From: a virus
Taxonomy: Duplodnaviria > Caudoviricetes
Strand: one strand, 5' to 3'
IMG/VR virus record: IMGVR_UViG_3300037781_000042
Coordinates: 1 to 64,000 of that record
DNA: 64,000 bases
Each line of letters begins with the position of its first letter. Positions within the stretch are counted from its first letter, which is position 1. The position numbers and the translations under genes were made by a program. Under the pieces are notes generated by a model, which did no database searches, was not told the origin of the DNA, and worked only from the letters and a program-made list of their open reading frames with translations. Positions 1-64,000 of the stretch are shown here, one piece after another.

Positions 1-2508
1 GTTTTAGATAGATCTCCTTATAATGATGGTAAGGCTACTCAAGAAATGTGGGAAGCAGTTGATAAACATACAACCAAAGAATTTTTAAAGCTTTTAAATA
101 AATATGAATTTTTAATTAGAGAAGATATTAAAGATGTATTTTCTGAATTTTTTCCTCTTATTGCTTCTGCAAATAAAAAACAATTTATAGAATTTTATAA
201 TGAAGTTAAAGAAAATTGGTTACCTATTAAAGAAACCTATGAGAAATTTGAAGAAAAATCAAATGAATATGTAGAGCTTTTAAAACAAAAAGGAAAAGAA
301 ATAGAAATTCTTTCTGAAGAGTTGGGATGTAATCCTGTTTCTCCAAAAGAAGTTGAAGACGAAGAATTAGAAGACTTTGAAGATGAAGGAGATTTTAGAG
401 GAATTCCTGATCCAGAAAAACCTAATATTACAGATCCTGATTATTGGAGAAGATTTGCAAGTATGGCTACAATTGTCGGTCTTGCTCCGATTCCACAATT
501 TACAGTTAAGAATCAATTTGGAGTAAATTTAAGAGATCCATCGGGTCCAGAAATAAAGTTACCTAAAGGAGGACCTGTATTTGATGATGATGCAATTCCA
601 AGGTTTATGTTTTATCCTATAGGATTTATTATTCCTACTCCAATATCAGCAGATTTTATTTATAGAATTCCTTTACCTACTATATGGACATTTTTAAATG
701 TTACAACCATAAAAAGTCCATTAAATCAATTGACAGAAAAACTTTTGGAATATCAATCGCAATTAGGAGTTTTTCAAACTTATGCGACTACATATACAAA
801 GGATATGGATTTAGAAAGGATATGGCAAAATGTTCCTTTAGGTTTAATGCAACATTTAATAGGGTTGATGGGACTTGGAAACGCAGGGCCTATTCAAATA
901 ATTAAAAATGAAGTCGCAAAAATTTCTTCTAGTTTTATCGATGGATTAAATAATGAAATAAGAGATATTATGAATACTGCAGTTACTGTAGATTCTACTG
1001 ATACGACAAATAGTATTCAACAAGAACACCAAAGATTTACTCGAGAGATGGATTCTCAAATGGGCCAAATAAGAAGTCAAGCACAGGGTTTTTTAGATAG
1101 AAATTTAAGAGGTTTAGAGAATACTATAAATACAGAATTTAAAGATTTTGATTTAACTTCTTATGCAAGGACTGCAGAAAATGTTTTACAGCAAGCGGGA
1201 AATTTTGTTAATCTTGGAGTAGAATTAGTTTCTTCTGTCGGCGGTTGTGTAGGAATAGATTATCCTTTTAATTTCAGTATTGATCCTTCTGGATTATTAG
1301 GAAAATTAAAGAATTATAGTTCTCAATTTTCTTTAGGAGTAAATGGATTAAGTTTTCCTCAGTTTACAATTCCTTTTCTTAGAATGTCAGAATTTTTAAC
1401 TTATTCTTTAAGTAATATTTCGATTGATTTATTTAAAGAATTAAAATCTGGAATTGATGCTACTTTAATATTTCCTAAAATAGGAGAATTATTACAATAT
1501 CTAGAAGATTTTGTAATGTCTTATTTTTATAAAATGATGAGATGGAAATTATGGGATATGAATTTTCCTATTTTAGATTTCTTTAATTTTAAAATTCCTC
1601 CTACTTTAATAGATTCTTTAAGTATGACTTTGTTTGACTTTAATGATCTTATTATGGTTACGTTTCTGGGCATCTCTGGGATCATTCCATATCCATTTGT
1701 AATGTTAATCAACCCTTCTAGAAAAAGCATACCAGGGATAATAGATGAGCAAACTATAGAATTTCTTATAACATTAGATTTTACAGATCCTATAAAAGTA
1801 ATTAAAAAGAATTTTGGAACATATACTTTGCCTTTGAGATTTCATATTGAAGATGTTATAAATTCAGGTTTAGGATTATACTTTGAACCTGGCGGTGGAA
1901 GTATTACTAACTTATGCGATCTTATAAATAAACTAGGTTTTAGTTGGCAAGAAATATTGGGAGATTTAAAATCTTTACTTAATTGGGATATCGTACCTAA
2001 AGATTTATGGAATTCTTTTGAACTTCCAAATCCTAATATGATTTGTAAAATGATAGCAGCAAAAAGTGCGAAAGAAGCTTTTAATATTGCATTATCTGAA
2101 GTAAAATTAGATTCTACTTTAACTCCTCCTACAATACCTAAAGCAGCTGATTTAGTAAAATATGGAGTAACTGATTATGATGGAGCAAAAGATTTTGTCA
2201 TGGATGAATTTAAATCTACGTTCGGAGCAGCTAAATTTCCTACAGTAGACGAATTATTGAATATGAATAGAAGTCATCAACAAACTTTATTATTGAATGA
2301 AATAGGAATAGCTAAAAAGGTAAAATTAGATTTGCTTCCTCAAATAACATTGAATTCTCCATATTTACAAGATGATCTTCCTTCTTGGGAAAGATTACAG
2401 TGGTGGAATATTCCTTTTATTTTGTTCTTGATAGAATTTAATATAGCTGCTAAATTTGGAGCAGTTTTACCTATTCCAGAAGTATCCCCTGTAGCTAGAA
2501 TGCGTTAG
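1..2508 (+). CDS. Large hypothetical protein, 5'-truncated by the window edge
   Basis: The 820-aa ORF from 46 has an open frame back to base 1 (gtt tta gat aga ... gaa atg). No family motif recognised. Confidence 0.75.
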   Translation, partial: VLDRSPYNDGKATQEMWEAVDKHTTKEFLKLLNKYEFLIREDIKDVFSEFFPLIASANKKQFIEFYNEVKENWLPIKETYEKFEEKSNEYVELLKQKGKEIEILSEELGCNPVSPKEVEDEELEDFEDEGDFRGIPDPEKPNITDPDYWRRFASMATIVGLAPIPQFTVKNQFGVNLRDPSGPEIKLPKGGPVFDDDAIPRFMFYPIGFIIPTPISADFIYRIPLPTIWTFLNVTTIKSPLNQLTEKLLEYQSQLGVFQTYATTYTKDMDLERIWQNVPLGLMQHLIGLMGLGNAGPIQIIKNEVAKISSSFIDGLNNEIRDIMNTAVTVDSTDTTNSIQQEHQRFTREMDSQMGQIRSQAQGFLDRNLRGLENTINTEFKDFDLTSYARTAENVLQQAGNFVNLGVELVSSVGGCVGIDYPFNFSIDPSGLLGKLKNYSSQFSLGVNGLSFPQFTIPFLRMSEFLTYSLSNISIDLFKELKSGIDATLIFPKIGELLQYLEDFVMSYFYKMMRWKLWDMNFPILDFFNFKIPPTLIDSLSMTLFDFNDLIMVTFLGISGIIPYPFVMLINPSRKSIPGIIDEQTIEFLITLDFTDPIKVIKKNFGTYTLPLRFHIEDVINSGLGLYFEPGGGSITNLCDLINKLGFSWQEILGDLKSLLNWDIVPKDLWNSFELPNPNMICKMIAAKSAKEAFNIALSEVKLDSTLTPPTIPKAADLVKYGVTDYDGAKDFVMDEFKSTFGAAKFPTVDELLNMNRSHQQTLLLNEIGIAKKVKLDLLPQITLNSPYLQDDLPSWERLQWWNIPFILFLIEFNIAAKFGAVLPIPEVSPVARMR

Positions 2509-2517
2509 AAATAGATG

Positions 2518-2526
2518 AATATATAG
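2518..2526 (+). promoter_or_regulatory. Putative late promoter AATATATAG
   Basis: Exact motif 40 nt before the S1-like gene. The same 9-mer recurs before the structural genes. Confidence 0.65.
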
Positions 2527-2565
2527 ATTTTAAAAATATTATAAATTTTACATAAAGGTAACCTA

Positions 2566-3879
2566 ATGTCTTATGAAGAATTAGACCAAGTAGCAGATTT
2601 AGATTGGACAAAGATGGATTTAACTGCACCATCCGAATTTGAAAAAATGTTAACAGAACATTTAACAAATATAGAAGTATACGATCCTGAAGTGGGATCT
2701 ATATTTGATGTCGATTCACTAGAAGTAGTAAATAATAAATTGTGTGCAATATTATCAAATGATGTTGTAGTTGAAATGAACTTAGCAACAGAGTATCGAT
2801 GTCTGTTGGATAGTATTTTTCAAGAAGGAACTACTTTTAAAAATAGAAAAGAGTTTTTAAAATATGTTTCTAAAAATAAAGAAACAATTAATGAAGCTGT
2901 TAAAAAGCAAAAATTAAAAATTCAAATAACAAAAACTAGAAATGGTATTTTAGAAGGATCTATAAGTGCATGGAACTTTAAGAAGCTTTCTAAAGAATTT
3001 TTAGAACAAATAAGATTAAATAAAATAATTGAATCTTCTAAAAAGAAATTCACTAAGAGCAGAAATCCTATTAAAACTCAAAGTAAAACAGGATATTCTT
3101 ATGATGAAGTAGAAGAAGCAAAACAAAATCAGAGATATTACAAGTGTAAACTTGTTGAAATGAACAAAGGTGGTTTTTTAGGGTATATTTCAGGAGTTCA
3201 AGTGTTTGTTCCTGGATCTTTAGCACATCACCAAAGAATAGAAGATTATGAAAGCTTTGTAGGAAAAACTATCGATGTTATGATAGATTCTTATGTATCA
3301 AATAGAAATATTTTTATTGCTTCTAATAAGAGATATATTGACGCGAAGATACCTACAATAGTAAATGAAATAGATAATAATACAAAACAAACTGGAACTA
3401 TTACAGGAATTACGGATTTCGGTATATTTATTAATTTCAAAGAAATTTTAAATGGATTATTACACATATCCGAAATGACTCAAAATACTATTCATAAATT
3501 AAAGAATAGAGAATTTGAAATTGGAGAAGAAGTAGAATTTTATGTAAAATCTTTCTATCATGATAAAATAGTTTTATCTGAAATGACTTTAGAAGAAGCA
3601 GAATCTGAATGGGAAGAAATAGAAAATGATATAAAAGGAACTGTAGTTTTAGGAAAAGTATTGAAGAAAGTTTCTACAGGATATTTGTTTAAATTAGATA
3701 ATGGTTTAAGAGGACTATTGTATGATATAGAAGCAGATAAATATCCAATGAATATAGTGGAAGGAAATGAATATGAAGTAGAAGTTTGGAAGATGGATTT
3801 CAATTCTTCTAAGATTTTCTTAAAATATCCAGAAATTCAAAATTTACAAGAATTAAGAGATGCATTTATCCCAAAATAA
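2566..3879 (+). CDS. rpsA: Ribosomal protein S1-like protein (three S1/OB domains in the C-terminal half)
   Basis: S1-repeat signatures: KLVEMNKGGFLGYISGVQVFVPGS, GTITGITDFGIFINF..ILNGLLHISEM and GTVVLGKVLKKVSTGYLFKL..GLRGLL. Confidence 0.8.
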   Translation: MSYEELDQVADLDWTKMDLTAPSEFEKMLTEHLTNIEVYDPEVGSIFDVDSLEVVNNKLCAILSNDVVVEMNLATEYRCLLDSIFQEGTTFKNRKEFLKYVSKNKETINEAVKKQKLKIQITKTRNGILEGSISAWNFKKLSKEFLEQIRLNKIIESSKKKFTKSRNPIKTQSKTGYSYDEVEEAKQNQRYYKCKLVEMNKGGFLGYISGVQVFVPGSLAHHQRIEDYESFVGKTIDVMIDSYVSNRNIFIASNKRYIDAKIPTIVNEIDNNTKQTGTITGITDFGIFINFKEILNGLLHISEMTQNTIHKLKNREFEIGEEVEFYVKSFYHDKIVLSEMTLEEAESEWEEIENDIKGTVVLGKVLKKVSTGYLFKLDNGLRGLLYDIEADKYPMNIVEGNEYEVEVWKMDFNSSKIFLKYPEIQNLQELRDAFIPK

Positions 3880-5218
3880 AAAGTTTGAAATATTTCAAAA
3901 AACTAAAGTAGGATTTGAGATTGAATTTTTCTCAGATTTGAAAGATAGAAATATTGCGTCTTTCCTAAAAGATTCCTTAAATAGAAAGGTAGTTTTAGGA
4001 AAGACCAAAACTTCTATTGGGAAAGACAAGATAGGTTATCACACTAAAATTAAAATTGATGAAGAAAAATTTAAATTAGAAAAGGATTTTTCTGGTGGAC
4101 CTATGATGTACGAATTGGTAACATCTCCTTTACCGTATTTTGAAGCAAAAAAGGTTTTAATTTCAGCATTAGATACTATTAAAGAAATAGGTTGGGTAAA
4201 TGATAATTCAGCAATTCAAATAAACATTTCTTTTGATGATCAAGAATGTCAAATAATGTACATTAACATATTAAAGTTTTGTTTGAATTTTTATATGTTA
4301 GAAAAGGAAATATTTAAAGATTTTCCAGTAAGAAAAAATAACATTTATTCTGAATCTATTACTAAAATAATGCCTGACATAAGTTCTTTAACTATGGATC
4401 CTAAAGATCTTAAAGTATCAACTACTAAAGTTAAACTTCCTACAAACTCTAAATATTTTGGAGTTAACTTTCAACACATGATGAAAGATAATTATTTAGA
4501 ATTTAGATATTTAGGCGGAAGAAACTATTTAAAGAAATCTTCTAAAATAGTAGATTATTTAGAAAAGTTTGTTTTATTTTCTTATGATCAGGCCGTAAAT
4601 AGAGAAGTAACAGATAGAGACGAAGAAATGTTTAATCGTGTAATTACTGCTCATTTTGAAAGGATGAAATTTTTTAATGATTTAGAATCTTTTCAAAAAA
4701 GATTTAAAAATATTCATTTATTTGTAGATTTAGAAACAGATCCTTCTTATATTCAACTAAGATTTGAATCTATGAAGCCTTTTTTATATGAACTTATAAT
4801 TAATAATAATCTTAAAGAAGGATATATTAATTTAGATACCGATGTTTCTAAATATCAAATCAAAGATGCTACTATTAAAAAAGGATTAAACCTTCATAAT
4901 ATAGAATTTGTAAACTGTGATTTAGAAGGAGTTTACGAAAATTGTGACTTTTATAATTGTACTATAGAAAATGCATTGATGTTTGATTGTGGATTACATG
5001 GATATTCTGAAGTAAAATATTCTAAATTAATCGATACTTCAAGTAACACAGTAAGTACTTTTGATAATTGTTTCATTAGAAACGATAAACAAAGAATAGG
5101 AGGAATATTTAATAAATGTATTATTGTAGGATCAGAAGATCTTTTACTTTATGATTCTGTATTAGATAATGAAACTTTATTCGTAGATAGAGAATACGGT
5201 TCTAAAAAGAAAAAATAA
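3860..5218 (+). CDS. Putative amidoligase (COOH-NH2 ligase, Amidoligase_2-like) with a C-terminal beta-helix-like repeat region
   Basis: Motifs GFEIEF, YELVTSPL, SAIQINIS, KYFGVNF and LEFRYLGG. The C-terminus has short periodic repeats (FVNCDL, FYNCTI, FDNCFI, FNKCII). Confidence 0.6.
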   Translation: MHLSQNKKFEIFQKTKVGFEIEFFSDLKDRNIASFLKDSLNRKVVLGKTKTSIGKDKIGYHTKIKIDEEKFKLEKDFSGGPMMYELVTSPLPYFEAKKVLISALDTIKEIGWVNDNSAIQINISFDDQECQIMYINILKFCLNFYMLEKEIFKDFPVRKNNIYSESITKIMPDISSLTMDPKDLKVSTTKVKLPTNSKYFGVNFQHMMKDNYLEFRYLGGRNYLKKSSKIVDYLEKFVLFSYDQAVNREVTDRDEEMFNRVITAHFERMKFFNDLESFQKRFKNIHLFVDLETDPSYIQLRFESMKPFLYELIINNNLKEGYINLDTDVSKYQIKDATIKKGLNLHNIEFVNCDLEGVYENCDFYNCTIENALMFDCGLHGYSEVKYSKLIDTSSNTVSTFDNCFIRNDKQRIGGIFNKCIIVGSEDLLLYDSVLDNETLFVDREYGSKKKK

Positions 5219-5232
5219 GACGTTTTTATTTT

Positions 5233-5241
5233 AATATATAG
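5233..5241 (+). promoter_or_regulatory. Putative late promoter AATATATAG
   Basis: Exact motif upstream of the tail tube gene. Confidence 0.65.
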
Positions 5242-5302
5242 ATTATAATCGGAGATTGAATAATCTTCTTAACTTAATTTGAAAAATACTATTTAATTTA
5301 AC

Positions 5303-5887
5303 ATGGCAAAAAGACAACATTTTACTAATTCAAAGGTCGGGGTATCTAATTTAGAACCTTTGTATGACAATCTATTTGAAGTAGTAATTACACCACCTGA
5401 TATTATTGCAAATAATCCTGAATGGAGTGGAGTAGGAAGAGAGTTATTACTAGAAAACATAACTGCTATTAGAGGTTTAGACGTAGATAAATTACCTAAT
5501 ATAGTTACTCAAAACTTTAAAGGAAGTCAAAGAAATTTCATAGCAAATAATCCAGATGATACTACAGTAACAGTTTCAATTGATTGGGAATTGAACTTAA
5601 ATGAAGCAAATCAAAACTTTGTTTATAATGCTTTACGGTCATGGTCTGATTTACTTTATGATCCACTTACTGCTGCTAGATCTTTAAAGGCAGAATACGT
5701 ATCTCCTGCTGGTTTATCAGTTACTAATTTCCATAGAAAAGAAGTAGTAAATAGAAAAATAGAAATTAAAAATATTTTCGTTGCAGAACCTATTCCAGCA
5801 TTTGATAAAAATTATGGAACTGGTGATCTAGAAACATTAACTATTAGCTTTATTGGAGATTACTTTAATAACGCTTATAACAAATAA
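5303..5887 (+). CDS. gp19: Tail tube protein (T4 gp19-like)
   Basis: 194 aa with EPLYDNLFEV, QNFKGSQRNF and ALRSWSDLLYDPLT, resembling the gp19 tube family. Lies between a late motif and a terminator. Confidence 0.7.
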   Translation: MAKRQHFTNSKVGVSNLEPLYDNLFEVVITPPDIIANNPEWSGVGRELLLENITAIRGLDVDKLPNIVTQNFKGSQRNFIANNPDDTTVTVSIDWELNLNEANQNFVYNALRSWSDLLYDPLTAARSLKAEYVSPAGLSVTNFHRKEVVNRKIEIKNIFVAEPIPAFDKNYGTGDLETLTISFIGDYFNNAYNK

Positions 5888-5911
5888 TTTTAATTAAAAA
5901 TCGTGTACCCT

Positions 5912-5948
5912 AAATCCTGTTTGAAATTTTTTCATTCAGGATTTTTTT
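5912..5948 (+). terminator. Rho-independent terminator
   Basis: aaatcctg..tgaaa / ttca..cagggattt stem followed by a T run, just after the tail tube gene. Confidence 0.65.
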
Positions 5949-6018
5949 ATGTCAAAAATTTTTATTAGTTTACAAATACTTTAATATAAGGATAATATTT
6001 ATAGTAGTATTACCTATT

Positions 6019-6058
6019 GAGGTCTTACTTTTTTAGATGTTTAGTAAGACCTCTTTTT
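6019..6058 (+). terminator. Rho-independent terminator / hairpin
   Basis: Perfect 11-bp stem gaggtcttact / agtaagacctc followed by ttttt. Confidence 0.6.
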
Positions 6059-6065
6059 ATTTTAT

Positions 6066-6094
6066 AAAACTTTTTTACTTTTATTAAGTATTAT
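6066..6094 (+). promoter_or_regulatory. Putative middle promoter AAAACT-N17-TATTAT
   Basis: Matches the recurring AAAACT-N17-TATAAT class, with one mismatch in the -10 box. Confidence 0.5.
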
Positions 6095-6106
6095 AAAATA
6101 AAAACT

Positions 6107-6931
6107 ATGATAAAATTTGAAAATTTTGCAGAAGCTTTAGAATCAATCCTTTCTAATTTAGTAGATGAACCAGAATATTCTACTTCACCTAGAGGACAAC
6201 AAACCAATGAAATAATTAATTATTCTTTTAAATTAGAAAATCCAAAATCTTGTATTTTTGAAAATGAATATCATTCTTCTAATTTAAATTACATAGCAGG
6301 AGAACTTGTTTGGTATTTTAGAAAACAAAATGATTTAGAATTTATTTCAAAATATTCATCTTTTTGGAATCATATTGCAAATGAGGACGGTACTTGTAAT
6401 TCAGCTTATGGACATTTAATTTTTAATGGACAATATCAATGGGCCCTTTCTTGTTTAGAAAAAGATATTAATTCTAGACAAGCAATAATTCATTTTAATA
6501 ACGAATCTCACCAATATGAAGGAAATAAAGATTTCGTTTGTACGATGTATTGTAATCTTTTTATAAGAGATAATAAACTTCATTTATCTACTCAAATGAG
6601 ATCAAATGATGTTATCTTTGGTTTAATTAATGACGTAGCATTTTTTACTACTTTACAACAACAAGCTCTCTTACATTTACAAAAAACTTATCCTAATTTA
6701 GAACTTGGATATTATTATCATTATGCAAATTCTTTACATTTATACGAAAAACATTTTGATAAAGTTTCTAAAATGCTTACTTCAAAATTTATTCCGAAAG
6801 AACTTCCCGAAGTAAAAAGAGAACTCATTACTAGAGATGGAGAAATTTCTCATTCTTTAATGAAAATAGAAGAAGAAAGCATTTCTAATTTCACAGACGA
6901 GTTCTATAAATTCTTAAGAACAAATATATAG
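6107..6931 (+). CDS. gp42: Thymidylate-synthase-fold enzyme, dCMP hydroxymethylase type (T4 gp42-like)
   Basis: SRQAII, catalytic CTMY and MRSNDVIFGLINDVAFF. The ThyA N177-equivalent position is Asp, as in T4 gp42 (RSNDVVFGFRNDYAW). Also HYANSLHLYEKHF. Confidence 0.75.
   Translation: MIKFENFAEALESILSNLVDEPEYSTSPRGQQTNEIINYSFKLENPKSCIFENEYHSSNLNYIAGELVWYFRKQNDLEFISKYSSFWNHIANEDGTCNSAYGHLIFNGQYQWALSCLEKDINSRQAIIHFNNESHQYEGNKDFVCTMYCNLFIRDNKLHLSTQMRSNDVIFGLINDVAFFTTLQQQALLHLQKTYPNLELGYYYHYANSLHLYEKHFDKVSKMLTSKFIPKELPEVKRELITRDGEISHSLMKIEEESISNFTDEFYKFLRTNI
6923..6931 (+). promoter_or_regulatory. Putative late promoter AATATATAG
   Basis: Exact motif overlapping the stop codon of the preceding gene, 24 nt before ORF 6955. 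Confidence 0.6.
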
Positions 6932-6954
6932 AATATAATTTTTTATATTACTGA

Positions 6955-7329
6955 ATGTACAAATTATTTGAAGAATATTTTGGTGATTTAAACGAATCGG
7001 AATCCTTTGACGATTATCCTAAAGCAGCAACAGAAAATGCTAAAAAAGCATTAAAATGGAGAGATGAATATGGAAGAGATGTTGTAAAAGGAGGAACTAA
7101 AGTAGGATGGGCTAGAGCAAATCAATTAGCTAAAAGAGAATCTTTATCTAGAGATGTAGTTTCTAGAATGGCACAATTCAATAGACATAGAAAAAATTCT
7201 AAAATAGCAGATAAATATAAAGGCGAGCCGTGGAAGGATAACGGATATTTAAGTTGGCTTTTGTGGGGCGGAGATGCCGGAGTCGACTGGGCCATTCGTA
7301 AAATGGAACAACTTAGAAAAAATAAATAA
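6955..7329 (+). CDS. Small phage head-associated domain protein with an N-terminal capsid-targeting-like peptide
   Basis: YPKAATENAKKALKW..GGTKVGWARANQLA..LS...V.RM..F.RH...GYLSWLLWGGDAG resembles a domain seen in phage head-morphogenesis proteins. N-terminus is KLFEEYFGDLNE. Confidence 0.55.
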   Translation: MYKLFEEYFGDLNESESFDDYPKAATENAKKALKWRDEYGRDVVKGGTKVGWARANQLAKRESLSRDVVSRMAQFNRHRKNSKIADKYKGEPWKDNGYLSWLLWGGDAGVDWAIRKMEQLRKNK

Positions 7330-7336
7330 TTAAAAA

Positions 7337-7885
7337 GTGAAAAAAATAGTAGAATCATATAGAGCATATCATCTTATTAAAGAAAATAATGATGAACTTT
7401 TAGCAAAAGAAAAAGTTAAACTTACAGAATTAGAATCAAAAGAAAATCAATTAAAAAAAGAAATATCTTCTCATGAAATTGATTTAGAAGAAACTATAGA
7501 AAAGATGAAAGAAATAGATTCTGAAATTAAAGAGATTGAAGAAGAAATTAATAAAGTCAAATCTAAATCTAGTCAAGCCTGGAATGAAGTAACAAATGCT
7601 CATAGAAAAGCTAAATCAGAAGGGAGAAATCTAACACACGGGGAAATGAGTTCTATATTATTTGACTATGGAATCAAAGGAGCAGAAAAATCTGCTTTTT
7701 ATAGTGCAAAAGGTAGAATGAATGGATTAATTAAAAAGCAAGATAAATGGAGTGAACTAAATGCTCATAAATATGAATTAGAACAATCTATCGGTACAGC
7801 TAAATTAAATCTTTCTAAAACACAAAATTCTATAAAGACTACAAAAACGAATATTCAAAAATATTCTCAAACCCAAATGTTTTAA
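7337..7885 (+). CDS. Coiled-coil hypothetical protein
   Basis: 182 aa, GTG start, with long E/K heptad stretches. Confidence 0.7.
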   Translation: MKKIVESYRAYHLIKENNDELLAKEKVKLTELESKENQLKKEISSHEIDLEETIEKMKEIDSEIKEIEEEINKVKSKSSQAWNEVTNAHRKAKSEGRNLTHGEMSSILFDYGIKGAEKSAFYSAKGRMNGLIKKQDKWSELNAHKYELEQSIGTAKLNLSKTQNSIKTTKTNIQKYSQTQMF

Positions 7886-7911
7886 AAGATAATAACGTTT
7901 TCATTTTTAAC

Positions 7912-7946
7912 AATCTCTACTAATTAATTTTAGTAGAGATTTTTTT
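7912..7946 (+). terminator. Rho-independent terminator
   Basis: aatctctacta / tagtagagatt 11-bp stem followed by a T run. Confidence 0.7.
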
Positions 7947-7972
7947 ATTTAAAAAATTTTTCTTATATTACA
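7941..7972 (+). promoter_or_regulatory. Putative early promoter (TTTTTTATTTAAAAAATTTTTCTTATATTACA)
   Basis: A 32-nt identical copy lies at 22850-22881 and a near copy at about 28275-28307. Each heads a cluster of non-structural genes. Confidence 0.55.
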
Positions 7973-8006
7973 TCATGTTCAATTAACACTTATAGGAAAA
8001 AGTAAA

Positions 8007-8696
8007 ATGGGTTATACAACAGATTTCGTAGGATCGTTTAAAACTGATAAACCAGTCGATGAAAATATATTTAAATTGGTTAATGGATTAGCAGGAACGA
8101 GAAGAATGAAAAGAGAAGGTCTTCCAAAAGAATATGGAGTAGAAGGAGAGTTCTATTTTGAAGATGATGGAGATTATGGACAATCGACCAATCCTAAAAA
8201 TGGAAAAATTGTAAATTACAATCAACCTCCAAGTATTCAACCGAGTTTATGGTTACAGTGGATGTTTGAAAAAGACATGCAAACTATAGTTTGGGATCAA
8301 GGAGAAAAATTTTATTCTTATGTAAATTGGTTAGAATATTTAATTAATAGAATATTAAAGCCTTCTGGTTATGTAGTGAACGGGAAATGCGAATATCAAG
8401 GAGAAGATCGGTCTGATAGAGGAGAAATTGTTGTTGAGAATAATGTAATTTATTTGGATGGACATAAAGCCCCTGAAAAAGATTACCCTCAATATGATAT
8501 TTTAAATGCTTTTGGTTTAAAACCTTCAAAAACTTACTATAAAGATCCTCGAAAGGAAATTACTCTTTCTGAAGAAGAAGCAAAAAAGATATTAGTATCT
8601 AAGGTAGACCAAATAGAATCGGATTACTTAGAAGAAATATTAACCTATTTTATTTTTGATGACATAACTTATAAAATTATAAGAGAAAAAGGATAA
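8007..8696 (+). CDS. Conserved phage hypothetical protein
   Basis: 229 aa with GYTTDFVGSF, QPSLWLQW and WDQGEKFYSYVNWLEYLI. SD-like AGGA upstream. Confidence 0.75.
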   Translation: MGYTTDFVGSFKTDKPVDENIFKLVNGLAGTRRMKREGLPKEYGVEGEFYFEDDGDYGQSTNPKNGKIVNYNQPPSIQPSLWLQWMFEKDMQTIVWDQGEKFYSYVNWLEYLINRILKPSGYVVNGKCEYQGEDRSDRGEIVVENNVIYLDGHKAPEKDYPQYDILNAFGLKPSKTYYKDPRKEITLSEEEAKKILVSKVDQIESDYLEEILTYFIFDDITYKIIREKG

Positions 8697-9982
8697 TGAA
8701 AGATATTTTAAAAGATTGTCCCGAAAAAGAAACTCTATTACATTTAGGAACTCTTGCTGAAGAAAATGGATTTGAAATTTATTTAGCGGGAGGATTCGTA
8801 AGAGATTCTTTATTAGGAATAGAAAGTAAAGATTACGATATTGGTGTTGTAGGAGATGCTTTGGAATTTACTAAAATTCTTGAAAAAGAATTAAAAGTAA
8901 GAGCAACTATATTTAAAAGATTTGGAACTTCTGTTATTTCTTATAAAGGAAATCAATATGAATTTGTAGGAACTAGAAAAGAAGAGTATGTAAAAGAATC
9001 TAGAAATCCTATAGTTAGTATTGGAACAATGGAAGATGATATTAATAGAAGAGATTTTACTATTAATAGTATGATTTATAAATTAAATCCAAATGTAAAA
9101 GATAGACTTATTGATTTACATAATGGTCAAGAAGATTTAAAATATCAATTTATTAGATGTGTAGGAGATCCTGAAGTAGTTTATTCCGATGATCCTTTGA
9201 GAATGTTAAGAGCTATTAGATTTTCAGTAAAATTAAATTTTGCAATTGAAGAAGATACTTATGATGCTATTAAAAAGTTATCGTCTAGAATAGAAATAAT
9301 TTCAACTGAAAGAATAGTAGTTGAATTTATGAAAATGTTAAAATCAGATTATCCTGTGTACGCTATTCAAATGCTAGAAGAATCTAACTTATTAAAATAT
9401 ATTCTTCCTGAAATAAGAGAAAATTTAGATGAAAGCCTTAAAGTTTTAGAATGGGTTAGTTTTAAATCTAAAGATGAATATTTAAGATTAATATCTTTAT
9501 TAACTGTTATTGATAAAAGAAAGATTTTGGATATTTATAAAAGATTAAAATTTTCTAAAAGAGAAAGATTTAGAGCAGTAGATCTTTTAAATATGTTAAG
9601 TGCTTTTTCATCTTCTAAAAGACCTCCATTAAATATTTGTAGAGAACTTTTAATTAACAATAATTCTAGAAAAATAAAAGATTTAATTAAGCTTTTAAAA
9701 GTAGTATGTTTATTAAAAACAAATCCGTTAAAGAAACATTTAGAAATGATTCATTATTTAATAGATGAAAATGACTCTGGAAAATTTTATAATGTACATG
9801 AAAATATTTCAGGAGATTTCATAATGAATAGATTTAATGTTGAAACTGGACCAGAAATTGGTAAAATAAAAAAACATATTATAGAACAAATAATATCTGA
9901 TAATTTAGGAACTTCAAAAGAAGATATTGAAAAGTATATTGATGACAATATAGAAAAAATTAAAACTTTACCTATTAAATAG
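8696..9982 (+). CDS. cca: Class II tRNA nucleotidyltransferase (CCA-adding enzyme)
   Basis: GGFVRDSLLG..DYDI, RKEEY flexible loop, DDINRRDFTINS and DDPLRMLRAIRF. It has KRFGT rather than the poly(A)-polymerase signature. Confidence 0.85.
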   Translation: MKDILKDCPEKETLLHLGTLAEENGFEIYLAGGFVRDSLLGIESKDYDIGVVGDALEFTKILEKELKVRATIFKRFGTSVISYKGNQYEFVGTRKEEYVKESRNPIVSIGTMEDDINRRDFTINSMIYKLNPNVKDRLIDLHNGQEDLKYQFIRCVGDPEVVYSDDPLRMLRAIRFSVKLNFAIEEDTYDAIKKLSSRIEIISTERIVVEFMKMLKSDYPVYAIQMLEESNLLKYILPEIRENLDESLKVLEWVSFKSKDEYLRLISLLTVIDKRKILDIYKRLKFSKRERFRAVDLLNMLSAFSSSKRPPLNICRELLINNNSRKIKDLIKLLKVVCLLKTNPLKKHLEMIHYLIDENDSGKFYNVHENISGDFIMNRFNVETGPEIGKIKKHIIEQIISDNLGTSKEDIEKYIDDNIEKIKTLPIK

Positions 9983-9990
9983 GATATAAT
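9962..9990 (+). promoter_or_regulatory. Putative middle promoter AAAACT-N17-TATAAT
   Basis: Exact hexamers with a 17-nt spacer, overlapping the end of cca. Confidence 0.55.
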
Positions 9991-9995
9991 TAAAT

Positions 9996-10433
9996 ATGTT
10001 AATTAGTAAAGATTTATATAAAAAGATATTCATTAAGAAAATAAAGAATATTCAAGAAGTTGAAAGTATTATTTCTAAAATGAATGAATTCGGAATTTTA
10101 TTAGATCATGATTTAACAAGTTCTGACAGTGTTATTAAACTTTTAGTATTAATATCAGGAACTTCTGAAGTTAAAAATTTAGAAGATTTAATATATTGGT
10201 GGATCTTTGAAGATGTAGAAAAGAATCTCTATGATAGTAATACTGGTGAAGTAATCTATAATTTAACAGAACTTGAAGATTTTGCAAATTATGTAGTAGA
10301 AAATTTATTTGATAATAGAGTAAAGGTATCAGAAGAATACGAAAGAAATATAGAACATTTATTCTTTTATAAATGTTCTGGTGAAGTTGTCGATTTTTTA
10401 AATGATATTTTTATTAATGGAGATAAAATCTAA
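9996..10433 (+). CDS. Hypothetical protein
   Basis: 145-aa ORF immediately followed by the RNA ligase ATG. Confidence 0.7.
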   Translation: MLISKDLYKKIFIKKIKNIQEVESIISKMNEFGILLDHDLTSSDSVIKLLVLISGTSEVKNLEDLIYWWIFEDVEKNLYDSNTGEVIYNLTELEDFANYVVENLFDNRVKVSEEYERNIEHLFFYKCSGEVVDFLNDIFINGDKI

Positions 10434-11435
10434 ATGGAAAGAAAATTAGCTTCAGTTAGAACAATTAAAAATAAAGAACCTATTGAAGGTGCTGATAGAA
10501 TAGAATTAGTACATGTAGATGGATGGAAATGTGTTTCTAAAAAAGATGAATTTGAAATAGGAGATAAATGTATCTATTTTGAAATTGATTCTTTTCTACC
10601 TATAGAAGATCAATTTGAATTTCTTAGAAAGTCTTGCTATAAAAATAACTCTGTAGTAGGAGAAGGATTTAGAATAAAAACAATTCGGCTTCGGGGACAA
10701 ATCTCTCAGGGGCTTGTAATTCCAATTCCGGATGAATATAAAGAACTTGAAGAAGATACCGATTTAACTGAAGAATTAGGTGTTAAGAAATATGAACTTC
10801 CTGAAAGGTTTGGTGTTACTGATCGTAAAGGGAATTTTCCAATTGAAATCCCGAAGACTGATGAAAATAGAATTCAAAACTTAAAATCTAATAGAAATAA
10901 TTGGATGAAAGAAGAAGTAGAATATATCATCACAGAAAAATGTGAGGGTAGTTCAATGACAGTCTTTTTAAATAATGATCAGTATGGAGTATGTTCTAGA
11001 AATATGTTGTTAAATGAAGATGGTGAAGGCATATTTTCTAGAGTTGCTAGAGAATTAAATTTAAAAGAATGTTTGATTAATTATGGACATAATATTGCAA
11101 TTCAAGGTGAATTGATAGGACCTGGAGTCCAAGGAAATTATTACGATCTTAAAAAACACGAATTTAGGGTATTTAATATTTTTGATATAGATACTAGATT
11201 ATATTTGAGATGGGATGATGTTGAAAAGATATGTGAAGATTACAATTTACAAACAGTCCCTGTACTTGAGAAAAGAGTTTTAGTTATTGATGGAATGCAA
11301 GAAGAGATTCTAAAATATGCAGATGGTAATAGCATGCTTGTAAATAAGCCTAGAGAAGGCGTAGTATTTAAAACTCACGACAATTCTATTTCTTTTAAAG
11401 CTATAAATAATGAATATTTATTAAATGGAAAATAG
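10434..11435 (+). CDS. RNA ligase, DRB0094-like (Rnl2-type with N-terminal OB domain)
   Basis: MERKLASV..I..IEGADRIE...VDGWKCV..K.EF..GD.CIYFEID, RLRGQISQGL, adenylation motif TEKCEGSS, IQGELIGPGVQGN, REGVVFK and SFKAINNEYLL. Confidence 0.85.
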   Translation: MERKLASVRTIKNKEPIEGADRIELVHVDGWKCVSKKDEFEIGDKCIYFEIDSFLPIEDQFEFLRKSCYKNNSVVGEGFRIKTIRLRGQISQGLVIPIPDEYKELEEDTDLTEELGVKKYELPERFGVTDRKGNFPIEIPKTDENRIQNLKSNRNNWMKEEVEYIITEKCEGSSMTVFLNNDQYGVCSRNMLLNEDGEGIFSRVARELNLKECLINYGHNIAIQGELIGPGVQGNYYDLKKHEFRVFNIFDIDTRLYLRWDDVEKICEDYNLQTVPVLEKRVLVIDGMQEEILKYADGNSMLVNKPREGVVFKTHDNSISFKAINNEYLLNGK

Positions 11436-11985
11436 TGTAGAAATATGGACAGATGGTTCATGTCCTATGAATAGAGGTTCTAATCCTGGTGGATGGGCCT
11501 CTATTTTAGTTATTCCTGAGTCGAGATGGGAAACTATTGAAGAAAATCTAAGTATAAATTATAATAAAGAAGACAAAAAAACTTATAAATGTCTTGAAAT
11601 TTCTGGAAATGATGATACTACAACTTCTAATAGAATGGAGTTAACAGCAGTAATTGAAGGAATTAAGAAAGCTTTAGAATTAGGTTTTGAAGAAATTTTA
11701 GTTTTTAGTGATTCGGAATATACTGTAAAATCTGCAATGGTTTGGTCATTAAAATGGGCAAAAAATAAATGGCATAAAAAAATTAAAAATAAAGATCTTA
11801 TGAAAGAACTTTATACTTTATGTTCAGAAAATAATGTTAAAGTTGAATGGGTAAAAGCAAGAGATGGAAATTTTTTTAACGAAAGAGCAGATGAGTTAGC
11901 AAGAGAAGAAGCTGCTAAATTAAATGAAGAACCTGAAGAGGAAAATGAATGGATAAAAATAGATATGAACAATACTTTTATTTAA
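11425..11985 (+). CDS. rnhA: Ribonuclease HI
   Basis: DEDD set: WTDGSC, NRMELTAVI, SDSEY and NERADELA. WVKAR replaces the usual WVKAH. Confidence 0.85.
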   Translation: MENSVEIWTDGSCPMNRGSNPGGWASILVIPESRWETIEENLSINYNKEDKKTYKCLEISGNDDTTTSNRMELTAVIEGIKKALELGFEEILVFSDSEYTVKSAMVWSLKWAKNKWHKKIKNKDLMKELYTLCSENNVKVEWVKARDGNFFNERADELAREEAAKLNEEPEEENEWIKIDMNNTFI

Positions 11986-12395
11986 AGACCCATGAAGATT
12001 TGGTAAAATTTGTAAAAATGTGTCTTCAGTATAATATGAAAATAGAACCCATAGAAGATGGACGTTCTTTTGAAGAGTATTATTTACAGAAACATCAAGA
12101 TCACGATGGTAACTATCCAATGGATTATAATCGTACTAGTACAGAAGAACATTTTAATAAATATGGATGGAGAGACGCGTTAGAAATGTATTGGAATCCT
12201 GACATTCAAATTTGGGAATCTAAATATAAGAGAATGTTTTTTGCGTCAGATATAAGCAATCAAAGTTTCAGTGTTATGAACTCTGCTTCAAAAATTACTA
12301 ACGAAAAATTATTGTCTACAGAAGAAGGAAGTTTAATACCTAAAGAAATAGATTTCGATAAATATCTTGAACAGTTTAATAAAGAAGAAGTATGA
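11949..12395 (+). CDS. Hypothetical protein
   Basis: 148-aa ORF overlapping both neighbours. Confidence 0.65.
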   Translation: MDKNRYEQYFYLKTHEDLVKFVKMCLQYNMKIEPIEDGRSFEEYYLQKHQDHDGNYPMDYNRTSTEEHFNKYGWRDALEMYWNPDIQIWESKYKRMFFASDISNQSFSVMNSASKITNEKLLSTEEGSLIPKEIDFDKYLEQFNKEEV

Positions 12396-12796
12396 ACTTA
12401 AAAGAATTTAAACAAGCATTTTTTGGATCAGATGCTCAATATGAAGCATTGACTGATAAAGATAAAAATGCAAATAGATTTATGATAAATAGAATGATAG
12501 CAACACGTTATCCTTTAATTTCTAATTTTGTAAATTCTATAGGAACAGATGGAGCCGTTGTTGTAGATACTCTTAGAAAGTTTTGTAAAGAACGAGGCAT
12601 TTCTAATTTACCTTATGTTCCTACAAAAAAGAATACTGATAAAAAGAAATTTGATTGGTACCCTAAAAACAAGGAAATTTTAAAAAGATATTGTAATCAT
12701 CACCAAATAGCACTTAAAGAATTTGATGAAAGGTTAAAATGGAATCCAATAGAAACAAAAAATGAATTTACAGATTTTGAAAAAATCTTTAAATAG
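12392..12796 (+). CDS. Hypothetical protein, possibly clamp-loader small subunit (gp62-like)
   Basis: RFMINRMIA...ISNFVN weakly resembles the T4 gp62 FMxNR motif. Size fits. Confidence 0.4.
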   Translation: MNLKEFKQAFFGSDAQYEALTDKDKNANRFMINRMIATRYPLISNFVNSIGTDGAVVVDTLRKFCKERGISNLPYVPTKKNTDKKKFDWYPKNKEILKRYCNHHQIALKEFDERLKWNPIETKNEFTDFEKIFK

Positions 12797-12842
12797 AAAT
12801 TTTGTTATATAGATTATCTATGAACAAAAAATATGAAAATAA

Positions 12843-14414
12843 TTGAAAGTAAGACTTACAGCAGATAAAAATTTAATTTACGTTGAACAAGCAACTGAAT
12901 TCGAGTTGCGCCAACTTAGATTATCTTTTAATGTTAGAATTAGAAATCATTGGAATCATCCTAAAGTAAAAGCAAAAATTTGGGATGGTTATTTTAATTT
13001 TTTCAAAAAGGATAAGTATATTCCAGTCGGTCTATGGAAAAAACTATTAGACATTTGCGACAAATACAATATTACAATTAATAAGAATTTTGTAAATGAT
13101 ATTCGAGATTCTTCTATTAAAAAAGAAGATATAGAAGAATATTTTAAAGTGTTCTTTGATGGAAATAAATATCAGCCTAGAAAATATCAAAACGAAGCTG
13201 TTTATATGTTTTCTAAATATAAAAGAATAGTTGCTGAAATGGCAACTTCCGCCGGGAAAACTTTAATAATTTATATGGTCTTTCAATATATCAATCATTT
13301 AATGAAGCTCAGAGATGAAGAAAACTTTAAGATGTTGATTATAGTACCTAATATTCAATTAGTGACTCAGACGTTTCAGGATTGGCTAGATTATGATGCA
13401 GGTAAAGATTCATTTAGAGCTTTAATGGTATCAGGGGAAACTGATCATAAAGATAGAAGCTTAGATGAATATGATGTAGTAATTGGAACGTTTCAATCTT
13501 TATCTAAAAAGCCTAAAGATTGGTTTTCTGTTTTTGAATGTGTTTTTGTAGATGAATCACAAAGCGCTGGAGCCGTTTCTTTAAAGAATATTTTAACTAA
13601 GTGTGATAGAGCAGAATATAAATTAGGAATTTCAGGAACTACTAAAATAAAAGGAGATGATGCAGAATCTTTCGGGATTCAAGAACATCTTGGTCCTTTA
13701 CTTTATAAAATAAGTCCTGATCATTTAATTAAAAATGATTTTGCTACTCCTGTAAATGTAAAAGTATTTAGACTTTCTTATTTAGATAATGAGAATAGAC
13801 AAGGAATAGGAAAACTTGCAAATAGAAAAAGTTTTGATAAAGCTAAGTTATTATCTTTAGAAAAAGATTTAGCAATAGAATCTAAAAAGAGATTAAAATT
13901 TATTTTAAGTCTTTTACAGAAAACAAAAAATAATGCTTTGGTTCTTTTTGGAAGCGTAGAGAAAGGATATGGAAAAAAGATAAAAGATACTTTAAGAGAA
14001 ATGACTTCCGAAAAAGAAGTTTATTATGTAGACGGAGGAACTCCTTCAGAAAATAGAAATGAATATAAAAAGTTGATGGAAGAAGGAGATAATAAAATTT
14101 TAGTCGCTTCTTTTGGAACCTTTGCAACAGGAATTTCTATTAAAAATTTACATTATGTTTTCTTAGTTGAATCATTTAAATCAGAGACTATTATAAAACA
14201 AAGTATTGGTCGTGGTATGAGACAATTAGATGGTAAAGATAAAGTAGTTATAGTTGATATTGTAGATGATTATAGAGTTTTAGAAGAAAGAAACGGAAAA
14301 ACATATTTAAAGAAAGGACAAAAACCCAACTATTTGTATAAACAGGGTGGCGAAAGATTAGACATATATAAATCAGAAGGTTATCCAATTAAAGTTTATA
14401 AGGTATCTTTATGA
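12843..14414 (+). CDS. uvsW: UvsW-like SF2 DNA helicase
   Basis: PRKYQNEAV, ATSAGKTLII, VFVDESQ, GISGT, TFATGISIKNLH and QSIGRGMR. TTG start, with a TATATAG late-motif variant at 12806-12812. Confidence 0.9.
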   Translation: MKVRLTADKNLIYVEQATEFELRQLRLSFNVRIRNHWNHPKVKAKIWDGYFNFFKKDKYIPVGLWKKLLDICDKYNITINKNFVNDIRDSSIKKEDIEEYFKVFFDGNKYQPRKYQNEAVYMFSKYKRIVAEMATSAGKTLIIYMVFQYINHLMKLRDEENFKMLIIVPNIQLVTQTFQDWLDYDAGKDSFRALMVSGETDHKDRSLDEYDVVIGTFQSLSKKPKDWFSVFECVFVDESQSAGAVSLKNILTKCDRAEYKLGISGTTKIKGDDAESFGIQEHLGPLLYKISPDHLIKNDFATPVNVKVFRLSYLDNENRQGIGKLANRKSFDKAKLLSLEKDLAIESKKRLKFILSLLQKTKNNALVLFGSVEKGYGKKIKDTLREMTSEKEVYYVDGGTPSENRNEYKKLMEEGDNKILVASFGTFATGISIKNLHYVFLVESFKSETIIKQSIGRGMRQLDGKDKVVIVDIVDDYRVLEERNGKTYLKKGQKPNYLYKQGGERLDIYKSEGYPIKVYKVSL

Positions 14415-14779
14415 GTGAAAAAATAGAATACTCTATATTCTCTAATAATTTTAAAAATGAAAAAGTTTTTTCATCTGATAAATTAGGAGATATTACATTT
14501 AAATGGAATATAGAAAAAGTATCTCAATTAAAAATTTTAAGATTTCAAATAGATAATCTTACCGAAATTTTTGAAGTTGAATATGATACGATTTTAAACG
14601 AGGCTCATTATAATAATTTAAACGAATATTTTTTAGATGTAATACAAATGCTTGTACATCAAGTAGAATATTTAAAAGAAGGTGAATATTCAGAAGTTAT
14701 AGATGAAGAGGATATTCAATTTTTAAAACATTTCGAAAACAAATATGATATTAAACACACGCAAGGTGATTTCAAATGA
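14411..14779 (+). CDS. Hypothetical protein
   Basis: 122-aa ORF with overlaps to both neighbours. Confidence 0.7.
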   Translation: MSEKIEYSIFSNNFKNEKVFSSDKLGDITFKWNIEKVSQLKILRFQIDNLTEIFEVEYDTILNEAHYNNLNEYFLDVIQMLVHQVEYLKEGEYSEVIDEEDIQFLKHFENKYDIKHTQGDFK

Positions 14780-15453
14780 TAACAAATGATCAAGCCATAA
14801 ATATTTGGGGACAAATATCTGGTAAAAGTTATGAATATCTATCTGGTAAATTTAAGGGTAGAATAGTAAAAGCAAAAGAATGGGAAATTAGAAGACATGT
14901 TTTATTTATTAAAATGTCTGATGGACAGATGATCAATTATGATCAATTCTATCAAATAGTTCAAGAATCCCAAAAGGTTGCTCAAGAACCTTCAGAATCA
15001 GGAGTATCTCAAAGAGAAATGTATGATTCTGGAGGAGAAACTCCGGTAACAGAAGAACAAACAAATTCTCAAAAAACAAGTCAAAGATTTAATATTCCTG
15101 ATTTAGATCCAAGTGGTTATGTTCCTAAACCTGCTCCTAAACCTGTAAAAGAAATAAATCCTATTCATACTATTTTAGAAAAAGCTCCTAAAATAGAACA
15201 AGAAACTATACCAATTGAAATAAAAATTGATATAGTAAATGATGATGTTTTAAAACTTTTAGAAATAACTTTTCCAGAAGAGGCTTATCGGGAAACTATT
15301 TCGTTTTATAAGGATAAAATAAATATAAATTCAATTAAAGATTCAATAGAATCATCATTAGCAAAATATTTAGTAAATAAGTTTTCTACCGTAGACGAAT
15401 CAGCAGTTACTGAATTTGAAGATGGAATAGAAGGAGTTATAGAGGAAGATTAA
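14776..15453 (+). CDS. Hypothetical protein
   Basis: 225-aa ORF. Confidence 0.7.
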   Translation: MITNDQAINIWGQISGKSYEYLSGKFKGRIVKAKEWEIRRHVLFIKMSDGQMINYDQFYQIVQESQKVAQEPSESGVSQREMYDSGGETPVTEEQTNSQKTSQRFNIPDLDPSGYVPKPAPKPVKEINPIHTILEKAPKIEQETIPIEIKIDIVNDDVLKLLEITFPEEAYRETISFYKDKININSIKDSIESSLAKYLVNKFSTVDESAVTEFEDGIEGVIEED

Positions 15454-15607
15454 ATGAAATTATTTTTAAAAGTACTTGGTTTTTTAGCATCTATAATAGT
15501 TACTTTTGTATTTGTTATCGGTTTTATTTTTTTTTTTTTGGATATTGGCTTTTCTTATAGGAAAAGATTTTGCAATTTACTTATATGATTTAATGTTAAC
15601 AGTATGA
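15454..15607 (+). CDS. Small membrane peptide interrupted or altered by a T13 homopolymer
   Basis: ATG directly follows the previous TAA. As written it gives 44 aa, ending at 15588. With one T fewer it gives 50 aa and ends in an ATGA overlap with ORF 15604. Confidence 0.5.
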
Positions 15608-15846
15608 ACCTAGACGATTTAAATGAATTAGAAGAATACGAAAAAGAAGAAGTAGAAGTAGTTAATAAAATGATTTGGGAAAAAATTGTACTTGCTCCCA
15701 AAAAGAAAAAAGAAAAAAATAAAATTAAAGCTAAGATGTCTTTCGGGAAACCTAGAAAGAAAAATATTAGAGAAGAAGTTTCAGTAAAAGAAATAAAGAA
15801 AAATAGAAATGGATCAAACACAAGAACAGAAGATAGCCTCTTTTGA
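15604..15846 (+). CDS. Small basic hypothetical protein
   Basis: 80-aa K-rich ORF. Confidence 0.55.
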   Translation: MNLDDLNELEEYEKEEVEVVNKMIWEKIVLAPKKKKEKNKIKAKMSFGKPRKKNIREEVSVKEIKKNRNGSNTRTEDSLF

Positions 15847-16291
15847 CGATGTACCTGAAGTTACTCAAGAAAAGAAAGAATCGTTAGAAGAAAAATTTAC
15901 AAAAGAAAGAACTGTATGGAAAAATAAAATAGAAGCATGGTCTAATCTTTTTTCTAATATTGAAAAAATACCAGAACTTCAAGTTCAGCTATTTTCTGCA
16001 CAAGGACAACTTGCTGATTATAAAGCAAAACTTGGAATGTTTTATAGTAAAATGAACAATAAGTTTAGAGAAAAGAAAAGCAATACAATTAAAACAATTT
16101 CTGATAATCCTGTCAGACACACTGCTCCAGAAAAAGCAGCTCTTTTAGAAGGCGCTTTAAAAGATGATTTATTTAAAATGGAACTTATAAGTAGTCATAT
16201 AGATTTTATTGATGCTATTTATGATACTATTAAAAATATGACTTATGGTGTGAAATATAGGGTAGAACTTTCTAATAAGTTAGAAGTTTAA
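15809..16291 (+). CDS. uvsY: UvsY-like recombination mediator
   Basis: All-helical 160-aa protein. C-terminal IDFIDAIYDTIKNMTYGVKYRVEL resembles UvsY, and it lies just downstream of uvsW as in T4-like phages. Confidence 0.5.
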   Translation: MDQTQEQKIASFDDVPEVTQEKKESLEEKFTKERTVWKNKIEAWSNLFSNIEKIPELQVQLFSAQGQLADYKAKLGMFYSKMNNKFREKKSNTIKTISDNPVRHTAPEKAALLEGALKDDLFKMELISSHIDFIDAIYDTIKNMTYGVKYRVELSNKLEV

Positions 16292-16323
16292 AGTTAGTTG
16301 ATTTGTCATATCAACCTCCTCGG

Positions 16324-16361
16324 CTCCGTATCTAAAATTTAATGCAGGTACGGAGTTTTTT
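16324..16361 (+). terminator. Rho-independent terminator
   Basis: ctccgtatct / aggtacggag stem followed by a T run. Confidence 0.65.
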
Positions 16362-16376
16362 ATTTTAAATATGTAG

Positions 16377-16385
16377 AATATATAG
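16377..16385 (+). promoter_or_regulatory. Putative late promoter AATATATAG
   Basis: Exact motif between the terminator and the neck gene. Confidence 0.65.
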
Positions 16386-16408
16386 TTTATAATCTAGATT
16401 TTTTAAAA

Positions 16409-17137
16409 ATGGAAAGAACAGAACTCATACAAGATACTCAACAGTTTCTTACTTCAGGTGGCGGAATACCTACCAAATTAAACGAAAAAGAAATCAACAG
16501 AATAATAGACGATTCTTTAAGATGGTTTTATAAAGAATATGATGAAGCTCTAGAGCCTAAATATTTTGTCGTTCCTCAATCATATTTCGAAACAAGTCAA
16601 TTTAAAACAACAAGAAAGGTGCCACTTCCAGATTGTGTTGTTTGGGTAGCTGAATGCAAAGAAGCTTATAATGTAAGTAGATTTCAATATGGGGATAGAG
16701 ATGTTCCTATTTCAAGAATGATAGCAGCTGATATTTATTTAGGATCTTATGCTTCTGATGATTTAACAAATCGTGTAGCATTTGCTTCTTATTATGATTT
16801 AGCAAAAGCATTTTTAAAAGATTGGACAAGATATGAATATTTAGATAATACAAACGAGTTAGTTATTGAAGGGGGAGAACCTAGAGAAAATTTAGCTTTA
16901 TTAACACATGCTAAAATTGAAGAAACTGCTTTATTTGATGATTATCTTTTTATAGATTATGTACGTGGAAAATGTATGGAAAGTCTTGGGAGAATGATAG
17001 GTTTTTTCCAAATGAATTTAGTAGGAGGAGCAAGTATAAATGCAAATGCTATTGAATCTAGAGGAAAAGAAATGGTTCAAGAAGTAATAGATAAAATAGA
17101 AAAACTACAACCACATAACTATGTACAATTCTGGTAA
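16409..17137 (+). CDS. gp13: Neck protein (T4 gp13-like)
   Basis: RIIDDSLRWFYKEYDEA near the N-terminus and LVGGASINANAIESRGKEMVQEVI at the C-terminus match the gp13 pattern. Confidence 0.7.
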   Translation: MERTELIQDTQQFLTSGGGIPTKLNEKEINRIIDDSLRWFYKEYDEALEPKYFVVPQSYFETSQFKTTRKVPLPDCVVWVAECKEAYNVSRFQYGDRDVPISRMIAADIYLGSYASDDLTNRVAFASYYDLAKAFLKDWTRYEYLDNTNELVIEGGEPRENLALLTHAKIEETALFDDYLFIDYVRGKCMESLGRMIGFFQMNLVGGASINANAIESRGKEMVQEVIDKIEKLQPHNYVQFW

Positions 17138-17138
17138 A

Positions 17139-17786
17139 ATGAATAAAGAATTTAAGACATATAAAGAATTTGTAAATGAATCTAACGGATTTAATTTTGA
17201 TATAAAAAAATTGAGAGATGATACTATAGAAATGTTGGAACAATCTCCTGAAGGTTTTTATGTTGATTACGCAGAAGAATTTTTTCAAACGAACGGAGAT
17301 ATTTGGAACGAGTTGCAAGAAAGTTCTACAGAGGATCCTGAAGAAGTATTTGATTTTATAGTAGATAATCATTTAGAGACTTTACAATATTTCATTGAAG
17401 CTACAATAGAAGAATATCTTTATGATTTAGAAAAATATACCAAAGATTCAAACATTATTATTTATAGAGAAATTTCATGCGACGATAAGTTTTTAGAAGA
17501 ACTAAAAGAAGGAAAGGTTGAAAAACTAGGAATTTATTGGTCTTTTGAAGAGGACGCTGCTGAAGCGCATTGGGCTAAAGCGGGACATAATAGAAAAATT
17601 TTATTTGTTGCTAAAGTAAATGGTAAATATATTGACGAAGAAGGAACTTTAACTTCATGGTTACATCCTTATACAGGAAAGGAAGAAAGAGAATTAAGAA
17701 TTATAGAAGGTTCTCCTGTTTCTTTAATTGAAGTTAAAGAAGGACAAAAGAAAATAGAATTTAAAAATAAGGAATATAGAGCTTAA
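17139..17786 (+). CDS. ADP-ribosyltransferase-like protein (R-S-E type) with a capsid-targeting-like N-terminus
   Basis: IIIYREIS (R), GIYWSF (S) and EERELRI (ExE). The likely start is ATG 17139 (MNKEFKTYKEFVNE), just after the neck gene stop. Confidence 0.55.
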   Translation: MNKEFKTYKEFVNESNGFNFDIKKLRDDTIEMLEQSPEGFYVDYAEEFFQTNGDIWNELQESSTEDPEEVFDFIVDNHLETLQYFIEATIEEYLYDLEKYTKDSNIIIYREISCDDKFLEELKEGKVEKLGIYWSFEEDAAEAHWAKAGHNRKILFVAKVNGKYIDEEGTLTSWLHPYTGKEERELRIIEGSPVSLIEVKEGQKKIEFKNKEYRA

Positions 17787-18692
17787 ATGAAAAAAGAATT
17801 TTTAGGTTACCAAGAATTTATAAATGAAGGTGGAAATGCTTTTAAGAATTTAAAAAGATTTGAATCTGATAAAAAGATGAAAATTTTTGAAAGAGTAACT
17901 GAAATAATGGAGCAAGAATTAAAGTATGATTTATCTGAATACTCTATTGTAGGAAGCTTTAATTCTAAAACAGAAGAGATAGGAGACATTGATATTGCTT
18001 TATATCCTGAAAAATCTTTTAAGTTTTCTACTTTAGATGATACTTATAATAATATAGAAAAACTTTCTAATAAAGTCGGAAATTTAAAGCATTTGAAAAT
18101 AGAAGAAGAAAGAATAAGTAAAACTTTAGGAGTACTTTCATTATCTACTAAAATTGAAAAAAGAAATTTTCAAATAGATTTAATTCCGGTTCCTTCTAAG
18201 AAATGGGGCGAATGGTCGTATCATTCTCCAGATCCTGATAAATCTACTTATAAAGGTCTTTATAGAAATGCTTTATTAGAAGCAATTGCTAAATCATTGC
18301 ATTTTGATTTAGAGTATTATGAACAAAATGAAGAGACTAAATATTTTAAAGAAGGAGAAATTAAATCTTATATGAGATATAGATATTTAAGAAATGCAGG
18401 TCTTTGGAAAGTAAGAGAAAAGAATGAAGGAACACGAGTTTTTAGATATGAAAAGATAAAAGATACTTATACTCCTGTAAGTCATGACCCAGAAAAAGTA
18501 ATAAATATATTATTAGGAAAAAAGAATTTTAAAAAATATATGACATTTGAATCTGTTTTAAATGTTATTTCTAGTAAGTCTTGGAGTAATTATGAATTAC
18601 TTCCTACTATATTAGAAAATTTTAGAATAATTATAGAAGATAGACAAGGAAATGAAATTCCTTCGATAGTTCAAAATTTAATGGAAGAATAA
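17787..18692 (+). CDS. Pol-beta-superfamily nucleotidyltransferase with a capsid-targeting-like N-terminus
   Basis: VGSFNSKTEEIGDIDIAL (hG[GS]..DxD) and a third Asp in FQIDLI. N-terminus is MKKEFLGYQEFINE. Confidence 0.65.
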   Translation: MKKEFLGYQEFINEGGNAFKNLKRFESDKKMKIFERVTEIMEQELKYDLSEYSIVGSFNSKTEEIGDIDIALYPEKSFKFSTLDDTYNNIEKLSNKVGNLKHLKIEEERISKTLGVLSLSTKIEKRNFQIDLIPVPSKKWGEWSYHSPDPDKSTYKGLYRNALLEAIAKSLHFDLEYYEQNEETKYFKEGEIKSYMRYRYLRNAGLWKVREKNEGTRVFRYEKIKDTYTPVSHDPEKVINILLGKKNFKKYMTFESVLNVISSKSWSNYELLPTILENFRIIIEDRQGNEIPSIVQNLMEE

Positions 18693-18693
18693 A

Positions 18694-18822
18694 ATGGAAG
18701 AATCAATAAAAGAAGAATATTGTGAATTGTATACTGAACAAACTGGAAATTCAGTAGACGTAAAGAATTGTGAAAACGATCCTGAATTCATGGAGTGGTT
18801 ATCTGATTACTTATACAGTTAA
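18694..18822 (+). CDS. Small acidic hypothetical protein (42 aa)
   Basis: Not in the ORF track. MEESIKEEYCELY...DYLYS fills the gap exactly, and its TAA overlaps the next ATG. Confidence 0.55.
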   Translation: MEESIKEEYCELYTEQTGNSVDVKNCENDPEFMEWLSDYLYS

Positions 18823-20174
18823 TGGAAAATATACTTAAAGACATACAACAAGGAAATATATTATCTAAAGAAATTTCAGATAATAATATCTTTAATTATC
18901 TATCATCTATTCAAATAGAGAATATAGATCCTACTGTTATGTCTACAGTGTATTCTTATATTACTCCTGAATTATTAGAATCTTTATCAGTAGAATTTGA
19001 TATTGAAATAGAAGATAAAGAAGAAACTGAAAAAATAATAGAAAAACATTTCAAAGAAATAGAAACTATTATAAAAGAAAAAACTAATACAGAAGAAATT
19101 TTTAATTCATCTGAAAAGATAATTAAAATATTAGAAAGACCAGAAGTTTTTAATTTTATAATAGATGAAATATCTAAAAATGAAACGTATTTAAATTCTT
19201 TAGAAGAAAAGTTTTTAAATGAGTCTATTCTAAATTCGTACTTTTCTAATTATCTAACAAATAAAGAAAATTTAGAAGTTTTTAATTATACTACAGAAAC
19301 GTTTAACACTGTCTTAAATGATAAAATAGAAACTATTCATCAAAATACTTTCAATGAAATTAAAAATTTAACAGAAGTAAACAATGAATTTTTCACTACT
19401 GAAATATTTGAAAATCTTACTTTTGAAAATATAGAAAATATAGAAAATATTATAGATAACTCGGCATCTACTTTAATAGAAAATCTAAATACTAAAATAA
19501 TAGAAATAGAAAATTCTAGTAAAGAAATAATTCCTTCTGAAATATCTCAAATATTTAATAACCCGACCTCTATAATAGAATCAATTTCAAATACAATTGA
19601 AACGAGCATCATAGAAGCACCCAGAGAAGCTTTCAGTAATGATATAATAGAACATATATCAAATACAAATAAGACTAACCTGATGCACCAGAACACCTCA
19701 GGTGATATTAAAGAGGTATTTGAATCTTATTTAACTGAAAACAGTATAAATTTAAATAATTTTGAAAGAGTAGAAAATATTTATAGTAATGGAGATAGTA
19801 TTGTAAATGTAGAAGAAAATTATGACAATATAATTAATGTGTTTAATAATGAGTATTTAAATATGTTATCTAGTATTCCTCAAGAAGATTCTTCAGTTAT
19901 AATAGAGAAACATTTACATAATAATGTTACTAATATAGAGAATAGATTTGAGACATTAAAGAATGAAATAGTAGAAATGGTAGAAAAGAAGAAACCTTCT
20001 ACAATTAGTAAATCTGCTTCTAATGAAAGTAAAGCAGATAAAGTTAAATCTAAATCAGATGTAAATGTAGATTTATCTAAAGGTTCTAAAGAGCCCATTG
20101 TAAGACATTTAAGTCCTGCTCCAAGAAAAGTTTCCCCTTTACCTGATTTTCCTTTAATTGGATATAATAAATAA
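18822..20174 (+). CDS. Low-complexity E/N/I-rich hypothetical protein
   Basis: 450-aa ORF, strongly acidic, with a K/S/P-rich tail. Confidence 0.7.
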   Translation: MENILKDIQQGNILSKEISDNNIFNYLSSIQIENIDPTVMSTVYSYITPELLESLSVEFDIEIEDKEETEKIIEKHFKEIETIIKEKTNTEEIFNSSEKIIKILERPEVFNFIIDEISKNETYLNSLEEKFLNESILNSYFSNYLTNKENLEVFNYTTETFNTVLNDKIETIHQNTFNEIKNLTEVNNEFFTTEIFENLTFENIENIENIIDNSASTLIENLNTKIIEIENSSKEIIPSEISQIFNNPTSIIESISNTIETSIIEAPREAFSNDIIEHISNTNKTNLMHQNTSGDIKEVFESYLTENSINLNNFERVENIYSNGDSIVNVEENYDNIINVFNNEYLNMLSSIPQEDSSVIIEKHLHNNVTNIENRFETLKNEIVEMVEKKKPSTISKSASNESKADKVKSKSDVNVDLSKGSKEPIVRHLSPAPRKVSPLPDFPLIGYNK

Positions 20175-20175
20175 G

Positions 20176-22128
20176 TTATCCAAATATAGATCCTTTATTT
20201 AATTGTTTATTGATTTTATCTTCTAGTTTATTTGGATTTGCAAAAGGATCTAAAGATTTAGAAATTTCATCTTCAAAATCATAAATTTCATCTTCTTTAT
20301 AATTTGTTTTTTCTTCTATAAGTTCAAATATTAATTTAACTTCATCGTCCGAATAAGTGTCTACTATTTCAGCAGCAAATTCATCAAAAATATCTGATTT
20401 CATTCCCGGAATTAATCCTACAACAGTCATTGCTAAATCGTCATGTCCTGTTTGAGAAGAATAAGAACCTTTTTTATTTAAAGCAAAAGTTTTAAATTCA
20501 TTTACGGTTTCTTCTTCTGTTAATTCAACTACATTAAGTCTAATTAAATCTTTAGAATCTTTACAATAATTAACTTTGTTTCTAGTCATTTTTATTCCGG
20601 GCTTAGGTCTTCGTGCATCTTGAGTATGTCTAGTTTTTATGCACAAATCAGAAAAGAATTCTTCATCATCTTCTAAACATTTATAGAAATAATCTCCATT
20701 ATAATTTGTTTCGTAGTTTATTAACGTTTCATCTTCTCCAAATAATCTAACTAATTCCATTGTTATTCTAGCGATGTCAGATATTTTTTGAGTATTTGAT
20801 CTAAAGACTCCTACTTGAACAAGCTTAATAAAATCAGTATCTTTCTTAGGTCTTTTTATTTTTCTCATTTCTTCTTCTGTCATAGTAGAAATTTCGAAAA
20901 TGTTAATGATACTATAATCTTGTCCTATTCCTTCTGCTAGATCTATTCCTAACACAAATCTTTGTTCTTCAAATATAGGATAACCATCTTTATCAAATTC
21001 TCCATTCATTAATCTTTCATAATGTTCCGGGTGCCATTTTAAATTATCATAAAACAAGTCTTCTACATCTTCAAATGAATCAATTACAAAATGTTCAAAT
21101 TTAACAGAATTATCGTTTAACCTTTTTATTGTATTCTTATCTAAAAGAATAGTATTTTCAGTTGTAAATTGACAACCGAATTCCTGATTAAATAAAGCTT
21201 CATTTCCTTCTAAATTTTCTATTTGTTCTCTTTTCCATTTCTCGTCTCTTCCTTTTACTTCATACCAATATGTTACCATATTAACAAAACTGTTTTTTCC
21301 TTGAAGAGATCTATTATAAATTTCATAAAATAAATTGAATCCATTAGGAGTAGAAGTAATAATACATTTTGAATTATTTAAAGAAGATAGTGTAGGATAA
21401 ATAGATTTCCAAAATGAACGTGCAATATTATTAGGAACGTGAGCAAACTCATCTGCATAAAGAAAATCAATAGAAAAACCGATACCTGCATCAGCTGTTG
21501 TGGCAGATGACATTATTTTACAATCATTATCAAAAATCATAGAAGAATCATTACTTTTGAATACTCCAGGTTTTAAAAACATTGGAAGCTTTACATAAAT
21601 GACCTTTATTTTTTCTACTATTTCTTTTACTGTTTTATCTTTATTTGCTAAAAGAAGAACGTTTTTTTCTACATTAAAACAACAATAATGTAAAATTTGA
21701 ATTGCTGTCATTACACTTTTTCCAATTTGTCTACTAGCCATATAGACAGCAAATCTATTGTCACTCGTAAGTTTTAGATACTTTTTTTGATAATCTCTTA
21801 ATTTAAAATGAGTATACTTTCCATCTTCTGTTTTAATTTGACAATACTTTTGAGCGAAATATAAAATATCTTTTTGACATTTTTTAAATTCTTTTAATTC
21901 TTCTTCAGAATATTCATAAACGAGCTCTGCCTTTTTATATCCTATCTTCTTTTCAAAATATGGAAATCCCATATCATAGTCTAGACCCTTACTTAATGCT
22001 TCTGTAGCTTCCGCTACTTTAATTGAATTCCATACTTTACCTTCATCTAATTCTTTATTTTTAGTTTCTTTAATTAAATTAGAAATTATATTTGAATTAA
22101 ATGATTTTATTTTATTTCGTATTCCCAT
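20176..22128 (-). CDS. gp17: Terminase large subunit (T4 gp17-like)
   Basis: FKLRDYQ, ASRQIGKS (Walker A), LYADEFAH (Walker B), ITSTPNGFNLFY, GIDLAEGIGQDYS and GHDDLAM. Confidence 0.93.
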   Translation of the reverse strand: MGIRNKIKSFNSNIISNLIKETKNKELDEGKVWNSIKVAEATEALSKGLDYDMGFPYFEKKIGYKKAELVYEYSEEELKEFKKCQKDILYFAQKYCQIKTEDGKYTHFKLRDYQKKYLKLTSDNRFAVYMASRQIGKSVMTAIQILHYCCFNVEKNVLLLANKDKTVKEIVEKIKVIYVKLPMFLKPGVFKSNDSSMIFDNDCKIMSSATTADAGIGFSIDFLYADEFAHVPNNIARSFWKSIYPTLSSLNNSKCIITSTPNGFNLFYEIYNRSLQGKNSFVNMVTYWYEVKGRDEKWKREQIENLEGNEALFNQEFGCQFTTENTILLDKNTIKRLNDNSVKFEHFVIDSFEDVEDLFYDNLKWHPEHYERLMNGEFDKDGYPIFEEQRFVLGIDLAEGIGQDYSIINIFEISTMTEEEMRKIKRPKKDTDFIKLVQVGVFRSNTQKISDIARITMELVRLFGEDETLINYETNYNGDYFYKCLEDDEEFFSDLCIKTRHTQDARRPKPGIKMTRNKVNYCKDSKDLIRLNVVELTEEETVNEFKTFALNKKGSYSSQTGHDDLAMTVVGLIPGMKSDIFDEFAAEIVDTYSDDEVKLIFELIEEKTNYKEDEIYDFEDEISKSLDPFANPNKLEDKINKQLNKGSIFG

Positions 22129-22130
22129 AT

Positions 22131-22760
22131 TTATTCTTCTTCGTCATTTTCTATCTTAGATTCCTCTATTTCATTATCAAGCACTTCGAATTCAGCTTCT
22201 TCATGTTCTTCTAAATTTTCTATTAATGATTTAGATCCTCTATGAATATTTCCAGAACTTTCTGTAGTTCCTTCCGTAAGTTCATCTACTCCTACTGTTT
22301 GAAGTTTAGAAACTATTTCAGAATAGTTCTTTGAAAACACTTCATATTCCTCATCTATGATTTGTAAATATTGTTTGTTATATTTCATGACCTCCATATT
22401 CTGATTCTGAAGATCTTTTAATGCACGTAACATTCTATCGTTAATTACTCCAGCATCTATTTCTTCTAATGCCTTAACAATAAGATAATCAGAAACTTTT
22501 AATTGAAATATAGAATTTGTTAAATTTTCATAATCTGATTTGATCTTTTGAATAGTCCATTTATTATTAATCATTTCAGGAGTTAAATAAAAATTAACTA
22601 ACTGCTTTAAATGTCTTTTTGCTTCATTCTGAGACTGTTTTTTAATTTTATTAAAATCTGTTGCGGTTCTAGGAGGTCTTGCTTCCGCCTCGTCAGGAAC
22701 TATAGCTTCCGTAGAATCTATTAAATTTTCTAAATCTTCTATTGATAAATTTTCACTCAT
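22131..22760 (-). CDS. Probable terminase small subunit
   Basis: 209-aa helical acidic protein directly upstream of terL on the same strand. An AATATATAA late-motif variant lies at 22801-22809 on the minus strand. Confidence 0.5.
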   Translation of the reverse strand: MSENLSIEDLENLIDSTEAIVPDEAEARPPRTATDFNKIKKQSQNEAKRHLKQLVNFYLTPEMINNKWTIQKIKSDYENLTNSIFQLKVSDYLIVKALEEIDAGVINDRMLRALKDLQNQNMEVMKYNKQYLQIIDEEYEVFSKNYSEIVSKLQTVGVDELTEGTTESSGNIHRGSKSLIENLEEHEEAEFEVLDNEIEESKIENDEEE

Positions 22761-22849
22761 TTAGTAACTCGTTTAATGTGTACAATTATACTATTTAAAG
22801 TTATATATTGACGTTTTTTGATAAAAAATTTATTTTTTAAAAATTTTTA

Positions 22850-22881
22850 TTTTTTATTTAAAAAATTTTTCTTATATTACA
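22850..22881 (+). promoter_or_regulatory. Putative early promoter
   Basis: Identical to 7941-7972. Heads the 22.9-28.3 kb cluster of small ORFs. Confidence 0.55.
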
Positions 22882-22912
22882 ACATATTTAATTAACATTT
22901 TACGGAGAAGTT

Positions 22913-23371
22913 ATGAAACGGTTAATAATTTTATTTATTTTTTTGAGTACTTTAGTATTGTATTCAAATGCTGGAAAAAATTTAATTTACACTGGACCTC
23001 ATACATTATCAAAAAACATAATCTATGATTATGATGGAGAGTATTTAAGAGATTCTAGAAGTAATAAAGAAGTAATTGTTTATAATTATGATGGAAGATA
23101 TGTTCGAAAAGGAAATAATAAGAACTTCCAAACTGTTGCAAATTTTGATGGTCAATATGTTTATAGAAAAAATAGTAATTTTAAAAAGGATATTCTATTT
23201 ACATGGGACGGGAAACATATTTATAAAGGAGAAGGAACTTTAAAGAAAAATATACTTTATACTTTTGATGGAGTTCATCTATATAAAGGAGGTAGTACTT
23301 TTAAAAGAGATATTTTACTTACAGTAAAAGGACATGTTCCAATTGTTTTATTAATAGTTTTAATAGGATAG
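22913..23371 (+). CDS. Exported protein with five ~22-aa [YFW]DG repeats
   Basis: Signal-peptide-like N-terminus MKRLIILFIFLSTLVLYSNA. Repeats such as NILYTFDGVHLYKG. Confidence 0.7.
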   Translation: MKRLIILFIFLSTLVLYSNAGKNLIYTGPHTLSKNIIYDYDGEYLRDSRSNKEVIVYNYDGRYVRKGNNKNFQTVANFDGQYVYRKNSNFKKDILFTWDGKHIYKGEGTLKKNILYTFDGVHLYKGGSTFKRDILLTVKGHVPIVLLIVLIG

Positions 23372-23375
23372 AAAA

Positions 23376-23753
23376 ATGAAATATTTATTAATTTTATTAA
23401 TAACTTTTGTAAATGTCTATAGTCAAAAATCTTTTGATGTTAATTTAGCATTGTGTCAAGATAATGATATTTTTAAAATAAGATATTCAGATTTAAATGA
23501 AGATGCAATTTTTGATAAACTAGTCATCTATGATTGTGGAAATATTTATGTAGAAGACCTAGATACTTATCAAACAGAAGGTGGACCTGATATTGAAATC
23601 TATAAAAAGTCAGAATTTGATATAAGATTATTGAATTATAATGATGTCAAAGAAGATGCTTATTTTAGAGTCTATGTAGTTTATGAAGGTAAAGATATAG
23701 GATATTGGGACCATATTATGGGAAGTTATAAATTAATTTGGAAAGACCAATGA
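23376..23753 (+). CDS. Exported hypothetical protein
   Basis: Signal-peptide-like N-terminus MKYLLILLITFVNVYSQ. Confidence 0.7.
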   Translation: MKYLLILLITFVNVYSQKSFDVNLALCQDNDIFKIRYSDLNEDAIFDKLVIYDCGNIYVEDLDTYQTEGGPDIEIYKKSEFDIRLLNYNDVKEDAYFRVYVVYEGKDIGYWDHIMGSYKLIWKDQ

Positions 23754-24493
23754 GATTTTATGATAATGATTTAAATATTTTTAAAAAGAGACCTATTATG
23801 ATTCACGGTGTACCAGAAGAAATGACAAATAAAATAGAGGATGTTTTAAAATTTGTTATTGATCCTGTTTACAAATCTGGAAATTTTTACTGTTTTTCTA
23901 AGAAATTAACTTCGGAATTGTTTACTTATTTTTCTAATTCTGTTTCATTAGATGATATGAAGAAATTATTGTATCTTTTTGAAAAAGAAAATGGATGTTT
24001 TATAAGTGATGAATTGTATATTTTTTATACAATAGCGGATAAAAAAAGTTCTATTTTATATTGCAATCCTAGAAATACTGGCGGTATGGACATATTAGGA
24101 TATGTAGAAATTGAATTTAAAGAAAAAACATTTGATTATAATATTATCATAGAAAATTTTGAAGACGAGGAAACTTCAGAAGATTTGTGTTTTGCGTATA
24201 TGATACAAACATTAATGAAAATAATATTTAAAAATTACGTAGATATTGAAACTGTAACAATAAAAAAAAGTAATCCTAGAGAGAAACTAAATTCTATAAA
24301 ATATGTTAACAAATCAAAATATCCTATAACAATAATTGATTCTACTTGGTATAGAAATATAGTATGCGGTCCTTTTGGGGTTAAAGGACATTTTAGATTA
24401 CAAGCATACGGTTCAGGAAGAAAATTAAGAAAATTGATGTGGATAAAACCTTTTATAAAAGAAGGATATTCCAGAAAAGCTAAAAAAAATTAA
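23738..24493 (+). CDS. Conserved phage hypothetical protein
   Basis: C-terminal VKGHFRLQAYGSG...WIKPFIK motif, common among phage hypotheticals. Confidence 0.7.
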   Translation: MERPMRFYDNDLNIFKKRPIMIHGVPEEMTNKIEDVLKFVIDPVYKSGNFYCFSKKLTSELFTYFSNSVSLDDMKKLLYLFEKENGCFISDELYIFYTIADKKSSILYCNPRNTGGMDILGYVEIEFKEKTFDYNIIIENFEDEETSEDLCFAYMIQTLMKIIFKNYVDIETVTIKKSNPREKLNSIKYVNKSKYPITIIDSTWYRNIVCGPFGVKGHFRLQAYGSGRKLRKLMWIKPFIKEGYSRKAKKN

Positions 24494-24516
24494 ATTAAGT
24501 ACAAAGGAGAATAAAA

Positions 24517-24780
24517 ATGGAAAAAGTATACATGGTTTGTGATTATACAGACGATAAAGCAAAATCTATTGATGGCGCTTTAAATATTGGAATTGAATAT
24601 ATGGGAAATTGTGGTGGAAGAATTCTTAGAGAAGATGGAACAGAAATTGGAAGACATCACTCTTCTTCTTTTGGGTGGTTAAGAAAAGACTTAAAAAGCA
24701 AGCTTGATGATCTTACTAAATATGAAATTATTGATCTCATCGGACAAGAAGTTCCAAAAAAATTTAAAAAAGAACAATGA
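24517..24780 (+). CDS. Hypothetical protein
   Basis: 87 aa with a strong SD (AAAGGAG). Confidence 0.75.
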   Translation: MEKVYMVCDYTDDKAKSIDGALNIGIEYMGNCGGRILREDGTEIGRHHSSSFGWLRKDLKSKLDDLTKYEIIDLIGQEVPKKFKKEQ

Positions 24781-25346
24781 GCGGAATAGAAGCAACCTTA
24801 GAACAAAAAGAGCAATTAAAAAATGTTTTAAGAGGAAGAGTAAATAAACCAATGATGAGACGTTTAATAAGTAGAAATTCTGATGTGCCTTTAAAAGATT
24901 TAAGATTAAATCCTTTTACTAAAGATGTTGAAATTACAGATGCTGCTTGTAAACATATTCATCTTGAAATAATGTTATTAGAAAAAGAATATTTAAAAGA
25001 TTCTAATTTAGAAATATTAGAAGATTCTGAATTGTTAAAAGAAGGAGATAAGTTAATTTATTTCTATAAAGGAGAATTTACTAATTATAAATATTTGTCT
25101 AGTATTGATGACGGAGAATATCATGTATTACTTAATGAAGATATTTATCCACCTAGAACATCAGAAATAATAAGTGAAAATAATTTATTTAATTATGAAT
25201 GGTATAAAGTTAAGGAAGGAAAATCTATTTCTCAGAAATTTTATTATCAACGGATGTTAGACTATTGGGAAAATAAAGCGAAAAAAGAGATAAATTATTA
25301 TAGAGAAGAACTTGAAAATTATGTTAAATTCAATAAAGGAAAATAA
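24777..25346 (+). CDS. Hypothetical protein
   Basis: 189 aa with an ATGA overlap. Confidence 0.7.
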   Translation: MSGIEATLEQKEQLKNVLRGRVNKPMMRRLISRNSDVPLKDLRLNPFTKDVEITDAACKHIHLEIMLLEKEYLKDSNLEILEDSELLKEGDKLIYFYKGEFTNYKYLSSIDDGEYHVLLNEDIYPPRTSEIISENNLFNYEWYKVKEGKSISQKFYYQRMLDYWENKAKKEINYYREELENYVKFNKGK

Positions 25347-25349
25347 ATC

Positions 25350-25859
25350 ATGATAGTTAAAAAATATACAGTTTACGAAATTTATGAACATTCGCAAAAT
25401 ACTAAATTTTTAACAGGACCTGATAATTTTATTCCTGTAGAAAATTTTAACACTAAAGAAGAGGCCGAAGAACATTTATTTAAAATGGAAACAGAAAAAA
25501 ATACAAGATATATTATTTGGGAAACATATCATTCAGTTGAAAATCCTATTAAAACAGATCCTTATTTAAGTAAAATTATAAATCATTTCAATCAAGAAGA
25601 ATTTGATTTATTTGGGTATACAAACTTTAGTGTCTACAAAGAGGATTATGAAGATGAACCTTGTTATTACATTATATCTGAATATAGACCTAAAAATATG
25701 AATAATATGTCACATTCTATGTATTATAAGTTTCAGGAAGAAGATAATATTTATGTAAAAATTTATGATAGTTATGAGGAGATGGCCTTTCAGGAACTAG
25801 AAGAATCTGACGAAACTGCTAAATTTATAGGAAAATTTCAAAGAACAGAAGAACGTTAA
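25350..25859 (+). CDS. Hypothetical protein
   Basis: 169 aa. The N-terminal ~60 aa resemble ORF 26428. Confidence 0.7.
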   Translation: MIVKKYTVYEIYEHSQNTKFLTGPDNFIPVENFNTKEEAEEHLFKMETEKNTRYIIWETYHSVENPIKTDPYLSKIINHFNQEEFDLFGYTNFSVYKEDYEDEPCYYIISEYRPKNMNNMSHSMYYKFQEEDNIYVKIYDSYEEMAFQELEESDETAKFIGKFQRTEER

Positions 25860-25879
25860 TAAATTAAAGGAGAATAAAA

Positions 25880-26425
25880 ATGGGAACTCGTCATTTAATT
25901 AGAGTTTTTGATGAAAACGAAGAATTAAAAATATCTCAATACGGACAATGGGATGGTTATCCTGAAGGACAAGGATATGGGATATTAGAATTTCTTCAAA
26001 AAGAAGGAAATTTAGAAAATTTAAAAAGCAATCTTCCTAAATGTAGATTTTTTGATGTAGAGAATAATGAAGAAGATAAAAAATTTATAGACGAATACGA
26101 AAAAAATGCACCTGCATGGTCAAACGAACCTGATAAGAGAACAGAAGAACAAAAAATATGGTGGAGCACATACATGCACCGAGATTTAGGTTGTGATATT
26201 TTAACAAATATTGCAGATTCTAAAGATGAAGAAATCTTACTTCAAAAAGAAGAAATGGAAGAAGATGATATTTGGATAGAATATTGGTATGATATTAACT
26301 TAAAAGAAAATACACTTAGAGTAAATGATCTAATTTCTTTTGATATTAATAATTTACCAAAAAAAGAAAATTTTAAAAATTCTATCTATAAAGCCAAATA
26401 TGGTGATGAGTGGGAGGATGAATAA
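25880..26425 (+). CDS. Conserved phage hypothetical protein
   Basis: MGTRHLI...QYGQWDGYPEGQG motif. Strong SD (AAAGGAG). Confidence 0.75.
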   Translation: MGTRHLIRVFDENEELKISQYGQWDGYPEGQGYGILEFLQKEGNLENLKSNLPKCRFFDVENNEEDKKFIDEYEKNAPAWSNEPDKRTEEQKIWWSTYMHRDLGCDILTNIADSKDEEILLQKEEMEEDDIWIEYWYDINLKENTLRVNDLISFDINNLPKKENFKNSIYKAKYGDEWEDE

Positions 26426-26427
26426 AG

Positions 26428-26601
26428 ATGATAATTGAAAAATATAAAGTATGTGTATTTGGAGTAGCAGGTAAAAAAGATGAACCTTTACATTGTGAAG
26501 TTGAAACATTTAATACAGAACCGGATGCAATCGAATGGATTTCAGAAGAAGGAATTCCGGGAATAATGTATCACATCATTAAAACATACACGAGAAAATG
26601 A
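26428..26601 (+). CDS. Small hypothetical protein (57 aa)
   Basis: Not in the ORF track. MIIEKYKVCVF...HIIKTYTRK, ending in an ATGA overlap with ORF 26598. Confidence 0.6.
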   Translation: MIIEKYKVCVFGVAGKKDEPLHCEVETFNTEPDAIEWISEEGIPGIMYHIIKTYTRK

Positions 26602-26921
26602 AAATAACAAACGAAAAAATAACTTTATGCGGGTCAAGTAGGTTTAAAGAAGAATTTGAAAAAGTAAATAGAGAATTAACTTTACAAGGAAATGTAGTTT
26701 ATTCTTTAGCAATTTTTGGACATTCTGATCCTATTCAACAACTAACAGAAGAGCAAAAGATTCTTTTAGATGCTGTACATTTTAAAAAGATAGATAATTC
26801 TGAATCTGTTTTTGTAATTAATGTAAATGGTTATATTGGAGAAAGTACTCGAAATGAAATAGAATATGCACAAAAAACAAACAAGAAAATTTATTATTAT
26901 GAAGAACTAAAAGGAGAATAA
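26598..26921 (+). CDS. DUF4406 / nucleoside 2-deoxyribosyltransferase-like fold protein
   Basis: ITLCGSSRF, KKIDNSESVFVIN..GYIGESTRNEIEYA. Confidence 0.55.
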   Translation: MKITNEKITLCGSSRFKEEFEKVNRELTLQGNVVYSLAIFGHSDPIQQLTEEQKILLDAVHFKKIDNSESVFVINVNGYIGESTRNEIEYAQKTNKKIYYYEELKGE

Positions 26922-26922
26922 C

Positions 26923-27627
26923 ATGTCACATTATGCACATGGTATAATTATACCAAAAAATATATTTGAAGAAGGAGAACCTGCAATAAATTTGTATATT
27001 AATAGCAAAATGGAAAAGTATGATGAAAGTATAGTAGTTGATCCTTATATACAAAAGTATAAATCATCAGCAAAAGAAATGCTTGAAAAGGAAATAAAAG
27101 AATTTGAAGAAATTGTTGCTGATCCAAGATTTAAAGAAAGAAGAGAAGAAAATCAGAAATTGTGTAAAAATGAATTAGAACTTTTACGAAAGATGACACC
27201 CGAAGAATTTTGGGGAAGAGAAACTGAATATGACGATAATTTTGATGAAGAAGGAAATGTTTTAACTACTTATAATCCTAATTCTAAATGGGACTGGTAT
27301 AGAATAGGTGGAAGATGGGATGGAAAATTAGTAGATAATTATCAATCTTCTCAAAATGGTTTTAATTTCGGAGACCAACATACTACAATTTCTAATAATT
27401 CTCAAACAATCAAAGAATATAAAGAAAGATTGAAAAAGAATCCCGAAACCTATGGTATGTTTTCTTATATTGATTTAGAAGGAAATTGGTTAGAAAAGGG
27501 AGAGATGTTGATGTTTGGAATAGTTGCTGATGAAAAAGAAGAAAAATCTTATGAAGAAGAAGTTTTAAATTTTATAGAAAAACAAAATGAAGAAAATTAT
27601 ATTATTAATTTAGATTGTCACATTTAA
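26923..27627 (+). CDS. Conserved phage hypothetical protein
   Basis: YNPNSKWDWYRIGGRWDG and C-terminal DCHI motifs. Confidence 0.75.
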   Translation: MSHYAHGIIIPKNIFEEGEPAINLYINSKMEKYDESIVVDPYIQKYKSSAKEMLEKEIKEFEEIVADPRFKERREENQKLCKNELELLRKMTPEEFWGRETEYDDNFDEEGNVLTTYNPNSKWDWYRIGGRWDGKLVDNYQSSQNGFNFGDQHTTISNNSQTIKEYKERLKKNPETYGMFSYIDLEGNWLEKGEMLMFGIVADEKEEKSYEEEVLNFIEKQNEENYIINLDCHI

Positions 27628-27650
27628 AAACTTATTAGAGAATAACTAAA

Positions 27651-27974
27651 ATGAAATATATTTTTTTAATGCTATCTTTTTTATTTCTATCGTGTACTGA
27701 ATATACACATGAAAATATAATTGAAGTAACATATACAAATAATAAGGTCGATACTTTATTTCATGTTTTAAAAACAAATTCTTCTGATAATTTAGAATAT
27801 GAAATAGCAGAAGATCCTACTAATAAAAAATTAAGTTTAAAATATGGAAGTAGTTGTAGTGCAACATATATTACAAATATTAAAGATTATGAAGTTTTAG
27901 AAACATTTGTTTTTAAAACTGAAAATTTTGATCAATATTCAGAAGATGAATTCATAGAAAAATACGAGAAATGA
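27651..27974 (+). CDS. Putative lipoprotein
   Basis: MKYIFLMLSFLFLS-C lipobox-like signal. Confidence 0.6.
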   Translation: MKYIFLMLSFLFLSCTEYTHENIIEVTYTNNKVDTLFHVLKTNSSDNLEYEIAEDPTNKKLSLKYGSSCSATYITNIKDYEVLETFVFKTENFDQYSEDEFIEKYEK

Positions 27975-27975
27975 T

Positions 27976-28275
27976 ATGAATAAAAGACACTATAAAATAA
28001 TTTGGATAATAGCGGTTGCATTTGTATTTACGGTAATATCTTCTATTTTATATAAATGTAATAGAACAATTATTCATGAAAATAAAATTGAGATTATTCA
28101 TTCTGATAATACTATAGATACTGTTAATCATAAAACGACTTCATACTCGGAAGATTTTTTAGAATTTCAAATAATATACACCGATCTTTCTTATAAAGTA
28201 GGAGCTAGATACCCTATTATAGCTAGGAAAGTCAAACGTTTTAACATTTTAGAAACAAATATCTATGAAAAATAA
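27976..28275 (+). CDS. Membrane-anchored protein, paralog of 27651
   Basis: N-terminal TM segment. HENKIEIIHSDNTIDTVNH resembles HENIIEVTYTNNKVDTLFH in 27651. Confidence 0.6.
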   Translation: MNKRHYKIIWIIAVAFVFTVISSILYKCNRTIIHENKIEIIHSDNTIDTVNHKTTSYSEDFLEFQIIYTDLSYKVGARYPIIARKVKRFNILETNIYEK

Positions 28276-28307
28276 TTTTTTATTTTAAAAATTTTTATTA
28301 TATTACA
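28275..28307 (+). promoter_or_regulatory. Putative early promoter (variant)
   Basis: ttttttattttaaaaatttttattatattaca followed by TTCAATTAAC, like the 7941 copy. Confidence 0.5.
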
Positions 28308-28337
28308 AAGTATTCAATTAACTAAAGGATAATAAAA

Positions 28338-28628
28338 ATGTATAAAGAAAATAAAACAATAGAAGATATAAATTCAAATGCTGTAGTAGAAGCAAAAAAA
28401 AGAAAGGACAAATGGATATTTAATATTCTAGGATTAAAAGCAAATGTTGCGGAACCAGCAATAAATGTAAATTGGGACAGCCTTCCTACAAAATTTATAG
28501 AAAAGAATGGAAAAATCTATAAATTAAAAGAATTTGATTCTAAAAAAGATGCTATTACTGTTGGAATAGAATATCATAAATTTTTAAAAGAAGTTTTTAG
28601 TAAACCTAGAATTTCTAAAATGGTATAG
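28338..28628 (+). CDS. Hypothetical protein
   Basis: 96 aa with SD AAAGGA. Confidence 0.7.
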   Translation: MYKENKTIEDINSNAVVEAKKRKDKWIFNILGLKANVAEPAINVNWDSLPTKFIEKNGKIYKLKEFDSKKDAITVGIEYHKFLKEVFSKPRISKMV

Positions 28629-28630
28629 AT

Positions 28631-29305
28631 ATGGACTTAAAAAGATTTGAAGATATAGAAATAAAAGAATTTGATTGTTCACATGGTGAAAAAGTAGTAA
28701 TTTTTAGATATATTGGAGAAGGAGATCCATATAAAGAACTATCTAACGTTATTCAAACATATACTGAAGACTGTCCAATGCATCAATTTATAGAACAAAC
28801 AGGAGACAATCCTTGGGTGAGAATTTTAGTAACAGAATTAAATAACATTACGTTTGAAAAATATCATAATTTTAAAAAAATTTTTACTGAAGAAAATTTT
28901 TTAATTCATTTAAACTATCCAGAAATTCCTTTAACTTCGGTTTATAAGTATAAAGATGATAAATTTGTAATTGTAGATTGGGTAGATAACAAAGAAGATG
29001 ATATATTAGCAAATGTTGATGATGTTGAATTAGTGTATATTGTTACTAAAGAAAATTTATTAAATTTTATAGAAAATAAATTATCTAAAAAAGAATTTAT
29101 TCAAAGTGCAGTTAATCAAAATTATTTTGAATATTGTTATAAAGAATCTGAAATTATAAATGAATATAAAAGCTTTTCTGAAATACCTTCAGAGTATTTT
29201 CCAGAAAATGAAGTTTTTTATAATATTGAAGATATGGTTTATGATTCAGAAAAGCAAAAAGAAGATTTTTTATCTCTAATAGGATTTAAAGCGGTTGATA
29301 TATGA
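28631..29305 (+). CDS. Hypothetical protein
   Basis: 224-aa ORF. Confidence 0.7.
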   Translation: MDLKRFEDIEIKEFDCSHGEKVVIFRYIGEGDPYKELSNVIQTYTEDCPMHQFIEQTGDNPWVRILVTELNNITFEKYHNFKKIFTEENFLIHLNYPEIPLTSVYKYKDDKFVIVDWVDNKEDDILANVDDVELVYIVTKENLLNFIENKLSKKEFIQSAVNQNYFEYCYKESEIINEYKSFSEIPSEYFPENEVFYNIEDMVYDSEKQKEDFLSLIGFKAVDI

Positions 29306-29332
29306 AGGAAATTTCAAGAAACTTATTCTAAA

Positions 29333-29584
29333 ATGGTATCTTTAGAAGAAAAATTAGATTATATTTTAAATTTTTTAGATAAACTAGAATTCGAGAATTT
29401 AGGCCGAAATAATAATAAATATTTTTTTGGGAAACTGCTTACGTTTTTTATTGATAACAAATATCATTTAAGTGAAATTAAAATTGTTTTAGTTGCTACT
29501 AAATACCTTCCAGAAAATCTTGAATTGGTATTTTATAGAAATAAATTAGTTGATTTTTATAATAAAATAAAAAAGGAAAAATGA
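29333..29584 (+). CDS. Hypothetical protein
   Basis: 83-aa ORF with an ATGA overlap to the next gene. Confidence 0.6.
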   Translation: MVSLEEKLDYILNFLDKLEFENLGRNNNKYFFGKLLTFFIDNKYHLSEIKIVLVATKYLPENLELVFYRNKLVDFYNKIKKEK

Positions 29585-29886
29585 TGAGAAAGAGCAGGAA
29601 GGAAATGTCTAAAAAAGAATTAGAAAAAGTAAGAGCAAAGGAAAGAGAATATTATCAAAAGAATAGAAAAAGAATTTTAGAAAATTCTAGAAAAAGAAGA
29701 TTAGGAAAAGGAATTTTACAAACAAAGGGAACACTAGCTAAATATACTGCAGAAGAGTTAAAAGAAAGACAAAAAGAACAAAAGAAAAAATGGGCAGATA
29801 AAAATAGTAAAAAATATTATAAAGAAAATAGAGAAACTATTTTAAAGAAAGCTAAAGAATATTATCATAAAAGGAAAAGAAAATGA
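29581..29886 (+). CDS. Highly basic K/E/Y-repeat protein
   Basis: REYYQKNRKRI and KKYYKENRETI repeats. No nuclease domain. Confidence 0.6.
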   Translation: MMRKSRKEMSKKELEKVRAKEREYYQKNRKRILENSRKRRLGKGILQTKGTLAKYTAEELKERQKEQKKKWADKNSKKYYKENRETILKKAKEYYHKRKRK

Positions 29887-30545
29887 AACCGTTCAAAGAA
29901 AGACAAAAAGAGTATCAAAAAGAATACTACGAAAAGAATAAAGAAAAGATAAGAAAATATCAAAAAGAATATAGAAAAAACAATAAAGAAAGAACAAAAG
30001 AATACTACGAAAAAAATAAAGAAAAGATAAAAGAATATCAAAAAGAATATAAAAAAAGAAATCCTAATAAAACAAAAGAATATTACGAAAAAAATAAAGA
30101 AAAGATAAACAAAAGACATAAAAAATATTTAAATGATAATAAAGATTCTTGGAATAAATATCAAAACGAATATAAGAAACAGAAGTACAAAGAAATGTCA
30201 TTGGAAGAAAAAAAGAAATTTAATTTTGAAAAATATTCTTATAAAATAAGAAAAAAATTAATGAATAATGTGAACGATATAATTAATAATATTATCCAAG
30301 AAGATTCTTATTCTAATCTTTCTTTTGATTTAAATAGAACAAAAAATGAAAGACTTGAATTAAATATAAATGTTAAAGATTATAATAAATCTTATTCTTA
30401 TACTCAAAGAAAAAAACTATTAGAACAATTGTTTGATACAGCTAAAACAGAAATACACGATAACTATTCAGATAGAATAGAATTGAAGATGTCAAAAGGA
30501 AAAAATAATATAATAATAAATTTAAAGGTTAAAGAAAATAAATGA
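29883..30545 (+). CDS. K/E/Y-repeat protein with a C-terminal domain
   Basis: Repeated KEYYEKNKEKI units. No HNH or GIY-YIG motif. Confidence 0.65.
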   Translation: MKPFKERQKEYQKEYYEKNKEKIRKYQKEYRKNNKERTKEYYEKNKEKIKEYQKEYKKRNPNKTKEYYEKNKEKINKRHKKYLNDNKDSWNKYQNEYKKQKYKEMSLEEKKKFNFEKYSYKIRKKLMNNVNDIINNIIQEDSYSNLSFDLNRTKNERLELNINVKDYNKSYSYTQRKKLLEQLFDTAKTEIHDNYSDRIELKMSKGKNNIIINLKVKENK

Positions 30546-31423
30546 TAGATATTTTAGAACATCACAGAATAAATGAAGAAAATAAAATTGATTGTTTAGA
30601 TCATGGATTTGTTAGACTTGTAGATGTACTTCCTAGAGTAGTTGAAGATGGTGCTGAACCTACAGGCGATTTTGCTATTGTTCAAGCTGCTCGGGTTTCC
30701 TATGGTGCAGGGACTAAAACGGTAAATCAAGACAGAGGGCTTATAAGATATTTAATGAGACATCTTCATACGACGCCATTTGAAATGGCTGTTGTCAAGA
30801 TACATTGTAAAATGCCTATCTTCGTTGCTCGTCAATGGATAAGACATAGAACAGCAAGTGTAAATGAATATTCAGGTAGGTATTCTATAATGTCTCCAGA
30901 TTTTTATGTTCCAGAGCTAGATAGAATTCAAAATCAATCTAAAACAAATAATCAAGGAACTGATTTTGATGGAGATATTTCTTTATCTACTCAAATGATG
31001 ATTCAAAAAAGAATGCAAGAAGAACAACAAACTGCATATTCTAATTATGAAAATTATTTAGAAGCAGATGTAGCAAGAGAACTTTCAAGAAATAATCTTC
31101 CAGTTTCTAATTATACTGAGTGGTACTGGCAAACAAATTTACACAATTTATTTCATTTCCTTGCTCTTAGATTAGATTCTCATGCACAATATGAAATAAG
31201 AGTTTTTGCTGAAGCAATGTACGAATTCATTAAACCTATATTTCCACTTGCTTGTGAGGCTTTTGAAGATTATAGATTAAATGGAGATAAAATTTCTAAT
31301 GAAGAAAAGAACATTATTCATAGATTAATAGGTGATGATGAAGCAATGCTTTCTGATATTTTAGAATCTTCTAACTTATCTAAAAGAGAAATTACTGAAT
31401 TTAAAAATAAGTTTAATATATAA
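30542..31423 (+). CDS. thyX: FAD-dependent thymidylate synthase ThyX
   Basis: IVQAARVSY, HTTPFEMA, ThyX motif RHRTASVNEYSGRYS, ARELSR..LP and HAQYEIR. Confidence 0.95.
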   Translation: MIDILEHHRINEENKIDCLDHGFVRLVDVLPRVVEDGAEPTGDFAIVQAARVSYGAGTKTVNQDRGLIRYLMRHLHTTPFEMAVVKIHCKMPIFVARQWIRHRTASVNEYSGRYSIMSPDFYVPELDRIQNQSKTNNQGTDFDGDISLSTQMMIQKRMQEEQQTAYSNYENYLEADVARELSRNNLPVSNYTEWYWQTNLHNLFHFLALRLDSHAQYEIRVFAEAMYEFIKPIFPLACEAFEDYRLNGDKISNEEKNIIHRLIGDDEAMLSDILESSNLSKREITEFKNKFNI

Positions 31424-31460
31424 ATTGTAAATTTTTTAAATAAAAAATAAATTTAGTATT

Positions 31461-31664
31461 ATGAATGAATATAGAATTAAATTAAAGGATGCTAGAACTA
31501 AAACAGTAAATGCAAATTCTTATAAAATAGAAAATGGATTTTTTATATTTGAATCAAATAATCAAATGGTATTTTCAGTATCTACAGAAAGAGTAAAAGA
31601 TGTAGAGCAAATACAAACAGTAAATGAATCTACATTTAATTCATCAGATATGATCTGTGATTAA
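31461..31664 (+). CDS. Small hypothetical protein
   Basis: 67-aa ORF. Confidence 0.6.
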   Translation: MNEYRIKLKDARTKTVNANSYKIENGFFIFESNNQMVFSVSTERVKDVEQIQTVNESTFNSSDMICD

Positions 31665-31683
31665 ACTTTAAAGGAAAGTTATA

Positions 31684-32607
31684 TTGACTGATTATGAAAT
31701 ATTAGGAGTTAAACCTGGTGCATCTGAAAAGGAATTAAAATCTGCTTGGAGAAAGCTTGCTGCTCAATATCATCCAGATAAAAATAATGGATCAGAAGAG
31801 TCGGAAGAAAAATTTAAGCAGATTAATGAAGCTTATAACAATATAAAATCTGGGAAAACAGTTAAAGAAAATCCTTTTACTTCATATAGATGGAATAAAA
31901 GAAGAACTCAAAGAAGACAATCTGTTAATTTTGAAGAATTTTTTAACGATGATTCTATATTTGAAGATTTTTACAATTTTGGAGGAGAAACAAAAACCGT
32001 AAAACCAGATGTAAAAATTCCTTTGAATTTAGAAATGAAGCTTTTCATAAACATTGAAAATTTCTTTAAACCTTTTACTAAAGAAATAAAATATGTAAAA
32101 AGAGTTCAGTGTCCTAATTGCAAAGGAAAGGGAAATTCTGTAGAAGATTGTAAAACTTGTAATGAAAAAGGTTATCTTTCAAAGGAAGTAACTGAGAAGT
32201 TTAAATTTCCTAAAAATGTTCCAGCAGGAGCTTCAATTAAATTTGAAGGATGCGGAAATGAATTTGAGGGAAAAACAGGATTTTTTAAAATTCAAATACT
32301 TCCAAAAGTTGATGATGATTCTTATTATGTAGAATTAGAAAATAATAAATTTGATATTTATAAATTGTATGAAATAGATATTATGCAATTTGCTTTAGGA
32401 TTTGAATATACTGTAGAAAATTTAGAAAAACAAGAAGTAAAGATTAATATTGATTCTTTAAAGGCTTTAGAAGAAACAAAGCAACATATTATTAAAGAAG
32501 GAGGAATTCCGATAAAAGGAGGAAAGAAATCTGATTTAATAATTAAATTTAAAATTAAAGAATTGGATGAAAAAACTATAAAACATTTAAAGAAATTTAA
32601 AATGTAA
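31684..32607 (+). CDS. dnaJ: DnaJ-family co-chaperone
   Basis: J domain (YEILGV...YHPDKN...FKQINEAY), one zinc site ([16 protein letters not shown]) and a C-terminal substrate-binding region. TTG start. Confidence 0.88.
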
Positions 32608-32655
32608 TTTTATTAATAATGGGGGAAACATTATAAATAACAAGGAACACTGATT

Positions 32656-33030
32656 ATGAAGGTAGATGATATATTTGAGTTAATTACAGATGTAGAAAAA
32701 CCTGGGACGATGATTAAAGATTTTATAAGAAATAATTTTTCTGAACTTTCTTCTGAAGAAAGACAAAAGTTATACAATAAAATTTATTCTAAATGGTATA
32801 GAAACAAAAATAAAGATTATTTTAAAAAGAAAAATAAAGAGTATAGAGAAAAAAATCCTGAGAAAATGCGAAAGTATATGAAAAAATACTATCGTAAAAA
32901 TAAGGAAGAAATAAGAAAAAGAACTATAGAAAATAGAAAAAAACTTTTTGAAAAAGATCCTGCTGCTGAAAAGGCATATAGAGAATATCAAAAGGAATAT
33001 AGAGAAAAACAAAAAGAAAAAAATTCATAA
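32656..33030 (+). CDS. K/E/Y-repeat basic protein
   Basis: KEYREKNPEK and KKYYRKNKEEI repeats. Confidence 0.6.
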   Translation: MKVDDIFELITDVEKPGTMIKDFIRNNFSELSSEERQKLYNKIYSKWYRNKNKDYFKKKNKEYREKNPEKMRKYMKKYYRKNKEEIRKRTIENRKKLFEKDPAAEKAYREYQKEYREKQKEKNS

Positions 33031-33037
33031 TATATAG
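33029..33037 (+). promoter_or_regulatory. Putative late promoter AATATATAG
   Basis: Exact motif 23 nt before ORF 33060. Confidence 0.6.
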
Positions 33038-33059
33038 TTTATATAAAAAAATAAAAAAT

Positions 33060-33326
33060 ATGGTTGAAAATTTTGAACAATACTCAAAGATGAATGAAAC
33101 AGATTCTGAATCTTTGACTAGAAAAATAGAAGCTGACTTGTCTGAAAAGTTTTTTGAATTATCAGAAGGACCAGACGGTAGCGGAGAAAATATAGGAGAA
33201 TGGTTAGCAAATCAAATTGTAAGTCATGTTAAATCTCTTACTTACGGAGAGTACCCAGAAGAAGACGCAAGAGAATTTTTAGAAGATGTTAAAAGAGGAT
33301 GGAAAAAATCTGATTTTACAATATAA
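33060..33326 (+). CDS. Small acidic protein with a capsid-targeting-like N-terminus
   Basis: MVENFEQYSKMNE, downstream of the late motif. Confidence 0.6.
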   Translation: MVENFEQYSKMNETDSESLTRKIEADLSEKFFELSEGPDGSGENIGEWLANQIVSHVKSLTYGEYPEEDAREFLEDVKRGWKKSDFTI

Positions 33327-33347
33327 AAAAAGATATAAAAAAAAGAT

Positions 33348-33773
33348 ATGAAAAACCAAATTAAACAAGTTAAAGATTTTCGTGGTTTTATAAACGAAAG
33401 AATTTCTAATGTTACTTCAGATTATTATAATCCTGATACTAATAAAAATTATTATGATGAAGAAGATACTGATAATCGTCCATTAACAGTAGAAAATTTT
33501 AAAACTACTTTTACAGGAGAAGGAGATTATTTATATTATAGTACTGAAAAAGGTTTTATTGCATGTGATGTAGAACCTGAAGGATATACATCTCCTGAAA
33601 ATACAGAAAATTATACTGGAGTAAGTTATTTTAAAGGAAATAAAGAAGTAGAAGAATGTATTAAAGAAAAATATGATTTAAAAGTTTCAGATATTCAATA
33701 TGTTGACATAGAATATGCTAAAAATCATTTTTCGGAAAACGAAGAAATAATGAACATATTAAATAGATTTTAA
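33348..33773 (+). CDS. Acidic protein with a capsid-targeting-like N-terminus
   Basis: MKNQIKQVKDFRGFINE. Confidence 0.65.
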   Translation: MKNQIKQVKDFRGFINERISNVTSDYYNPDTNKNYYDEEDTDNRPLTVENFKTTFTGEGDYLYYSTEKGFIACDVEPEGYTSPENTENYTGVSYFKGNKEVEECIKEKYDLKVSDIQYVDIEYAKNHFSENEEIMNILNRF

Positions 33774-33796
33774 TTTTCAGAAAATTAAATAAAAAG

Positions 33797-33825
33797 TAAA
33801 CTTTTAAAGTTTTAAAGGATATAAT
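33797..33825 (+). promoter_or_regulatory. Putative middle promoter TAAACT-N17-TATAAT
   Basis: Hexamers with a 17-nt spacer upstream of primase. Confidence 0.55.
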
Positions 33826-33856
33826 TAATAAAAATTATATCCTTTTTTATTTTTAT

Positions 33857-34903
33857 ATGGCAGATTTAAAACAAATAATAGAAGAAGCATTACAAAAAAG
33901 ATTTGCAAATGAAAGATCTAAACAAAGAGTAGTAGTTGCTTCAGATAGATTAAATTTTGCATGTCCTTATTGTGGAGATTCTACTAAAAGTTCCTCAAAG
34001 AAAAGAGGAAATCTTTATTTAGAGAGCGCTTCCTATAAATGTTACAATTGTGGTCATTACTCTTCTCAGAAAAGATTTTTAAAATCTTTAGTAGAGATGG
34101 ATCTTTATTTTGAGAAGATACCTGAAAATCTTTTAGTAAATTCTAATTATGATGGTATTGCAGGATCCTTTAATCCTGCTACAATTTCTACTTTATCTAA
34201 TGACTTAGAAGAAATGGTAGAAAAATATTCTTTAACTAGAGAAAAGTTTAAAAGGTTATTTAGTTTAGTTGAAGTACAAGGAACTAAGATAGAAAAATAT
34301 TTAAATTCTAGATGTATTTTCAATTATGATAATTTCTTATATGATGAATTAAATCATAAATTATTCATTTTAAATAGAGATGCAAATTCTGATAGAATTA
34401 TAGCATATCAAATTAGAAATTTTAATAATCCTAATTTTAAATATTTAACATATAAATTAGAAACTATGTATAAGGAGTGCAGAAAGGAAATTCCTGATGA
34501 AGAAGACTTTCAGACATTAAATACTATATCAAAGTATTTTAATATTCTTAATATTAATATTAGGATGCCTATTACATATTTTGAAGGTCCTATAGATGCA
34601 TACTTTTATAAAAATGCTGTCTCTTTAACTTCTATAGAAACAAAACCAATTATAGAAACAAAAAGTACTCAATACTTATTTGATTGTGATAAAAGAGGAA
34701 ATGAAGAATCTAGAAAACTTTTAAAAGAAAAGAAAAAAGTTTTTATGTGGAGAAAGTTTTTAAAGGATATAAAAATGGAATATCCAAATCCTTACTCAAA
34801 AGTAGATTTCAATGATGTTATTATTCATTGTGCTCATAATAAATTACATCCAAATTTTGATAAATATTTTACAGACAACTCATTAGACATGATCAATATA
34901 TGA
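33857..34903 (+). CDS. gp61: DNA primase (T4 gp61-like)
   Basis: Zn finger NFACPYCGDS..KKRG...YKCYNCG and TOPRIM motifs EGPIDA and FDCD. Confidence 0.85.
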   Translation: MADLKQIIEEALQKRFANERSKQRVVVASDRLNFACPYCGDSTKSSSKKRGNLYLESASYKCYNCGHYSSQKRFLKSLVEMDLYFEKIPENLLVNSNYDGIAGSFNPATISTLSNDLEEMVEKYSLTREKFKRLFSLVEVQGTKIEKYLNSRCIFNYDNFLYDELNHKLFILNRDANSDRIIAYQIRNFNNPNFKYLTYKLETMYKECRKEIPDEEDFQTLNTISKYFNILNINIRMPITYFEGPIDAYFYKNAVSLTSIETKPIIETKSTQYLFDCDKRGNEESRKLLKEKKKVFMWRKFLKDIKMEYPNPYSKVDFNDVIIHCAHNKLHPNFDKYFTDNSLDMINI

Positions 34904-35592
34904 AAAATAATATAGGAATTTTAATTCCAACATACAAAAGAGATAAACAAATAATTAAAAGGGCTATTTCATCTGCAATTAGTCAAAGAAATTTCATTGA
35001 TTTAAATGAATATATTTTAAATATTTTTATTTGTTCTGATACTGAAAAGAAAGAAGAGCACGTAGAAGAAGCAATTAAAGAATGTTATCAGAATTCTTTT
35101 GATAATAAATTTATTTATTCTGATGATGATAAATTTACAATGGATTCGCAGATAATTACTTATTATGAAACTTTAGGTTATCATTCAAATAATTATGCAA
35201 ACGATCCAAGAAATAAATTAATTCAAATGGCATCTAAAAATAATATGGACTATGTAGTATTTTTAGATGATGATAATATACTTTTCCCAGAATACATAGA
35301 TGAATCTTTAAAAGTACTTTTAGAAGAAGATGTAGATTTTACTATTTCTCAAATACTTCATTTAGGACCTGTTAATAAAGAATTATTAGGAGAACCTCCA
35401 TTAATATTGACAGGAGAACAAGTAAAACTTCAACATATAGATACACTTCAATTTTTCTTAAAAATGCATGTTATGGAAGAACATGGATGGAATAAAGAAG
35501 AAGGATATTTAGCAGATGGATATACATTTGAATCAATAGGAGAAAAATATAAATACGCTTATACTAATAAGCTTTTAGCAATTCACATATAA
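34900..35592 (+). CDS. GT-A fold glycosyltransferase (GT2-like)
   Basis: ILIPTYKR, PRN, DYVVFLDDDN, IDTLQF and ADG. ATGA-coupled to primase. Confidence 0.8.
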   Translation: MKNNIGILIPTYKRDKQIIKRAISSAISQRNFIDLNEYILNIFICSDTEKKEEHVEEAIKECYQNSFDNKFIYSDDDKFTMDSQIITYYETLGYHSNNYANDPRNKLIQMASKNNMDYVVFLDDDNILFPEYIDESLKVLLEEDVDFTISQILHLGPVNKELLGEPPLILTGEQVKLQHIDTLQFFLKMHVMEEHGWNKEEGYLADGYTFESIGEKYKYAYTNKLLAIHI

Positions 35593-35603
35593 AGGAGACT
35601 ACA

Positions 35604-35987
35604 ATGTCTGAGATACAAAACATATTAATAGATTTACCAGAACAAATTAAAAATTCTGAATTGGAATTACTTGATTTAAATGATAAATTATCTAGTACTA
35701 AAAAGGAATTAGAATCAATAGAATCAAGTTTAATGCATTCTATATTAAATGAAATGGATGAAAAAGGAAAACCTGTTTATTCTAATGCAGAAAAAAGAAA
35801 TACAGAGCTTGCAAAAAGAAGTGCTGAATATCCAGATACTCTTGATTTAAAAAGTAGTATTGATAAATTAGAAAGACAATCTAAAGAACTTCAAATAGAA
35901 ATTAAATTTTTAAGAGATAAACAAGCAAATTATAGAGCTATAGCAGCTTTTTCAAATGAAACTTTAGTTGGTGCTTTAAATAGTTAA
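35604..35987 (+). CDS. Coiled-coil hypothetical protein
   Basis: 127 aa with SD AAGGAG. Confidence 0.7.
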   Translation: MSEIQNILIDLPEQIKNSELELLDLNDKLSSTKKELESIESSLMHSILNEMDEKGKPVYSNAEKRNTELAKRSAEYPDTLDLKSSIDKLERQSKELQIEIKFLRDKQANYRAIAAFSNETLVGALNS

Positions 35988-36014
35988 AACTATATTAATT
36001 TTTTGAAGTATAAT
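35986..36014 (+). promoter_or_regulatory. Putative middle promoter AAAACT-N17-TATAAT
   Basis: Exact hexamers with a 17-nt spacer. Flanks (AAGTATAATTAATAT) are nearly identical to the 51544 copy. Confidence 0.6.
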
Positions 36015-36050
36015 TAATATAAAGATTGTTAAATAATCAAGGAAAAACAA

Positions 36051-36623
36051 ATGAAGTTAATAATAGTTGAAGGTCCGGATAGAGTTGGTAAAAATACGTT
36101 AGTTTCAAATATAACAGATCGGTTAGATGATTATTTTTCAGTTCATTTTATCGGTCCTCCTGACGTTCCTGATCCTTTAGAGTATCAATTTACAATTCCT
36201 TTTAAATACAAAGCACAGAAAACTTCTTCTATTTTAGAACAAGAATTATCAGAAACTGTAGTTTGGAATAGATCTCACTTAGGAGAATACGTATATGGAC
36301 AAATTTATAGAAATGAAAATCCAGAAGATATTATGAAAAGAATATGGGAATTTGAAAAAGGACTTTTTTCTACCATAGGAAATGAAAATATTTATGGAAT
36401 TAATTTGTACGCAGATCCTGAATATTTAATAGGAATAGACGACGGAGAATCTTTTACAACAGATTTAGAAAAGAAGAAAATTGAAATAAATTATTTTAAA
36501 GAAGCTTTTGATAAATCCTTATTAAGAAATAAAATGGAAATTAACATTCAAGTAGATAATGGAAATTTAAAAACTCCTCAAACTATTTATGAAGAAGTAA
36601 CGACAAGATTTAATAAAATATAA
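36051..36623 (+). CDS. Deoxynucleoside monophosphate (thymidylate-like) kinase
   Basis: IIVEGPDRVGKNT P-loop and WNRSHLGEYVYG (DR-motif equivalent). Confidence 0.75.
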   Translation: MKLIIVEGPDRVGKNTLVSNITDRLDDYFSVHFIGPPDVPDPLEYQFTIPFKYKAQKTSSILEQELSETVVWNRSHLGEYVYGQIYRNENPEDIMKRIWEFEKGLFSTIGNENIYGINLYADPEYLIGIDDGESFTTDLEKKKIEINYFKEAFDKSLLRNKMEINIQVDNGNLKTPQTIYEEVTTRFNKI

Positions 36624-36650
36624 TTTTTGGGTTATGTTTTATATAGAGAA

Positions 36651-36685
36651 GCACCTATTATCCCCTTTGTAAATAGGAGCTTTTT
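36651..36685 (+). terminator. Rho-independent terminator
   Basis: gcacctatt / aataggagc stem followed by ttttt. Confidence 0.5.
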
Positions 36686-36689
36686 CTTT

Positions 36690-36698
36690 AATATATAG
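36690..36698 (+). promoter_or_regulatory. Putative late promoter AATATATAG
   Basis: Exact motif before clpP. Confidence 0.6.
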
Positions 36699-36731
36699 AA
36701 AGTAATCATTCATTCAAACATAGGAAAAAAC

Positions 36732-37334
36732 TTGAATAAATTATCAAATCCTTTAATTATTACTAAATCTCAGTCCGGAGAAAAAGCTTACGATTTACAT
36801 TCATTATTGTTTAAAGAAAGAAAAATAATGATTAATTCTGATATAGATGAAGATGTATCTCAATCAATAGTATCTCAATTATTACATTTAGATGAAGAAG
36901 ATTCAAATGAAGAAATTATTCTTTTTATAAATTCTCCTGGTGGAAGTGTTACTGACGGTTTAGCAATTTATGATACTATTCAATTTATAGATGCTCCAGT
37001 TACTACAGTATGTGTAGGTCTTGCTGCTTCAATGGCCCAAGTTTTATTATGCGCAGGAGAACCTGGAAGAAGATTTTCTTTTCCTAATTCTAGAATAATG
37101 ATGCATCAGCCTTCAGGTGGAACTTGGGGACAAGGATCGGATATAGAAATTTATCATAATGAGATGGTAAAAATAAAGGATCTACTTTATGGAATAATTC
37201 AAAAACATACTGGAAAATCTTATGAAGAAATTAAAAAACACGCAGATAGAGATTATTGGATGTCTCCTAAAGAAGCTAAAAAATATAATCTAATAGATAA
37301 AATTATTAAATCTAAAAAAGATTTATTTAGCTAA
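36732..37334 (+). CDS. clpP: ClpP protease proteolytic subunit
   Basis: INSPGGSVTDGLAIYDT, AASMA (Ser), MMHQP (His) and DRDYWMS (Asp). TTG start. Confidence 0.93.
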   Translation: MNKLSNPLIITKSQSGEKAYDLHSLLFKERKIMINSDIDEDVSQSIVSQLLHLDEEDSNEEIILFINSPGGSVTDGLAIYDTIQFIDAPVTTVCVGLAASMAQVLLCAGEPGRRFSFPNSRIMMHQPSGGTWGQGSDIEIYHNEMVKIKDLLYGIIQKHTGKSYEEIKKHADRDYWMSPKEAKKYNLIDKIIKSKKDLFS

Positions 37335-38696
37335 TTCTTCTTCTAGAACATAATAAAGAGTTTCATTTATATTTTCTTCATTTAGAAAATAATCATTATC
37401 AATAGATTTGATAGTATCGATTAAGAAACTTGAAAAGTTTGCTGTTTCTCTCAGGCCTACTAAATAAAGTAGGGCATTAGGAATACTTTCTTTTTCTTTT
37501 ATTATCATGATAGTAGAATCAAAATTCCAATCTATTTTACTATTAAAAAATCCTTCTAAATAATTTACTGTCATTTTAAATATTTCAGAATTTTTTAATT
37601 GTTGATTTAACATCCATAAATTTCTTAATATCATTTGGACAGTATCTGAATCTTGAAATGCTAATAGTTCATGCAGATGTGTTATAGTATGATCAGGAAA
37701 AAGTTCTTTAACATTTTCAGAAAGTCTTACACTGTCAACCCATTCTATCTCAAGGTCTTCATATAATCCTTCTCCATACACTTCATAATTTTCGATATAT
37801 TCTAGTATTTCATTCATAGGTATATTATCAATAGAATCATCTAAATCATGATAATTTAAAAATGATTCAAATACATTGCCTCTAGGTTTAACTATTAAAT
37901 AACCATCTTGAAATATTAAAGTACTATTTGCAGCGTATAAGAAATTATCAAGGACTGAATCATTATTAATAATTCTTTCTTTAAGTATTTTCCCTATAAC
38001 TTTTCTAGCATTTGTAAATGGAATGTCGGTAAGTTCTACTTCACTATCATATTCATTCATAAATTGGCCAGATTCAAAGTGTAACTGATATTTGTCTTCA
38101 GGATTTTCCTTGCTTATAAAAATATAAAGTGGTCCATCTTCTGTATATTCATTAAACATTGAATCATCATCTTTAGCAGCAGTACACCATCTAGTTCCTT
38201 TTCCATAATAACAGGCAGCATTATGAGTTTCTGGAACTATGACTAAAAATTCATCATCTTCATAGATAAGTTTAGCCTCATCATTTTTAATTTCTTTTTC
38301 TATGTCTCTATTTGATTTAGTTTCTGAGTCATCAAATTTAAGTACTTCTTTTGTTAATTCAGGAAGAGATTTATAATCAAAGATATTCGAAGAAAGACCT
38401 TTTTCTTTAAGTACTTTCATTCTACTTAATTTATCGAAAGATTTTAATATTTCATTAAATTTGTAAAGGTCTTCTTTTTTAACGAGTTTTTCGCTTTTCT
38501 TTCTAAGGTTTAACATCCATTTAGAATATTTTCCTATTTTTCTAACTTCTCCTTTATCATCTAAAAGAGTAGTTGGATCAGTTTTGACTATTGATAAAAA
38601 GGTTTCTTTATCAATTGAATTGTAATATTTATCATGAATTTCTAACGGAGTAGCTAATTCAAATAAAAAATCTTTAAATGGAAGAAATGTTTTCAT
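37323..38696 (-). CDS. Conserved phage protein (PcfJ-like core) with a capsid-targeting-like N-terminus
   Basis: PETHNAACYYGKGTRWCTAA..FNEY..DGPLYIFI..KYQLHF motif. N-terminus is MKTFLPFKDFLFE. Confidence 0.6.
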   Translation of the reverse strand: MKTFLPFKDFLFELATPLEIHDKYYNSIDKETFLSIVKTDPTTLLDDKGEVRKIGKYSKWMLNLRKKSEKLVKKEDLYKFNEILKSFDKLSRMKVLKEKGLSSNIFDYKSLPELTKEVLKFDDSETKSNRDIEKEIKNDEAKLIYEDDEFLVIVPETHNAACYYGKGTRWCTAAKDDDSMFNEYTEDGPLYIFISKENPEDKYQLHFESGQFMNEYDSEVELTDIPFTNARKVIGKILKERIINNDSVLDNFLYAANSTLIFQDGYLIVKPRGNVFESFLNYHDLDDSIDNIPMNEILEYIENYEVYGEGLYEDLEIEWVDSVRLSENVKELFPDHTITHLHELLAFQDSDTVQMILRNLWMLNQQLKNSEIFKMTVNYLEGFFNSKIDWNFDSTIMIIKEKESIPNALLYLVGLRETANFSSFLIDTIKSIDNDYFLNEENINETLYYVLEEELAK

Positions 38697-38856
38697 TAAT
38701 CTACTTTTTCTATTTTACATTTTGTACTTAAATATCCTCTATAATCTAAACAGTATTTTCTGTTTTTATTAAATTCTTTTTTAATCATTTCATAACCGGT
38801 ATCTCCATCTGGTATTTCAATGACTCTATTTCTTTTATCCATTGTAGGTTTCATAA

Positions 38857-39513
38857 TTAACTAAAGTATTTATCATATAAAGAAGAAAGACCATCACTCG
38901 CATATTTATAAACCATTCCAAATAAAGAAAGTTTTTCTCCATCTATTTCAAAGTTTTCTCCACAAATAACTCCATTTACAGCTTCATGAACCATTTTAGG
39001 ATTTAATATTTGATCTTGAATATTGTGGTAAATTCCAGAAGATAAAAAAGAAGTTGATACTGGAAGACCTAAAAATTTTAAAATTTTGATAAAGATTTTA
39101 TCGCTTAACCAATATTTCATAGATCCTGCAATTCCTGCAGAAAATGCACTACAAAAATCTGCTTCTTTATCATCATCTAATATATCTGTTCCTAATTGTT
39201 CAATTGCATGAACTATTCCATAAGTGAACATATACCAAAAGATGCTTCCTTTTACCATTCCTAATTGTTTAGCAATCGGTGAAATGATTCCAGCAGAAAC
39301 TTCTATTAATAAAGTTCTATTGAAATTAATAGAACTTAAAAAACCTGTAAATTCATATAATTCTTTATCTGTAGTAGCAAGTTCTGTAGATTTAATTAAC
39401 TCGTAATTTTCTTTTCCGCCAGCTCTTTCTATTAACAATTCTTCTGTTATAAATAAAGTTTCGGGAATTGTATTTAAAGGAGTATTAAATTCTGAATATT
39501 GAGTAATTGACAT
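38857..39513 (-). CDS. Hypothetical protein with hydrophobic helices
   Basis: 218 aa, preceded by a minus-strand late motif at 39539-39547. Confidence 0.7.
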   Translation of the reverse strand: MSITQYSEFNTPLNTIPETLFITEELLIERAGGKENYELIKSTELATTDKELYEFTGFLSSINFNRTLLIEVSAGIISPIAKQLGMVKGSIFWYMFTYGIVHAIEQLGTDILDDDKEADFCSAFSAGIAGSMKYWLSDKIFIKILKFLGLPVSTSFLSSGIYHNIQDQILNPKMVHEAVNGVICGENFEIDGEKLSLFGMVYKYASDGLSSLYDKYFS

Positions 39514-39538
39514 TTTTTTATCTAAAATTTTCTATAAA

Positions 39539-39563
39539 CTATATATTTCTGCAAAATATATAG
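39539..39563. promoter_or_regulatory. Back-to-back divergent late promoters
   Basis: CTATATATT at 39539-39547 (minus-strand AATATATAG) and AATATATAG at 39555-39563. Confidence 0.65.
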
Positions 39564-39588
39564 ACTATATTGTATAAAGTAGAATTAC

Positions 39589-42500
39589 GTGAGTAACCAA
39601 AAGAAATATTATTCAGATATAAATCTTCTTAAAAATTATTTAAGAAATGTTAAAATAGATTCAAAAGATAATCCCCAAACTTCAGATGTAGAAGTAAATG
39701 AAGTATTTTTTAAAGATGGAGATGCTTCTAATTTGTGGACTTATAATGGATCAGAAATTGTTAAAATAGGATCTCAAGCAACTGTAAATTCATTTACAAT
39801 TGACGAAGATCTAGATTTAAACGATTTTAAAATAATTAATGTGGCAGAACCAGAAGATCCAAATGATGTAGTTACTTTACAGTATTTCCAAGATTATATT
39901 AATTCTACAGATGCTTTTGATTTAGCAAATTCTACAATAACATATACAGATTCTATTGCTTTAGATTCTGATATTAATCATCTTGATAATATGATGTTAA
40001 TAGATGCTGCTATTGTAGCTTCTATTGAAGCACCTACAAAATTAGAAAATTCTACTTTTTCTGTAAGTGCTGAAACATTTGAAGCAAAGCTTCCTTCAGG
40101 ATTAAATGCCAGTTGGTATACCGAAGATTCTGCCGGAGATACAATAGAAAATTATGTCACAGTTCCAAACATTTCTTTAGATGTAAGTTTTCTTTCTGGA
40201 GTATATTCAGATTCCAATACTTATGGAAACGTTTCTGTTGTATTAGACGGTTCTTTAAATGCCACAATATTAGATGTTGCAACTTTAGAAGATAATAATT
40301 ATTCTTCTGGAAGATTAGATGCAAATGTTCAATTATTATCTAATGATGAATATTCTGAATATTGGAATGAATTATCTACTAAATCTAATTTAACTATAAA
40401 AGATGAAGGTGTAATTAAGTTTCAATTAATCTCAAGTAAAACTGGGGATGGACCAATACAAAAATTGTATTATGATGATGAAACTTCTATCCCATCTTTT
40501 TCAGCTGCTTTAACAGCTACTCCAGATACTGAAGTTTATAAATATTTATCTAATGTTTCTTATTATAAAGTAGGAACTACTATAGATTATGGATATACAG
40601 CAGCTTCTGGTATTTATAATAAATCTTATCATCCTACAGAAGTTTCTAAAGTTTATATTAATTCAAAATCTTTTGATGATATAATTCATAATCCAGTAGG
40701 AACTCCAGCATATAATGATACTTTAGTAGTTTCTGATACTGCGACAATTGATGTAGTAGATACTACAACAGGGTTATTGAAAGGAACCGTTTATGCTAAA
40801 TTACAGAAACCTGATGGCCAAGAAGCAGTAGATTTTGTAGAACTTTCTAAAGGAATAAATACGTATGGAGATGAGGCTACAAATTTAGAAGAATACTTCT
40901 TAGATGAAAGTTATAGATTAGAGCTTGGAGGAGAAGTAGCATGGGATTCTGAAACTTCATTTGATGATGCAGATGGAGGACCAGACGCTCAAGTAAAAAA
41001 TGGATATTTACTATATCCTATAGCAGCAGATTATGGAAATAGTCCTACTGGAAATAAAGAATATAATAGAAGATTTTATCCTGGTGTTCCTGTAAATTCA
41101 GCATATTTAAAATTTGAAGGAATTAATATTACTGATATTTCTCCTTATGGAACAGGATCTTTAAATGTATTAATAGAATTAACTGATCAATCAGTATTTT
41201 ATGATTTAGGAAAATCTACTGGAGGAGGAGATGGTTCTTCAAGAGCAGATTCTATTCCAGGACAAGAACAGATATTAAAAGATAATATTGTTAATTTTAC
41301 TTTACTTACTAATTCTACGGGATTAGAATCTACTGAATCGTATAAATTAATTGTTATCTTTAGAGATAATTCTCATACCCTAACTTCTATAATCCATTAC
41401 GATACTTTCTTTGATGTAAGTTCAGATGAAGATAATGAATTTGGTATTAGAGGACCTCAAGGTAACCAAGGAGCTGCCGGAGCAGATGGGAGTTCCGGAC
41501 CACAAGGAAATGACGCAAATTTAACGGGTGCTACAGGTGCACAAGGTGTACAAGGGAATCAAGGATGGCAAGGTGAGATTGGATTTCAAGGCAACCAAGG
41601 CAACCAAGGCAACCAAGGATTTCAAGGTAACCAAGGATTTCAAGGTAATCAAGGATGGCAAGGTGAAATAGGTCCGACTGGTGTACAAGGTACCCAAGGT
41701 AACCAAGGATGGCAAGGTAACCAAGGTTTAAAAGGTAACCAAGGAGATTTTGGTCCTACTGGCATACAAGGAAACCAGGGTAACCAAGGATGGCAAGGTT
41801 CAATTGGATTCCAAGGTAACCAAGGATGGCAGGGTGAAATAGGTCCTACTGGCGTACAAGGAAACCAGGGTAACCAAGGATGGCAAGGTTCAATTGGATT
41901 CCAAGGTAACCAAGGATGGCAGGGTGAAATAGGTCCTACTGGTGTACAAGGAAACCAAGGAAACCAGGGTAACCAAGGATGGCAAGGAAACCAGGGTAAT
42001 CAAGGTTTAAAAGGAGATACCGGTGACCAAGGTGTACAAGGTAACCAAGGTAACCAAGGATGGCAAGGTTTAAGAGGATTTCAAGGTAATCAAGGATGGC
42101 AAGGTGAAATAGGTCCGACTGGCGATCAAGGAAACCAAGGTAACCAAGGATGGCAAGGTTTAAAAGGAGATACTGGTGATCAAGGAAACCAAGGTAATCA
42201 AGGTTGGCAAGGTAATCAAGGTTTAAGAGGATTTCAAGGTTTAAAAGGAGATACGGGAGATACCGGCAACCAAGGGTTCCAAGGTAACCAAGGATGGCAA
42301 GGTTTAAAAGGAGATACTGGTGATCAAGGGTTCCAAGGAAATACTGGTGATCAGGGCGATCAGGGACCACAAGGTAACCAAGGTAACCAGGGTAACCAAG
42401 GATGGCAAGGTTTAAAAGGAGATACTGGTGATCAAGGTGTACAAGGTAACCAAGGAAATCAGGGTTTAAAAGGAGATACTGGAGATCAAGGGTTCCAGGG

Positions 42501-43419
42501 TAACCAAGGATGGCAAGGTTTAAAAGGAGATACTGGTGATCAAGGGTTCCAGGGTAACCAAGGATGGCAAGGTTTAAAAGGAGATACTGGAGATCAAGGT
42601 GTACAAGGTAATGTAGGTTCAAATGGTGCTGACGGTAATCAGGGTAACCAAGGATGGCAAGGTAATGTAGGTTCAAATGGTGCTGACGGTAATCAGGGTA
42701 ATCAGGGTAATCAGGGTTTAAAAGGAGATACTGGAGATCAAGGGTTCCAAGGAAATACTGGTGATCAGGGCGATCAGGGACCACAAGGTAACCAGGGTAA
42801 CCAGGGTAACCAAGGATACCAGGGAAATCAAGGTATAAGAGGTTTCCAAGGGTTTCAAGGAAACGTAGGCTCAAATGGTGCTAATGGTAATCAGGGTAAC
42901 CAAGGGTTCCAGGGTAACCAAGGATGGCAAGGTTTAAAAGGAGATACTGGAGATCAAGGGTTCCAAGGTAATGTAGGTTCAAATGGTGCTGACGGTAATC
43001 AGGGTAACCAAGGAAACCAGGGTAATGCTGGTACTATAGGGGTTGATGGCAATCAAGGTAATCAGGGTAACCAAGGAAACCAGGGTAATGCTGGTACTAT
43101 AGGGGTTGATGGTAACCAGGGTAACCAAGGATGGCAAGGAAATGAAGGTACATTTGGAGGAACATTAACATCTGATATAACTCCTAATTTAGATAATACT
43201 CATGATTTAGGGTCTGCTAGTTTTAGAATGGCATCTGTCTATACAAACGATTTGTTTACTGGTGATATTCATTTCTTAAATAAATGGAGAGCAATTGAGT
43301 ATGTAAATAATGATCCTGAACAATTAATAGATGGTTTAATATTCGTAGATGCTAATAATATAGAAATATTTAGAATAGGTCAAGATGGAATATATTTTAA
43401 AGGAAATAAAATAAATTAA
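39589..43419 (+). CDS. Collagen-like virion fibre protein
   Basis: 1276 aa, GTG start. About 190 G-X-Y triplets (GNQ/GWQ/GFQ/GDT) between a large N-terminal region and a short C-terminal domain (ITPNLDNTHDLGSASFR). Confidence 0.85.
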   Translation: MSNQKKYYSDINLLKNYLRNVKIDSKDNPQTSDVEVNEVFFKDGDASNLWTYNGSEIVKIGSQATVNSFTIDEDLDLNDFKIINVAEPEDPNDVVTLQYFQDYINSTDAFDLANSTITYTDSIALDSDINHLDNMMLIDAAIVASIEAPTKLENSTFSVSAETFEAKLPSGLNASWYTEDSAGDTIENYVTVPNISLDVSFLSGVYSDSNTYGNVSVVLDGSLNATILDVATLEDNNYSSGRLDANVQLLSNDEYSEYWNELSTKSNLTIKDEGVIKFQLISSKTGDGPIQKLYYDDETSIPSFSAALTATPDTEVYKYLSNVSYYKVGTTIDYGYTAASGIYNKSYHPTEVSKVYINSKSFDDIIHNPVGTPAYNDTLVVSDTATIDVVDTTTGLLKGTVYAKLQKPDGQEAVDFVELSKGINTYGDEATNLEEYFLDESYRLELGGEVAWDSETSFDDADGGPDAQVKNGYLLYPIAADYGNSPTGNKEYNRRFYPGVPVNSAYLKFEGINITDISPYGTGSLNVLIELTDQSVFYDLGKSTGGGDGSSRADSIPGQEQILKDNIVNFTLLTNSTGLESTESYKLIVIFRDNSHTLTSIIHYDTFFDVSSDEDNEFGIRGPQGNQGAAGADGSSGPQGNDANLTGATGAQGVQGNQGWQGEIGFQGNQGNQGNQGFQGNQGFQGNQGWQGEIGPTGVQGTQGNQGWQGNQGLKGNQGDFGPTGIQGNQGNQGWQGSIGFQGNQGWQGEIGPTGVQGNQGNQGWQGSIGFQGNQGWQGEIGPTGVQGNQGNQGNQGWQGNQGNQGLKGDTGDQGVQGNQGNQGWQGLRGFQGNQGWQGEIGPTGDQGNQGNQGWQGLKGDTGDQGNQGNQGWQGNQGLRGFQGLKGDTGDTGNQGFQGNQGWQGLKGDTGDQGFQGNTGDQGDQGPQGNQGNQGNQGWQGLKGDTGDQGVQGNQGNQGLKGDTGDQGFQGNQGWQGLKGDTGDQGFQGNQGWQGLKGDTGDQGVQGNVGSNGADGNQGNQGWQGNVGSNGADGNQGNQGNQGLKGDTGDQGFQGNTGDQGDQGPQGNQGNQGNQGYQGNQGIRGFQGFQGNVGSNGANGNQGNQGFQGNQGWQGLKGDTGDQGFQGNVGSNGADGNQGNQGNQGNAGTIGVDGNQGNQGNQGNQGNAGTIGVDGNQGNQGWQGNEGTFGGTLTSDITPNLDNTHDLGSASFRMASVYTNDLFTGDIHFLNKWRAIEYVNNDPEQLIDGLIFVDANNIEIFRIGQDGIYFKGNKIN
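41443..43152 (+). repeat. Coding tandem repeat (collagen G-X-Y block 1)
   Basis: Degenerate 9-nt units such as ggtaaccaa, ggatggcaa and ggtttaaaa. Confidence 0.9.
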
Positions 43420-43420
43420 A

Positions 43421-44938
43421 ATGGGAATTTATTTACCAGAAGAATCTAAACCTTCTAATCCTAGTGCAGGAAATGTAAGGTTGTATAATAAAAACAATGA
43501 ACTCTATTTGGTAGAATCGGATGGAAGTGAAAGTGCTGTATCTTTATCAACAAGTTCTGATGTTGTTTATACGATAAGTGATAAAACTGCTAATTATACA
43601 GTATTAGATGCAGAAGCAGACGGAGAAACAATTTTTACTAATAGAGGAACTTCTTCTGATTTAACTTTTACTTTACCTACAGCAACTATTAATAAAAAAG
43701 TATTAATAATAAACATTACTTCTGATTATTTAGTAACAGTAGAAGCAGCAGTAGGAGATCAGATAGGTAGTCGTTCTGAACCTTTTAGTAAAGTTTTTTT
43801 AAAGAATGGAAATTATAATGTAGCTTCTTTTCTTGCTATTAATTCTACTACATGGTTAGTAGAATTTTATACTAGTATATTAAATGTTAAAGTAAACGAA
43901 GTAGCAGCGCCTTGGGATGCTAGTTATTCTTTACTTAGTTCTGGTGAAGCATGGTCATGGGGGCAAGGACAATATGGAACGTTGGGTAATGATACAACAA
44001 CTTCAGAATCTACTCCAACTCAAGTCTGTGGTGGTCATACGTTTTGTAAAATATCAGGTGGACAATATCATGCTGTAGCCTTAAAATCCAATGGTGAAGC
44101 ATGGTCATGGGGGTATGGAAACTGGGGTATTTTAGGTGATGATAGTACTACGAGTGTAAGAGTTCCAGCTCAAGTTTGTGGTGGTCATACGTTCTGTCAT
44201 ATTTCTTTAGGTGCTTATTCATCTAGTGCTATTGATAATAATGGACAGGCTTGGTGTTGGGGTAGAAATGATTATGGTAAAATAGGAGATAATAGCGTTT
44301 CTAGTAGACGTACTCCAGTCCAAGTCTGTGGTGGTCACACTTTCTGCCACATAAACGTTTCTAGTTATCATACGGCAGCAATAGATCATTTAGGACAGGC
44401 TTGGTGCTGGGGATATAACAATGACGGACAGTTAGGAAATAATTCAACTACAAGCACTAGGACACCCGTTCAAGTTTGTGGAGGTCATACTTTCTGTAAG
44501 ATAATTACAGGTTGGTTTCATACAATAGCAATAGATAATTTAGGACAGGCTTGGTCATGGGGAGACGGTGGCTTTGGTGTATTGGGAGATAACACTGCTA
44601 CAAACAAATCAACTCCAATACAAGTATGTGGAGGTCATACTTTCTGTGAAATTTCAGGAGGTGTATACCACGCTATTGCAATAGACAATAATGGAGATAC
44701 TTGGACATGGGGGAGAAATAATCAAGGACAAATAGGAGATAATTCAACTACAGATAGAAGTACTCCTGTGCAAGTCTGTGGTGGTCATACGTTCTGTAAG
44801 ATAACTGGGGGTTTTTATCATTCTTTAGCAATAGATAATAATAGTATGGTATGGTCATGGGGAAGAAATAACTATGGACAATTAGGAACAGGTACTTCAA
44901 TAGACAGTAGATCTACTCCTGTTCAAGTTGTATATTAA
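43421..44938 (+). CDS. RCC1-repeat beta-propeller protein 1 (probable fibre tip / receptor binding)
   Basis: 50-aa repeats AW.WG.N..GQLG.....STPVQVCGGHTFC.I. Six CGGHTFC motifs at an exact 150-nt period (44021-44771). Confidence 0.88.
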   Translation: MGIYLPEESKPSNPSAGNVRLYNKNNELYLVESDGSESAVSLSTSSDVVYTISDKTANYTVLDAEADGETIFTNRGTSSDLTFTLPTATINKKVLIINITSDYLVTVEAAVGDQIGSRSEPFSKVFLKNGNYNVASFLAINSTTWLVEFYTSILNVKVNEVAAPWDASYSLLSSGEAWSWGQGQYGTLGNDTTTSESTPTQVCGGHTFCKISGGQYHAVALKSNGEAWSWGYGNWGILGDDSTTSVRVPAQVCGGHTFCHISLGAYSSSAIDNNGQAWCWGRNDYGKIGDNSVSSRRTPVQVCGGHTFCHINVSSYHTAAIDHLGQAWCWGYNNDGQLGNNSTTSTRTPVQVCGGHTFCKIITGWFHTIAIDNLGQAWSWGDGGFGVLGDNTATNKSTPIQVCGGHTFCEISGGVYHAIAIDNNGDTWTWGRNNQGQIGDNSTTDRSTPVQVCGGHTFCKITGGFYHSLAIDNNSMVWSWGRNNYGQLGTGTSIDSRSTPVQVVY

Positions 44939-44946
44939 AAAATATT

Positions 44947-46443
44947 ATGATACGTTTAAAAAAAGATGAAGCAGATAATACACAAGTAGCCAATAATTTA
45001 ATTATTAATAATTCTAAAATAATTGATGAAAATGGTGCTACTTCTAACTTCGTAGGTTTTCGTGAAACTGTTGAATTTTCAACTGATTTAGTGTTGACTA
45101 CATCTCAATGTAAATCTAAATTATACAATTACACAGGTTCTACAGCTATAAATATTACTTTGCCAAAGATATCAGAAACTGGATTAAATTTAGAAATATT
45201 CACGGGAGATTCACAGTTATTTGTAGAAACTAATATAGCAGATAATATTTCAAATGGTTCTTCTACTGGTCAATTAATTTTATTAGAATCTAATTCTCTT
45301 TATAGTTTAGTTAGTTTAACTACACTTCAATGGTTTATGGATAAAAAAACTTCTGAGTTTGCTTTGGTGTTTGATGAAGATATTAGTTTCGATGATGTTA
45401 TTGTTTCTAATAGATCAGATGATTTTCATGTTATTTTAGACACCAACGGTCAAGCATGGGCTTGGGGCAATAATAGTTTCGGTAAACTCGGGAATAACGA
45501 TACGAATAGGATGGAAAAACCCGTTCAAGTCTGTGGTGGTCATACGTTCTGTAAGGTAGTGGTTGGAGATGATCATGTTTTAGCATTAGATCATTTAGGT
45601 GCAATGTGGGCTTGGGGGAGAGGAAATTATGGAAGTTTGGGAAATAATTCAACTGCAAGTTCTAGGACTCCCATTCAAGTCTGTGGTGGTCACACTTTCT
45701 GCGAAATTTCAGCTGGACAATATCATTCTCTCGCTATTGATAATAATGGACAGGCTTGGTGTTGGGGTTTTGCTCAATATGGTAGATTAGGAGACAATAC
45801 TACAACAAATAAATCTACTCCCGTCCAAGTCTGTGGTGGTCACACGTTCTGTAAAATATCAGGAGGGGAGTGGCATTCTGCCGCTATTGATAATAACGGA
45901 CAGGCATGGGGATGGGGATATAACGCTTTTGGTAATTTAGGAGATAATACAAATGTTAGTAAACTTACTCCCGTTCAAGTCTGCGGAGGCCACACGTTCT
46001 GTAAATTAACAACAGGTTTTGATTTTACTATGGCGTTAAAATCAAATGGTGAAGCCTGGGGATGGGGTGATGCGGGATATGGTGTTTTAGGAATACAATC
46101 TTATTTGGATAGATCGACCCCTGTCCAAGTCTGCGGAGGCCACACGTTCTGTGAAATATTTTCTGGGCAGTATCATAACTTTGCAAAAGATGCAGATGGA
46201 ACGACATGGGCTTGGGGAGAAGGAAATGGATTTAAATTAGGTACTAATTATGATAGTAATATACTTACTCCTGTAGAAGTTTGTTATTCTTATTCACGAT
46301 ATATATCGAACAGATATGCAACTCTAGGAATTGATGATAATAATAAAATATGGTCATGGGGACAAAATCATAATGGAGTATTAGGTATTAATAGTGATGA
46401 TGTTTCATTTGAAAGAAGTTCTCCAGGAAGATTACAGTTATAA
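44947..46443 (+). CDS. RCC1-repeat beta-propeller protein 2
   Basis: Five CGGHTFC repeats at a 150-nt period (45526-46126). Confidence 0.88.
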   Translation: MIRLKKDEADNTQVANNLIINNSKIIDENGATSNFVGFRETVEFSTDLVLTTSQCKSKLYNYTGSTAINITLPKISETGLNLEIFTGDSQLFVETNIADNISNGSSTGQLILLESNSLYSLVSLTTLQWFMDKKTSEFALVFDEDISFDDVIVSNRSDDFHVILDTNGQAWAWGNNSFGKLGNNDTNRMEKPVQVCGGHTFCKVVVGDDHVLALDHLGAMWAWGRGNYGSLGNNSTASSRTPIQVCGGHTFCEISAGQYHSLAIDNNGQAWCWGFAQYGRLGDNTTTNKSTPVQVCGGHTFCKISGGEWHSAAIDNNGQAWGWGYNAFGNLGDNTNVSKLTPVQVCGGHTFCKLTTGFDFTMALKSNGEAWGWGDAGYGVLGIQSYLDRSTPVQVCGGHTFCEIFSGQYHNFAKDADGTTWAWGEGNGFKLGTNYDSNILTPVEVCYSYSRYISNRYATLGIDDNNKIWSWGQNHNGVLGINSDDVSFERSSPGRLQL

Positions 46444-46445
46444 TT

Positions 46446-47912
46446 ATGATAGATTTAAAAACAAAAACATATTCGGCAGAAGCAAATTACAATACAATAA
46501 ATTGGGATGGTAGTGATTTATTGTTTAATGGCGTAGTAGTTGGAAACGGAGATGAAATAAATGTAACTTTAGAATCTACCGATCAAGTAATGTCTTCGGT
46601 ATCTGGTTATTTGGAGTATAAAGGACAATCTTCTACTGACTCAATTAAAATAACTTTAAATTTAAGCAACGGAGAAATTATTAATTTATTTAATGATTCT
46701 ACAAATACTCTTACTGTTGTTATCGATTCTGATTCTACACCACCTTATAAAATACTGCTTGGTAGCTATGATCTTGTTAGAGTTATATTCATAAATGATA
46801 TTTTTTTATTAATATCTAATACAGATGCTTTAGAAAGTTTATGGGAATTTAATGAAGTTACTTGTACAATAACAAATACTGCGGCTCTTGATAGTAACGG
46901 ACAAGCATGGGCATGGGGTCAAGCAAGTTTTGGTCAATTAGGAAATGATAATTCAGTAGGAGAAACTTTTACTCCTGTACAAGTCTGTGGTGGTCATACG
47001 TTCTGTAAGATAACTAGTTCTCAGTATACTATTTATGCTTTAAAATCAAATGGTGAGGTATGGTCATGGGGAAGATCTACTAATGGTGTTCTTGGTAATA
47101 ATACTTCATTTCCTGATGTATCTACTCCTGTGCAAGTCTGTGGTGGTCATACGTTCTGTAAGATAAATTCAACGGATAGTCATGTTTTAGCAATAGATCA
47201 TTTAGGTGCAATGTGGGCTTGGGGAAGAAATATTTATGGAGAATTTGGTGATAACACAACTTCAAATAAATCTACACCAGTCCAAGTCTGTGGTAGTCAT
47301 ACGTTCTGTCATGTTGCAGCAGGGCAATATTTTTCAGTTGCTATAGATCATTTAGGTGCAATGTGGGCTTGGGGGAATAATTCTTATGGTCAATTGGGAG
47401 ATAATACAACAACTAGTAAACGTACACCAGTTCAAGTCTGCGGAGGCCACACGTTCTGTCATGTTGCAGCTGGTGATGAACATACAGTAGCAATAGATCA
47501 TTTAGGACAGGCTTGGTGTTGGGGTAGAGGATCTGTTGGTCGCTTAGGAGACAACACAACTTCAAATAAATCTACACCAGTCCAAGTCTGTGGTGGTCAC
47601 ACGTTCTGTCATGTTGCAGTAGGAAATGATCACTCTTTAGCAATAGATAATAATGGACAGGCATGGTCATGGGGTGAATCTGGAAATCATCAACTTGGAT
47701 ATGGATCTAATACTGATAAATGTACCCCTATGCAAGTTTGTGGAGGCCACACGTTTTGTAAAATAGAAGGAGGTTCTTCTCATTCTGTTGGTATTGATGA
47801 AAAGAATAAAATTTGGGCATGGGGTAGAAATTTTGATAGTCAGATAGGAAATAATGAAACTGATAATTTTGTATGTTTTCCTGAAAGTGTTGTAATAAAT
47901 AATCTTTCTTAA
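46446..47912 (+). CDS. RCC1-repeat beta-propeller protein 3
   Basis: Six CG[GS]HTFC repeats (46980-47733). Confidence 0.88.
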   Translation: MIDLKTKTYSAEANYNTINWDGSDLLFNGVVVGNGDEINVTLESTDQVMSSVSGYLEYKGQSSTDSIKITLNLSNGEIINLFNDSTNTLTVVIDSDSTPPYKILLGSYDLVRVIFINDIFLLISNTDALESLWEFNEVTCTITNTAALDSNGQAWAWGQASFGQLGNDNSVGETFTPVQVCGGHTFCKITSSQYTIYALKSNGEVWSWGRSTNGVLGNNTSFPDVSTPVQVCGGHTFCKINSTDSHVLAIDHLGAMWAWGRNIYGEFGDNTTSNKSTPVQVCGSHTFCHVAAGQYFSVAIDHLGAMWAWGNNSYGQLGDNTTTSKRTPVQVCGGHTFCHVAAGDEHTVAIDHLGQAWCWGRGSVGRLGDNTTSNKSTPVQVCGGHTFCHVAVGNDHSLAIDNNGQAWSWGESGNHQLGYGSNTDKCTPMQVCGGHTFCKIEGGSSHSVGIDEKNKIWAWGRNFDSQIGNNETDNFVCFPESVVINNLS

Positions 47913-47930
47913 CAATATTGGAATTTCAAA

Positions 47931-48578
47931 TTGGAAATTAAAAATACTACTTTAATATTAATAGATTGTGTAGATATAGATAGAGCAATAGATTCTATGA
48001 ATATCACTAAAAATTATTGTGATTTTGATGATGTTAAACTATTATCCTCAATAGACACAAATCATCCTGATTTTATAGAAATACCTCATATAGATTCTAT
48101 ACCTGAATATAGTAAGTTTGTTCTTAGAGATTTAACTAATTATGTAGATACAGACTATGTTTTAATTACTCAGTGGGATGGATTTATCTTAAATCCAGAA
48201 GCTTGGAATGATGAATTTTTTAAATATGACTATATTGGAGCTCCTTGGAATTTAAGAAATTGGGTAGTCGGAAACGGTGGTTTTTCTTTAAGATCTAAAA
48301 AATTGATTGATTTAACATCAGATATATACAATAAGTTCAATGTTCACGCAGTGAAGCATCCAGAAGATTTTATAATCTGTGGATATTTTAGAGATTTTTT
48401 AGAACGTTTTTATGATATAAAATTTCCTACTGTAGAGTTTGCTGATACTTTTTCAGTTGAAGATAGAGGTAAATGGACAGGACAATTTGGATTTCATAGT
48501 TTTGAAAAGTTAGACATTTTTAAAGATGGGTGGATTCCTCCTGATATTGAATATAAAACAGAATTATTTGTCAAATAA
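47931..48578 (+). CDS. DUF5672-like putative glycosyltransferase
   Basis: LITQWDGFI, YDYIGAPW, VGNGGFSLRSK, PED and FGFH. TTG start. Confidence 0.7.
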   Translation: MEIKNTTLILIDCVDIDRAIDSMNITKNYCDFDDVKLLSSIDTNHPDFIEIPHIDSIPEYSKFVLRDLTNYVDTDYVLITQWDGFILNPEAWNDEFFKYDYIGAPWNLRNWVVGNGGFSLRSKKLIDLTSDIYNKFNVHAVKHPEDFIICGYFRDFLERFYDIKFPTVEFADTFSVEDRGKWTGQFGFHSFEKLDIFKDGWIPPDIEYKTELFVK

Positions 48579-48592
48579 AGAGAGAATTATCA

Positions 48593-50242
48593 ATGAAAGA
48601 TAATTGCGTATTATTGGTCAACCGACCAGAAAATCCTGTAATAAATCCTATAGTAAGTGAAAATATAAAAAAATATGCAGATAAGATAAACGCAGATTTT
48701 GTTTATAGTCAATCTCCATTAGGATCATCTCAGCTTTATCATTATTTAAAAGATTATAAAAGAGTAATTTGTTTAAATGGAAATATTATAATTAGAGATG
48801 ATTGTCCTAATTTATTTGATATAGTACCTAAAAAGAAAATAGGTTTATTAAATGATAGTTTTTTTAGAAATGTAGCTTTGGATTTTTCAGAAGCTAAAAG
48901 AAATTATCCTGATATGGCTAAGAGTGTTCGTAAATGGGAAGGAAAATATTATAATACAAATGTAATTGTAGCTTCAAGAAAAGATAGAAATTTATTCAAG
49001 AGTCCACATTTTGTAGCAGAAACAGGATTACCCCCAGAACACCAACTTTTAAATCTACGTATAATTTTAGAAAAGAAAAAAGTATTTGAATTAGAATCTA
49101 AATTTAATAGAGCACACTACATGGATAAGACTAAAGGTAACGATAGATTATCTGCTTATATTATAAATTATGAAGGCGCTCCTATAAATCAATTATATCC
49201 TATTTTAGTCGGTGATTTACGTAAATGGGATAATGAAACAGATTATTCTAAATTTGATAAAAGAGAAGTGATAATTGAAGTGTCTGCTGGAATGGGCGAC
49301 CAAATATGTACTGAACCTGTAATTCGTTATATTAAAGATACTGAATTTAAAAATGATAATATTACGGTATTGACACATCATCCAAGATTGTTTAGACATA
49401 TAGAAGGTGTTAAAGTTTTAGATTATAACGAATTTAATGGAGTAGACACAAATCCTTTACAGTTAAAATCTTGTCCTAGTGATCAAGACAGTCCCCATAA
49501 GCTAAGTCATATTTATTTTCATCCTACTGATTTTTCTTCAATGTCTATTATCAAAAAGACAATTCCAAATATTCATAAAACTATTAAATTAGAAGCTACT
49601 TTAGAGGGAGTGTCTGAAATTATGGATATTGTAGGAGATCCAGAAATATTAGAAAATATGATATTAATTCACCCTGGTAAGTGGTGGGAATCTAAAACTT
49701 TTCCAGAAGAATGGTGGCAGGAAATAATAGACGGTTTAGATAAAGAAGGATTTACTGTAGGGTTAATAGGAAAAACACTTTCAGGTAAACAAGGTTTTGT
49801 TGATGTTGAATGTCCTGAGAATGGTATTGATTTTAGAGATTTGACTACTTTAGATGGAATGTTAACTCTTATAGAAAAATGTCCTGTTCTATTGACTAAT
49901 GATTCTTCCCCTATTCATATTGGCGGAGCATTTGATAATTGGATAGTAACCTTAGCTACAGCAAAATTAGATGACCATATACTTCCATACAGAAAAGGAA
50001 CTCAATATTATAAAACAGTTAATCTTTGTAAAGGATTATTAATAGATGAACTTAATTTATCTTGGTTAGATGAAAAACCTGATACGATTGCAGATATTCC
50101 AAAGGGTAAGAAAATTGAAGATTATTTACCAGAACCTTCTGATGTCATTAAAGTACTTAAAGCTATAAATGATAAAAAAGTAGATGATTATTGGAGACTA
50201 ACACAAGATACGTTTGATATATACAGTATAATAGAAGAGTAA
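48593..50242 (+). CDS. Two-domain glycosyltransferase (GT-A/GT8-like N-terminus plus GT9 heptosyltransferase-like C-terminus)
   Basis: N-terminus has IIIRDDCPNLF, YNTNVIV and EHQLLN. C-terminus has GMGDQI, LIHPG, DFRDLTTL..MLTLIEKC and LTNDSSPIHIGGAF. Confidence 0.75.
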   Translation: MKDNCVLLVNRPENPVINPIVSENIKKYADKINADFVYSQSPLGSSQLYHYLKDYKRVICLNGNIIIRDDCPNLFDIVPKKKIGLLNDSFFRNVALDFSEAKRNYPDMAKSVRKWEGKYYNTNVIVASRKDRNLFKSPHFVAETGLPPEHQLLNLRIILEKKKVFELESKFNRAHYMDKTKGNDRLSAYIINYEGAPINQLYPILVGDLRKWDNETDYSKFDKREVIIEVSAGMGDQICTEPVIRYIKDTEFKNDNITVLTHHPRLFRHIEGVKVLDYNEFNGVDTNPLQLKSCPSDQDSPHKLSHIYFHPTDFSSMSIIKKTIPNIHKTIKLEATLEGVSEIMDIVGDPEILENMILIHPGKWWESKTFPEEWWQEIIDGLDKEGFTVGLIGKTLSGKQGFVDVECPENGIDFRDLTTLDGMLTLIEKCPVLLTNDSSPIHIGGAFDNWIVTLATAKLDDHILPYRKGTQYYKTVNLCKGLLIDELNLSWLDEKPDTIADIPKGKKIEDYLPEPSDVIKVLKAINDKKVDDYWRLTQDTFDIYSIIEE

Positions 50243-50244
50243 AT

Positions 50245-51075
50245 ATGTCAGAAGCAGCTTTAAATACATATATTAGTGATTTAATCACAGCAGGAACCAT
50301 TGAAGATGGTTACTTAACAGGACTATTGTCTAATGGAAATGGGAGAGCTACGTTTTCTTTTTTAAGATTTAATACAATTTACGAAGAAAATGTACTTATA
50401 AAATCTACAGTAGATGGTTATAAGTATTATAAAATAGCCAAAGAACCTGTTCTTCCTGGAGTAGAATCAGTTGAATTAGGAGATCTTTATCAAAAAATAG
50501 AAGCTTTAGAAGAGAAGTTAAATAATGTAAATTTAATACTTTCAGAAGGTTTACCTAAAGATGAAACATATAAAGATTCTTATAAAGTAGATAAAACTGA
50601 TGTAATAATAGATGCTTGGAAAGATTATATTAGATTAAATCCTGACATTGTTCATCCTGACATTGTAGATGGCTTAGAAAATTACAATACACCAGATGGT
50701 GATTTAAATCAAACTCAGATTGATAATAAGGATAAAGTTAAAAAATGGGTTAAAAAATTAAAAGCACGTAATAGGATAGAAGTTGAAGTTGGAGATATTT
50801 ATGATCTTCATGCAGATTTATCTAAACGTGTTGCTATTATCGAAAGATTAGCAATGAGACATTTCTTAGATTATATTAGTGAATATACAATGATTCAAGC
50901 ATATAAAGATGCTTATAGTGCAATTACAAAACCTCAAATACAAGCAGTAGATGCGGGAACTATTTTAGATAGATCTGATCTATTAGATACATCAGAAATG
51001 ATAACTGAATTAAGTACACGTAGAGGAAAAATAAAAGATATAATTAAGGAGGAGATGATCGATCCTGAAGATTAA
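50245..51075 (+). CDS. Hypothetical protein (fibre-operon associated)
   Basis: 276-aa ORF in a tight operon. Confidence 0.7.
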   Translation: MSEAALNTYISDLITAGTIEDGYLTGLLSNGNGRATFSFLRFNTIYEENVLIKSTVDGYKYYKIAKEPVLPGVESVELGDLYQKIEALEEKLNNVNLILSEGLPKDETYKDSYKVDKTDVIIDAWKDYIRLNPDIVHPDIVDGLENYNTPDGDLNQTQIDNKDKVKKWVKKLKARNRIEVEVGDIYDLHADLSKRVAIIERLAMRHFLDYISEYTMIQAYKDAYSAITKPQIQAVDAGTILDRSDLLDTSEMITELSTRRGKIKDIIKEEMIDPED

Positions 51076-51080
51076 GTAAA

Positions 51081-51545
51081 ATGAATTATTCAGAAAAAAT
51101 AAAAATTGCTTTTTACAGAGGTCGATATTCAAAAAACATTGTAAGTAAACTAATTGCGTGGTTTACTTTTTCTATGTACAGTCATGTAGAAATTATTATA
51201 GATGAATTTTCATATAGTTCTAGAACAAGCACAAAAGGAGTTTCTAAGCAAATAGTAGATTATGCAGTAGAACCCGAACTTTGGGATATATTTACTGTTG
51301 AAGTTTCTGAAGAAACAGTAAGAGAGATAATTCAATTTTTTAATTCTACGGATAGATCTAAATATGACTGGATCGGAATATTTTTCTATCATTTACTTCC
51401 TATAGAAATAGAAGATCCTAAAAAATGGTATTGTAGTGAATGGGTTGCACGAGCTCTTAAATTTCAATACCCTACATTATTTAAAAAAATACAATGTACT
51501 CCTGGTAAATTATTTCAAAAGGTTCAAAAAATACAACATAATTAA
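51081..51545 (+). CDS. Permuted papain-like (YiiX/YebB, NlpC/P60-type) amidase/peptidase
   Basis: YSHVEI (His) precedes YDWIGI and WYCSEWVARAL (Cys), the permuted order. Confidence 0.7.
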   Translation: MNYSEKIKIAFYRGRYSKNIVSKLIAWFTFSMYSHVEIIIDEFSYSSRTSTKGVSKQIVDYAVEPELWDIFTVEVSEETVREIIQFFNSTDRSKYDWIGIFFYHLLPIEIEDPKKWYCSEWVARALKFQYPTLFKKIQCTPGKLFQKVQKIQHN

Positions 51546-51572
51546 AACTATTTAAAATTTTCTAAGTATAAT
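51544..51572 (+). promoter_or_regulatory. Putative middle promoter AAAACT-N17-TATAAT
   Basis: Exact hexamers with a 17-nt spacer upstream of the SPFH gene. Confidence 0.6.
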
Positions 51573-51607
51573 TAATATTAGTAATTTTTTATATTAAGGA
51601 GTTTTAT

Positions 51608-52939
51608 ATGTTAATGTTTATTGGTATTTTAATAATTTTGGTAGGAATTGCATCCTTTGTACTTCCTCTTTTCCTAGATTTGGGTCCAAATAGTTTTTTG
51701 GTAAAAATGAAAACCAAAGTAAAATTGATTATTTTTGCTGTAGGTATTCTTTTTATGTTCTTTTCTAAATCTTTGATGTATTCTGTTCCAGGACATCAAT
51801 ATTTTGTAGTTGATCCCTTTGGAAATAAAAGTGCAATTATGAGTGAAGGTTATAAATTTATATTTCCTTTTTCATCCATTTCTGAATGGACAAAATATAT
51901 TGATATTAAAGTAGTATCGGAAAAAGATGTTAAAAGAAATAAAATAGATCTTTCTTTGATTGAAGGTGTTATGGATCCAACAGGAATTCGTTTCATTGAT
52001 CAAGTAACTGGAGATGTTTATATTTCAACTAGATTTAAATTGCCTTCTACTGAAAAAGATTTTATTGACATTGCTATAAAATATAGATCCGAAAGAAATC
52101 TTATTGACAATACTTTAATCCCTACAATTAGAGAAAATATTGTTAATACTGGATATATGTTTGCTGCACAGGATTATATTTCAGGAGAGTCTCAAAAATT
52201 TAGATCTACATTAGATGAACAGCTTAAATATGGTACTTACGCAGTAAATAAAATAGAAACAAGAGATACTGTTTATAGTGAATCTGATAAAGAAAAATCT
52301 AGAGAAATAAAAGAAATTCAAACTAAATATACTGTTGAAAAACAATTAGGAAAAGATGGGAGACCTATTAGAATTCCACATGAATTGACAGAAAACAATA
52401 TTACTGTTTCTCAAGTAATTGTAGACGCTGTAGATTTAAATAAAACGTTTAAGAAAAGATTAGAAGCACAAAGAGATGAATCGGCTAAACGTCAATTAGA
52501 ACAACAAAAAATTGAAACTGCAAAAGCTGCTCAATCTAGAATTATAGCAGAAGGCGAAAGAGATAAAGCTGCCGAAAGAGTAAATCAAGAAAAAGAACAA
52601 GTTAAAGCTTTGATTGCAATTGAAACACAATTGAAACAAGAAGAGACAAAAAGACAACTTGCTGAAATTGCTCTTAAAACCCAACAATTAGATGCGAAAA
52701 GAGTAATTGTAGATGCTGAAGCCCAAGCAAGAAAAAATAGATTATTAGTTCAAGCAGGTTTAACACCACAAGAAAGAGCAGAATGGAACTATAAAACTTC
52801 TGTAGAAGTTGCTAAACAAATGAAAGATTTAAAACTTCCAACTGTTATGGCTAATGGAGGCGGAGAAGGTTCTTCAAGTTTAGAAGGATTATTAAAAGTT
52901 GTTCTTGGGAAAGAATTACAAGAGAAAATGAAAAAATAA
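51608..52939 (+). CDS. SPFH / band-7 membrane protein
   Basis: Two N-terminal TM helices, a band-7-like domain (IRFIDQ, VIVDAVD), the coiled coil KKRLEAQRDESAKRQLEQQ, and AE-rich flotillin-like repeats. Confidence 0.8.
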   Translation: MLMFIGILIILVGIASFVLPLFLDLGPNSFLVKMKTKVKLIIFAVGILFMFFSKSLMYSVPGHQYFVVDPFGNKSAIMSEGYKFIFPFSSISEWTKYIDIKVVSEKDVKRNKIDLSLIEGVMDPTGIRFIDQVTGDVYISTRFKLPSTEKDFIDIAIKYRSERNLIDNTLIPTIRENIVNTGYMFAAQDYISGESQKFRSTLDEQLKYGTYAVNKIETRDTVYSESDKEKSREIKEIQTKYTVEKQLGKDGRPIRIPHELTENNITVSQVIVDAVDLNKTFKKRLEAQRDESAKRQLEQQKIETAKAAQSRIIAEGERDKAAERVNQEKEQVKALIAIETQLKQEETKRQLAEIALKTQQLDAKRVIVDAEAQARKNRLLVQAGLTPQERAEWNYKTSVEVAKQMKDLKLPTVMANGGGEGSSSLEGLLKVVLGKELQEKMKK

Positions 52940-52977
52940 ATTTGGCTCGTCACCGACTCTCTATTTTTTTTAGAGAT

Positions 52978-53010
52978 AAAGGCTATCTATTAATTTAGGT
53001 AGCCTTTTTT
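52978..53010 (+). terminator. Rho-independent terminator
   Basis: aaaggctatcta / taggtagccttt stem followed by a T run. Confidence 0.7.
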
Positions 53011-53054
53011 ATTGTCAAAAATATATAATTTTAGAATAACCCATTAAAAGTATT

Positions 53055-53231
53055 ATGAAAGCTTTATATTTAATTTTAGCAACACTTTTGTTATTTAGTT
53101 GTAATAACCCTCAAGGAAAAATTGTAATGTCACCAGAAGAATTTGGTGTAGGTGGCTTTATTTTATTAGGCTGCGCAATTGCCGTTTTTCCAGTAACTAT
53201 TTACTTAATGAAAAGAAAAAAGAAAAAGTAA
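53055..53231 (+). CDS. Small lipoprotein with a C-terminal transmembrane helix (58 aa)
   Basis: Not in the ORF track. MKALYLILATLLLFS-CNN...GGFILLGCAIAVFPVTIYLMKRKKKK. Confidence 0.6.
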   Translation: MKALYLILATLLLFSCNNPQGKIVMSPEEFGVGGFILLGCAIAVFPVTIYLMKRKKKK

Positions 53232-53251
53232 AACCTTAAGAAATCTCTTAA

Positions 53252-53260
53252 AATATATAG
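53252..53260 (+). promoter_or_regulatory. Putative late promoter AATATATAG
   Basis: Exact motif before the second collagen fibre gene. Confidence 0.65.
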
Positions 53261-53284
53261 AGTATATCTTGAAATTACTCTATA

Positions 53285-56200
53285 ATGGCAATTTTTAATA
53301 AAGCAGATCAGCTTTATAAGCATCTATTAAATAAAAAATTAACTTCTTCTAATAAAGATTATTATGAAGAGGTTACTGATTCTCGAATAGGGAATATTGC
53401 TGCTCAATATATTTGGGCAGATAATATTTCTGAAACTCCTCCTGTTTCTACAACAGCAACAATTCAAGTTTATACAGATAAAATTCTAAAAGAAGATCCT
53501 ACTGTAGATGATTCTAGAGTATGGAGTGCTGTTACAGATCATTCTATCGATCATGATTTTTCTGCTCGTTCAGATGGATCAAATCCTAGATTAGCTAATT
53601 GGATTCCTCCTCAATTTGGAGAAGATTATAGAATAGTAATTAAAGATTCATTAGGAAATGAACTTTCAAGATATACTGATTGGCTATTTGATTACGAAAC
53701 AGGTACATTAGTTTTTGCAGATACTCCTCCAGTAAATAGACCTTTTTCTGTTACAGGATATAGATACATAGGAAATTTAGGTATTACTTCTGCTACAGGA
53801 TTTACTGGCGCTCAAGGTGCTCAGGGACCACAAGGAAATCAAGGTAATCAAGGATGGCAAGGGATTCCTGGTTCTGCTACAGCAACAGGTGCTCAAGGAA
53901 ATCAAGGAAACCAGGGAGATTTTGGACCACAGGGATGGCAAGGTAACCAAGGTAACCAAGGAAACCAGGGTAACCAAGGATGGCAAGGTAATGCAGGTAC
54001 TATAGGTGCTGATGGGGTGCAAGGAAACCAGGGTAACCAAGGATGGCAAGGATTTGGTGGGGTTCCTGGTCCTACAGGTGCTCAAGGATGGCAGGGTAAT
54101 CAGGGTAACCAGGGTTGGCAAGGTTCTAAAGGAGATCAAGGTATTAGAGGTTTTCAAGGTAACCAAGGTAACCAAGGATGGCAAGGAAACCAAGGTAACC
54201 AGGGTTGGCAAGGGATTCCTGGTTCTGCTACAGCAACAGGTGCTCAAGGTAATGAAGGTCCTCAAGGTGGAATAGGTCCTCAAGGTAATCAAGGTAATCA
54301 AGGATGGCAGGGTAATCAAGGTAATCAGGGTTGGCAAGGTTCTGGTGTACAAGGCAATCAAGGTAATCAAGGTAATCAAGGATGGCAGGGTTCTGGCGTT
54401 CAAGGATCTCAAGGCAATCAAGGATGGCAGGGTAATCAAGGTAATCAAGGATGGCAAGGTTCTGGTGTACAAGGCAATCAAGGATGGCAAGGATTTAAAG
54501 GAGATAAAGGTAATCAAGGAAATAAAGGTAACCAAGGAGATTTTGGTCCTACTGGTGTACAAGGTAACCAGGGTAACCAAGGATGGCAAGGTTCTATCGG
54601 ATTTCAAGGCAACCAAGGATGGCAAGGTGAAAAAGGAGACACTGGAGATACTGGAGATCAAGGTGTGCAAGGTAACCAGGGTAACCAAGGATGGCAAGGT
54701 TCTGGTGTACAAGGATCTCAGGGTTTAAAAGGTAATCAAGGTAATCAAGGATGGCAAGGTTCTAAAGGAGATATTGGTTTACAGGGTTGGCAAGGTTCTA
54801 AAGGAGATACTGGAGATACTGGAGATCAAGGTGTACAAGGTAACCAGGGTAACCAGGGTAGAAGAGGATTCCAAGGTTTAGTTGGGAATCAGGGTAATCA
54901 AGGATGGCAAGGTAATCAAGGATGGCAAGGTGAAATAGGTCCGACTGGTTCTACGGGGGTACAAGGTAACCAGGGTAACCAGGGTAACCAAGGTTTAAAA
55001 GGAAACCAGGGTAACCAAGGATGGCAAGGTGAAATAGGTCCAACGGGTCCAACTGGAGATCAAGGTGTACAAGGGAATAAAGGGAATCAAGGGAATCAAG
55101 GTAGAAGAGGATTTCAAGGTTTAGTTGGGAATCAGGGTAACCAAGGATGGCAGGGTAATCAAGGTAACCAAGGTAACCAGGGTTGGCAAGGTTTAAAAGG
55201 AGATACTGGTGTACAAGGTAATCAAGGTAACCAAGGATGGCAAGGTTTTAAAGGAGATACTGGTGTACAAGGTACCCAAGGTAATCAAGGATGGCAAGGT
55301 GAAATAGGTCCGACTGGTTCTACGGGGGTACAAGGGTCTCAAGGTTTAAGAGGATATCAGGGTAACCAAGGATGGCAAGGTAATGCAGGAACAGATGGTA
55401 ACCAAGGTAACCAAGGAAATCAAGGTAACCAGGGTAATCAAGGATGGCAAGGTTTAATTGGTTTACAGGGTGTACAAGGAAATCAGGGTAACCAAGGTAA
55501 CCAAGGTAATGTTGGATTCCAAGGTAATCAAGGTAATCAAGGAAACCAAGGTAATCAAGGACCTTTAACTTTAGCAGGAGACAATTGGGCATATAACACT
55601 AAAACTATTTATGGTTATGGAGCACCATGTACTTATGAACCGCCATTATTAAAATTTGAAGGTTCGTTAGTAGGAGCTGAAGTTTCTTTAAAGGATGAAC
55701 ATTTTGTAGATACTGATGTTACTTTATCAGGCTCGTTGACTAAAAAACATTTTTATTACGATTTAAATTTTAAATGGAACGGAGATTCTGATAATCATTC
55801 AAACGCTTCAGATGTAGATGAAATTTACATCGGAGTATATTTTTACAACAATGATGATTCTGTATATGAATTAGTAGATTCTTATAGAGCTTCAGCAGAT
55901 GAAAATTTAGATTATTCTTTACAAACTAGAGCAGCTTTTTATCCTACAGATGATACAAAAACTTCTAGATTTAAGATAATTCTTTCTACTAGTTCAACAT
56001 TTACTACAACAAGTACTATTACACCAAATGCGAATTTAGATAAGTTTTTATTTGAATTTAATGTGTATGAAGTTGCTATTGGATCATATAGAGGATTTTC
56101 TAGTGGAGGACCTGGATTCCAAAAATATCAAGCAATTGTTGCTTCTGGTATAAATGTTCCTGAGTCAAACACTGGAGATACTTATGTTGACATGTCAGAC

Positions 56201-58813
56201 TGTTCTATTTATAAAAAAGGAAATACTTGTAAAGAAAATTCTAATGGATTTTTACTTTATAATGATAGTACTTCTACTGATGTAGAACAATATTATAGAG
56301 GATTCCAATCTTCTATTGAATTGAATACAGGAAGTTTAAAAAATGTTATAGATGGAAATACTTTAGATTATAGTCAATCTGATGATGGTTTAGATTATAC
56401 AAATAATATAATTTTAACAGAAACTTTAAGTATTGTAAACCATAAAGAAACTTCTGAAAATGATTTATTTTTATACGGGTACAATTTATTTGAAAAATTT
56501 GATGATCCTACAAATTCTGATTATCAAACAATATTAGAAAATTTAAGAGATTCTAATAATGAATTATACGTTTATTTAGATTTCTTATTATATGAAGATA
56601 CAGATAGAGTTGGAAATACTTTAACTATAGATACTCAAGAAGGGTCTAAGATTCCGCATGAACCTCTTACAGAAGATTTTGATTATGGAGTATGGTTAGT
56701 AGATAAAGATTCATATCAATTTAAAAATATGAAAAAATGGAATCGTATAGATTTAAATTCATATTTAACAGCCGAAACTTTATCAAGTACAAGTAAGACA
56801 TATAAAATTTATAATGGATCTACTAGTTATTCTACAAATACTGTTACAGATTGTTATAAAGTAACTTCTGTAATGTTGAAATATAATGCATTTACGGATG
56901 GAGGAGAACCTTTAGGAGTAGATGGTTATTGGGATGTAGTAGAAATTAATAAAGAATTAAAAGATATAAATATTTCAGCAGATTCTTATTATCCTATTAA
57001 ACCTACTAGAGATGTTCTTATAGATTCTGTATCTGCTACAGAAGAAGAATTAAATAAATTGTATACTTGGGGGTCTCCTGGAGTGTCTTTAGATACTTCT
57101 ACATTTACTGTAGAATGGGATTTCTCTAAAGATTTTATTGGATCTAATTATAACGAATTTATTTATAAAGCTAAATATTATAATTGGTCAAATTCTTCTT
57201 TTGATGAATTTACTACAGGAGGCGGATGGTCAGGTACAATAAATCGAGAAATGTATAATCCTAATACAGAATCTTGGGTAGATGTAAGTTCTGATGAATT
57301 TGATATTGATACCAATAAAGTAGATTGTGACACTGATACCTATACAAAATTAAGATATACGTGTTCAAATGGTAATGGTGCAGGAACTATTACTTTAAAT
57401 ACAATGGCCGTTGTAGTAGATTTAGGATGTATGGCAGACTGTTGTTGGGAAAAAATTGGAACACAGGATTGTGGAAGTTGTGGATGCAATGACTCCACAG
57501 ATTGTGATGAGGTTACTACAGTAGATTACGCTGGATATTTAGATGATACTTATTATAATACTCATCCTAAACCGCTTTCATTAAAATCTGTGTCTTGTGA
57601 AGATGCTCCATCTTGTTTTGAAGTTCCTTTCAGCTTTGTTGAAAATACATATTCATCTGATATTAATTATCACAACAGTGTTAGAAATTCTAAATATGGA
57701 TGGGACAAATATGATAATGACCAGATAGTAGAAATAGGATATAATGATGGATTAGGTGATTTTTGGATAACATATAAACTTAAAAAAGGGGTAACTATAT
57801 GTACTGATGGTCTTCATACAAAAACTATAGATTATGGAGATACTGTTTATACTTACGTTTCAGAAGATGGAACAACTTGGTATGATTGGGCAACCCCATC
57901 AAATAGAACTGATTTTGAAGATTGTAATGAAAAGAAAGTAAGATACATTAAGATAGAATCTGAAGGTACTTTTGATTTAGAATACATTTATTTAAATGCT
58001 AAAAATTGTGGTGATGGGTGTTGTTATTCTTCAGCTAGACCAGATAATTATCATTATGAAGATACTTACAGTGCAGTTCAAGTTTATTATATTGGGGATT
58101 CCGTAAACTATAATGATAACATTTATATTAATCAATCAGATGAACCTTTAATCGGTGTTACTCCGGGAACAGGAGATTGGTCTTATTTTGCAAATTCAGA
58201 TCCTACAGGACTAGTTGGGCCTCAAGGTAACCAAGGAGTAAATGGTTCTAATGGTAACCAGGGTAACCAAGGGAATCAGGGTTCTGGAGGAGATACTGGT
58301 AATCAAGGTAACCAAGGTAACCAGGGATTGGTTGGTGCATCTGGTGGAGGATGGGATGAAGAGGAAATAGTCACTTCTCAAGAAACTTTTACAACAGCAA
58401 CGTTAAGTACATCATCTGCGTTAGATATATCTTCCGGTTTACCTGCATCTGGAGTAGGCGAAACTTTATATGAGATAGAATTTAAATTGGCATTAGATGT
58501 TCAAGGCGCTTTAACCGGATATAAAATTGAAATAGAAGGAACACAAAATCATAATAGCGATATAACTTATTTATGTTCTGAAGGAGGTTCATTGTCAGGT
58601 AATTATGTTATCAATAGTATGACGTCTGATATATTTACAGCTACTGTACCTAACTTTACAGGAAAGTTCTTTGTTGAAGGTTCAGGTGTAATAGAAACTG
58701 CTGCTTTAGCATCTGATGTTAGAGTTCAAATAGCATGTGACGATGATACAGGTCCAAATCAAATTCAATTGAATAATGGAAGTTATTTAAGATTAAAGAA
58801 TATTTCACCTTAA
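53285..58813 (+). CDS. Giant collagen-like virion fibre protein
   Basis: 1842 aa. About 195 G-X-Y triplets (53798-55564), a long beta-rich Cys-containing region, and a short second collagen block (58208-58345). Confidence 0.85.
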   Translation: MAIFNKADQLYKHLLNKKLTSSNKDYYEEVTDSRIGNIAAQYIWADNISETPPVSTTATIQVYTDKILKEDPTVDDSRVWSAVTDHSIDHDFSARSDGSNPRLANWIPPQFGEDYRIVIKDSLGNELSRYTDWLFDYETGTLVFADTPPVNRPFSVTGYRYIGNLGITSATGFTGAQGAQGPQGNQGNQGWQGIPGSATATGAQGNQGNQGDFGPQGWQGNQGNQGNQGNQGWQGNAGTIGADGVQGNQGNQGWQGFGGVPGPTGAQGWQGNQGNQGWQGSKGDQGIRGFQGNQGNQGWQGNQGNQGWQGIPGSATATGAQGNEGPQGGIGPQGNQGNQGWQGNQGNQGWQGSGVQGNQGNQGNQGWQGSGVQGSQGNQGWQGNQGNQGWQGSGVQGNQGWQGFKGDKGNQGNKGNQGDFGPTGVQGNQGNQGWQGSIGFQGNQGWQGEKGDTGDTGDQGVQGNQGNQGWQGSGVQGSQGLKGNQGNQGWQGSKGDIGLQGWQGSKGDTGDTGDQGVQGNQGNQGRRGFQGLVGNQGNQGWQGNQGWQGEIGPTGSTGVQGNQGNQGNQGLKGNQGNQGWQGEIGPTGPTGDQGVQGNKGNQGNQGRRGFQGLVGNQGNQGWQGNQGNQGNQGWQGLKGDTGVQGNQGNQGWQGFKGDTGVQGTQGNQGWQGEIGPTGSTGVQGSQGLRGYQGNQGWQGNAGTDGNQGNQGNQGNQGNQGWQGLIGLQGVQGNQGNQGNQGNVGFQGNQGNQGNQGNQGPLTLAGDNWAYNTKTIYGYGAPCTYEPPLLKFEGSLVGAEVSLKDEHFVDTDVTLSGSLTKKHFYYDLNFKWNGDSDNHSNASDVDEIYIGVYFYNNDDSVYELVDSYRASADENLDYSLQTRAAFYPTDDTKTSRFKIILSTSSTFTTTSTITPNANLDKFLFEFNVYEVAIGSYRGFSSGGPGFQKYQAIVASGINVPESNTGDTYVDMSDCSIYKKGNTCKENSNGFLLYNDSTSTDVEQYYRGFQSSIELNTGSLKNVIDGNTLDYSQSDDGLDYTNNIILTETLSIVNHKETSENDLFLYGYNLFEKFDDPTNSDYQTILENLRDSNNELYVYLDFLLYEDTDRVGNTLTIDTQEGSKIPHEPLTEDFDYGVWLVDKDSYQFKNMKKWNRIDLNSYLTAETLSSTSKTYKIYNGSTSYSTNTVTDCYKVTSVMLKYNAFTDGGEPLGVDGYWDVVEINKELKDINISADSYYPIKPTRDVLIDSVSATEEELNKLYTWGSPGVSLDTSTFTVEWDFSKDFIGSNYNEFIYKAKYYNWSNSSFDEFTTGGGWSGTINREMYNPNTESWVDVSSDEFDIDTNKVDCDTDTYTKLRYTCSNGNGAGTITLNTMAVVVDLGCMADCCWEKIGTQDCGSCGCNDSTDCDEVTTVDYAGYLDDTYYNTHPKPLSLKSVSCEDAPSCFEVPFSFVENTYSSDINYHNSVRNSKYGWDKYDNDQIVEIGYNDGLGDFWITYKLKKGVTICTDGLHTKTIDYGDTVYTYVSEDGTTWYDWATPSNRTDFEDCNEKKVRYIKIESEGTFDLEYIYLNAKNCGDGCCYSSARPDNYHYEDTYSAVQVYYIGDSVNYNDNIYINQSDEPLIGVTPGTGDWSYFANSDPTGLVGPQGNQGVNGSNGNQGNQGNQGSGGDTGNQGNQGNQGLVGASGGGWDEEEIVTSQETFTTATLSTSSALDISSGLPASGVGETLYEIEFKLALDVQGALTGYKIEIEGTQNHNSDITYLCSEGGSLSGNYVINSMTSDIFTATVPNFTGKFFVEGSGVIETAALASDVRVQIACDDDTGPNQIQLNNGSYLRLKNISP
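53798..55564 (+). repeat. Coding tandem repeat (collagen G-X-Y block 2)
   Basis: ggtaaccaa / ggatggcaa units. Confidence 0.9.
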
Positions 58814-58836
58814 AATTATAGACTAAACTAAATTTT

Positions 58837-58845
58837 AATATATAG
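58837..58845 (+). promoter_or_regulatory. Putative late promoter AATATATAG
   Basis: Exact motif before the protease gene. Confidence 0.65.
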
Positions 58846-58894
58846 ATTATATTTTAAAATAAAAAATCTTCATTGAAGATTAGTAAAAAAAGAA

Positions 58895-60862
58895 ATGAAA
58901 AAACCACTATTAATATTACAAAAACACGATTTTCTTATTGAAAGTACGGAGTACAATCAACAAGAAGGTACGATGATTTTAGAAGGTACTTTTGCAGTAT
59001 TTGATAAAGTAAATAATAATTCTAGAATTTATGAAGCGGCTGCTTATTTACCTCATTTGAAGTATTTGCAGGAAAAAGCAAAAAGAAGAAAATTGTATGG
59101 TGAAATAGATCATCCTGATAGATTTGATGTTGCTTTATCTAAAGCATCTCACTTAGTTGAATCTATTTGGCACGATCCTAAAACTAATACAATTAAAGGA
59201 AGAGTTAAATTATTAAAAACTAAATATGGCGATCATATTAAAGGAATTATAGAGTCTGGAGGAGTAGTAAGTATTTCATCTAGATCTGCTGGTTCTGTAA
59301 ATGAAAGTACTAGAAAAGTTGATATTAAAAGAATATTTACTTATGATTTTGTTGGTGAAGGAGGTTTTGGAAACAGTGCTGAATTAAGTTTAGTAAATGA
59401 AAGCTTTAATGTAGAAGATCCGAACGTATCTATTTACGAAGTATCTGATGAATTTATTGCTAATACTAAGGAGCCAGAAATTAAAAGTTTTATAAATGAA
59501 ATGTTAGTTGAATTAAACCCAGAAGAACAAGGGGTTTTAAATGAAACTAAATATATAGATAAAGATTCAAATAAACAAAAACAAAATACAATGAAAGAAA
59601 ATTTCGTAACCAAAGAACAGATGAAAGGTTACTCTGAAATGGTTAAAGAAAATTTTGATAATCTAAAAAATAAAGTTAACGAATTATCTAAAGGAACAAC
59701 TGATAAAGCTCTTTTAGAAAATTATAATGAAGTTAAAGCTGAAATTTCTAAGATTATTGAATATTCTGAGCATATAGCAGAGAACTTTAATAATAACGAA
59801 ACTACAGTAGAAAAGTTAAAATCTTTTGTTAATTATTTAGCAGAAAATTTAAATAAAGTAATTAATTATTCTGATTACTTATCTTCTACTATAGGAAAAG
59901 ATATTCAATCGTTAAGAGAAGAAAACGAAAAAATAATCCAGTATTCTAATTACATTGCTGAAAATGTTGAAAATAACATTAAATATTCAGAGTATTTAGC
60001 AGAAGGATTAAATGATGTTGTAGATCATAACGATTATATTGCTGAGAATGTAAATAAAAACAGACAATATTCTGAATATCTAGCTGAACACATTAATAAT
60101 AATATTGAGTATTCTGAATACGTTGCTGAAAATGTAAACAAAGCAATTCAGTATTCTGAATATTTAGCAGAAAATGTAAATAAAAATATTGAGTATTCTG
60201 AGTATGTTGCTGAGAATGTAAACAAAGCAATTGAATATTCAAATTATATTTCAGAAAATTTAGATAAATCTATTCAGTATTCTGAATATATTGCAGAGAA
60301 CGCACTACCTTCTTTACCAAATAAAGAAGTAAATGAATCTCTATCTGAAAAAATGACTTCTTTCTTAACATCAGTTGAAAAACAAAAAACTGAAATTAAC
60401 AAGAAAAAGCATTTAACATCTTTCTTGACTGAAGCTAATCAGGAAAAATTTGAAAAATTACCTGAAACTGATAAACAAAAAGTTTTAGTTGCTGTATTAG
60501 AAAATCAATGTCAAAATGAAGAAGATGTTTTAAAGGTTTGGGAACAAATTTTAACTACTCCTGAGAGAGCTAGATTAAAATTCATTTTCGAACACATGCC
60601 GGCAAGCGTAAAAGCTGGATGGGATAACTTAGATGAAGCTAAACAACATAAGCTTTTAGAGAAATCTAAATTCTTTGATTTGAGCAGCTCTATTAAAGTT
60701 AAGGATTTTTGGATGAAATCAGGATTGATTCAAAAAGAATCTCCATTAGATAAAATTAATGAGAGTCTTTCACAATCATCTTTATATTCACCATCTAATG
60801 ATTCTAAAGATACGACAAAGAAATTAGGATATTCGATCGATAGATTTAAAGATTTATTGTAA
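58895..60862 (+). CDS. gp21: Prohead protease (T4 gp21-like) fused to a scaffold/core domain (gp22-like)
   Basis: N-terminus has LEGTF....VNNNSRIY, YGEIDHPD, ASHLV, GRVKLL.T..G and SISSRSAGSV. The C-terminal helical region has 14-aa YSEY[LVI]AE repeats. Lies directly upstream of the MCP. Confidence 0.85.
   Translation: MKKPLLILQKHDFLIESTEYNQQEGTMILEGTFAVFDKVNNNSRIYEAAAYLPHLKYLQEKAKRRKLYGEIDHPDRFDVALSKASHLVESIWHDPKTNTIKGRVKLLKTKYGDHIKGIIESGGVVSISSRSAGSVNESTRKVDIKRIFTYDFVGEGGFGNSAELSLVNESFNVEDPNVSIYEVSDEFIANTKEPEIKSFINEMLVELNPEEQGVLNETKYIDKDSNKQKQNTMKENFVTKEQMKGYSEMVKENFDNLKNKVNELSKGTTDKALLENYNEVKAEISKIIEYSEHIAENFNNNETTVEKLKSFVNYLAENLNKVINYSDYLSSTIGKDIQSLREENEKIIQYSNYIAENVENNIKYSEYLAEGLNDVVDHNDYIAENVNKNRQYSEYLAEHINNNIEYSEYVAENVNKAIQYSEYLAENVNKNIEYSEYVAENVNKAIEYSNYISENLDKSIQYSEYIAENALPSLPNKEVNESLSEKMTSFLTSVEKQKTEINKKKHLTSFLTEANQEKFEKLPETDKQKVLVAVLENQCQNEEDVLKVWEQILTTPERARLKFIFEHMPASVKAGWDNLDEAKQHKLLEKSKFFDLSSSIKVKDFWMKSGLIQKESPLDKINESLSQSSLYSPSNDSKDTTKKLGYSIDRFKDLL
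59550..59558 (+). promoter_or_regulatory. Internal late promoter for a scaffold-only product
   Basis: Exact AATATATAG inside the protease gene, 33 nt before the in-frame ATG 59591, which has an A-rich leader. Confidence 0.55.
59939..60316 (+). repeat. Nine tandem 42-nt (14-aa) coding repeats in the scaffold
   Basis: For example EYSEYVAENVNKAI and QYSEYLAENVNKNI. Confidence 0.85.
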
Positions 60863-60870
60863 GAAATTCT

Positions 60871-60879
60871 AATATATAG
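60871..60879 (+). promoter_or_regulatory. Putative late promoter AATATATAG
   Basis: Exact motif before the major capsid gene. Confidence 0.7.
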
Positions 60880-60918
60880 ATTATAATTTTTAAATAAAAA
60901 CAAATAAAAGAAAATAAA

Positions 60919-62691
60919 ATGAGAGATTATGGAATAGAACTTTCTCCACTATTAGAGAAAGAAGTTTTCGACCAATGGGCTCCAGTACTTAAGGAGACTG
61001 ATATGGTTAACGAAAACGTAGACGCGGAAAGATTGTCTTTGATGACAAAGATTGCGCACAATCAAGCATTAGCTATGAACGAGGCTGATGGCGGATTACC
61101 AAATAATGCAAATTTAGTTGGTATGGGCAACCCTTCTTTTGGTACTACTTTAGGTGGTCAAAATTCATTTGTAACTGGTGATACTGGTTCTGGTGATAAA
61201 TGGGGTTCTCCTTTCGCTATTGCAATGCAAGTAGCTGCTAAGACTGTTGGTTTTGACATTGTAAATACTATCCCGATTTCACAATCTGCTGGTATGATTC
61301 ATTATGTTGATTACTTATATGCAGACGGTAAATTAGATGGTGTTGGAACTGAAGCTCCTACATTATTCAAAATTAATGTAACAGATTTTAGTTCTTTCAG
61401 TGCTGCTGAAGGAGATAAATTCTTTGGTACTTCAACTGGTACAACAGCAATTGCTGCTACTGGTGATGCTACTGGTAATGCTGCTTATTTAGAGTATGTT
61501 GGTCCTTCAAGAAAAACTGGTTACCCAATTTTTAAATTGATTTCAACGGGTACTTTTGAAAATGATGACTATACTAAAACTGATACTTTAACATTAGCTC
61601 AAATTTTTGATGGTGATGCTGGTATGGTTGCTGCAGCTAACGAAGATGAAGGAACAAACAGTTTAACTGTTTCAACTCCTAAAGCTGTTACTGCTTCTGC
61701 TGAATATGTAGTTGCAATGGAAGATAACGTTTATGGTTATGCTAACGGTGCTGGAGGCCAAGCAGGTGTTCAGTATTCAGGCAACTGGATGGACGGTCTT
61801 AACTTAAATGAAGCTGCAAGAAGAGGCGAAGGTGAGTCTGATGACTATAAAGACATGGGAATGAGAGTAACTTCTAAGTATATTGAATGTGGTACTTTCA
61901 AAGTATCTATCTCAGTTACTCAGGAGCAATTACAAGATATGAAGAGAAACTTTGGTTACGACATCGTATCTAAAGCTCAAAACGCTCTTGTAAACGAAAC
62001 TTCTCAATCAATTAACAGAAATATCATTTCTAGAGCTTTTGCTTTAGGTTGGACTAACCACTTGAACAGTAATGTTGCTGAAGGTGTTAACTTTAACTTA
62101 GCATTAGATCCAACTTATACAACTGCTAACGTAAATGCAACGTATAAGAAAAATGATAACACTAATGGTTCATTAGTAATTCCTGTATTTGGTACTTACT
62201 CTTCAGCTTCAGCATCAGCTGAAACTCAAGATTCTAACATCAAGAGAATTGTTAACAGAATAATCCAAGTTTCTAACTTCATTGCTCACAGAGGTAGATT
62301 AGGTGGAGCTACTGGTATTGTAACTAATGGTCAAGTTGCTGCGGCACTTCAATCAGTTGCTAATTATTCAGCTGCATCTTTTGATAATAAACTTGGTACT
62401 CCAGGTTCATTATACCCTGCAGGTTCAATCTTAGGAATGACTATTTATGTTGATCCTAATATGAAATGGAATGACAACAGAGTTTGTGTATTCAGAAAAG
62501 GTACTAATGATGATCCAGGACTTAAGTTTTTACCATATGTCCTTGCTGAGAGCGTTTCAGTTATTAACCCTAATACTGCTGCTCCAAGATTGTTTGTAAT
62601 GTCAAGATATGCATTAACTGAGTATGGTCAACATCCAGAAATGCAATATGTAACATTCTATATCAAAGCAGGTACTAACGGTTTAGGTTAA
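60919..62691 (+). CDS. gp23: Major capsid protein (T4 gp23-like)
   Basis: QWAPVL, MNE/A probable maturation site, TIPISQSAGMI, SVTQEQLQDMKRNFGYD, EINR-like SINRNII, GMTIYVDP and GLKFLPYV..SRYAL. Confidence 0.9.
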   Translation: MRDYGIELSPLLEKEVFDQWAPVLKETDMVNENVDAERLSLMTKIAHNQALAMNEADGGLPNNANLVGMGNPSFGTTLGGQNSFVTGDTGSGDKWGSPFAIAMQVAAKTVGFDIVNTIPISQSAGMIHYVDYLYADGKLDGVGTEAPTLFKINVTDFSSFSAAEGDKFFGTSTGTTAIAATGDATGNAAYLEYVGPSRKTGYPIFKLISTGTFENDDYTKTDTLTLAQIFDGDAGMVAAANEDEGTNSLTVSTPKAVTASAEYVVAMEDNVYGYANGAGGQAGVQYSGNWMDGLNLNEAARRGEGESDDYKDMGMRVTSKYIECGTFKVSISVTQEQLQDMKRNFGYDIVSKAQNALVNETSQSINRNIISRAFALGWTNHLNSNVAEGVNFNLALDPTYTTANVNATYKKNDNTNGSLVIPVFGTYSSASASAETQDSNIKRIVNRIIQVSNFIAHRGRLGGATGIVTNGQVAAALQSVANYSAASFDNKLGTPGSLYPAGSILGMTIYVDPNMKWNDNRVCVFRKGTNDDPGLKFLPYVLAESVSVINPNTAAPRLFVMSRYALTEYGQHPEMQYVTFYIKAGTNGLG

Positions 62692-62724
62692 TCCTAAATC
62701 TACTGTAAAGTAGATATAAAATAT

Positions 62725-62761
62725 AAATCCTCTAGTAGTTAATTCTGCTAGAGGATTTTTT
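62725..62761 (+). terminator. Rho-independent terminator after the MCP gene
   Basis: aaatcctctagtag / ctgctagaggattt stem followed by a T run. Confidence 0.75.
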
Positions 62762-62935
62762 ATTTGTATTGAGGTGTCTGGGTGATCCCAGAGGTGTTTA
62801 TATAATAAGGTATAGTTACATATAGTTTTAATATTCAAACACTACTGGAGGTGAACCTGTGATAAGAGCATAATAAAACCCACTATAATTAAATAGCAGG
62901 TTTTATTGAGTTACGATAGAACTAATCGAAAATTA

Positions 62936-64000
62936 TTAAGTTGATATTGATTTTCCTGCTAATTTGTTTTGAATAGTCTTTTTAACTGAACTTTCATTAA
63001 CAACATATATTCTAAAACCTTTAACTCTATTATTTTTATTTTCAGATTTATCCATATCATTAGACATATATTCTGTAAACGGTTCTAGAATTTGATTATC
63101 AGGATTTTTATAAATGTATAGAGTATCACAGTCAGGATTATTTTTATTCCATATTTCTATTATTTCATCAATAGTAGGTGCTTCAATTGCAACACATTCA
63201 AAATTCATTTTTGAAATATTTTCTGAAGAGAAAGTAGATTCTTTTACAAATACTGGATCTAATGAATATTTTCCTTCAGAATTATAATAAAAAGTTTGAA
63301 TCTTATTCTCAATAACTTTTACATTTTTTGCATTTAAACTACGTGCTTGAATATCAGCTATTTGTGTATCAACGTATTGAGAATTTGATTGTTGATTCTT
63401 AGGTAAAACTTTCTCTTTAACTATACGTTCAGGAATACATTTTAAACGAAATCTATCAAAAGCATTATCTAAAATTTTTCCTTCCTGTTTTACATAGTAT
63501 AAAGTATCACAATTAGGATTATTTCTATTCCAGTATTTTACAATATCTTTTCTAGATTTTCCTATATAAGTAGGTGCTTCCAATATATAAGTTGTTTCTG
63601 GACCTTCCCCCTTTCTTATTTTATTGTTTTTAGAATCATAATGAAATTGTTGCATTTGATTTACTTCAACTAAATTTATTGCATTTAATCCTAATTTTTG
63701 AAGAAGTCTAAATTCAGAATAAACATCATTTGTAATATCTTCTTCTAATTCTTCTAATTCTTCTTTAGAATTTAAAATTTTAATTGGTCTATCACCTAAC
63801 CAAATAATTTTTTCTCCTATTAAAGAATTAATTCCTTCATAAAAAACTTGGTCCTCTAATTCTGCATCTTTTATACATTTATCAAACATATAATTTTTAC
63901 AGCATTGATCAAAACTTCTCGATGGATCAGAATTATTGCTTTCATAAAACCAAAATTCAACCCATTTTCCAGAATAGTTTATTTTTTGAATAGTGTATGT
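62936..64000 (-). CDS. Hypothetical protein with an internal domain duplication, 5'-truncated by the window edge
   Basis: The frame stays open from 63889 to 64000. Two copies of EAPT....I..YWN.NNP.CDTLY..K. Confidence 0.7.
   Translation of the reverse strand, partial: TYTIQKINYSGKWVEFWFYESNNSDPSRSFDQCCKNYMFDKCIKDAELEDQVFYEGINSLIGEKIIWLGDRPIKILNSKEELEELEEDITNDVYSEFRLLQKLGLNAINLVEVNQMQQFHYDSKNNKIRKGEGPETTYILEAPTYIGKSRKDIVKYWNRNNPNCDTLYYVKQEGKILDNAFDRFRLKCIPERIVKEKVLPKNQQSNSQYVDTQIADIQARSLNAKNVKVIENKIQTFYYNSEGKYSLDPVFVKESTFSSENISKMNFECVAIEAPTIDEIIEIWNKNNPDCDTLYIYKNPDNQILEPFTEYMSNDMDKSENKNNRVKGFRIYVVNESSVKKTIQNKLAGKSIST

Follow-up and report, generated by a model that had tools for sequence, protein, structure and literature searches.

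Building a large capsid calls for scaffold molecules in large numbers and protease molecules in small ones. In herpesviruses the UL26 gene encodes a protease-scaffold protein, and nested within it lies the 3'-coterminal scaffold gene UL26.5, which has its own promoter. The scaffolds of phages lambda (C/Nu3) and Mu (I/Z) are made by internal ribosome binding on a shared mRNA; the proteases lambda C and Mu I come from families other than S77, lambda C being ClpP/S49-like. Nested protease/scaffold pairs have been documented for lambda, for HSV-1 and for the archaeal virus HFTV1 (bioRxiv 10.64898/2026.09.13.751334). In the last of these a fused 'protease/scaffold' annotation was resolved into the nested pair gp17/gp17.5, the C-terminal part exceeding the N-terminal part 3.1-fold in ribosome coverage and 7.8-fold in abundance, and Ribo-seq, alongside even RNA coverage, showed the regulation to be translational (bioRxiv 10.64898/2026.09.13.751334). 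In OsHV-1 and other herpesviruses the full-length transcript lies about 10-fold below the scaffold transcript (PMC11565193), while T4 proheads contain about 576 copies of gp22 and about 100 of gp21 (PMC5694885). In T4 the cut follows the Glu of a short hydrophobic-x-E motif (PMC9026906). T4 gene 21 can also be started in frame at Met45, which yields a short gp21 that is essential (Hintermann and Kuhn 1992, cited in PMC9026906). A promoter hidden in the coding sequence has so far been documented as a solution to the ratio problem for herpesviruses; in phages with fused protease-scaffold genes the control of the ratio is usually left open, and the genes are annotated plainly as 'protease'.

The window analysed here, 64,000 nucleotides in length, comes from an uncultured pond phage whose genome record of 211.6 kb (~212 kb; CheckV completeness 82%) has a GC content of 27% and coding DNA totalling 195.6 kb. 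In a run search, the sequencing runs containing DNA of this phage were pond and aquatic metagenomes only, with no RNA run among those listed. The plus strand at 58895-60862 carries an open frame of 655 amino acids (75.5 kDa) running, in order, through a gp21-type protease domain, a disordered linker, long helices and a C-terminal helical domain; translation confirms the single ORF described in an earlier, sequence-only reading of this DNA. The in-frame ATG noted at the same time (59591-59593) is indeed codon 233, and from Met233 to the stop codon a nested frame (59591-60862, plus strand) would specify a putative scaffold-only product of 423 residues and 49.2 kDa. Directly downstream of the fused ORF, again on the plus strand, lies a gp23-type major capsid protein gene (60919-62691; 590 amino acids; Pfam PF07068, E 5e-30), in whose product a scan for [LIVF]NE sites places a candidate propeptide cut between E32 and the following N of M-V-N-E32-N. 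The leader of the full-length gene contains a small 7-bp hairpin (58865-58881, plus strand; MFE -4.9 kcal/mol, z -1.7) that leaves the full-length start codon uncovered, and a relative with 76% identity (L081) has a hairpin of other sequence at the equivalent place (-7.3 kcal/mol, z -3.9).

Our preferred reading, to which we assign a probability of roughly two in three, is that this locus is a nested pair, a 75.5-kDa protease-scaffold accompanied by a 49-kDa scaffold alone that would be expressed from an internal promoter. The nested-gene interpretation had been put forward in the sequence-only reading, and the conservation in relatives of both the internal motif and the internal Met now supports it.

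The N-terminal domain belongs to Peptidase S77, the family of T4 gp21, by profile and by fold. Residues 20-155 (58952-59359, plus strand) match PF03420 with 53.9 bits against a cut-off of 27, and match the sequence of the T4 gp21 structure 5JBL with an E-value of 2e-7. When the modelled domain (pLDDT 70-89) was compared with known structures using Foldseek, 5JBL came first (E 3e-9, TM 0.71-0.73) with the herpesvirus proteases, which share the assemblin fold, next. Three residues, H73, H86 and S128, are invariant in alignments of 17 and 23 sequences. Two of them are of catalytic type, H73 in a D-H-P motif and S128 in an I-S-S-R motif, and at both of these alignment positions the 5JBL chain has Ala, presumably engineered for inactivity.

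Between the protease and the first long helix, residues 156-239 (59360-59611, plus strand) form a largely disordered linker, its two disordered stretches having pLDDT values of 27-39 and 29-32, and here are found the internal motif, the leader, Met233 and three candidate cleavage sites. Met233 itself is within the disordered stretch of residues 207-239 (pLDDT about 30), directly after which the helix begins. The promoter-like core AATATATAG at 59550-59558 (plus strand) is read through the codons AAA TAT ATA GAT (K219-Y-I-D222). The identical 9-mer occurs at 58837-58845, before the fused gene, and at 60871-60879, before the capsid gene; at these places the longer promoter-like motifs are AATATATAGATTATAT (58837-58852, plus strand), a full consensus match 57 nt upstream of the full-length start, and AATATATAGATTATAA (60871-60886, plus strand), 47 nt upstream of the capsid gene. 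The 'exact late motif' that had been claimed for the linker holds for the 9-mer and not for the full 16-mer consensus aAATATATAgATTATAa: the internal copy continues ATAAAGA, the ATTATA half is absent, and the downstream half scores 1.4 bits, where the promoter-like copies on either side reach 5.2 and 6.6. By overall score the internal copy ranks about 23rd of 32 upstream copies, that is, in the lower third.

From the motif to the internal start extends an A-rich, SD-less leader (59559-59590, plus strand; A fraction 0.68, without G). Over the 25 nt preceding Met233, A makes up 68%, G is absent and there is no SD-like word, a context in the top 1% among the 932 internal in-frame ATGs of the genome. 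The capsid-gene leader, to which a resemblance had been pointed out earlier, is 80% A. The A-richness before Met233 is partly explained by the linker being rich in K and N in a genome of 27% GC. A scan of positions 58600-61100 for sigma-70-type promoters and intrinsic terminators gave nothing beyond shuffles inside the ORF. The internal start is preceded, as far as sequence can indicate, by an expression signal of its own, a candidate promoter.

Elsewhere in the genome the position of this motif points to promoter function. The 16-mer aAATATATAgATTATAa is the genome-wide upstream consensus, and ATATATAG is present in 21 copies in the 211.6-kb record, 20 of them intergenic or no more than 137 nt upstream of a start; the internal site is the only copy deep inside a gene. 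The 32 motif copies precede the starts of genes by 34.5 nt at the median, a figure that may be compared to the 40 nt separating the internal copy from Met233, and the genes behind them include those for two collagen-like fibres, a head-tail adaptor, the protease and the capsid protein. Within coding DNA the motif is scarce. Measured against synonymous-codon shuffles, sense-strand ATATATA is observed twice, one of these being the internal site, where 57.5 +/- 7.4 copies are expected, and ATATATAG once on the coding sense strand where 10.9 are expected. The reverse complement is equally depleted in coding strands (CTATATAT, 0 against 7.2 expected; TATATAT, 2 against 53.7), and control AT-rich octamers reach 0.7-0.9 of expectation; the depletion on both strands could also be explained by a general avoidance of TATATA. 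Late promoters of T4 type are not what was found: the upstream motif is aAATATATAgATTATAa, the T4 late box TATAAATA stands in coding DNA at 0.8 of expectation and so shows neither enrichment nor avoidance, and T4 gp55 had no match in the 211.6-kb record in a single-sequence search, which could miss a distant homologue.

More than 3,500 full-length homologues of the fused ORF were identified in uncultured jumbo and mega-phages. The fusion had been thought unusual, a view not borne out since it is the rule in this very large uncultured clade; as for T4-like heads, the layout does depart from that of T4 and Sphingomonas phage PAU, where the genes are separate, but thousands of metagenomic relatives have it as their usual arrangement. 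The internal linker Met is present in 173 of 173 full-length database homologues, in 74 of 74 IMG/VR loci and in all 35 non-redundant members. Its position floats, 4-15 residues before an invariant V238-T239, in an otherwise variable segment, and with Met at a frequency of 1.39% its chance occurrence would be about 0.17 per sequence.

Conservation of the motif at synonymous sites, which the sequence-only reading had proposed as a check, proved to be extensive: ATATATA is kept 31-161 nt upstream of the internal ATG in 30 of the 35 non-redundant relatives, the spacing being 31-78 nt in 28 and -158/-161 in two more (L083/L084). All 30 motif-bearing relatives use ATA for Ile, on average 23% of Ile codons, and TAT for Tyr (69%), a choice for which log10 P is -24.9 if the relatives are independent, and P about 4e-7 with only 8 independent lineages. 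The reading frame of the motif varies, being xxG ATA TAT Axx (I-Y) in the 22 members of the main clade, xxA TAT ATA xAx (Y-I) in the six of the window's own clade and AAT ATA TAT GAA (I-Y) in L083/L084. Since the main clade has I-Y where the window's clade has Y-I, it is the DNA that is conserved and not the peptide. The preceding base likewise varies by clade. In the main clade G stands before the core in 21/22 internal, 22/26 gene-upstream and 37/45 other flank copies, in the window's clade A takes this place, and the internal copy (G-ATATATA or A-ATATATA) follows its own clade's intergenic version. A rare-codon pause at the domain boundary was considered as a reason for the conserved ATA and rejected: it leaves the neighbouring TAT and the flanking G/A unexplained, and it also fails on the change of frame between clades and on the identity with the intergenic motif.

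In a synonymous-codon scan the top window of the ORF consists of the 'KN' codons just before the Met (0.92, compared to 0.49 overall); the motif window reaches 0.67, and several of the other top windows fall between residues about 175 and 236. The leaders of the relatives have a mean A fraction of 0.59 compared to 0.39 for the ORF. Between motif and Met there is no other ATG in 20 of 30 relatives, most exceptions lying no more than 9 nt from the motif, although this is a weak test. Five of the 35 relatives retain the Met without an internal ATATATA, and in four megaphages (462-735 kb) the internal site is degenerate (ATATATG) or lost and the capsid gene has its own copy, so that the promoter part is less universal than the start codon. 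Database proteins of 428-456 residues starting at the conserved Met looked like natural 'split' relatives, but both of those inspected were artefacts: in L091 a run of N interrupts the protease domain, and in L092 the gene directly adjoins one on the minus strand that is unrelated and carries a secretion tail of bacterial type, the contig being probably chimeric or rearranged.

Several of these observations bear on an alternative that we regard as improbable, namely that Met233 is used by internal translation initiation on the full-length mRNA, without an internal promoter, in the style of lambda C/Nu3 and Mu I/Z. The ATATATA would then act in the RNA, for example as an AU-rich ribosome standby, an S1-binding enhancer or a processing site of SD-less late messages. 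The motif is always on the coding strand, about 11-77 nt from starts, and for that reason would also be in the mRNA if transcripts begin further upstream; late-type genes are mostly SD-less (SD-like words in 16% versus 37%), the second half of the 16-mer is absent from the internal copy, and the Met persists without the exact motif in the five relatives and the megaphages. On the other hand, the equal purging of the reverse complement fits better with a signal in DNA, on either strand. Motif copies also stand back to back between divergent genes, at 39546(-)/39556(+), 76878(-)/76890(+) and 154453(-)/154459(+), and several copies are just 11 nt from the ATG, neither of which is readily accommodated by a role in the RNA.

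The part of the protein shared by the two putative products begins with a long helical region (residues 240-470; 59612-60304, plus strand), modelled as helices by AF2 with low confidence, in which YSEYLAENxxKxI repeats of about 14 residues are conserved among fused-ORF homologues; in the DNA a tandem array with a period of 42/84 nt occupies 60039-60300. There follows a conserved C-terminal helical domain (residues 500-610; 60392-60724, plus strand; pLDDT 73-82) with invariant P569, W576, F605 and W606. This is a candidate capsid-binding end, for which a complex prediction of residues 480-655 with the capsid protein, scoring 0.01, argues neither for nor against binding. The domain is weakly similar (E 6e-5) to the C-terminus of a 1207-residue protease polyprotein of Chryseobacterium phage MA9V-2, and in a phage collection the C-terminal part matched uncultured megaphages only. 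No Pfam or PHROG family was found for residues 233-655 or 480-655, nor any homology to T4 gp22, and PAU gp152 showed no similarity to the C-terminal part. A search of the phage's own genome for PAU gp152 found nothing, an uninformative result, and with this probe no other scaffold candidate emerged. Given its position, helical repeats, C-terminal domain and cleavage-type sites, the C-terminal part is probably the capsid scaffold. The description of the ORF as gp21 and gp22 combined is accordingly sound as regards gp21 (PF03420, 5JBL) but, since homology to gp22 or to any scaffold family is not detectable, is for gp22 an analogy of position and architecture.

The cleavage-type sites are abundant, the fused protein having seven [LIVF]NE sites against 2.2 per 1000 residues genome-wide, an enrichment of about 5-fold. 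Three phi-N-E candidate cleavage sites are in the linker (plus strand; E169, at 59399-59401, E202 and E217), E169 being invariant and positioned just after the protease domain. Glu623, in K-I-N-E-S with the cut before S (60761-60763, plus strand), is a candidate C-terminal processing site in an invariant column, and a further phi-N-E site, E481 (60335-60337, plus strand), is not conserved among fused-ORF homologues. A [LIVF]NE site is also present in the first 25 residues of 28 other proteins of the genome.

Abundant sites, two of them invariant, and the sites near the N-termini of other proteins would also suit a single polyprotein of the P2 gpO type, which we consider distinctly unlikely. 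In that case the scaffold would always be made with the protease and later self-cleaved at E169, E202 or E217, and the internal Met and motif would be relics of once-separate genes, as in PAU, or would serve another purpose. T4 gp21 cuts after L/I-x-E (PMC9026906), and in part of the homologues the Met sits within an I/L-M-E string fitting the gp21 rule. However, the Met is universal and its I/L and E neighbours vary, with N-M-D, T-M-K, E-M-A and E-M-S among the forms observed. Nor would a relic have kept the minor Ile codon in every one of 30 diverged members, switched frames or followed its clade's intergenic version of the motif. Furthermore, cleavage and a nested start are compatible, herpesviruses and lambda employing both. 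We hold to be very unlikely the remaining possibility, that the internal element is mainly a capsid-gene promoter and translation from Met233 a by-product or minor. It is true that 27 of 35 relatives lack a motif in the 11-41 nt gap between the fused ORF and the capsid gene, and that the exact internal site is gone from the four megaphages, whose capsid gene has a copy nearby. But in the window phage and two relatives the internal copy persists beside the capsid gene's own, a universal Met and a conserved A-rich leader at a distance of 1.3 kb from the capsid gene would go unexplained, and such a transcript would in any case offer Met233 as its first good AUG.

Under the nested-pair reading, transcription from the motif at 58837 and translation from the ATG at 58895 would yield the long product of 75.5 kDa. 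The internal promoter-like element (core 59550-59558) would direct a shorter transcript starting at about 59565, whose first AUG would be Met233 (59591) and whose product, of 49 kDa, would be identical to the C-terminal two thirds of the long form. This short protein, the high-copy scaffold made from a separate transcript that the sequence-only reading had envisaged, would be the bulk scaffold of the prohead, with which the long form would co-assemble via the shared C-terminal part, bringing protease domains into the prohead in limited number. Once the prohead is assembled, cleavage by the protease would take place at the phi-N-E sites, with the protease releasing itself at E169, fragmenting the scaffold, and trimming the capsid protein and tagged cargo proteins. 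As the internal element is, in most relatives, the nearest promoter-like site before the capsid gene, the short transcript probably carries both scaffold and capsid genes; if it does, this would account for the motif-free region that most relatives have upstream of the capsid gene, the most abundant of their structural genes.

By sequence comparison, a very large group of uncultured jumbo and mega-phages apparently uses a nested gene, probably with a promoter in the coding sequence. More tentatively, and at somewhat under even odds, we envisage a herpesvirus-style design conserved throughout a clade whose uncultured jumbo and mega-phages, with heads of T4 type, number in the thousands, in which an assemblin-fold protease-scaffold fusion is combined with a 3'-coterminal message from a linker promoter, the resulting scaffold-plus-capsid bicistron setting the protease : scaffold : capsid ratio transcriptionally. 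For annotation, the nested-pair reading would supply a rule, that a second CDS beginning at the conserved Met be added for each of more than 3,500 database proteins, and a compact candidate promoter motif for these phages; the locus is also a clear case of an overlapping DNA signal placing a constraint on coding sequence. The herpesvirus-style design, if real, would extend the protease and capsid kinship of tailed phages and herpesviruses from protein folds to gene-expression architecture.

Compared with the systems described at the outset, the locus differs from lambda and Mu in that its internal start is SD-less and has a promoter-like DNA motif before it. It differs from HFTV1, an archaeal virus with a protease of another family, for which an internal promoter was not proposed. 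With T4 genes 21/22 and PAU gp151/gp152 it shares the protease family and the order protease, scaffold function, capsid, although the protease and scaffold genes of T4 and PAU are separate; in PAU the protease (246 residues) ends and the annotated scaffolding gene (277 residues) begins 3 nt apart, at the equivalent boundary. The cultured phage MA9V-2 is similar in that the capsid gene comes directly after that of its 1207-residue 'prohead core protein serine protease', and the two proteins are related at both ends, the N-terminal part being 34% identical over 200 residues. The MA9V-2 polyprotein, which carries 16 [LIVFM]NE sites, has about 900 residues of unrelated material between these ends, unlike the present ORF, and inspection of its gene revealed neither an ATATATA motif nor an obvious conserved internal start. 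In the literature, of which our coverage was incomplete, we found no description of the fusion family or of nested genes in MA9V or PAU; the publications located on MA9V-2 characterise the phage in general terms.

Unlike the herpesviruses, the present virus infects bacteria, its protease being an S77 enzyme of T4 type and its capsid protein of gp23 type. In place of the eukaryotic promoter of UL26.5 its candidate signal is a short AT-rich phage motif, and its putative short transcript, unlike that of UL26.5, probably also carries the capsid gene. Several features are shared with UL26 and UL26.5. As in UL26, an N-terminal serine protease of assemblin fold is followed in one ORF by a predicted scaffold at the C-terminus, and candidate processing sites occur at the protease/linker boundary and near the C-terminus. 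As in UL26/UL26.5, an in-frame internal start is positioned behind a promoter-type signal inside the coding sequence, an arrangement from which, in this phage too, little protease-scaffold and much scaffold would be expected.

The ORF at 58895-60862 (plus strand) is open and probably represents a nested gene with an internal promoter, a reading to which, on the strength of sequence comparison, we assign a probability of about 0.68. Its 655-residue product is a Peptidase S77 member. Residues 26-140 score 53.9 bits, the cut-off being 27, against the Pfam Peptidase_S77 domain (the T4 gp21 family), and the sequence also matches the T4 gp21 structure 5JBL. In an AlphaFold2 model computed from a 17-sequence alignment, residues 20-155 are folded (pLDDT 70-89); Foldseek, run with the protease model, returned 5JBL as the best match (E 3e-9, TM 0.71-0.73), followed by herpesvirus proteases with E values of around 0.03. 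His73, His86 and Ser128 of the protease domain are invariant across the family. Downstream, the model contains a disordered stretch (residues 156-182), two short helices (185-207), a second disordered stretch (207-239, pLDDT around 30), long helices predicted at low confidence (240-470) and a well-predicted helical domain (500-610, pLDDT 73-82). The helical region is made up of YSEYLAENxxKxI-type repeats of around 14 residues, and these 14-residue scaffold repeats appear in the DNA as a tandem array at 60039-60300 with a period of 42/84 nt and 71-80% matches. Their number differs among relatives, the locus L082 having one unit more. The sequence-only reading had T4 gp21 and gp22 joined in one ORF: the S77 protease bears out the gp21 part, but membership of the C-terminal part in the gp22 scaffold family is not demonstrable.

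The phage, uncultured and recovered from pond metagenomes, has a single-contig genome of 211,581 bp and 27% GC, of which the window forms the first 64 kb. Its closest relatives in the phage collection are uncultured 'huge phages' of 462-735 kb (LR756500-04 and LR745206); the nearest cultured phages, Sphingomonas phage PAU and Chryseobacterium phages MA9V-1 and MA9V-2, are more distant. The gene following the fusion ORF encodes a gp23-type major capsid protein (60919-62691). In T4 the portal and core genes stand upstream of the protease gene; here a collagen-repeat gene (53285-58813) lies directly upstream in their place. Its product (1842 residues) and that of a second such gene (39589-43419; 1276 residues) are very large and match tail-fibre PHROGs, and a ATATATAG motif precedes each gene.

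Full-length homologues, 620-750 residues long, number more than 3,500 in a search of 5.8 billion proteins, and IMG/VR holds 365 loci on contigs of up to 482 kb; seven closer relatives (39-76% identity) and four megaphage loci were added to the comparison. The fusion is a family trait: the arrangement, previously called unusual, is so when set against T4 and PAU, yet it is the norm across a large uncultured clade. In PAU, a separate annotated scaffolding gene (277 residues) begins 3 nt past the stop of the 246-residue protease, at the equivalent boundary. The cultured phage MA9V-2 has a 1207-residue protein, annotated 'prohead core protein serine protease' (locus L090, 3399-7022), both ends of which resemble the fusion protein. 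With its N-terminal protease, some 900 residues of other material bearing 16 [LIVFM]NE sites and a related C-terminal domain, it looks like a protease-core polyprotein, the processing of which is testable since the phage is in culture. Database 'scaffold-only' proteins beginning at the conserved Met can be artefacts: at locus L091 an N run falls within the protease domain, and at L092 the phage gene is joined, across a gap of only 7 nt, to a gene on the minus strand whose secretion tail is of bacterial type.

Within the linker, the 9-mer AATATATAG at 59550-59558 is identical to copies before the fusion gene (58837-58845) and before the capsid gene (60871-60879). The ATG at 59591 is in frame as Met233 and defines a nested product of 423 residues and 49.2 kDa; the coordinates in the sequence-only reading of ORF, motif and ATG are all correct. 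It also likened the internal leader to that of the capsid gene. Of the 25 nt leading up to Met233, 68% are A and none is G, and they hold no SD-like word, a context in the top 1% for the genome's 932 internal in-frame ATGs; the capsid-gene leader is 80% A, and both leaders are unstructured. The internal leaders of relatives likewise have no SD-like words and an A content of 0.59, against 0.39 for the ORF. Across the genome, SD-like words precede 16% of genes behind ATATATA[AG] and 37% of other genes. Between the promoter-like motif and the full-length start lies a 7-bp hairpin (58865-58881), which might lower expression of the long form; the relative L081 also forms a hairpin there, from another sequence, and L082 a weak one.

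A linker Met just upstream of the invariant V238-T239 is present in every one of 74 IMG/VR loci, 173 database proteins and 35 non-redundant members, at a distance of 4-15 residues; given a Met frequency of 1.39% in family proteins, about 0.17 per sequence would be expected by chance. Its position is not fixed and the residues beside it differ (M-E, M-D, M-K, M-A, M-S), as would suit a start codon better than a structural residue. It is very probable that Met233 is used by some route. Among 35 representatives at less than 80% identity, ATATATA lies 31-78 nt upstream of the internal ATG in 28 and at -158/-161 in two more. In all 30 copies Ile is encoded by ATA, the mean share of which among Ile codons in these genes is 23%, and Tyr by TAT (share 69%), a choice with log10 P = -24.9 if the sequences are assumed independent. 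The motif nucleotides persist across clades while frame and peptide change, from xxG ATA TAT Axx (K/Q/M-I-Y-R/K) in the main clade to xxA TAT ATA xAx (K/E/Q-Y-I-D/Q/N) in the window's clade. The internal copy tracks its own clade's version of the motif: G precedes the core in the main clade in 21/22 internal copies, 22/26 upstream of the fusion gene and 37/45 elsewhere in the flanks, and A does so in the window's clade, in internal as well as intergenic copies. The relatives' loci total 248 kb; in these, 82 motif copies stand no more than 120 nt ahead of an ORF start, 29 occupy the internal site, and 17 sense and 10 antisense ones fall in deep coding sequence. A synonymous-codon scan of the whole ORF placed its top 7-codon window directly ahead of the internal Met, over the 'KN' codons (identity 0.92, against 0.49 overall), with several further top windows between residues ~175 and 236; the motif window scored 0.67. 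Because conservation of the motif at synonymous sites was thus found, across frames, the comparative test supports the nested interpretation.

The internal ATATATA is absent from the remaining 5 of the 35 representatives, all of which keep the Met. Four megaphages (L093-L096, that is LR756501, LR756504, LR756500 and LR745206; 462-735 kb) retain both fusion and internal Met, in the context L-F-N-M-D/N-K-x-x-F-V-T; their internal site is ATATATG or lost, and an ATATATA copy belongs to the capsid gene in each of them. No motif occurs between fusion ORF and capsid gene in 27 of the 35 representatives (gap 11-41 nt), and internal and capsid-proximal copies are both present in three, the window phage included. 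We infer, with phylogeny as a confounder in both cases, that a message carrying scaffold and capsid would usually begin at the internal element, and that this element may matter less in lineages whose capsid gene has a copy nearby. The alternative that the element serves mainly as promoter for the capsid gene is partly compatible with this reading, yet it leaves unexplained the conserved Met and leader, and the persistence of the internal copy in phages that also have a capsid-proximal one.

Genome-wide, ATATATA[AG] occurs 32 times no more than 140 nt ahead of a gene start (median 34.5 nt), with the 16-mer consensus aAATATATAgATTATAa. The copies flanking the fusion gene (58837 and 60871) are near-perfect; the internal one matches the first half perfectly, continues as ATAAAGA and ranks about 23rd, so that 'exact late motif' is apt for the 9-mer but not for the downstream half of the 16-mer. 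Of 21 copies of ATATATAG, 20 are intergenic or within 137 nt before a start, and several back-to-back motif pairs separate divergent genes. The genes behind the motif include those for the two collagen-like fibres, a head-tail adaptor, the S77 protease and the major capsid protein, making 'late/structural' a reasonable, though tentative, label. Against synonymous-codon shuffles of all 245 called genes, sense-strand ATATATA is found twice in deep coding sequence (57.5 +/- 7.4 expected), once at 59551, and the reverse complement is equally depleted (TATATAT, 2 against 53.7; CTATATAT, none against 7.2); AT-rich octamers taken as controls, among them the T4 late box TATAAATA, which the motif is not, reach 0.7-0.9 of expectation. 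Removed from both coding strands and concentrated upstream of genes, the motif behaves like a DNA-level transcription signal, with general TATATA avoidance keeping a small probability as the cause of depletion. The other deep-coding copy, GATATATAC at 48322-48330 in ORF 47931-48578 (read S-D-I-Y-N), has no close in-frame ATG after it, the next gene starting 271 nt downstream at 48593, and may act as another internal promoter or have survived by chance. In one rival reading, translation would start internally on the long mRNA and the motif would work in RNA; both-strand depletion and the divergent pairs argue against such an RNA-level role. A polyprotein alone, of the P2 gpO type, cannot explain the universal Met or the DNA-level conservation across frames.

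Under the nested gene with its internal promoter, two messages would give two proteins with a common C-terminus: a long one from 58837 encoding the 75.5-kDa protease-scaffold, and a short one from ~59565 encoding the 49-kDa scaffold and running on into the capsid gene. Scaffold-only chains would build the core, the long chain co-assembling through the shared helical and C-terminal parts to give a sub-stoichiometric number of proteases, and maturation cleavage at φ-N-E sites would then clear it. Published ratios fit this logic of few proteases and much scaffold: ~576 gp22 to ~100 gp21 in T4 (PMC5694885), a full-length transcript ~10-fold lower in herpesviruses (PMC11565193) and, in the archaeal virus HFTV1, a C-terminal part in 7.8-fold excess (bioRxiv 10.64898/2026.09.13.751334).

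Seven [LIVF]NE strings occur in the fusion protein (E137, E169, E202, E217, E263, E481 and E623), the genome-wide rate being 2.2 per 1000 residues; two of them, E169 just past the protease fold and E623, do not vary within the family. As T4 gp21 cleaves after L/I-x-E (PMC9026906), it is likely from this placement and invariance that the protease frees itself from the scaffold and then fragments the latter after assembly. The capsid protein has a candidate site at M-V-N-E32, and 28 other proteins of the phage (for example at 6955, 17121, 17787 and 33348) have [LIVF]NE within their first 25 residues. Many of these have an MNKEFKTYKEF(L/I)NE-type leader, which suggests T4-style capsid-targeting tags cut by the S77 protease. 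Cleavage would complement the nested start without competing with it; lambda and herpesviruses use both.

We found no published description of the nested arrangement in this fusion family, within an incomplete coverage of the literature. The nested protease/scaffold idea itself is established already: lambda C/Nu3, Mu I/Z and HFTV1 gp17/17.5 are like the reading proposed here, and so is HSV UL26/UL26.5, where a protease of the same fold class stands at the N-terminus, the scaffold is nested and a signal lies within the coding sequence. The novelty appears to lie in the type of head, the size of the clade and the apparent maintenance of a promoter-like signal inside coding sequence.

Follow-up and report, generated by a model that had tools for sequence, protein, structure and literature searches.

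How do T4-type phages address proteins to the interior of the head? This has been a question since the capsid targeting sequence (CTS) was defined in 1996, and a 2023 review describes the localisation mechanism in T4 as 'mysterious' and the structure of its core as 'unresolved' (PMC9958956). The question is raised here by a head gene in a 64,000-nucleotide stretch of phage DNA (the window). The gene belongs to a clade with at least 3,579 scaffold homologues that displays a heptad resembling the targeting tag twelve or more times in tandem on its scaffold.

Prohead protease and scaffold core in one protein

The open reading frame at 58895..60862 (+) encodes a 655-amino acid protein that joins the roles of T4 gp21 (prohead protease) and gp22 (scaffold core). 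Its four parts are, from the N-terminus, the protease, a linker, an alpha-helix of about 200 residues made up of about twelve units of 14 residues (two heptads) each, and a helical domain at the C-terminus. The gene has Pfam and PHROG matches, with PHROG 207 ('head maturation protease') covering aa 16-522. It is located directly upstream of a gp23-type capsid gene, the next gene on its 3' side, encoding the major capsid protein (60919..62691, +; Pfam Gp23, E 5e-30; PHROG 138 and 28442). At least 3,579 homologues of the protease-scaffold fusion, similar in length, were identified. An IMG/VR search with the fusion protein alone did not find close relatives, no cultured phage was identified in the repeat-bearing clade, and a literature search of incomplete coverage returned no paper on this repeat scaffold or on CTS-like tags in huge phages. 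Pfam matches of the homologues (LTI65_PGEED, DUF7603, FERM_F2 and PSCyt2) were short, driven by the repeat and uninformative.

The N-terminal domain (aa ~26-182; 58970..59440, +) is a clear gp21 homologue, with the Peptidase S77 profile, the gp21/assemblin fold and the catalytic His and Ser motifs. Pfam Peptidase_S77 (PF03420) matches aa 26-140 at 53.9 bits against a cut-off of 27, BLASTP aligns the fusion protein with T4 gp21 at 29% identity (E 2e-15) and a profile search of the PDB matched 5jbl at E 3e-5. The protease domain has a pLDDT of 80-93 in the AF2 model, and Foldseek matches it to T4 gp21 (5JBL; E 5e-8, TM 0.70 on the target), with herpesvirus proteases next. The motifs D72-H73-P74 and S128-S129-R130 are invariant among 37 homologues (alignment A1), and BLASTP aligns DHP and SSR of the fusion protein with NHP and SSR of T4 gp21. 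There is one protease domain per scaffold chain in this arrangement.

Two candidate cut sites lie outside the repeats (slashes mark the bond after the site's last residue). DFLIE/S (58928..58942, +) is probably the autocleavage site of the protease N-terminus, by analogy with T4 gp21, which sheds nine N-terminal residues at LIE-9 (PMC9958956; PMC9026906). In the linker after the protease domain, IKSFINE/M (59480..59500, +) is the most tag-like site of the fusion protein and its best BLOSUM match to the tag core (score 25); a cut there would release the protease from the scaffold. The cleavage rule of gp21 is [LI]-x-E (PMC9026906). Aromatic residues are apparently not needed by the protease, because the likely maturation site of the capsid protein in this phage, AMNE/ADGG, has none.

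At the other end of the protein, the C-terminal helical scaffold domain (aa ~482-610; 60338..60724, +) has an AF2 pLDDT of ~80-87 and conserved columns at P569, F605 and W606 (alignment A1). It is retained even in the Lak phage fusion (Lak-A1), which has no repeats.

The locus resembles T4 in its gp21-homologous protease domain and in its gene order of protease, scaffold and capsid gene. Like gp22, the scaffold part is helical, carries many [LI]-x-E sites and would be expected to break down to small peptides. T4 gp22 starts with MLKEQLIAE, contains KEWLAEN and AYINYVQRE and ends in ...SRF, comparable to ...RFxx in the family described here. A comparison of alignment A1 with gp22 by hhalign gave a weak match, a lead at most (E 0.069, probability 0.8%), in which AYINYV of gp22 falls on the last repeat and the C-terminal region after it. 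In contrast to this phage, T4 encodes protease and scaffold separately, and gp22 has no tandem repeat where a strictly periodic 14-aa array is found here. S77-type proteases fused to a long scaffold and adjoining the capsid gene are also present in Bacteroidota jumbo and mega phages, namely Chryseobacterium phage MA9V-2 (gp209), Tenacibaculum phage pT24 (gp140) and Prevotella phage Lak-A1. These fusions likewise carry many [LI]-N-E/S sites, and tagged genes are present in MA9V-2 (MKTFTYFINE, MKNFFSFINE) and Lak (MNKNIKKLLESLFDD). Unlike the protein described here, however, they contain no 14-aa YSEYLAE array, and Lak has an acidic low-complexity stretch instead. Protease and scaffold share a reading frame in herpesviruses (UL26/UL26.5), lambda (C/Nu3) and P2 (gpO) as well, and in each the scaffold is removed by its own protease; the Foldseek result extends the likeness to the fold of herpesvirus assemblin. 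These scaffolds are not known to have a periodic tag-like repeat, nor a cargo family with matching N-terminal tags.

A scaffold helix of regularly spaced 14-residue units

The repeat region comprises 12 units of 14 aa (aa 283-468; 59741..60298, +), of which the last nine form an uninterrupted tandem (aa 343-468; 59921..60298, +), each ending in [LIV]-[AS]-E. An earlier note on this DNA had placed nine tandem 14-aa repeats and about three degenerate upstream copies at 59753-60316, which corresponds to aa 287-474. This count is borne out by the unit table: the motifs of the nine tandem units start exactly 14 aa apart, at aa 350, 364, 378, 392, 406, 420, 434, 448 and 462, and those of the degenerate units are found at aa 290, 311 and 325. 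The motif YSEY[LVI]AE, which the note had assigned to every repeat, is present in strict form in six of the 12 units, but the other six deviate (YSNYIAE, HNDYIAE, YSNYISE, YSEHIAE, FVNYLAE and YSDYLSS). Similarly, the claim that every repeat ends in [ILV]-x-E holds for 11 of 12 units and fails for the degenerate unit at aa 318-331, which lacks the terminal Glu. The description of these ends as gp21-type sites agrees with the published [LI]-x-E rule (PMC9026906), and the assignment of the gene as the head scaffold, here fused to the protease, is supported.

Tandem Repeats Finder detects the array at the nucleotide level (period 42/84 nt at 60039-60300, 71-80% matches). DSSP applied to the AF2 model assigns one continuous predicted helix to aa 270-470, spanning the repeats; its pLDDT is low, as expected of a lone rod. 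Each unit carries an aromatic patch, Tyr-x-x-Tyr-[LIV], and after it a gp21-type cut site, AE/N. In the 120 best of the at least 3,579 homologues, the median number of motif copies is 14 and successive motifs are spaced by exactly 14 aa in 1,392 of ~1,480 cases. The family logo reads N-[LV]-[DN]-K-x-I-x-Y-S-E-Y-[LIV]-A-E, with Tyr at 94% at both aromatic positions and Glu at 97% at P1, the two Tyr being the most conserved residues. The repeat is far beyond chance. Taken together, the copy number, the exact spacing and the conservation of Tyr and Glu indicate that each unit is under strong selection, more than helix formation alone would require.

The repeat helix contains 13 [LI]-x-E sites, one per 14 aa in its tandem part. 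It is not enriched in [LIVM]-x-E, at 6.9 per 100 aa compared with 5.4-7.0 across the four segments of the protein; what is special is the regular spacing of these sites and not their density. As the units end in gp21-type sites, the predicted cutting there would yield 14-mers, nine of them from the uninterrupted tandem.

Cargo tags and their likeness to the repeat core

Clustering of N-terminal sequences, carried out with no prior motif, identified the tags as the largest N-terminal cluster in the 212-kb genome. Two tagged cargo genes are adjacent in the window, one at 17139..17786 (+) with the tag MNKEFKTYKEFVNE/S at 17139-17180, a member of this cluster, and one at 17787..18692 (+) with the tag MKKEFLGYQEFINE/G at 17787-17828. 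The second gene shows a weak Pol-beta-type nucleotidyltransferase signal (Pfam DNA_pol_B_palm, E 0.0017, below the cut-off). A gene at 37323..38696 (-) has a weaker tag-like N-terminus, MKTFLPFKDFLFE/L, and falls outside the strict cluster. In the 212-kb genome, motif-free clustering finds eight tag-initial ORFs, or 10 with two looser ones; at least nine ORFs of at least five unrelated types, among them LRR proteins and a nucleotidyltransferase-like protein, carry the tag, mostly as the 14-residue form MNKEFKTYKEF[LIV]NE. Tagged genes are more numerous in the relatives, where the largest clusters of the same kind of analysis comprise about 40 in LR756500, at least 27 in the first 320 kb of LR756501, 32 in the first 400 kb of LR756504 and 56 plus 14 in the first 400 kb of LR745206. 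The relatives' tags vary (MNKEFKTYKEFINE, MKYIKEYEEFLNE, MIKKFxxFINE, MKYLKxFNE) and measure 9-13 aa, so that tag length equals repeat length (14 aa) in this genome only.

On sequence grounds, these N-termini fit a T4-type capsid targeting sequence, that is, a 10-19-residue N-terminal peptide that is carried by unrelated proteins and ends in [LI]-x-E. They share KTY[KQ]EF[IV]xE, the N-terminal position and the gp21-type end with the T4 CTS, known from IPI and, as MKTYQEFIAE, from IPII and IPIII. The tag cores that the earlier note had quoted, YKEFVNE and YQEFINE, are genuine N-terminal sequences of the genes at 17139 and 17787, and its T4 core, YQEFIAE, was found in the T4 record, where ipII and ipIII both start with MKTYQEFIAE. 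T4 has only a handful of tagged genes, compared with up to ~70 per genome stretch among the phages compared here. In T4, internal proteins join the core via the CTS (PMC5694885). CTS residues 4 and 7 (Y, F) are required for targeting and residues 8 and 10 (I, E) for processing, and the E10D mutation blocks cutting and leaves targeting intact (PMC9026906).

Tag and repeat have in common an aromatic residue at P7, a second at P4, an aliphatic residue at P3 and Glu at P1, so that the four positions mapped by function in the T4 CTS recur in the repeat core. All 67 of the pattern-defined tags have Y or F at P7 and F or Y at P4; the search pattern itself demands aromatics, and the motif-free clusters show the same. 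Aligned with each other, the tag core Y-[KQT]-E-F-[LIV]-N-E and the repeat core Y-S-E-Y-[LIV]-A-E score 20-22 in BLOSUM62, a level reached by 3-8 per 10,000 windows of the proteome, several of which are the tags themselves. The match noted earlier thus stands for the pattern aromatic-x-x-aromatic-aliphatic-x-Glu, but P4 and P2 differ consistently. At P4, repeats have 1544 Y and 6 F (F 0.4%) while tags have 57 F and 10 Y, and at P2 Ala in repeats is opposed to Asn in tags. No similarity extends beyond the 7-residue core: the seven residues upstream are unrelated, and the comparison of full 14-mers is not significant (background 0.2-1.6%). When a 14-column profile of 485 unique family repeats was run against the phage's own proteome, no tag was among the top 30 matches, which indicates that the tags are not literal repeat units. 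The repeat also differs from the CTS in being internal, polymeric and borne by the scaffold. On this reading, the tag would be a relative of the repeat core and not a copy of it, and the proposal that cargo tags are single scaffold-repeat mimics was too strong.

The expectation that tags and repeats co-vary across related phages gave a negative result. The repeat core is near-identical in five repeat-bearing genomes (YSEY[LI]AE) and their tags are clearly different; tags change between phages while the repeat stays constant, and the two do not co-vary. In LR745206, the most frequent tag (MKYLKxFNE) is a poor fit to the repeat core. A sample of nine genomes showed no tendency for aromatic tags and the repeat to appear or disappear together. 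Similar tags occur with no such repeat in T4, MA9V-2, Sphingomonas phage PAU and Lak. Since T4, MA9V-2 and PAU have such tags alongside repeat-free scaffolds, the repeat is no general requirement for tag function. Hydrophobic residues at P7, P4 and P3 are also found at the maturation sites of T4 gp23 (FGSFLTE/A) and gp24 (INELLRE/S), with cleavage positions taken from PMC9958956. A complex prediction of two copies of scaffold aa 386-476 with the first 40 residues of the cargo at 17139 gave a score of 0.02, which, obtained without controls, speaks neither for nor against docking.

A possible docking rail for cargo

The architecture and the regular spacing of sites suggest a sequence of events during head assembly. 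The rods would bundle into the procapsid core and, once the shell is assembled, the protease domain would cut itself loose. The freed protease would then dice the rod, giving about nine to eleven acidic 14-mers that would exit the head in the manner of T4 gp22 fragments. The T4-like tags, as short amphipathic helices with the P7/P4/P3/P1 signature of the repeat, would most likely enter the core by packing onto the rod's regularly spaced Tyr patches and be released by the same protease cut as the repeats. Having Phe and Asn where the rod has Tyr and Ala, the tag would act as a heterotypic partner, and the rod as a polyvalent docking rail suited to phages that load dozens of different proteins. 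Architecture, rod bundling and self-release with dicing very probably hold by themselves. The explanation as a whole, including tag docking on the Tyr patches, is tentative, and we put it a little short of an even chance. Encapsulin cargo-loading peptides are a functional analogy only: a short terminal peptide sends unrelated proteins inside an HK97-fold shell, but it binds the shell protein directly and stays uncut, whereas here a removable scaffold is the proposed receptor and cleavage of the tag is predicted.

The likeness could also reflect shared constraints only. Tag and repeat may both be amphipathic helices that end in a site of the same protease, with the tags docking elsewhere: on the C-terminal scaffold domain, on the capsid protein at its inner face or N-terminal arm, or on the protease domain. 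We regard this as a real possibility, if a doubtful one. It would accommodate the consistent F/Y and N/A differences, the lack of co-variation, the tags that function in T4 and occur in MA9V-2, PAU and Lak with no YSEYLAE repeat, and the hydrophobic P7, P4 and P3 of the gp23 and gp24 sites. Tag ends moreover track the site preference of each phage (INE/S or INE/A in MA9V-2, L-x-E/A or L-x-E/S in PAU, [LIV]NE here), and it is the C-terminal domain that all fusions, Lak included, have conserved. However, the two aromatics of the T4 tag serve targeting and not cutting (PMC9026906), the likely capsid protein site of this phage does without them, and a cut site alone would not explain the 94% conservation of both repeat Tyr. 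As for docking on the protease, its ~55-100 copies in T4 are too few for ~1,000 internal proteins (PMC9958956; PMC5694885).

It is improbable that the repeat serves solely scaffold self-assembly, length setting and self-destruction and resembles the tags by coincidence in a Glu-, Tyr- and Asn-rich, low-GC proteome. Such a coincidence would agree with the non-significant 14-mer comparison and with [LIVM]-x-E being common throughout all four segments of the fusion protein, but the match of the 7-mer core is rare and falls on exactly the four positions relevant in T4, in the one protein expected to form the core. The scaffold comparison would be moot if the N-terminal leaders were translation, localisation or regulation signals, for example, and not capsid-loading tags, which we consider very improbable. 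Packaging in this uncultured clade is indeed deduced solely from likeness to T4, yet the leaders share KTY[KQ]EF[IV][NA]E with the experimentally defined T4 CTS (PMC9026906), and they end in the protease's site, head unrelated proteins and are confined, among the genomes examined, to phages with gp21-type proteases. Docking of the tags on the rod is the favoured explanation, and among the points in its support is that the repeat core has the four positions to which genetics in T4 ascribes targeting and processing. A wider version, in which scaffold Tyr-x-x-Tyr-[LIV] patches are the receptor for T4-type CTSs generally, the rod is a self-destructing loading rail and AYINYV and KEWLAE of gp22 are single-copy remnants, is conceivable and rather unlikely.

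The combination of a repeat array with tens of tagged genes replaces a vague affinity of tag and core with a precise hypothesis that is open to mutational testing: an aromatic patch on the rod, an aromatic pair in the tag and one protease site that frees both. If docking fails, the repeat remains a clean case of a scaffold built for dicing into uniform 14-mers by its fused protease. If the hypothesis is true, it would yield a design principle by which foreign proteins could be loaded into large capsids and would make the injected-protein repertoires of huge phages easier to identify from sequence alone.

The protease-scaffold gene and its repeat

The window covers the opening 64 kb of one 211,581-bp contig (27% GC). 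Its 14-aa repeat lies in a 655-aa open reading frame at 58895-60862 (+). The N-terminal part of this ORF is a prohead protease of the T4 gp21 type. It matches Pfam Peptidase_S77 (53.9 bits, cut-off 27) and aligns with T4 gp21 at 29% identity (E 2e-15), with NHP and SSR of gp21 opposite DHP and SSR, and H73 and S129 are invariant in 37 homologues. AlphaFold models the protease part with a pLDDT of 80-93, and the gp21 crystal structure 5JBL is matched both by Foldseek (E 5e-8, TM 0.70) and by a profile search against the PDB (E 3e-5). In the AlphaFold model, a linker is followed by one unbroken helix carrying the repeats (aa 270-470), modeled with the low confidence expected for an isolated rod, and C-terminal to the rod by a compact helical domain (aa 482-610, pLDDT above 80). 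The next gene encodes a gp23-family major capsid protein (60919-62691). Because it joins a gp21-type protease, a repeat helix and a helical domain and adjoins a gp23-family gene, the ORF product is identified as a protease-scaffold fusion combining the roles of T4 gp21 and the scaffold core protein gp22 in one chain. PHROG 207 ('head maturation protease') spans aa 16-522 of the protein, and such fusions are therefore already contained in that family. Directly upstream, 53285-58813 (+) encodes a 1,842-aa protein that is probably a fibre or a decoration protein of the virion. Its collagen-like G-x-y tracts are very long (GNQGNQGWQG...; Pfam Collagen, E 8e-88, 12 stretches), and its middle domain, also large, is non-collagen.

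The repeat region occupies 59753-60316 (+), corresponding to aa 287-474. Nine units are spaced by exactly 14 aa (motif starts at aa 350, 364, 378, 392, 406, 420, 434, 448 and 462) and three looser units lie upstream (aa 290, 311 and 325), confirming the nine tandem and about three degenerate copies described in the earlier note. At the DNA level, the array is visible as a period of 42/84 nt at 60039-60300 with 71-80% matches (Tandem Repeats Finder). The core YSEY[LIV]AE, previously ascribed to every copy, is strictly present in six units and only loosely in the other six (YSNYIAE, HNDYIAE, YSNYISE, YSEHIAE, FVNYLAE and YSDYLSS), while the [LIV]-x-Glu ending, a putative gp21-type site, terminates every unit except YSDYLSS.

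The unit is periodic and conserved beyond this phage. At least 3,579 homologues of comparable length emerged when 5.8 billion proteins were searched, and the best 120 of them carry a median of 14 motif copies (range 4-17), with eight or more copies in 115 and a spacing of exactly 14 residues between 1,392 of approximately 1,480 successive motifs. The family logo, built from 485 unique units, reads N-[LV]-[DN]-K-x-I-x-Y-S-E-Y-[LIV]-A-E, with Tyr at 94% in both aromatic positions, Ala at 81% and Glu at 97%. The repeat is ancient and strongly selected, and no Pfam family describes it; Pfam matches in homologues, for example to LTI65_PGEED or PSCyt2, were rejected as repeat artefacts. The nearest database phages are 'uncultured phage' genomes of 462-735 kb (LR756500-504 and LR745206, 30-38% identity), and no close relative was found in IMG/VR. 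A single extra strict repeat core, YTEYLAE, was observed at the DNA-pattern level at 603307-603327 (-) of LR745206.1, at a large distance from the scaffold gene.

For homology between the rod and T4 gp22 there is only a hint, from a weakly suggestive profile comparison (E 0.069). T4 gp22 (NC_000866 104117-104926) begins with MLKEQLIAE, resembling the T4 capsid targeting sequence (CTS), and contains KEWLAEN, identical in 5/6 residues to EYLAEN of the repeat, and AYINYVQRE, which resembles YSNYISEN; it ends in ...SRF and the fusion family in ...RFxx. Segments such as KEWLAEN and AYINYVQRE may be what is left of the repeat unit in gp22, each in single copy.

T4-like tags on putative cargo genes

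In a scan of the whole contig, nine ORFs were found to begin with MNKEFKTYKEF[LIV]NE or a closely similar leader; they start at 17139 (+) and 17787 (+) in the window and at 144956 (+), 149659 (-), 151732 (-), 154102 (-), 162367 (+), 170179 (+) and 206262 (-). An ORF starting at 38696 (-) bears a weaker tag. Motif-free clustering of all candidate N-termini recovers the tag set as the genome's largest cluster. The tagged proteins include four paralogues. Leucine-rich-repeat proteins make up the majority, and a weak nucleotidyltransferase signal comes from one protein. The same clustering yields, as largest clusters in the relatives, about 40 MKYIKEYEEF[LIV]NE leaders in LR756500 (whole genome), at least 27 MIKKFxxF[LIV]NE in LR756501 (first 320 kb), 32 MKY[LI]Kx[FY]xx[FY][LIV]NE in LR756504 (first 400 kb) and 56 MKYLKxFNE in LR745206 (first 400 kb), where a second cluster of 14 reads MIKK[YFW]NQF[IL]NE. 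In the T4 record, the internal proteins ipII and ipIII begin MKTYQEFIAE and ipI begins MKTFKEF..., so that KTY[KQ]EF[IV]xE is common to the T4 CTS, which is defined by experiment, and to the tags found here.

In the 462-kb phage LR756500.1, the scaffold ends in ...KMKYYEEEMKRRFNK, resembling that phage's own tag MKYIKEYEEF, and the capsid protein has a tag-like N-terminus, MIKLINE|A (bar, cut). A second leader family, MKKE[NQ][RK]I[VI]ESF..., is present on five ORFs of our contig outside the window (133930 (+), 138561 (+), 165196 (+), 204255 (-) and 209346 (-)). Because it contains an I-V-E|S site, it may represent a further class of propeptide that directs proteins to the head and is cleaved off.

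Relation of the tags to the repeat

When the terminal Glu (P1) anchors the alignment, the repeat core reads Y(P7)-S-E-Y(P4)-[LIV](P3)-A-E and the tag core Y(P7)-[KQT]-E-F(P4)-[LIV](P3)-N-E. The tags are a large T4-like family with the same four-position signature as the repeat. The seven residues score 20-22 (BLOSUM62), a value reached by 3-8 in 10,000 proteome windows, several being tags themselves. The shared positions are meaningful because T4 suppressor analysis assigns targeting to CTS residues 4 and 7, both aromatic (P7 and P4), and processing to residues 8 and 10 (P3 and P1), with E10D blocking cutting but not targeting (PMC9026906). The proposed match between repeat and T4 or cargo tag cores holds for residue classes at P7, P4, P3 and P1 but not for the residues preferred at P4 (1544 Y, 52 H and 6 F in repeats versus 57 F and 10 Y in tags) and P2 (Ala versus Asn). 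The earlier note's stronger claim, that cargo tags are mimics of single repeats, is not supported: a strict repeat profile scanned over the proteome retrieved no tag among its 30 best hits, and the likeness is confined to the 7-residue core, the seven residues upstream being unrelated and the 14-mer comparison not significant. Tag and unit are of equal length (14 aa) only in this genome; the relatives' tags have 9-13 residues.

In the comparison suggested by the earlier note, tags and repeats do not co-vary across related phages. YSEY[LI]AE-type units are found in the scaffolds of this phage, LR756501, LR756504 and LR745206, and in degraded form in LR756500, whereas the tags clearly differ among these five genomes and the main LR745206 tag fits the repeat core poorly. 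Between phages, the tag end tracks protease site preference. Comparable tags without the repeat occur in T4, whose gp22 lacks a tandem array, and in phages MA9V-2, PAU and Lak-A1. In Chryseobacterium phage MA9V-2 (OR513085.1 166979-172539), the protease forms a fusion with a scaffold of 1,208 aa that lacks the 14-aa repeat and contains more than 15 [LIF]-[IL]-N-E|[SA] sites; two small adjoining genes carry the tags MKTFTYFINE and MKNFFSFINE, and WSEFINE|A is found in the propeptide of the capsid protein. Unlike the fusion described here, protease and acidic scaffold are separate in Sphingomonas phage PAU. The neighbouring PAU genes for gp149, gp150, gp152, gp153 and gp154 (JQ362498.1 110719-113735) begin with the T4-CTS-like MKT[LI]xQLYE[AS/D]; owing to this leader gp152, annotated 'scaffolding', looks like tagged cargo, and the acidic coiled-coil gp155, with one EELYEA, looks like the true scaffold. 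Prevotella phage Lak-A1 (MK250016.1 ~187-190 kb) also has its protease fused to the scaffold (595-aa frame, TAG as Gln), with an Asp/Glu/Ser/Lys-rich acidic low-complexity stretch where this phage has repeats, and its recurrent leader MNKNIKKLLESLFDD (9 ORFs in 400 kb) lacks aromatics at P7/P4.

These outgroups, together with the F/Y (P4) and N/A (P2) differences, speak for the main rival explanation, in which the likeness stems from constraints common to both, an amphipathic helix plus a cut site, and the binding place of the tags lies elsewhere. It is further supported by the hydrophobic P7/P4/P3 residues also found at FGSFLTE|A of T4 gp23 and INELLRE|S of gp24, cleaved after residues 65 and 10, respectively (PMC9958956). 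We consider this explanation rather unlikely. Tentatively, and at close to an even chance, tags would instead dock on the rod's periodic Tyr-x-x-Tyr-[LIV] patches through heterotypic helix packing, not as literal mimics. Docking is favoured because aromatics determine targeting in T4 and are the best-conserved residues of the repeat, and because they are absent from AMNE|ADGG, the likely site of capsid-protein maturation in this phage.

Proposed fate of the scaffold

The rods would bundle into the procapsid core and, after assembly, the protease would free itself and then dice the rod. DFLIE|S (aa 12-16) is a candidate self-cleavage site. The protein's most tag-like site, IKSFINE|M, is located in the linker past the protease domain (aa 196-202, window 59480-59500 (+)) and scores 25 against the cargo tag core, compared with 20-22 for repeat units; it likely separates protease from scaffold and is also a candidate for self-cleavage. 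The predicted dicing matches the fate of T4 gp22, whose small degradation peptides exit the head (PMC9958956). Here, the tandem part would give nine acidic 14-mers.

Protease-scaffold fusions are known in principle from herpesvirus UL26, lambda C/Nu3 and P2 gpO and are also present in MA9V-2, pT24 and Lak. The CTS is familiar from T-even phages. The partner that it binds is explicitly described as unresolved (PMC9958956). In the literature searched, no published account was found of a scaffold built of a strictly periodic CTS-like heptad, nor of huge phages with tens of CTS-type tags in each genome. MA9V-2, a cultured phage, would be tractable for tests of tag function.
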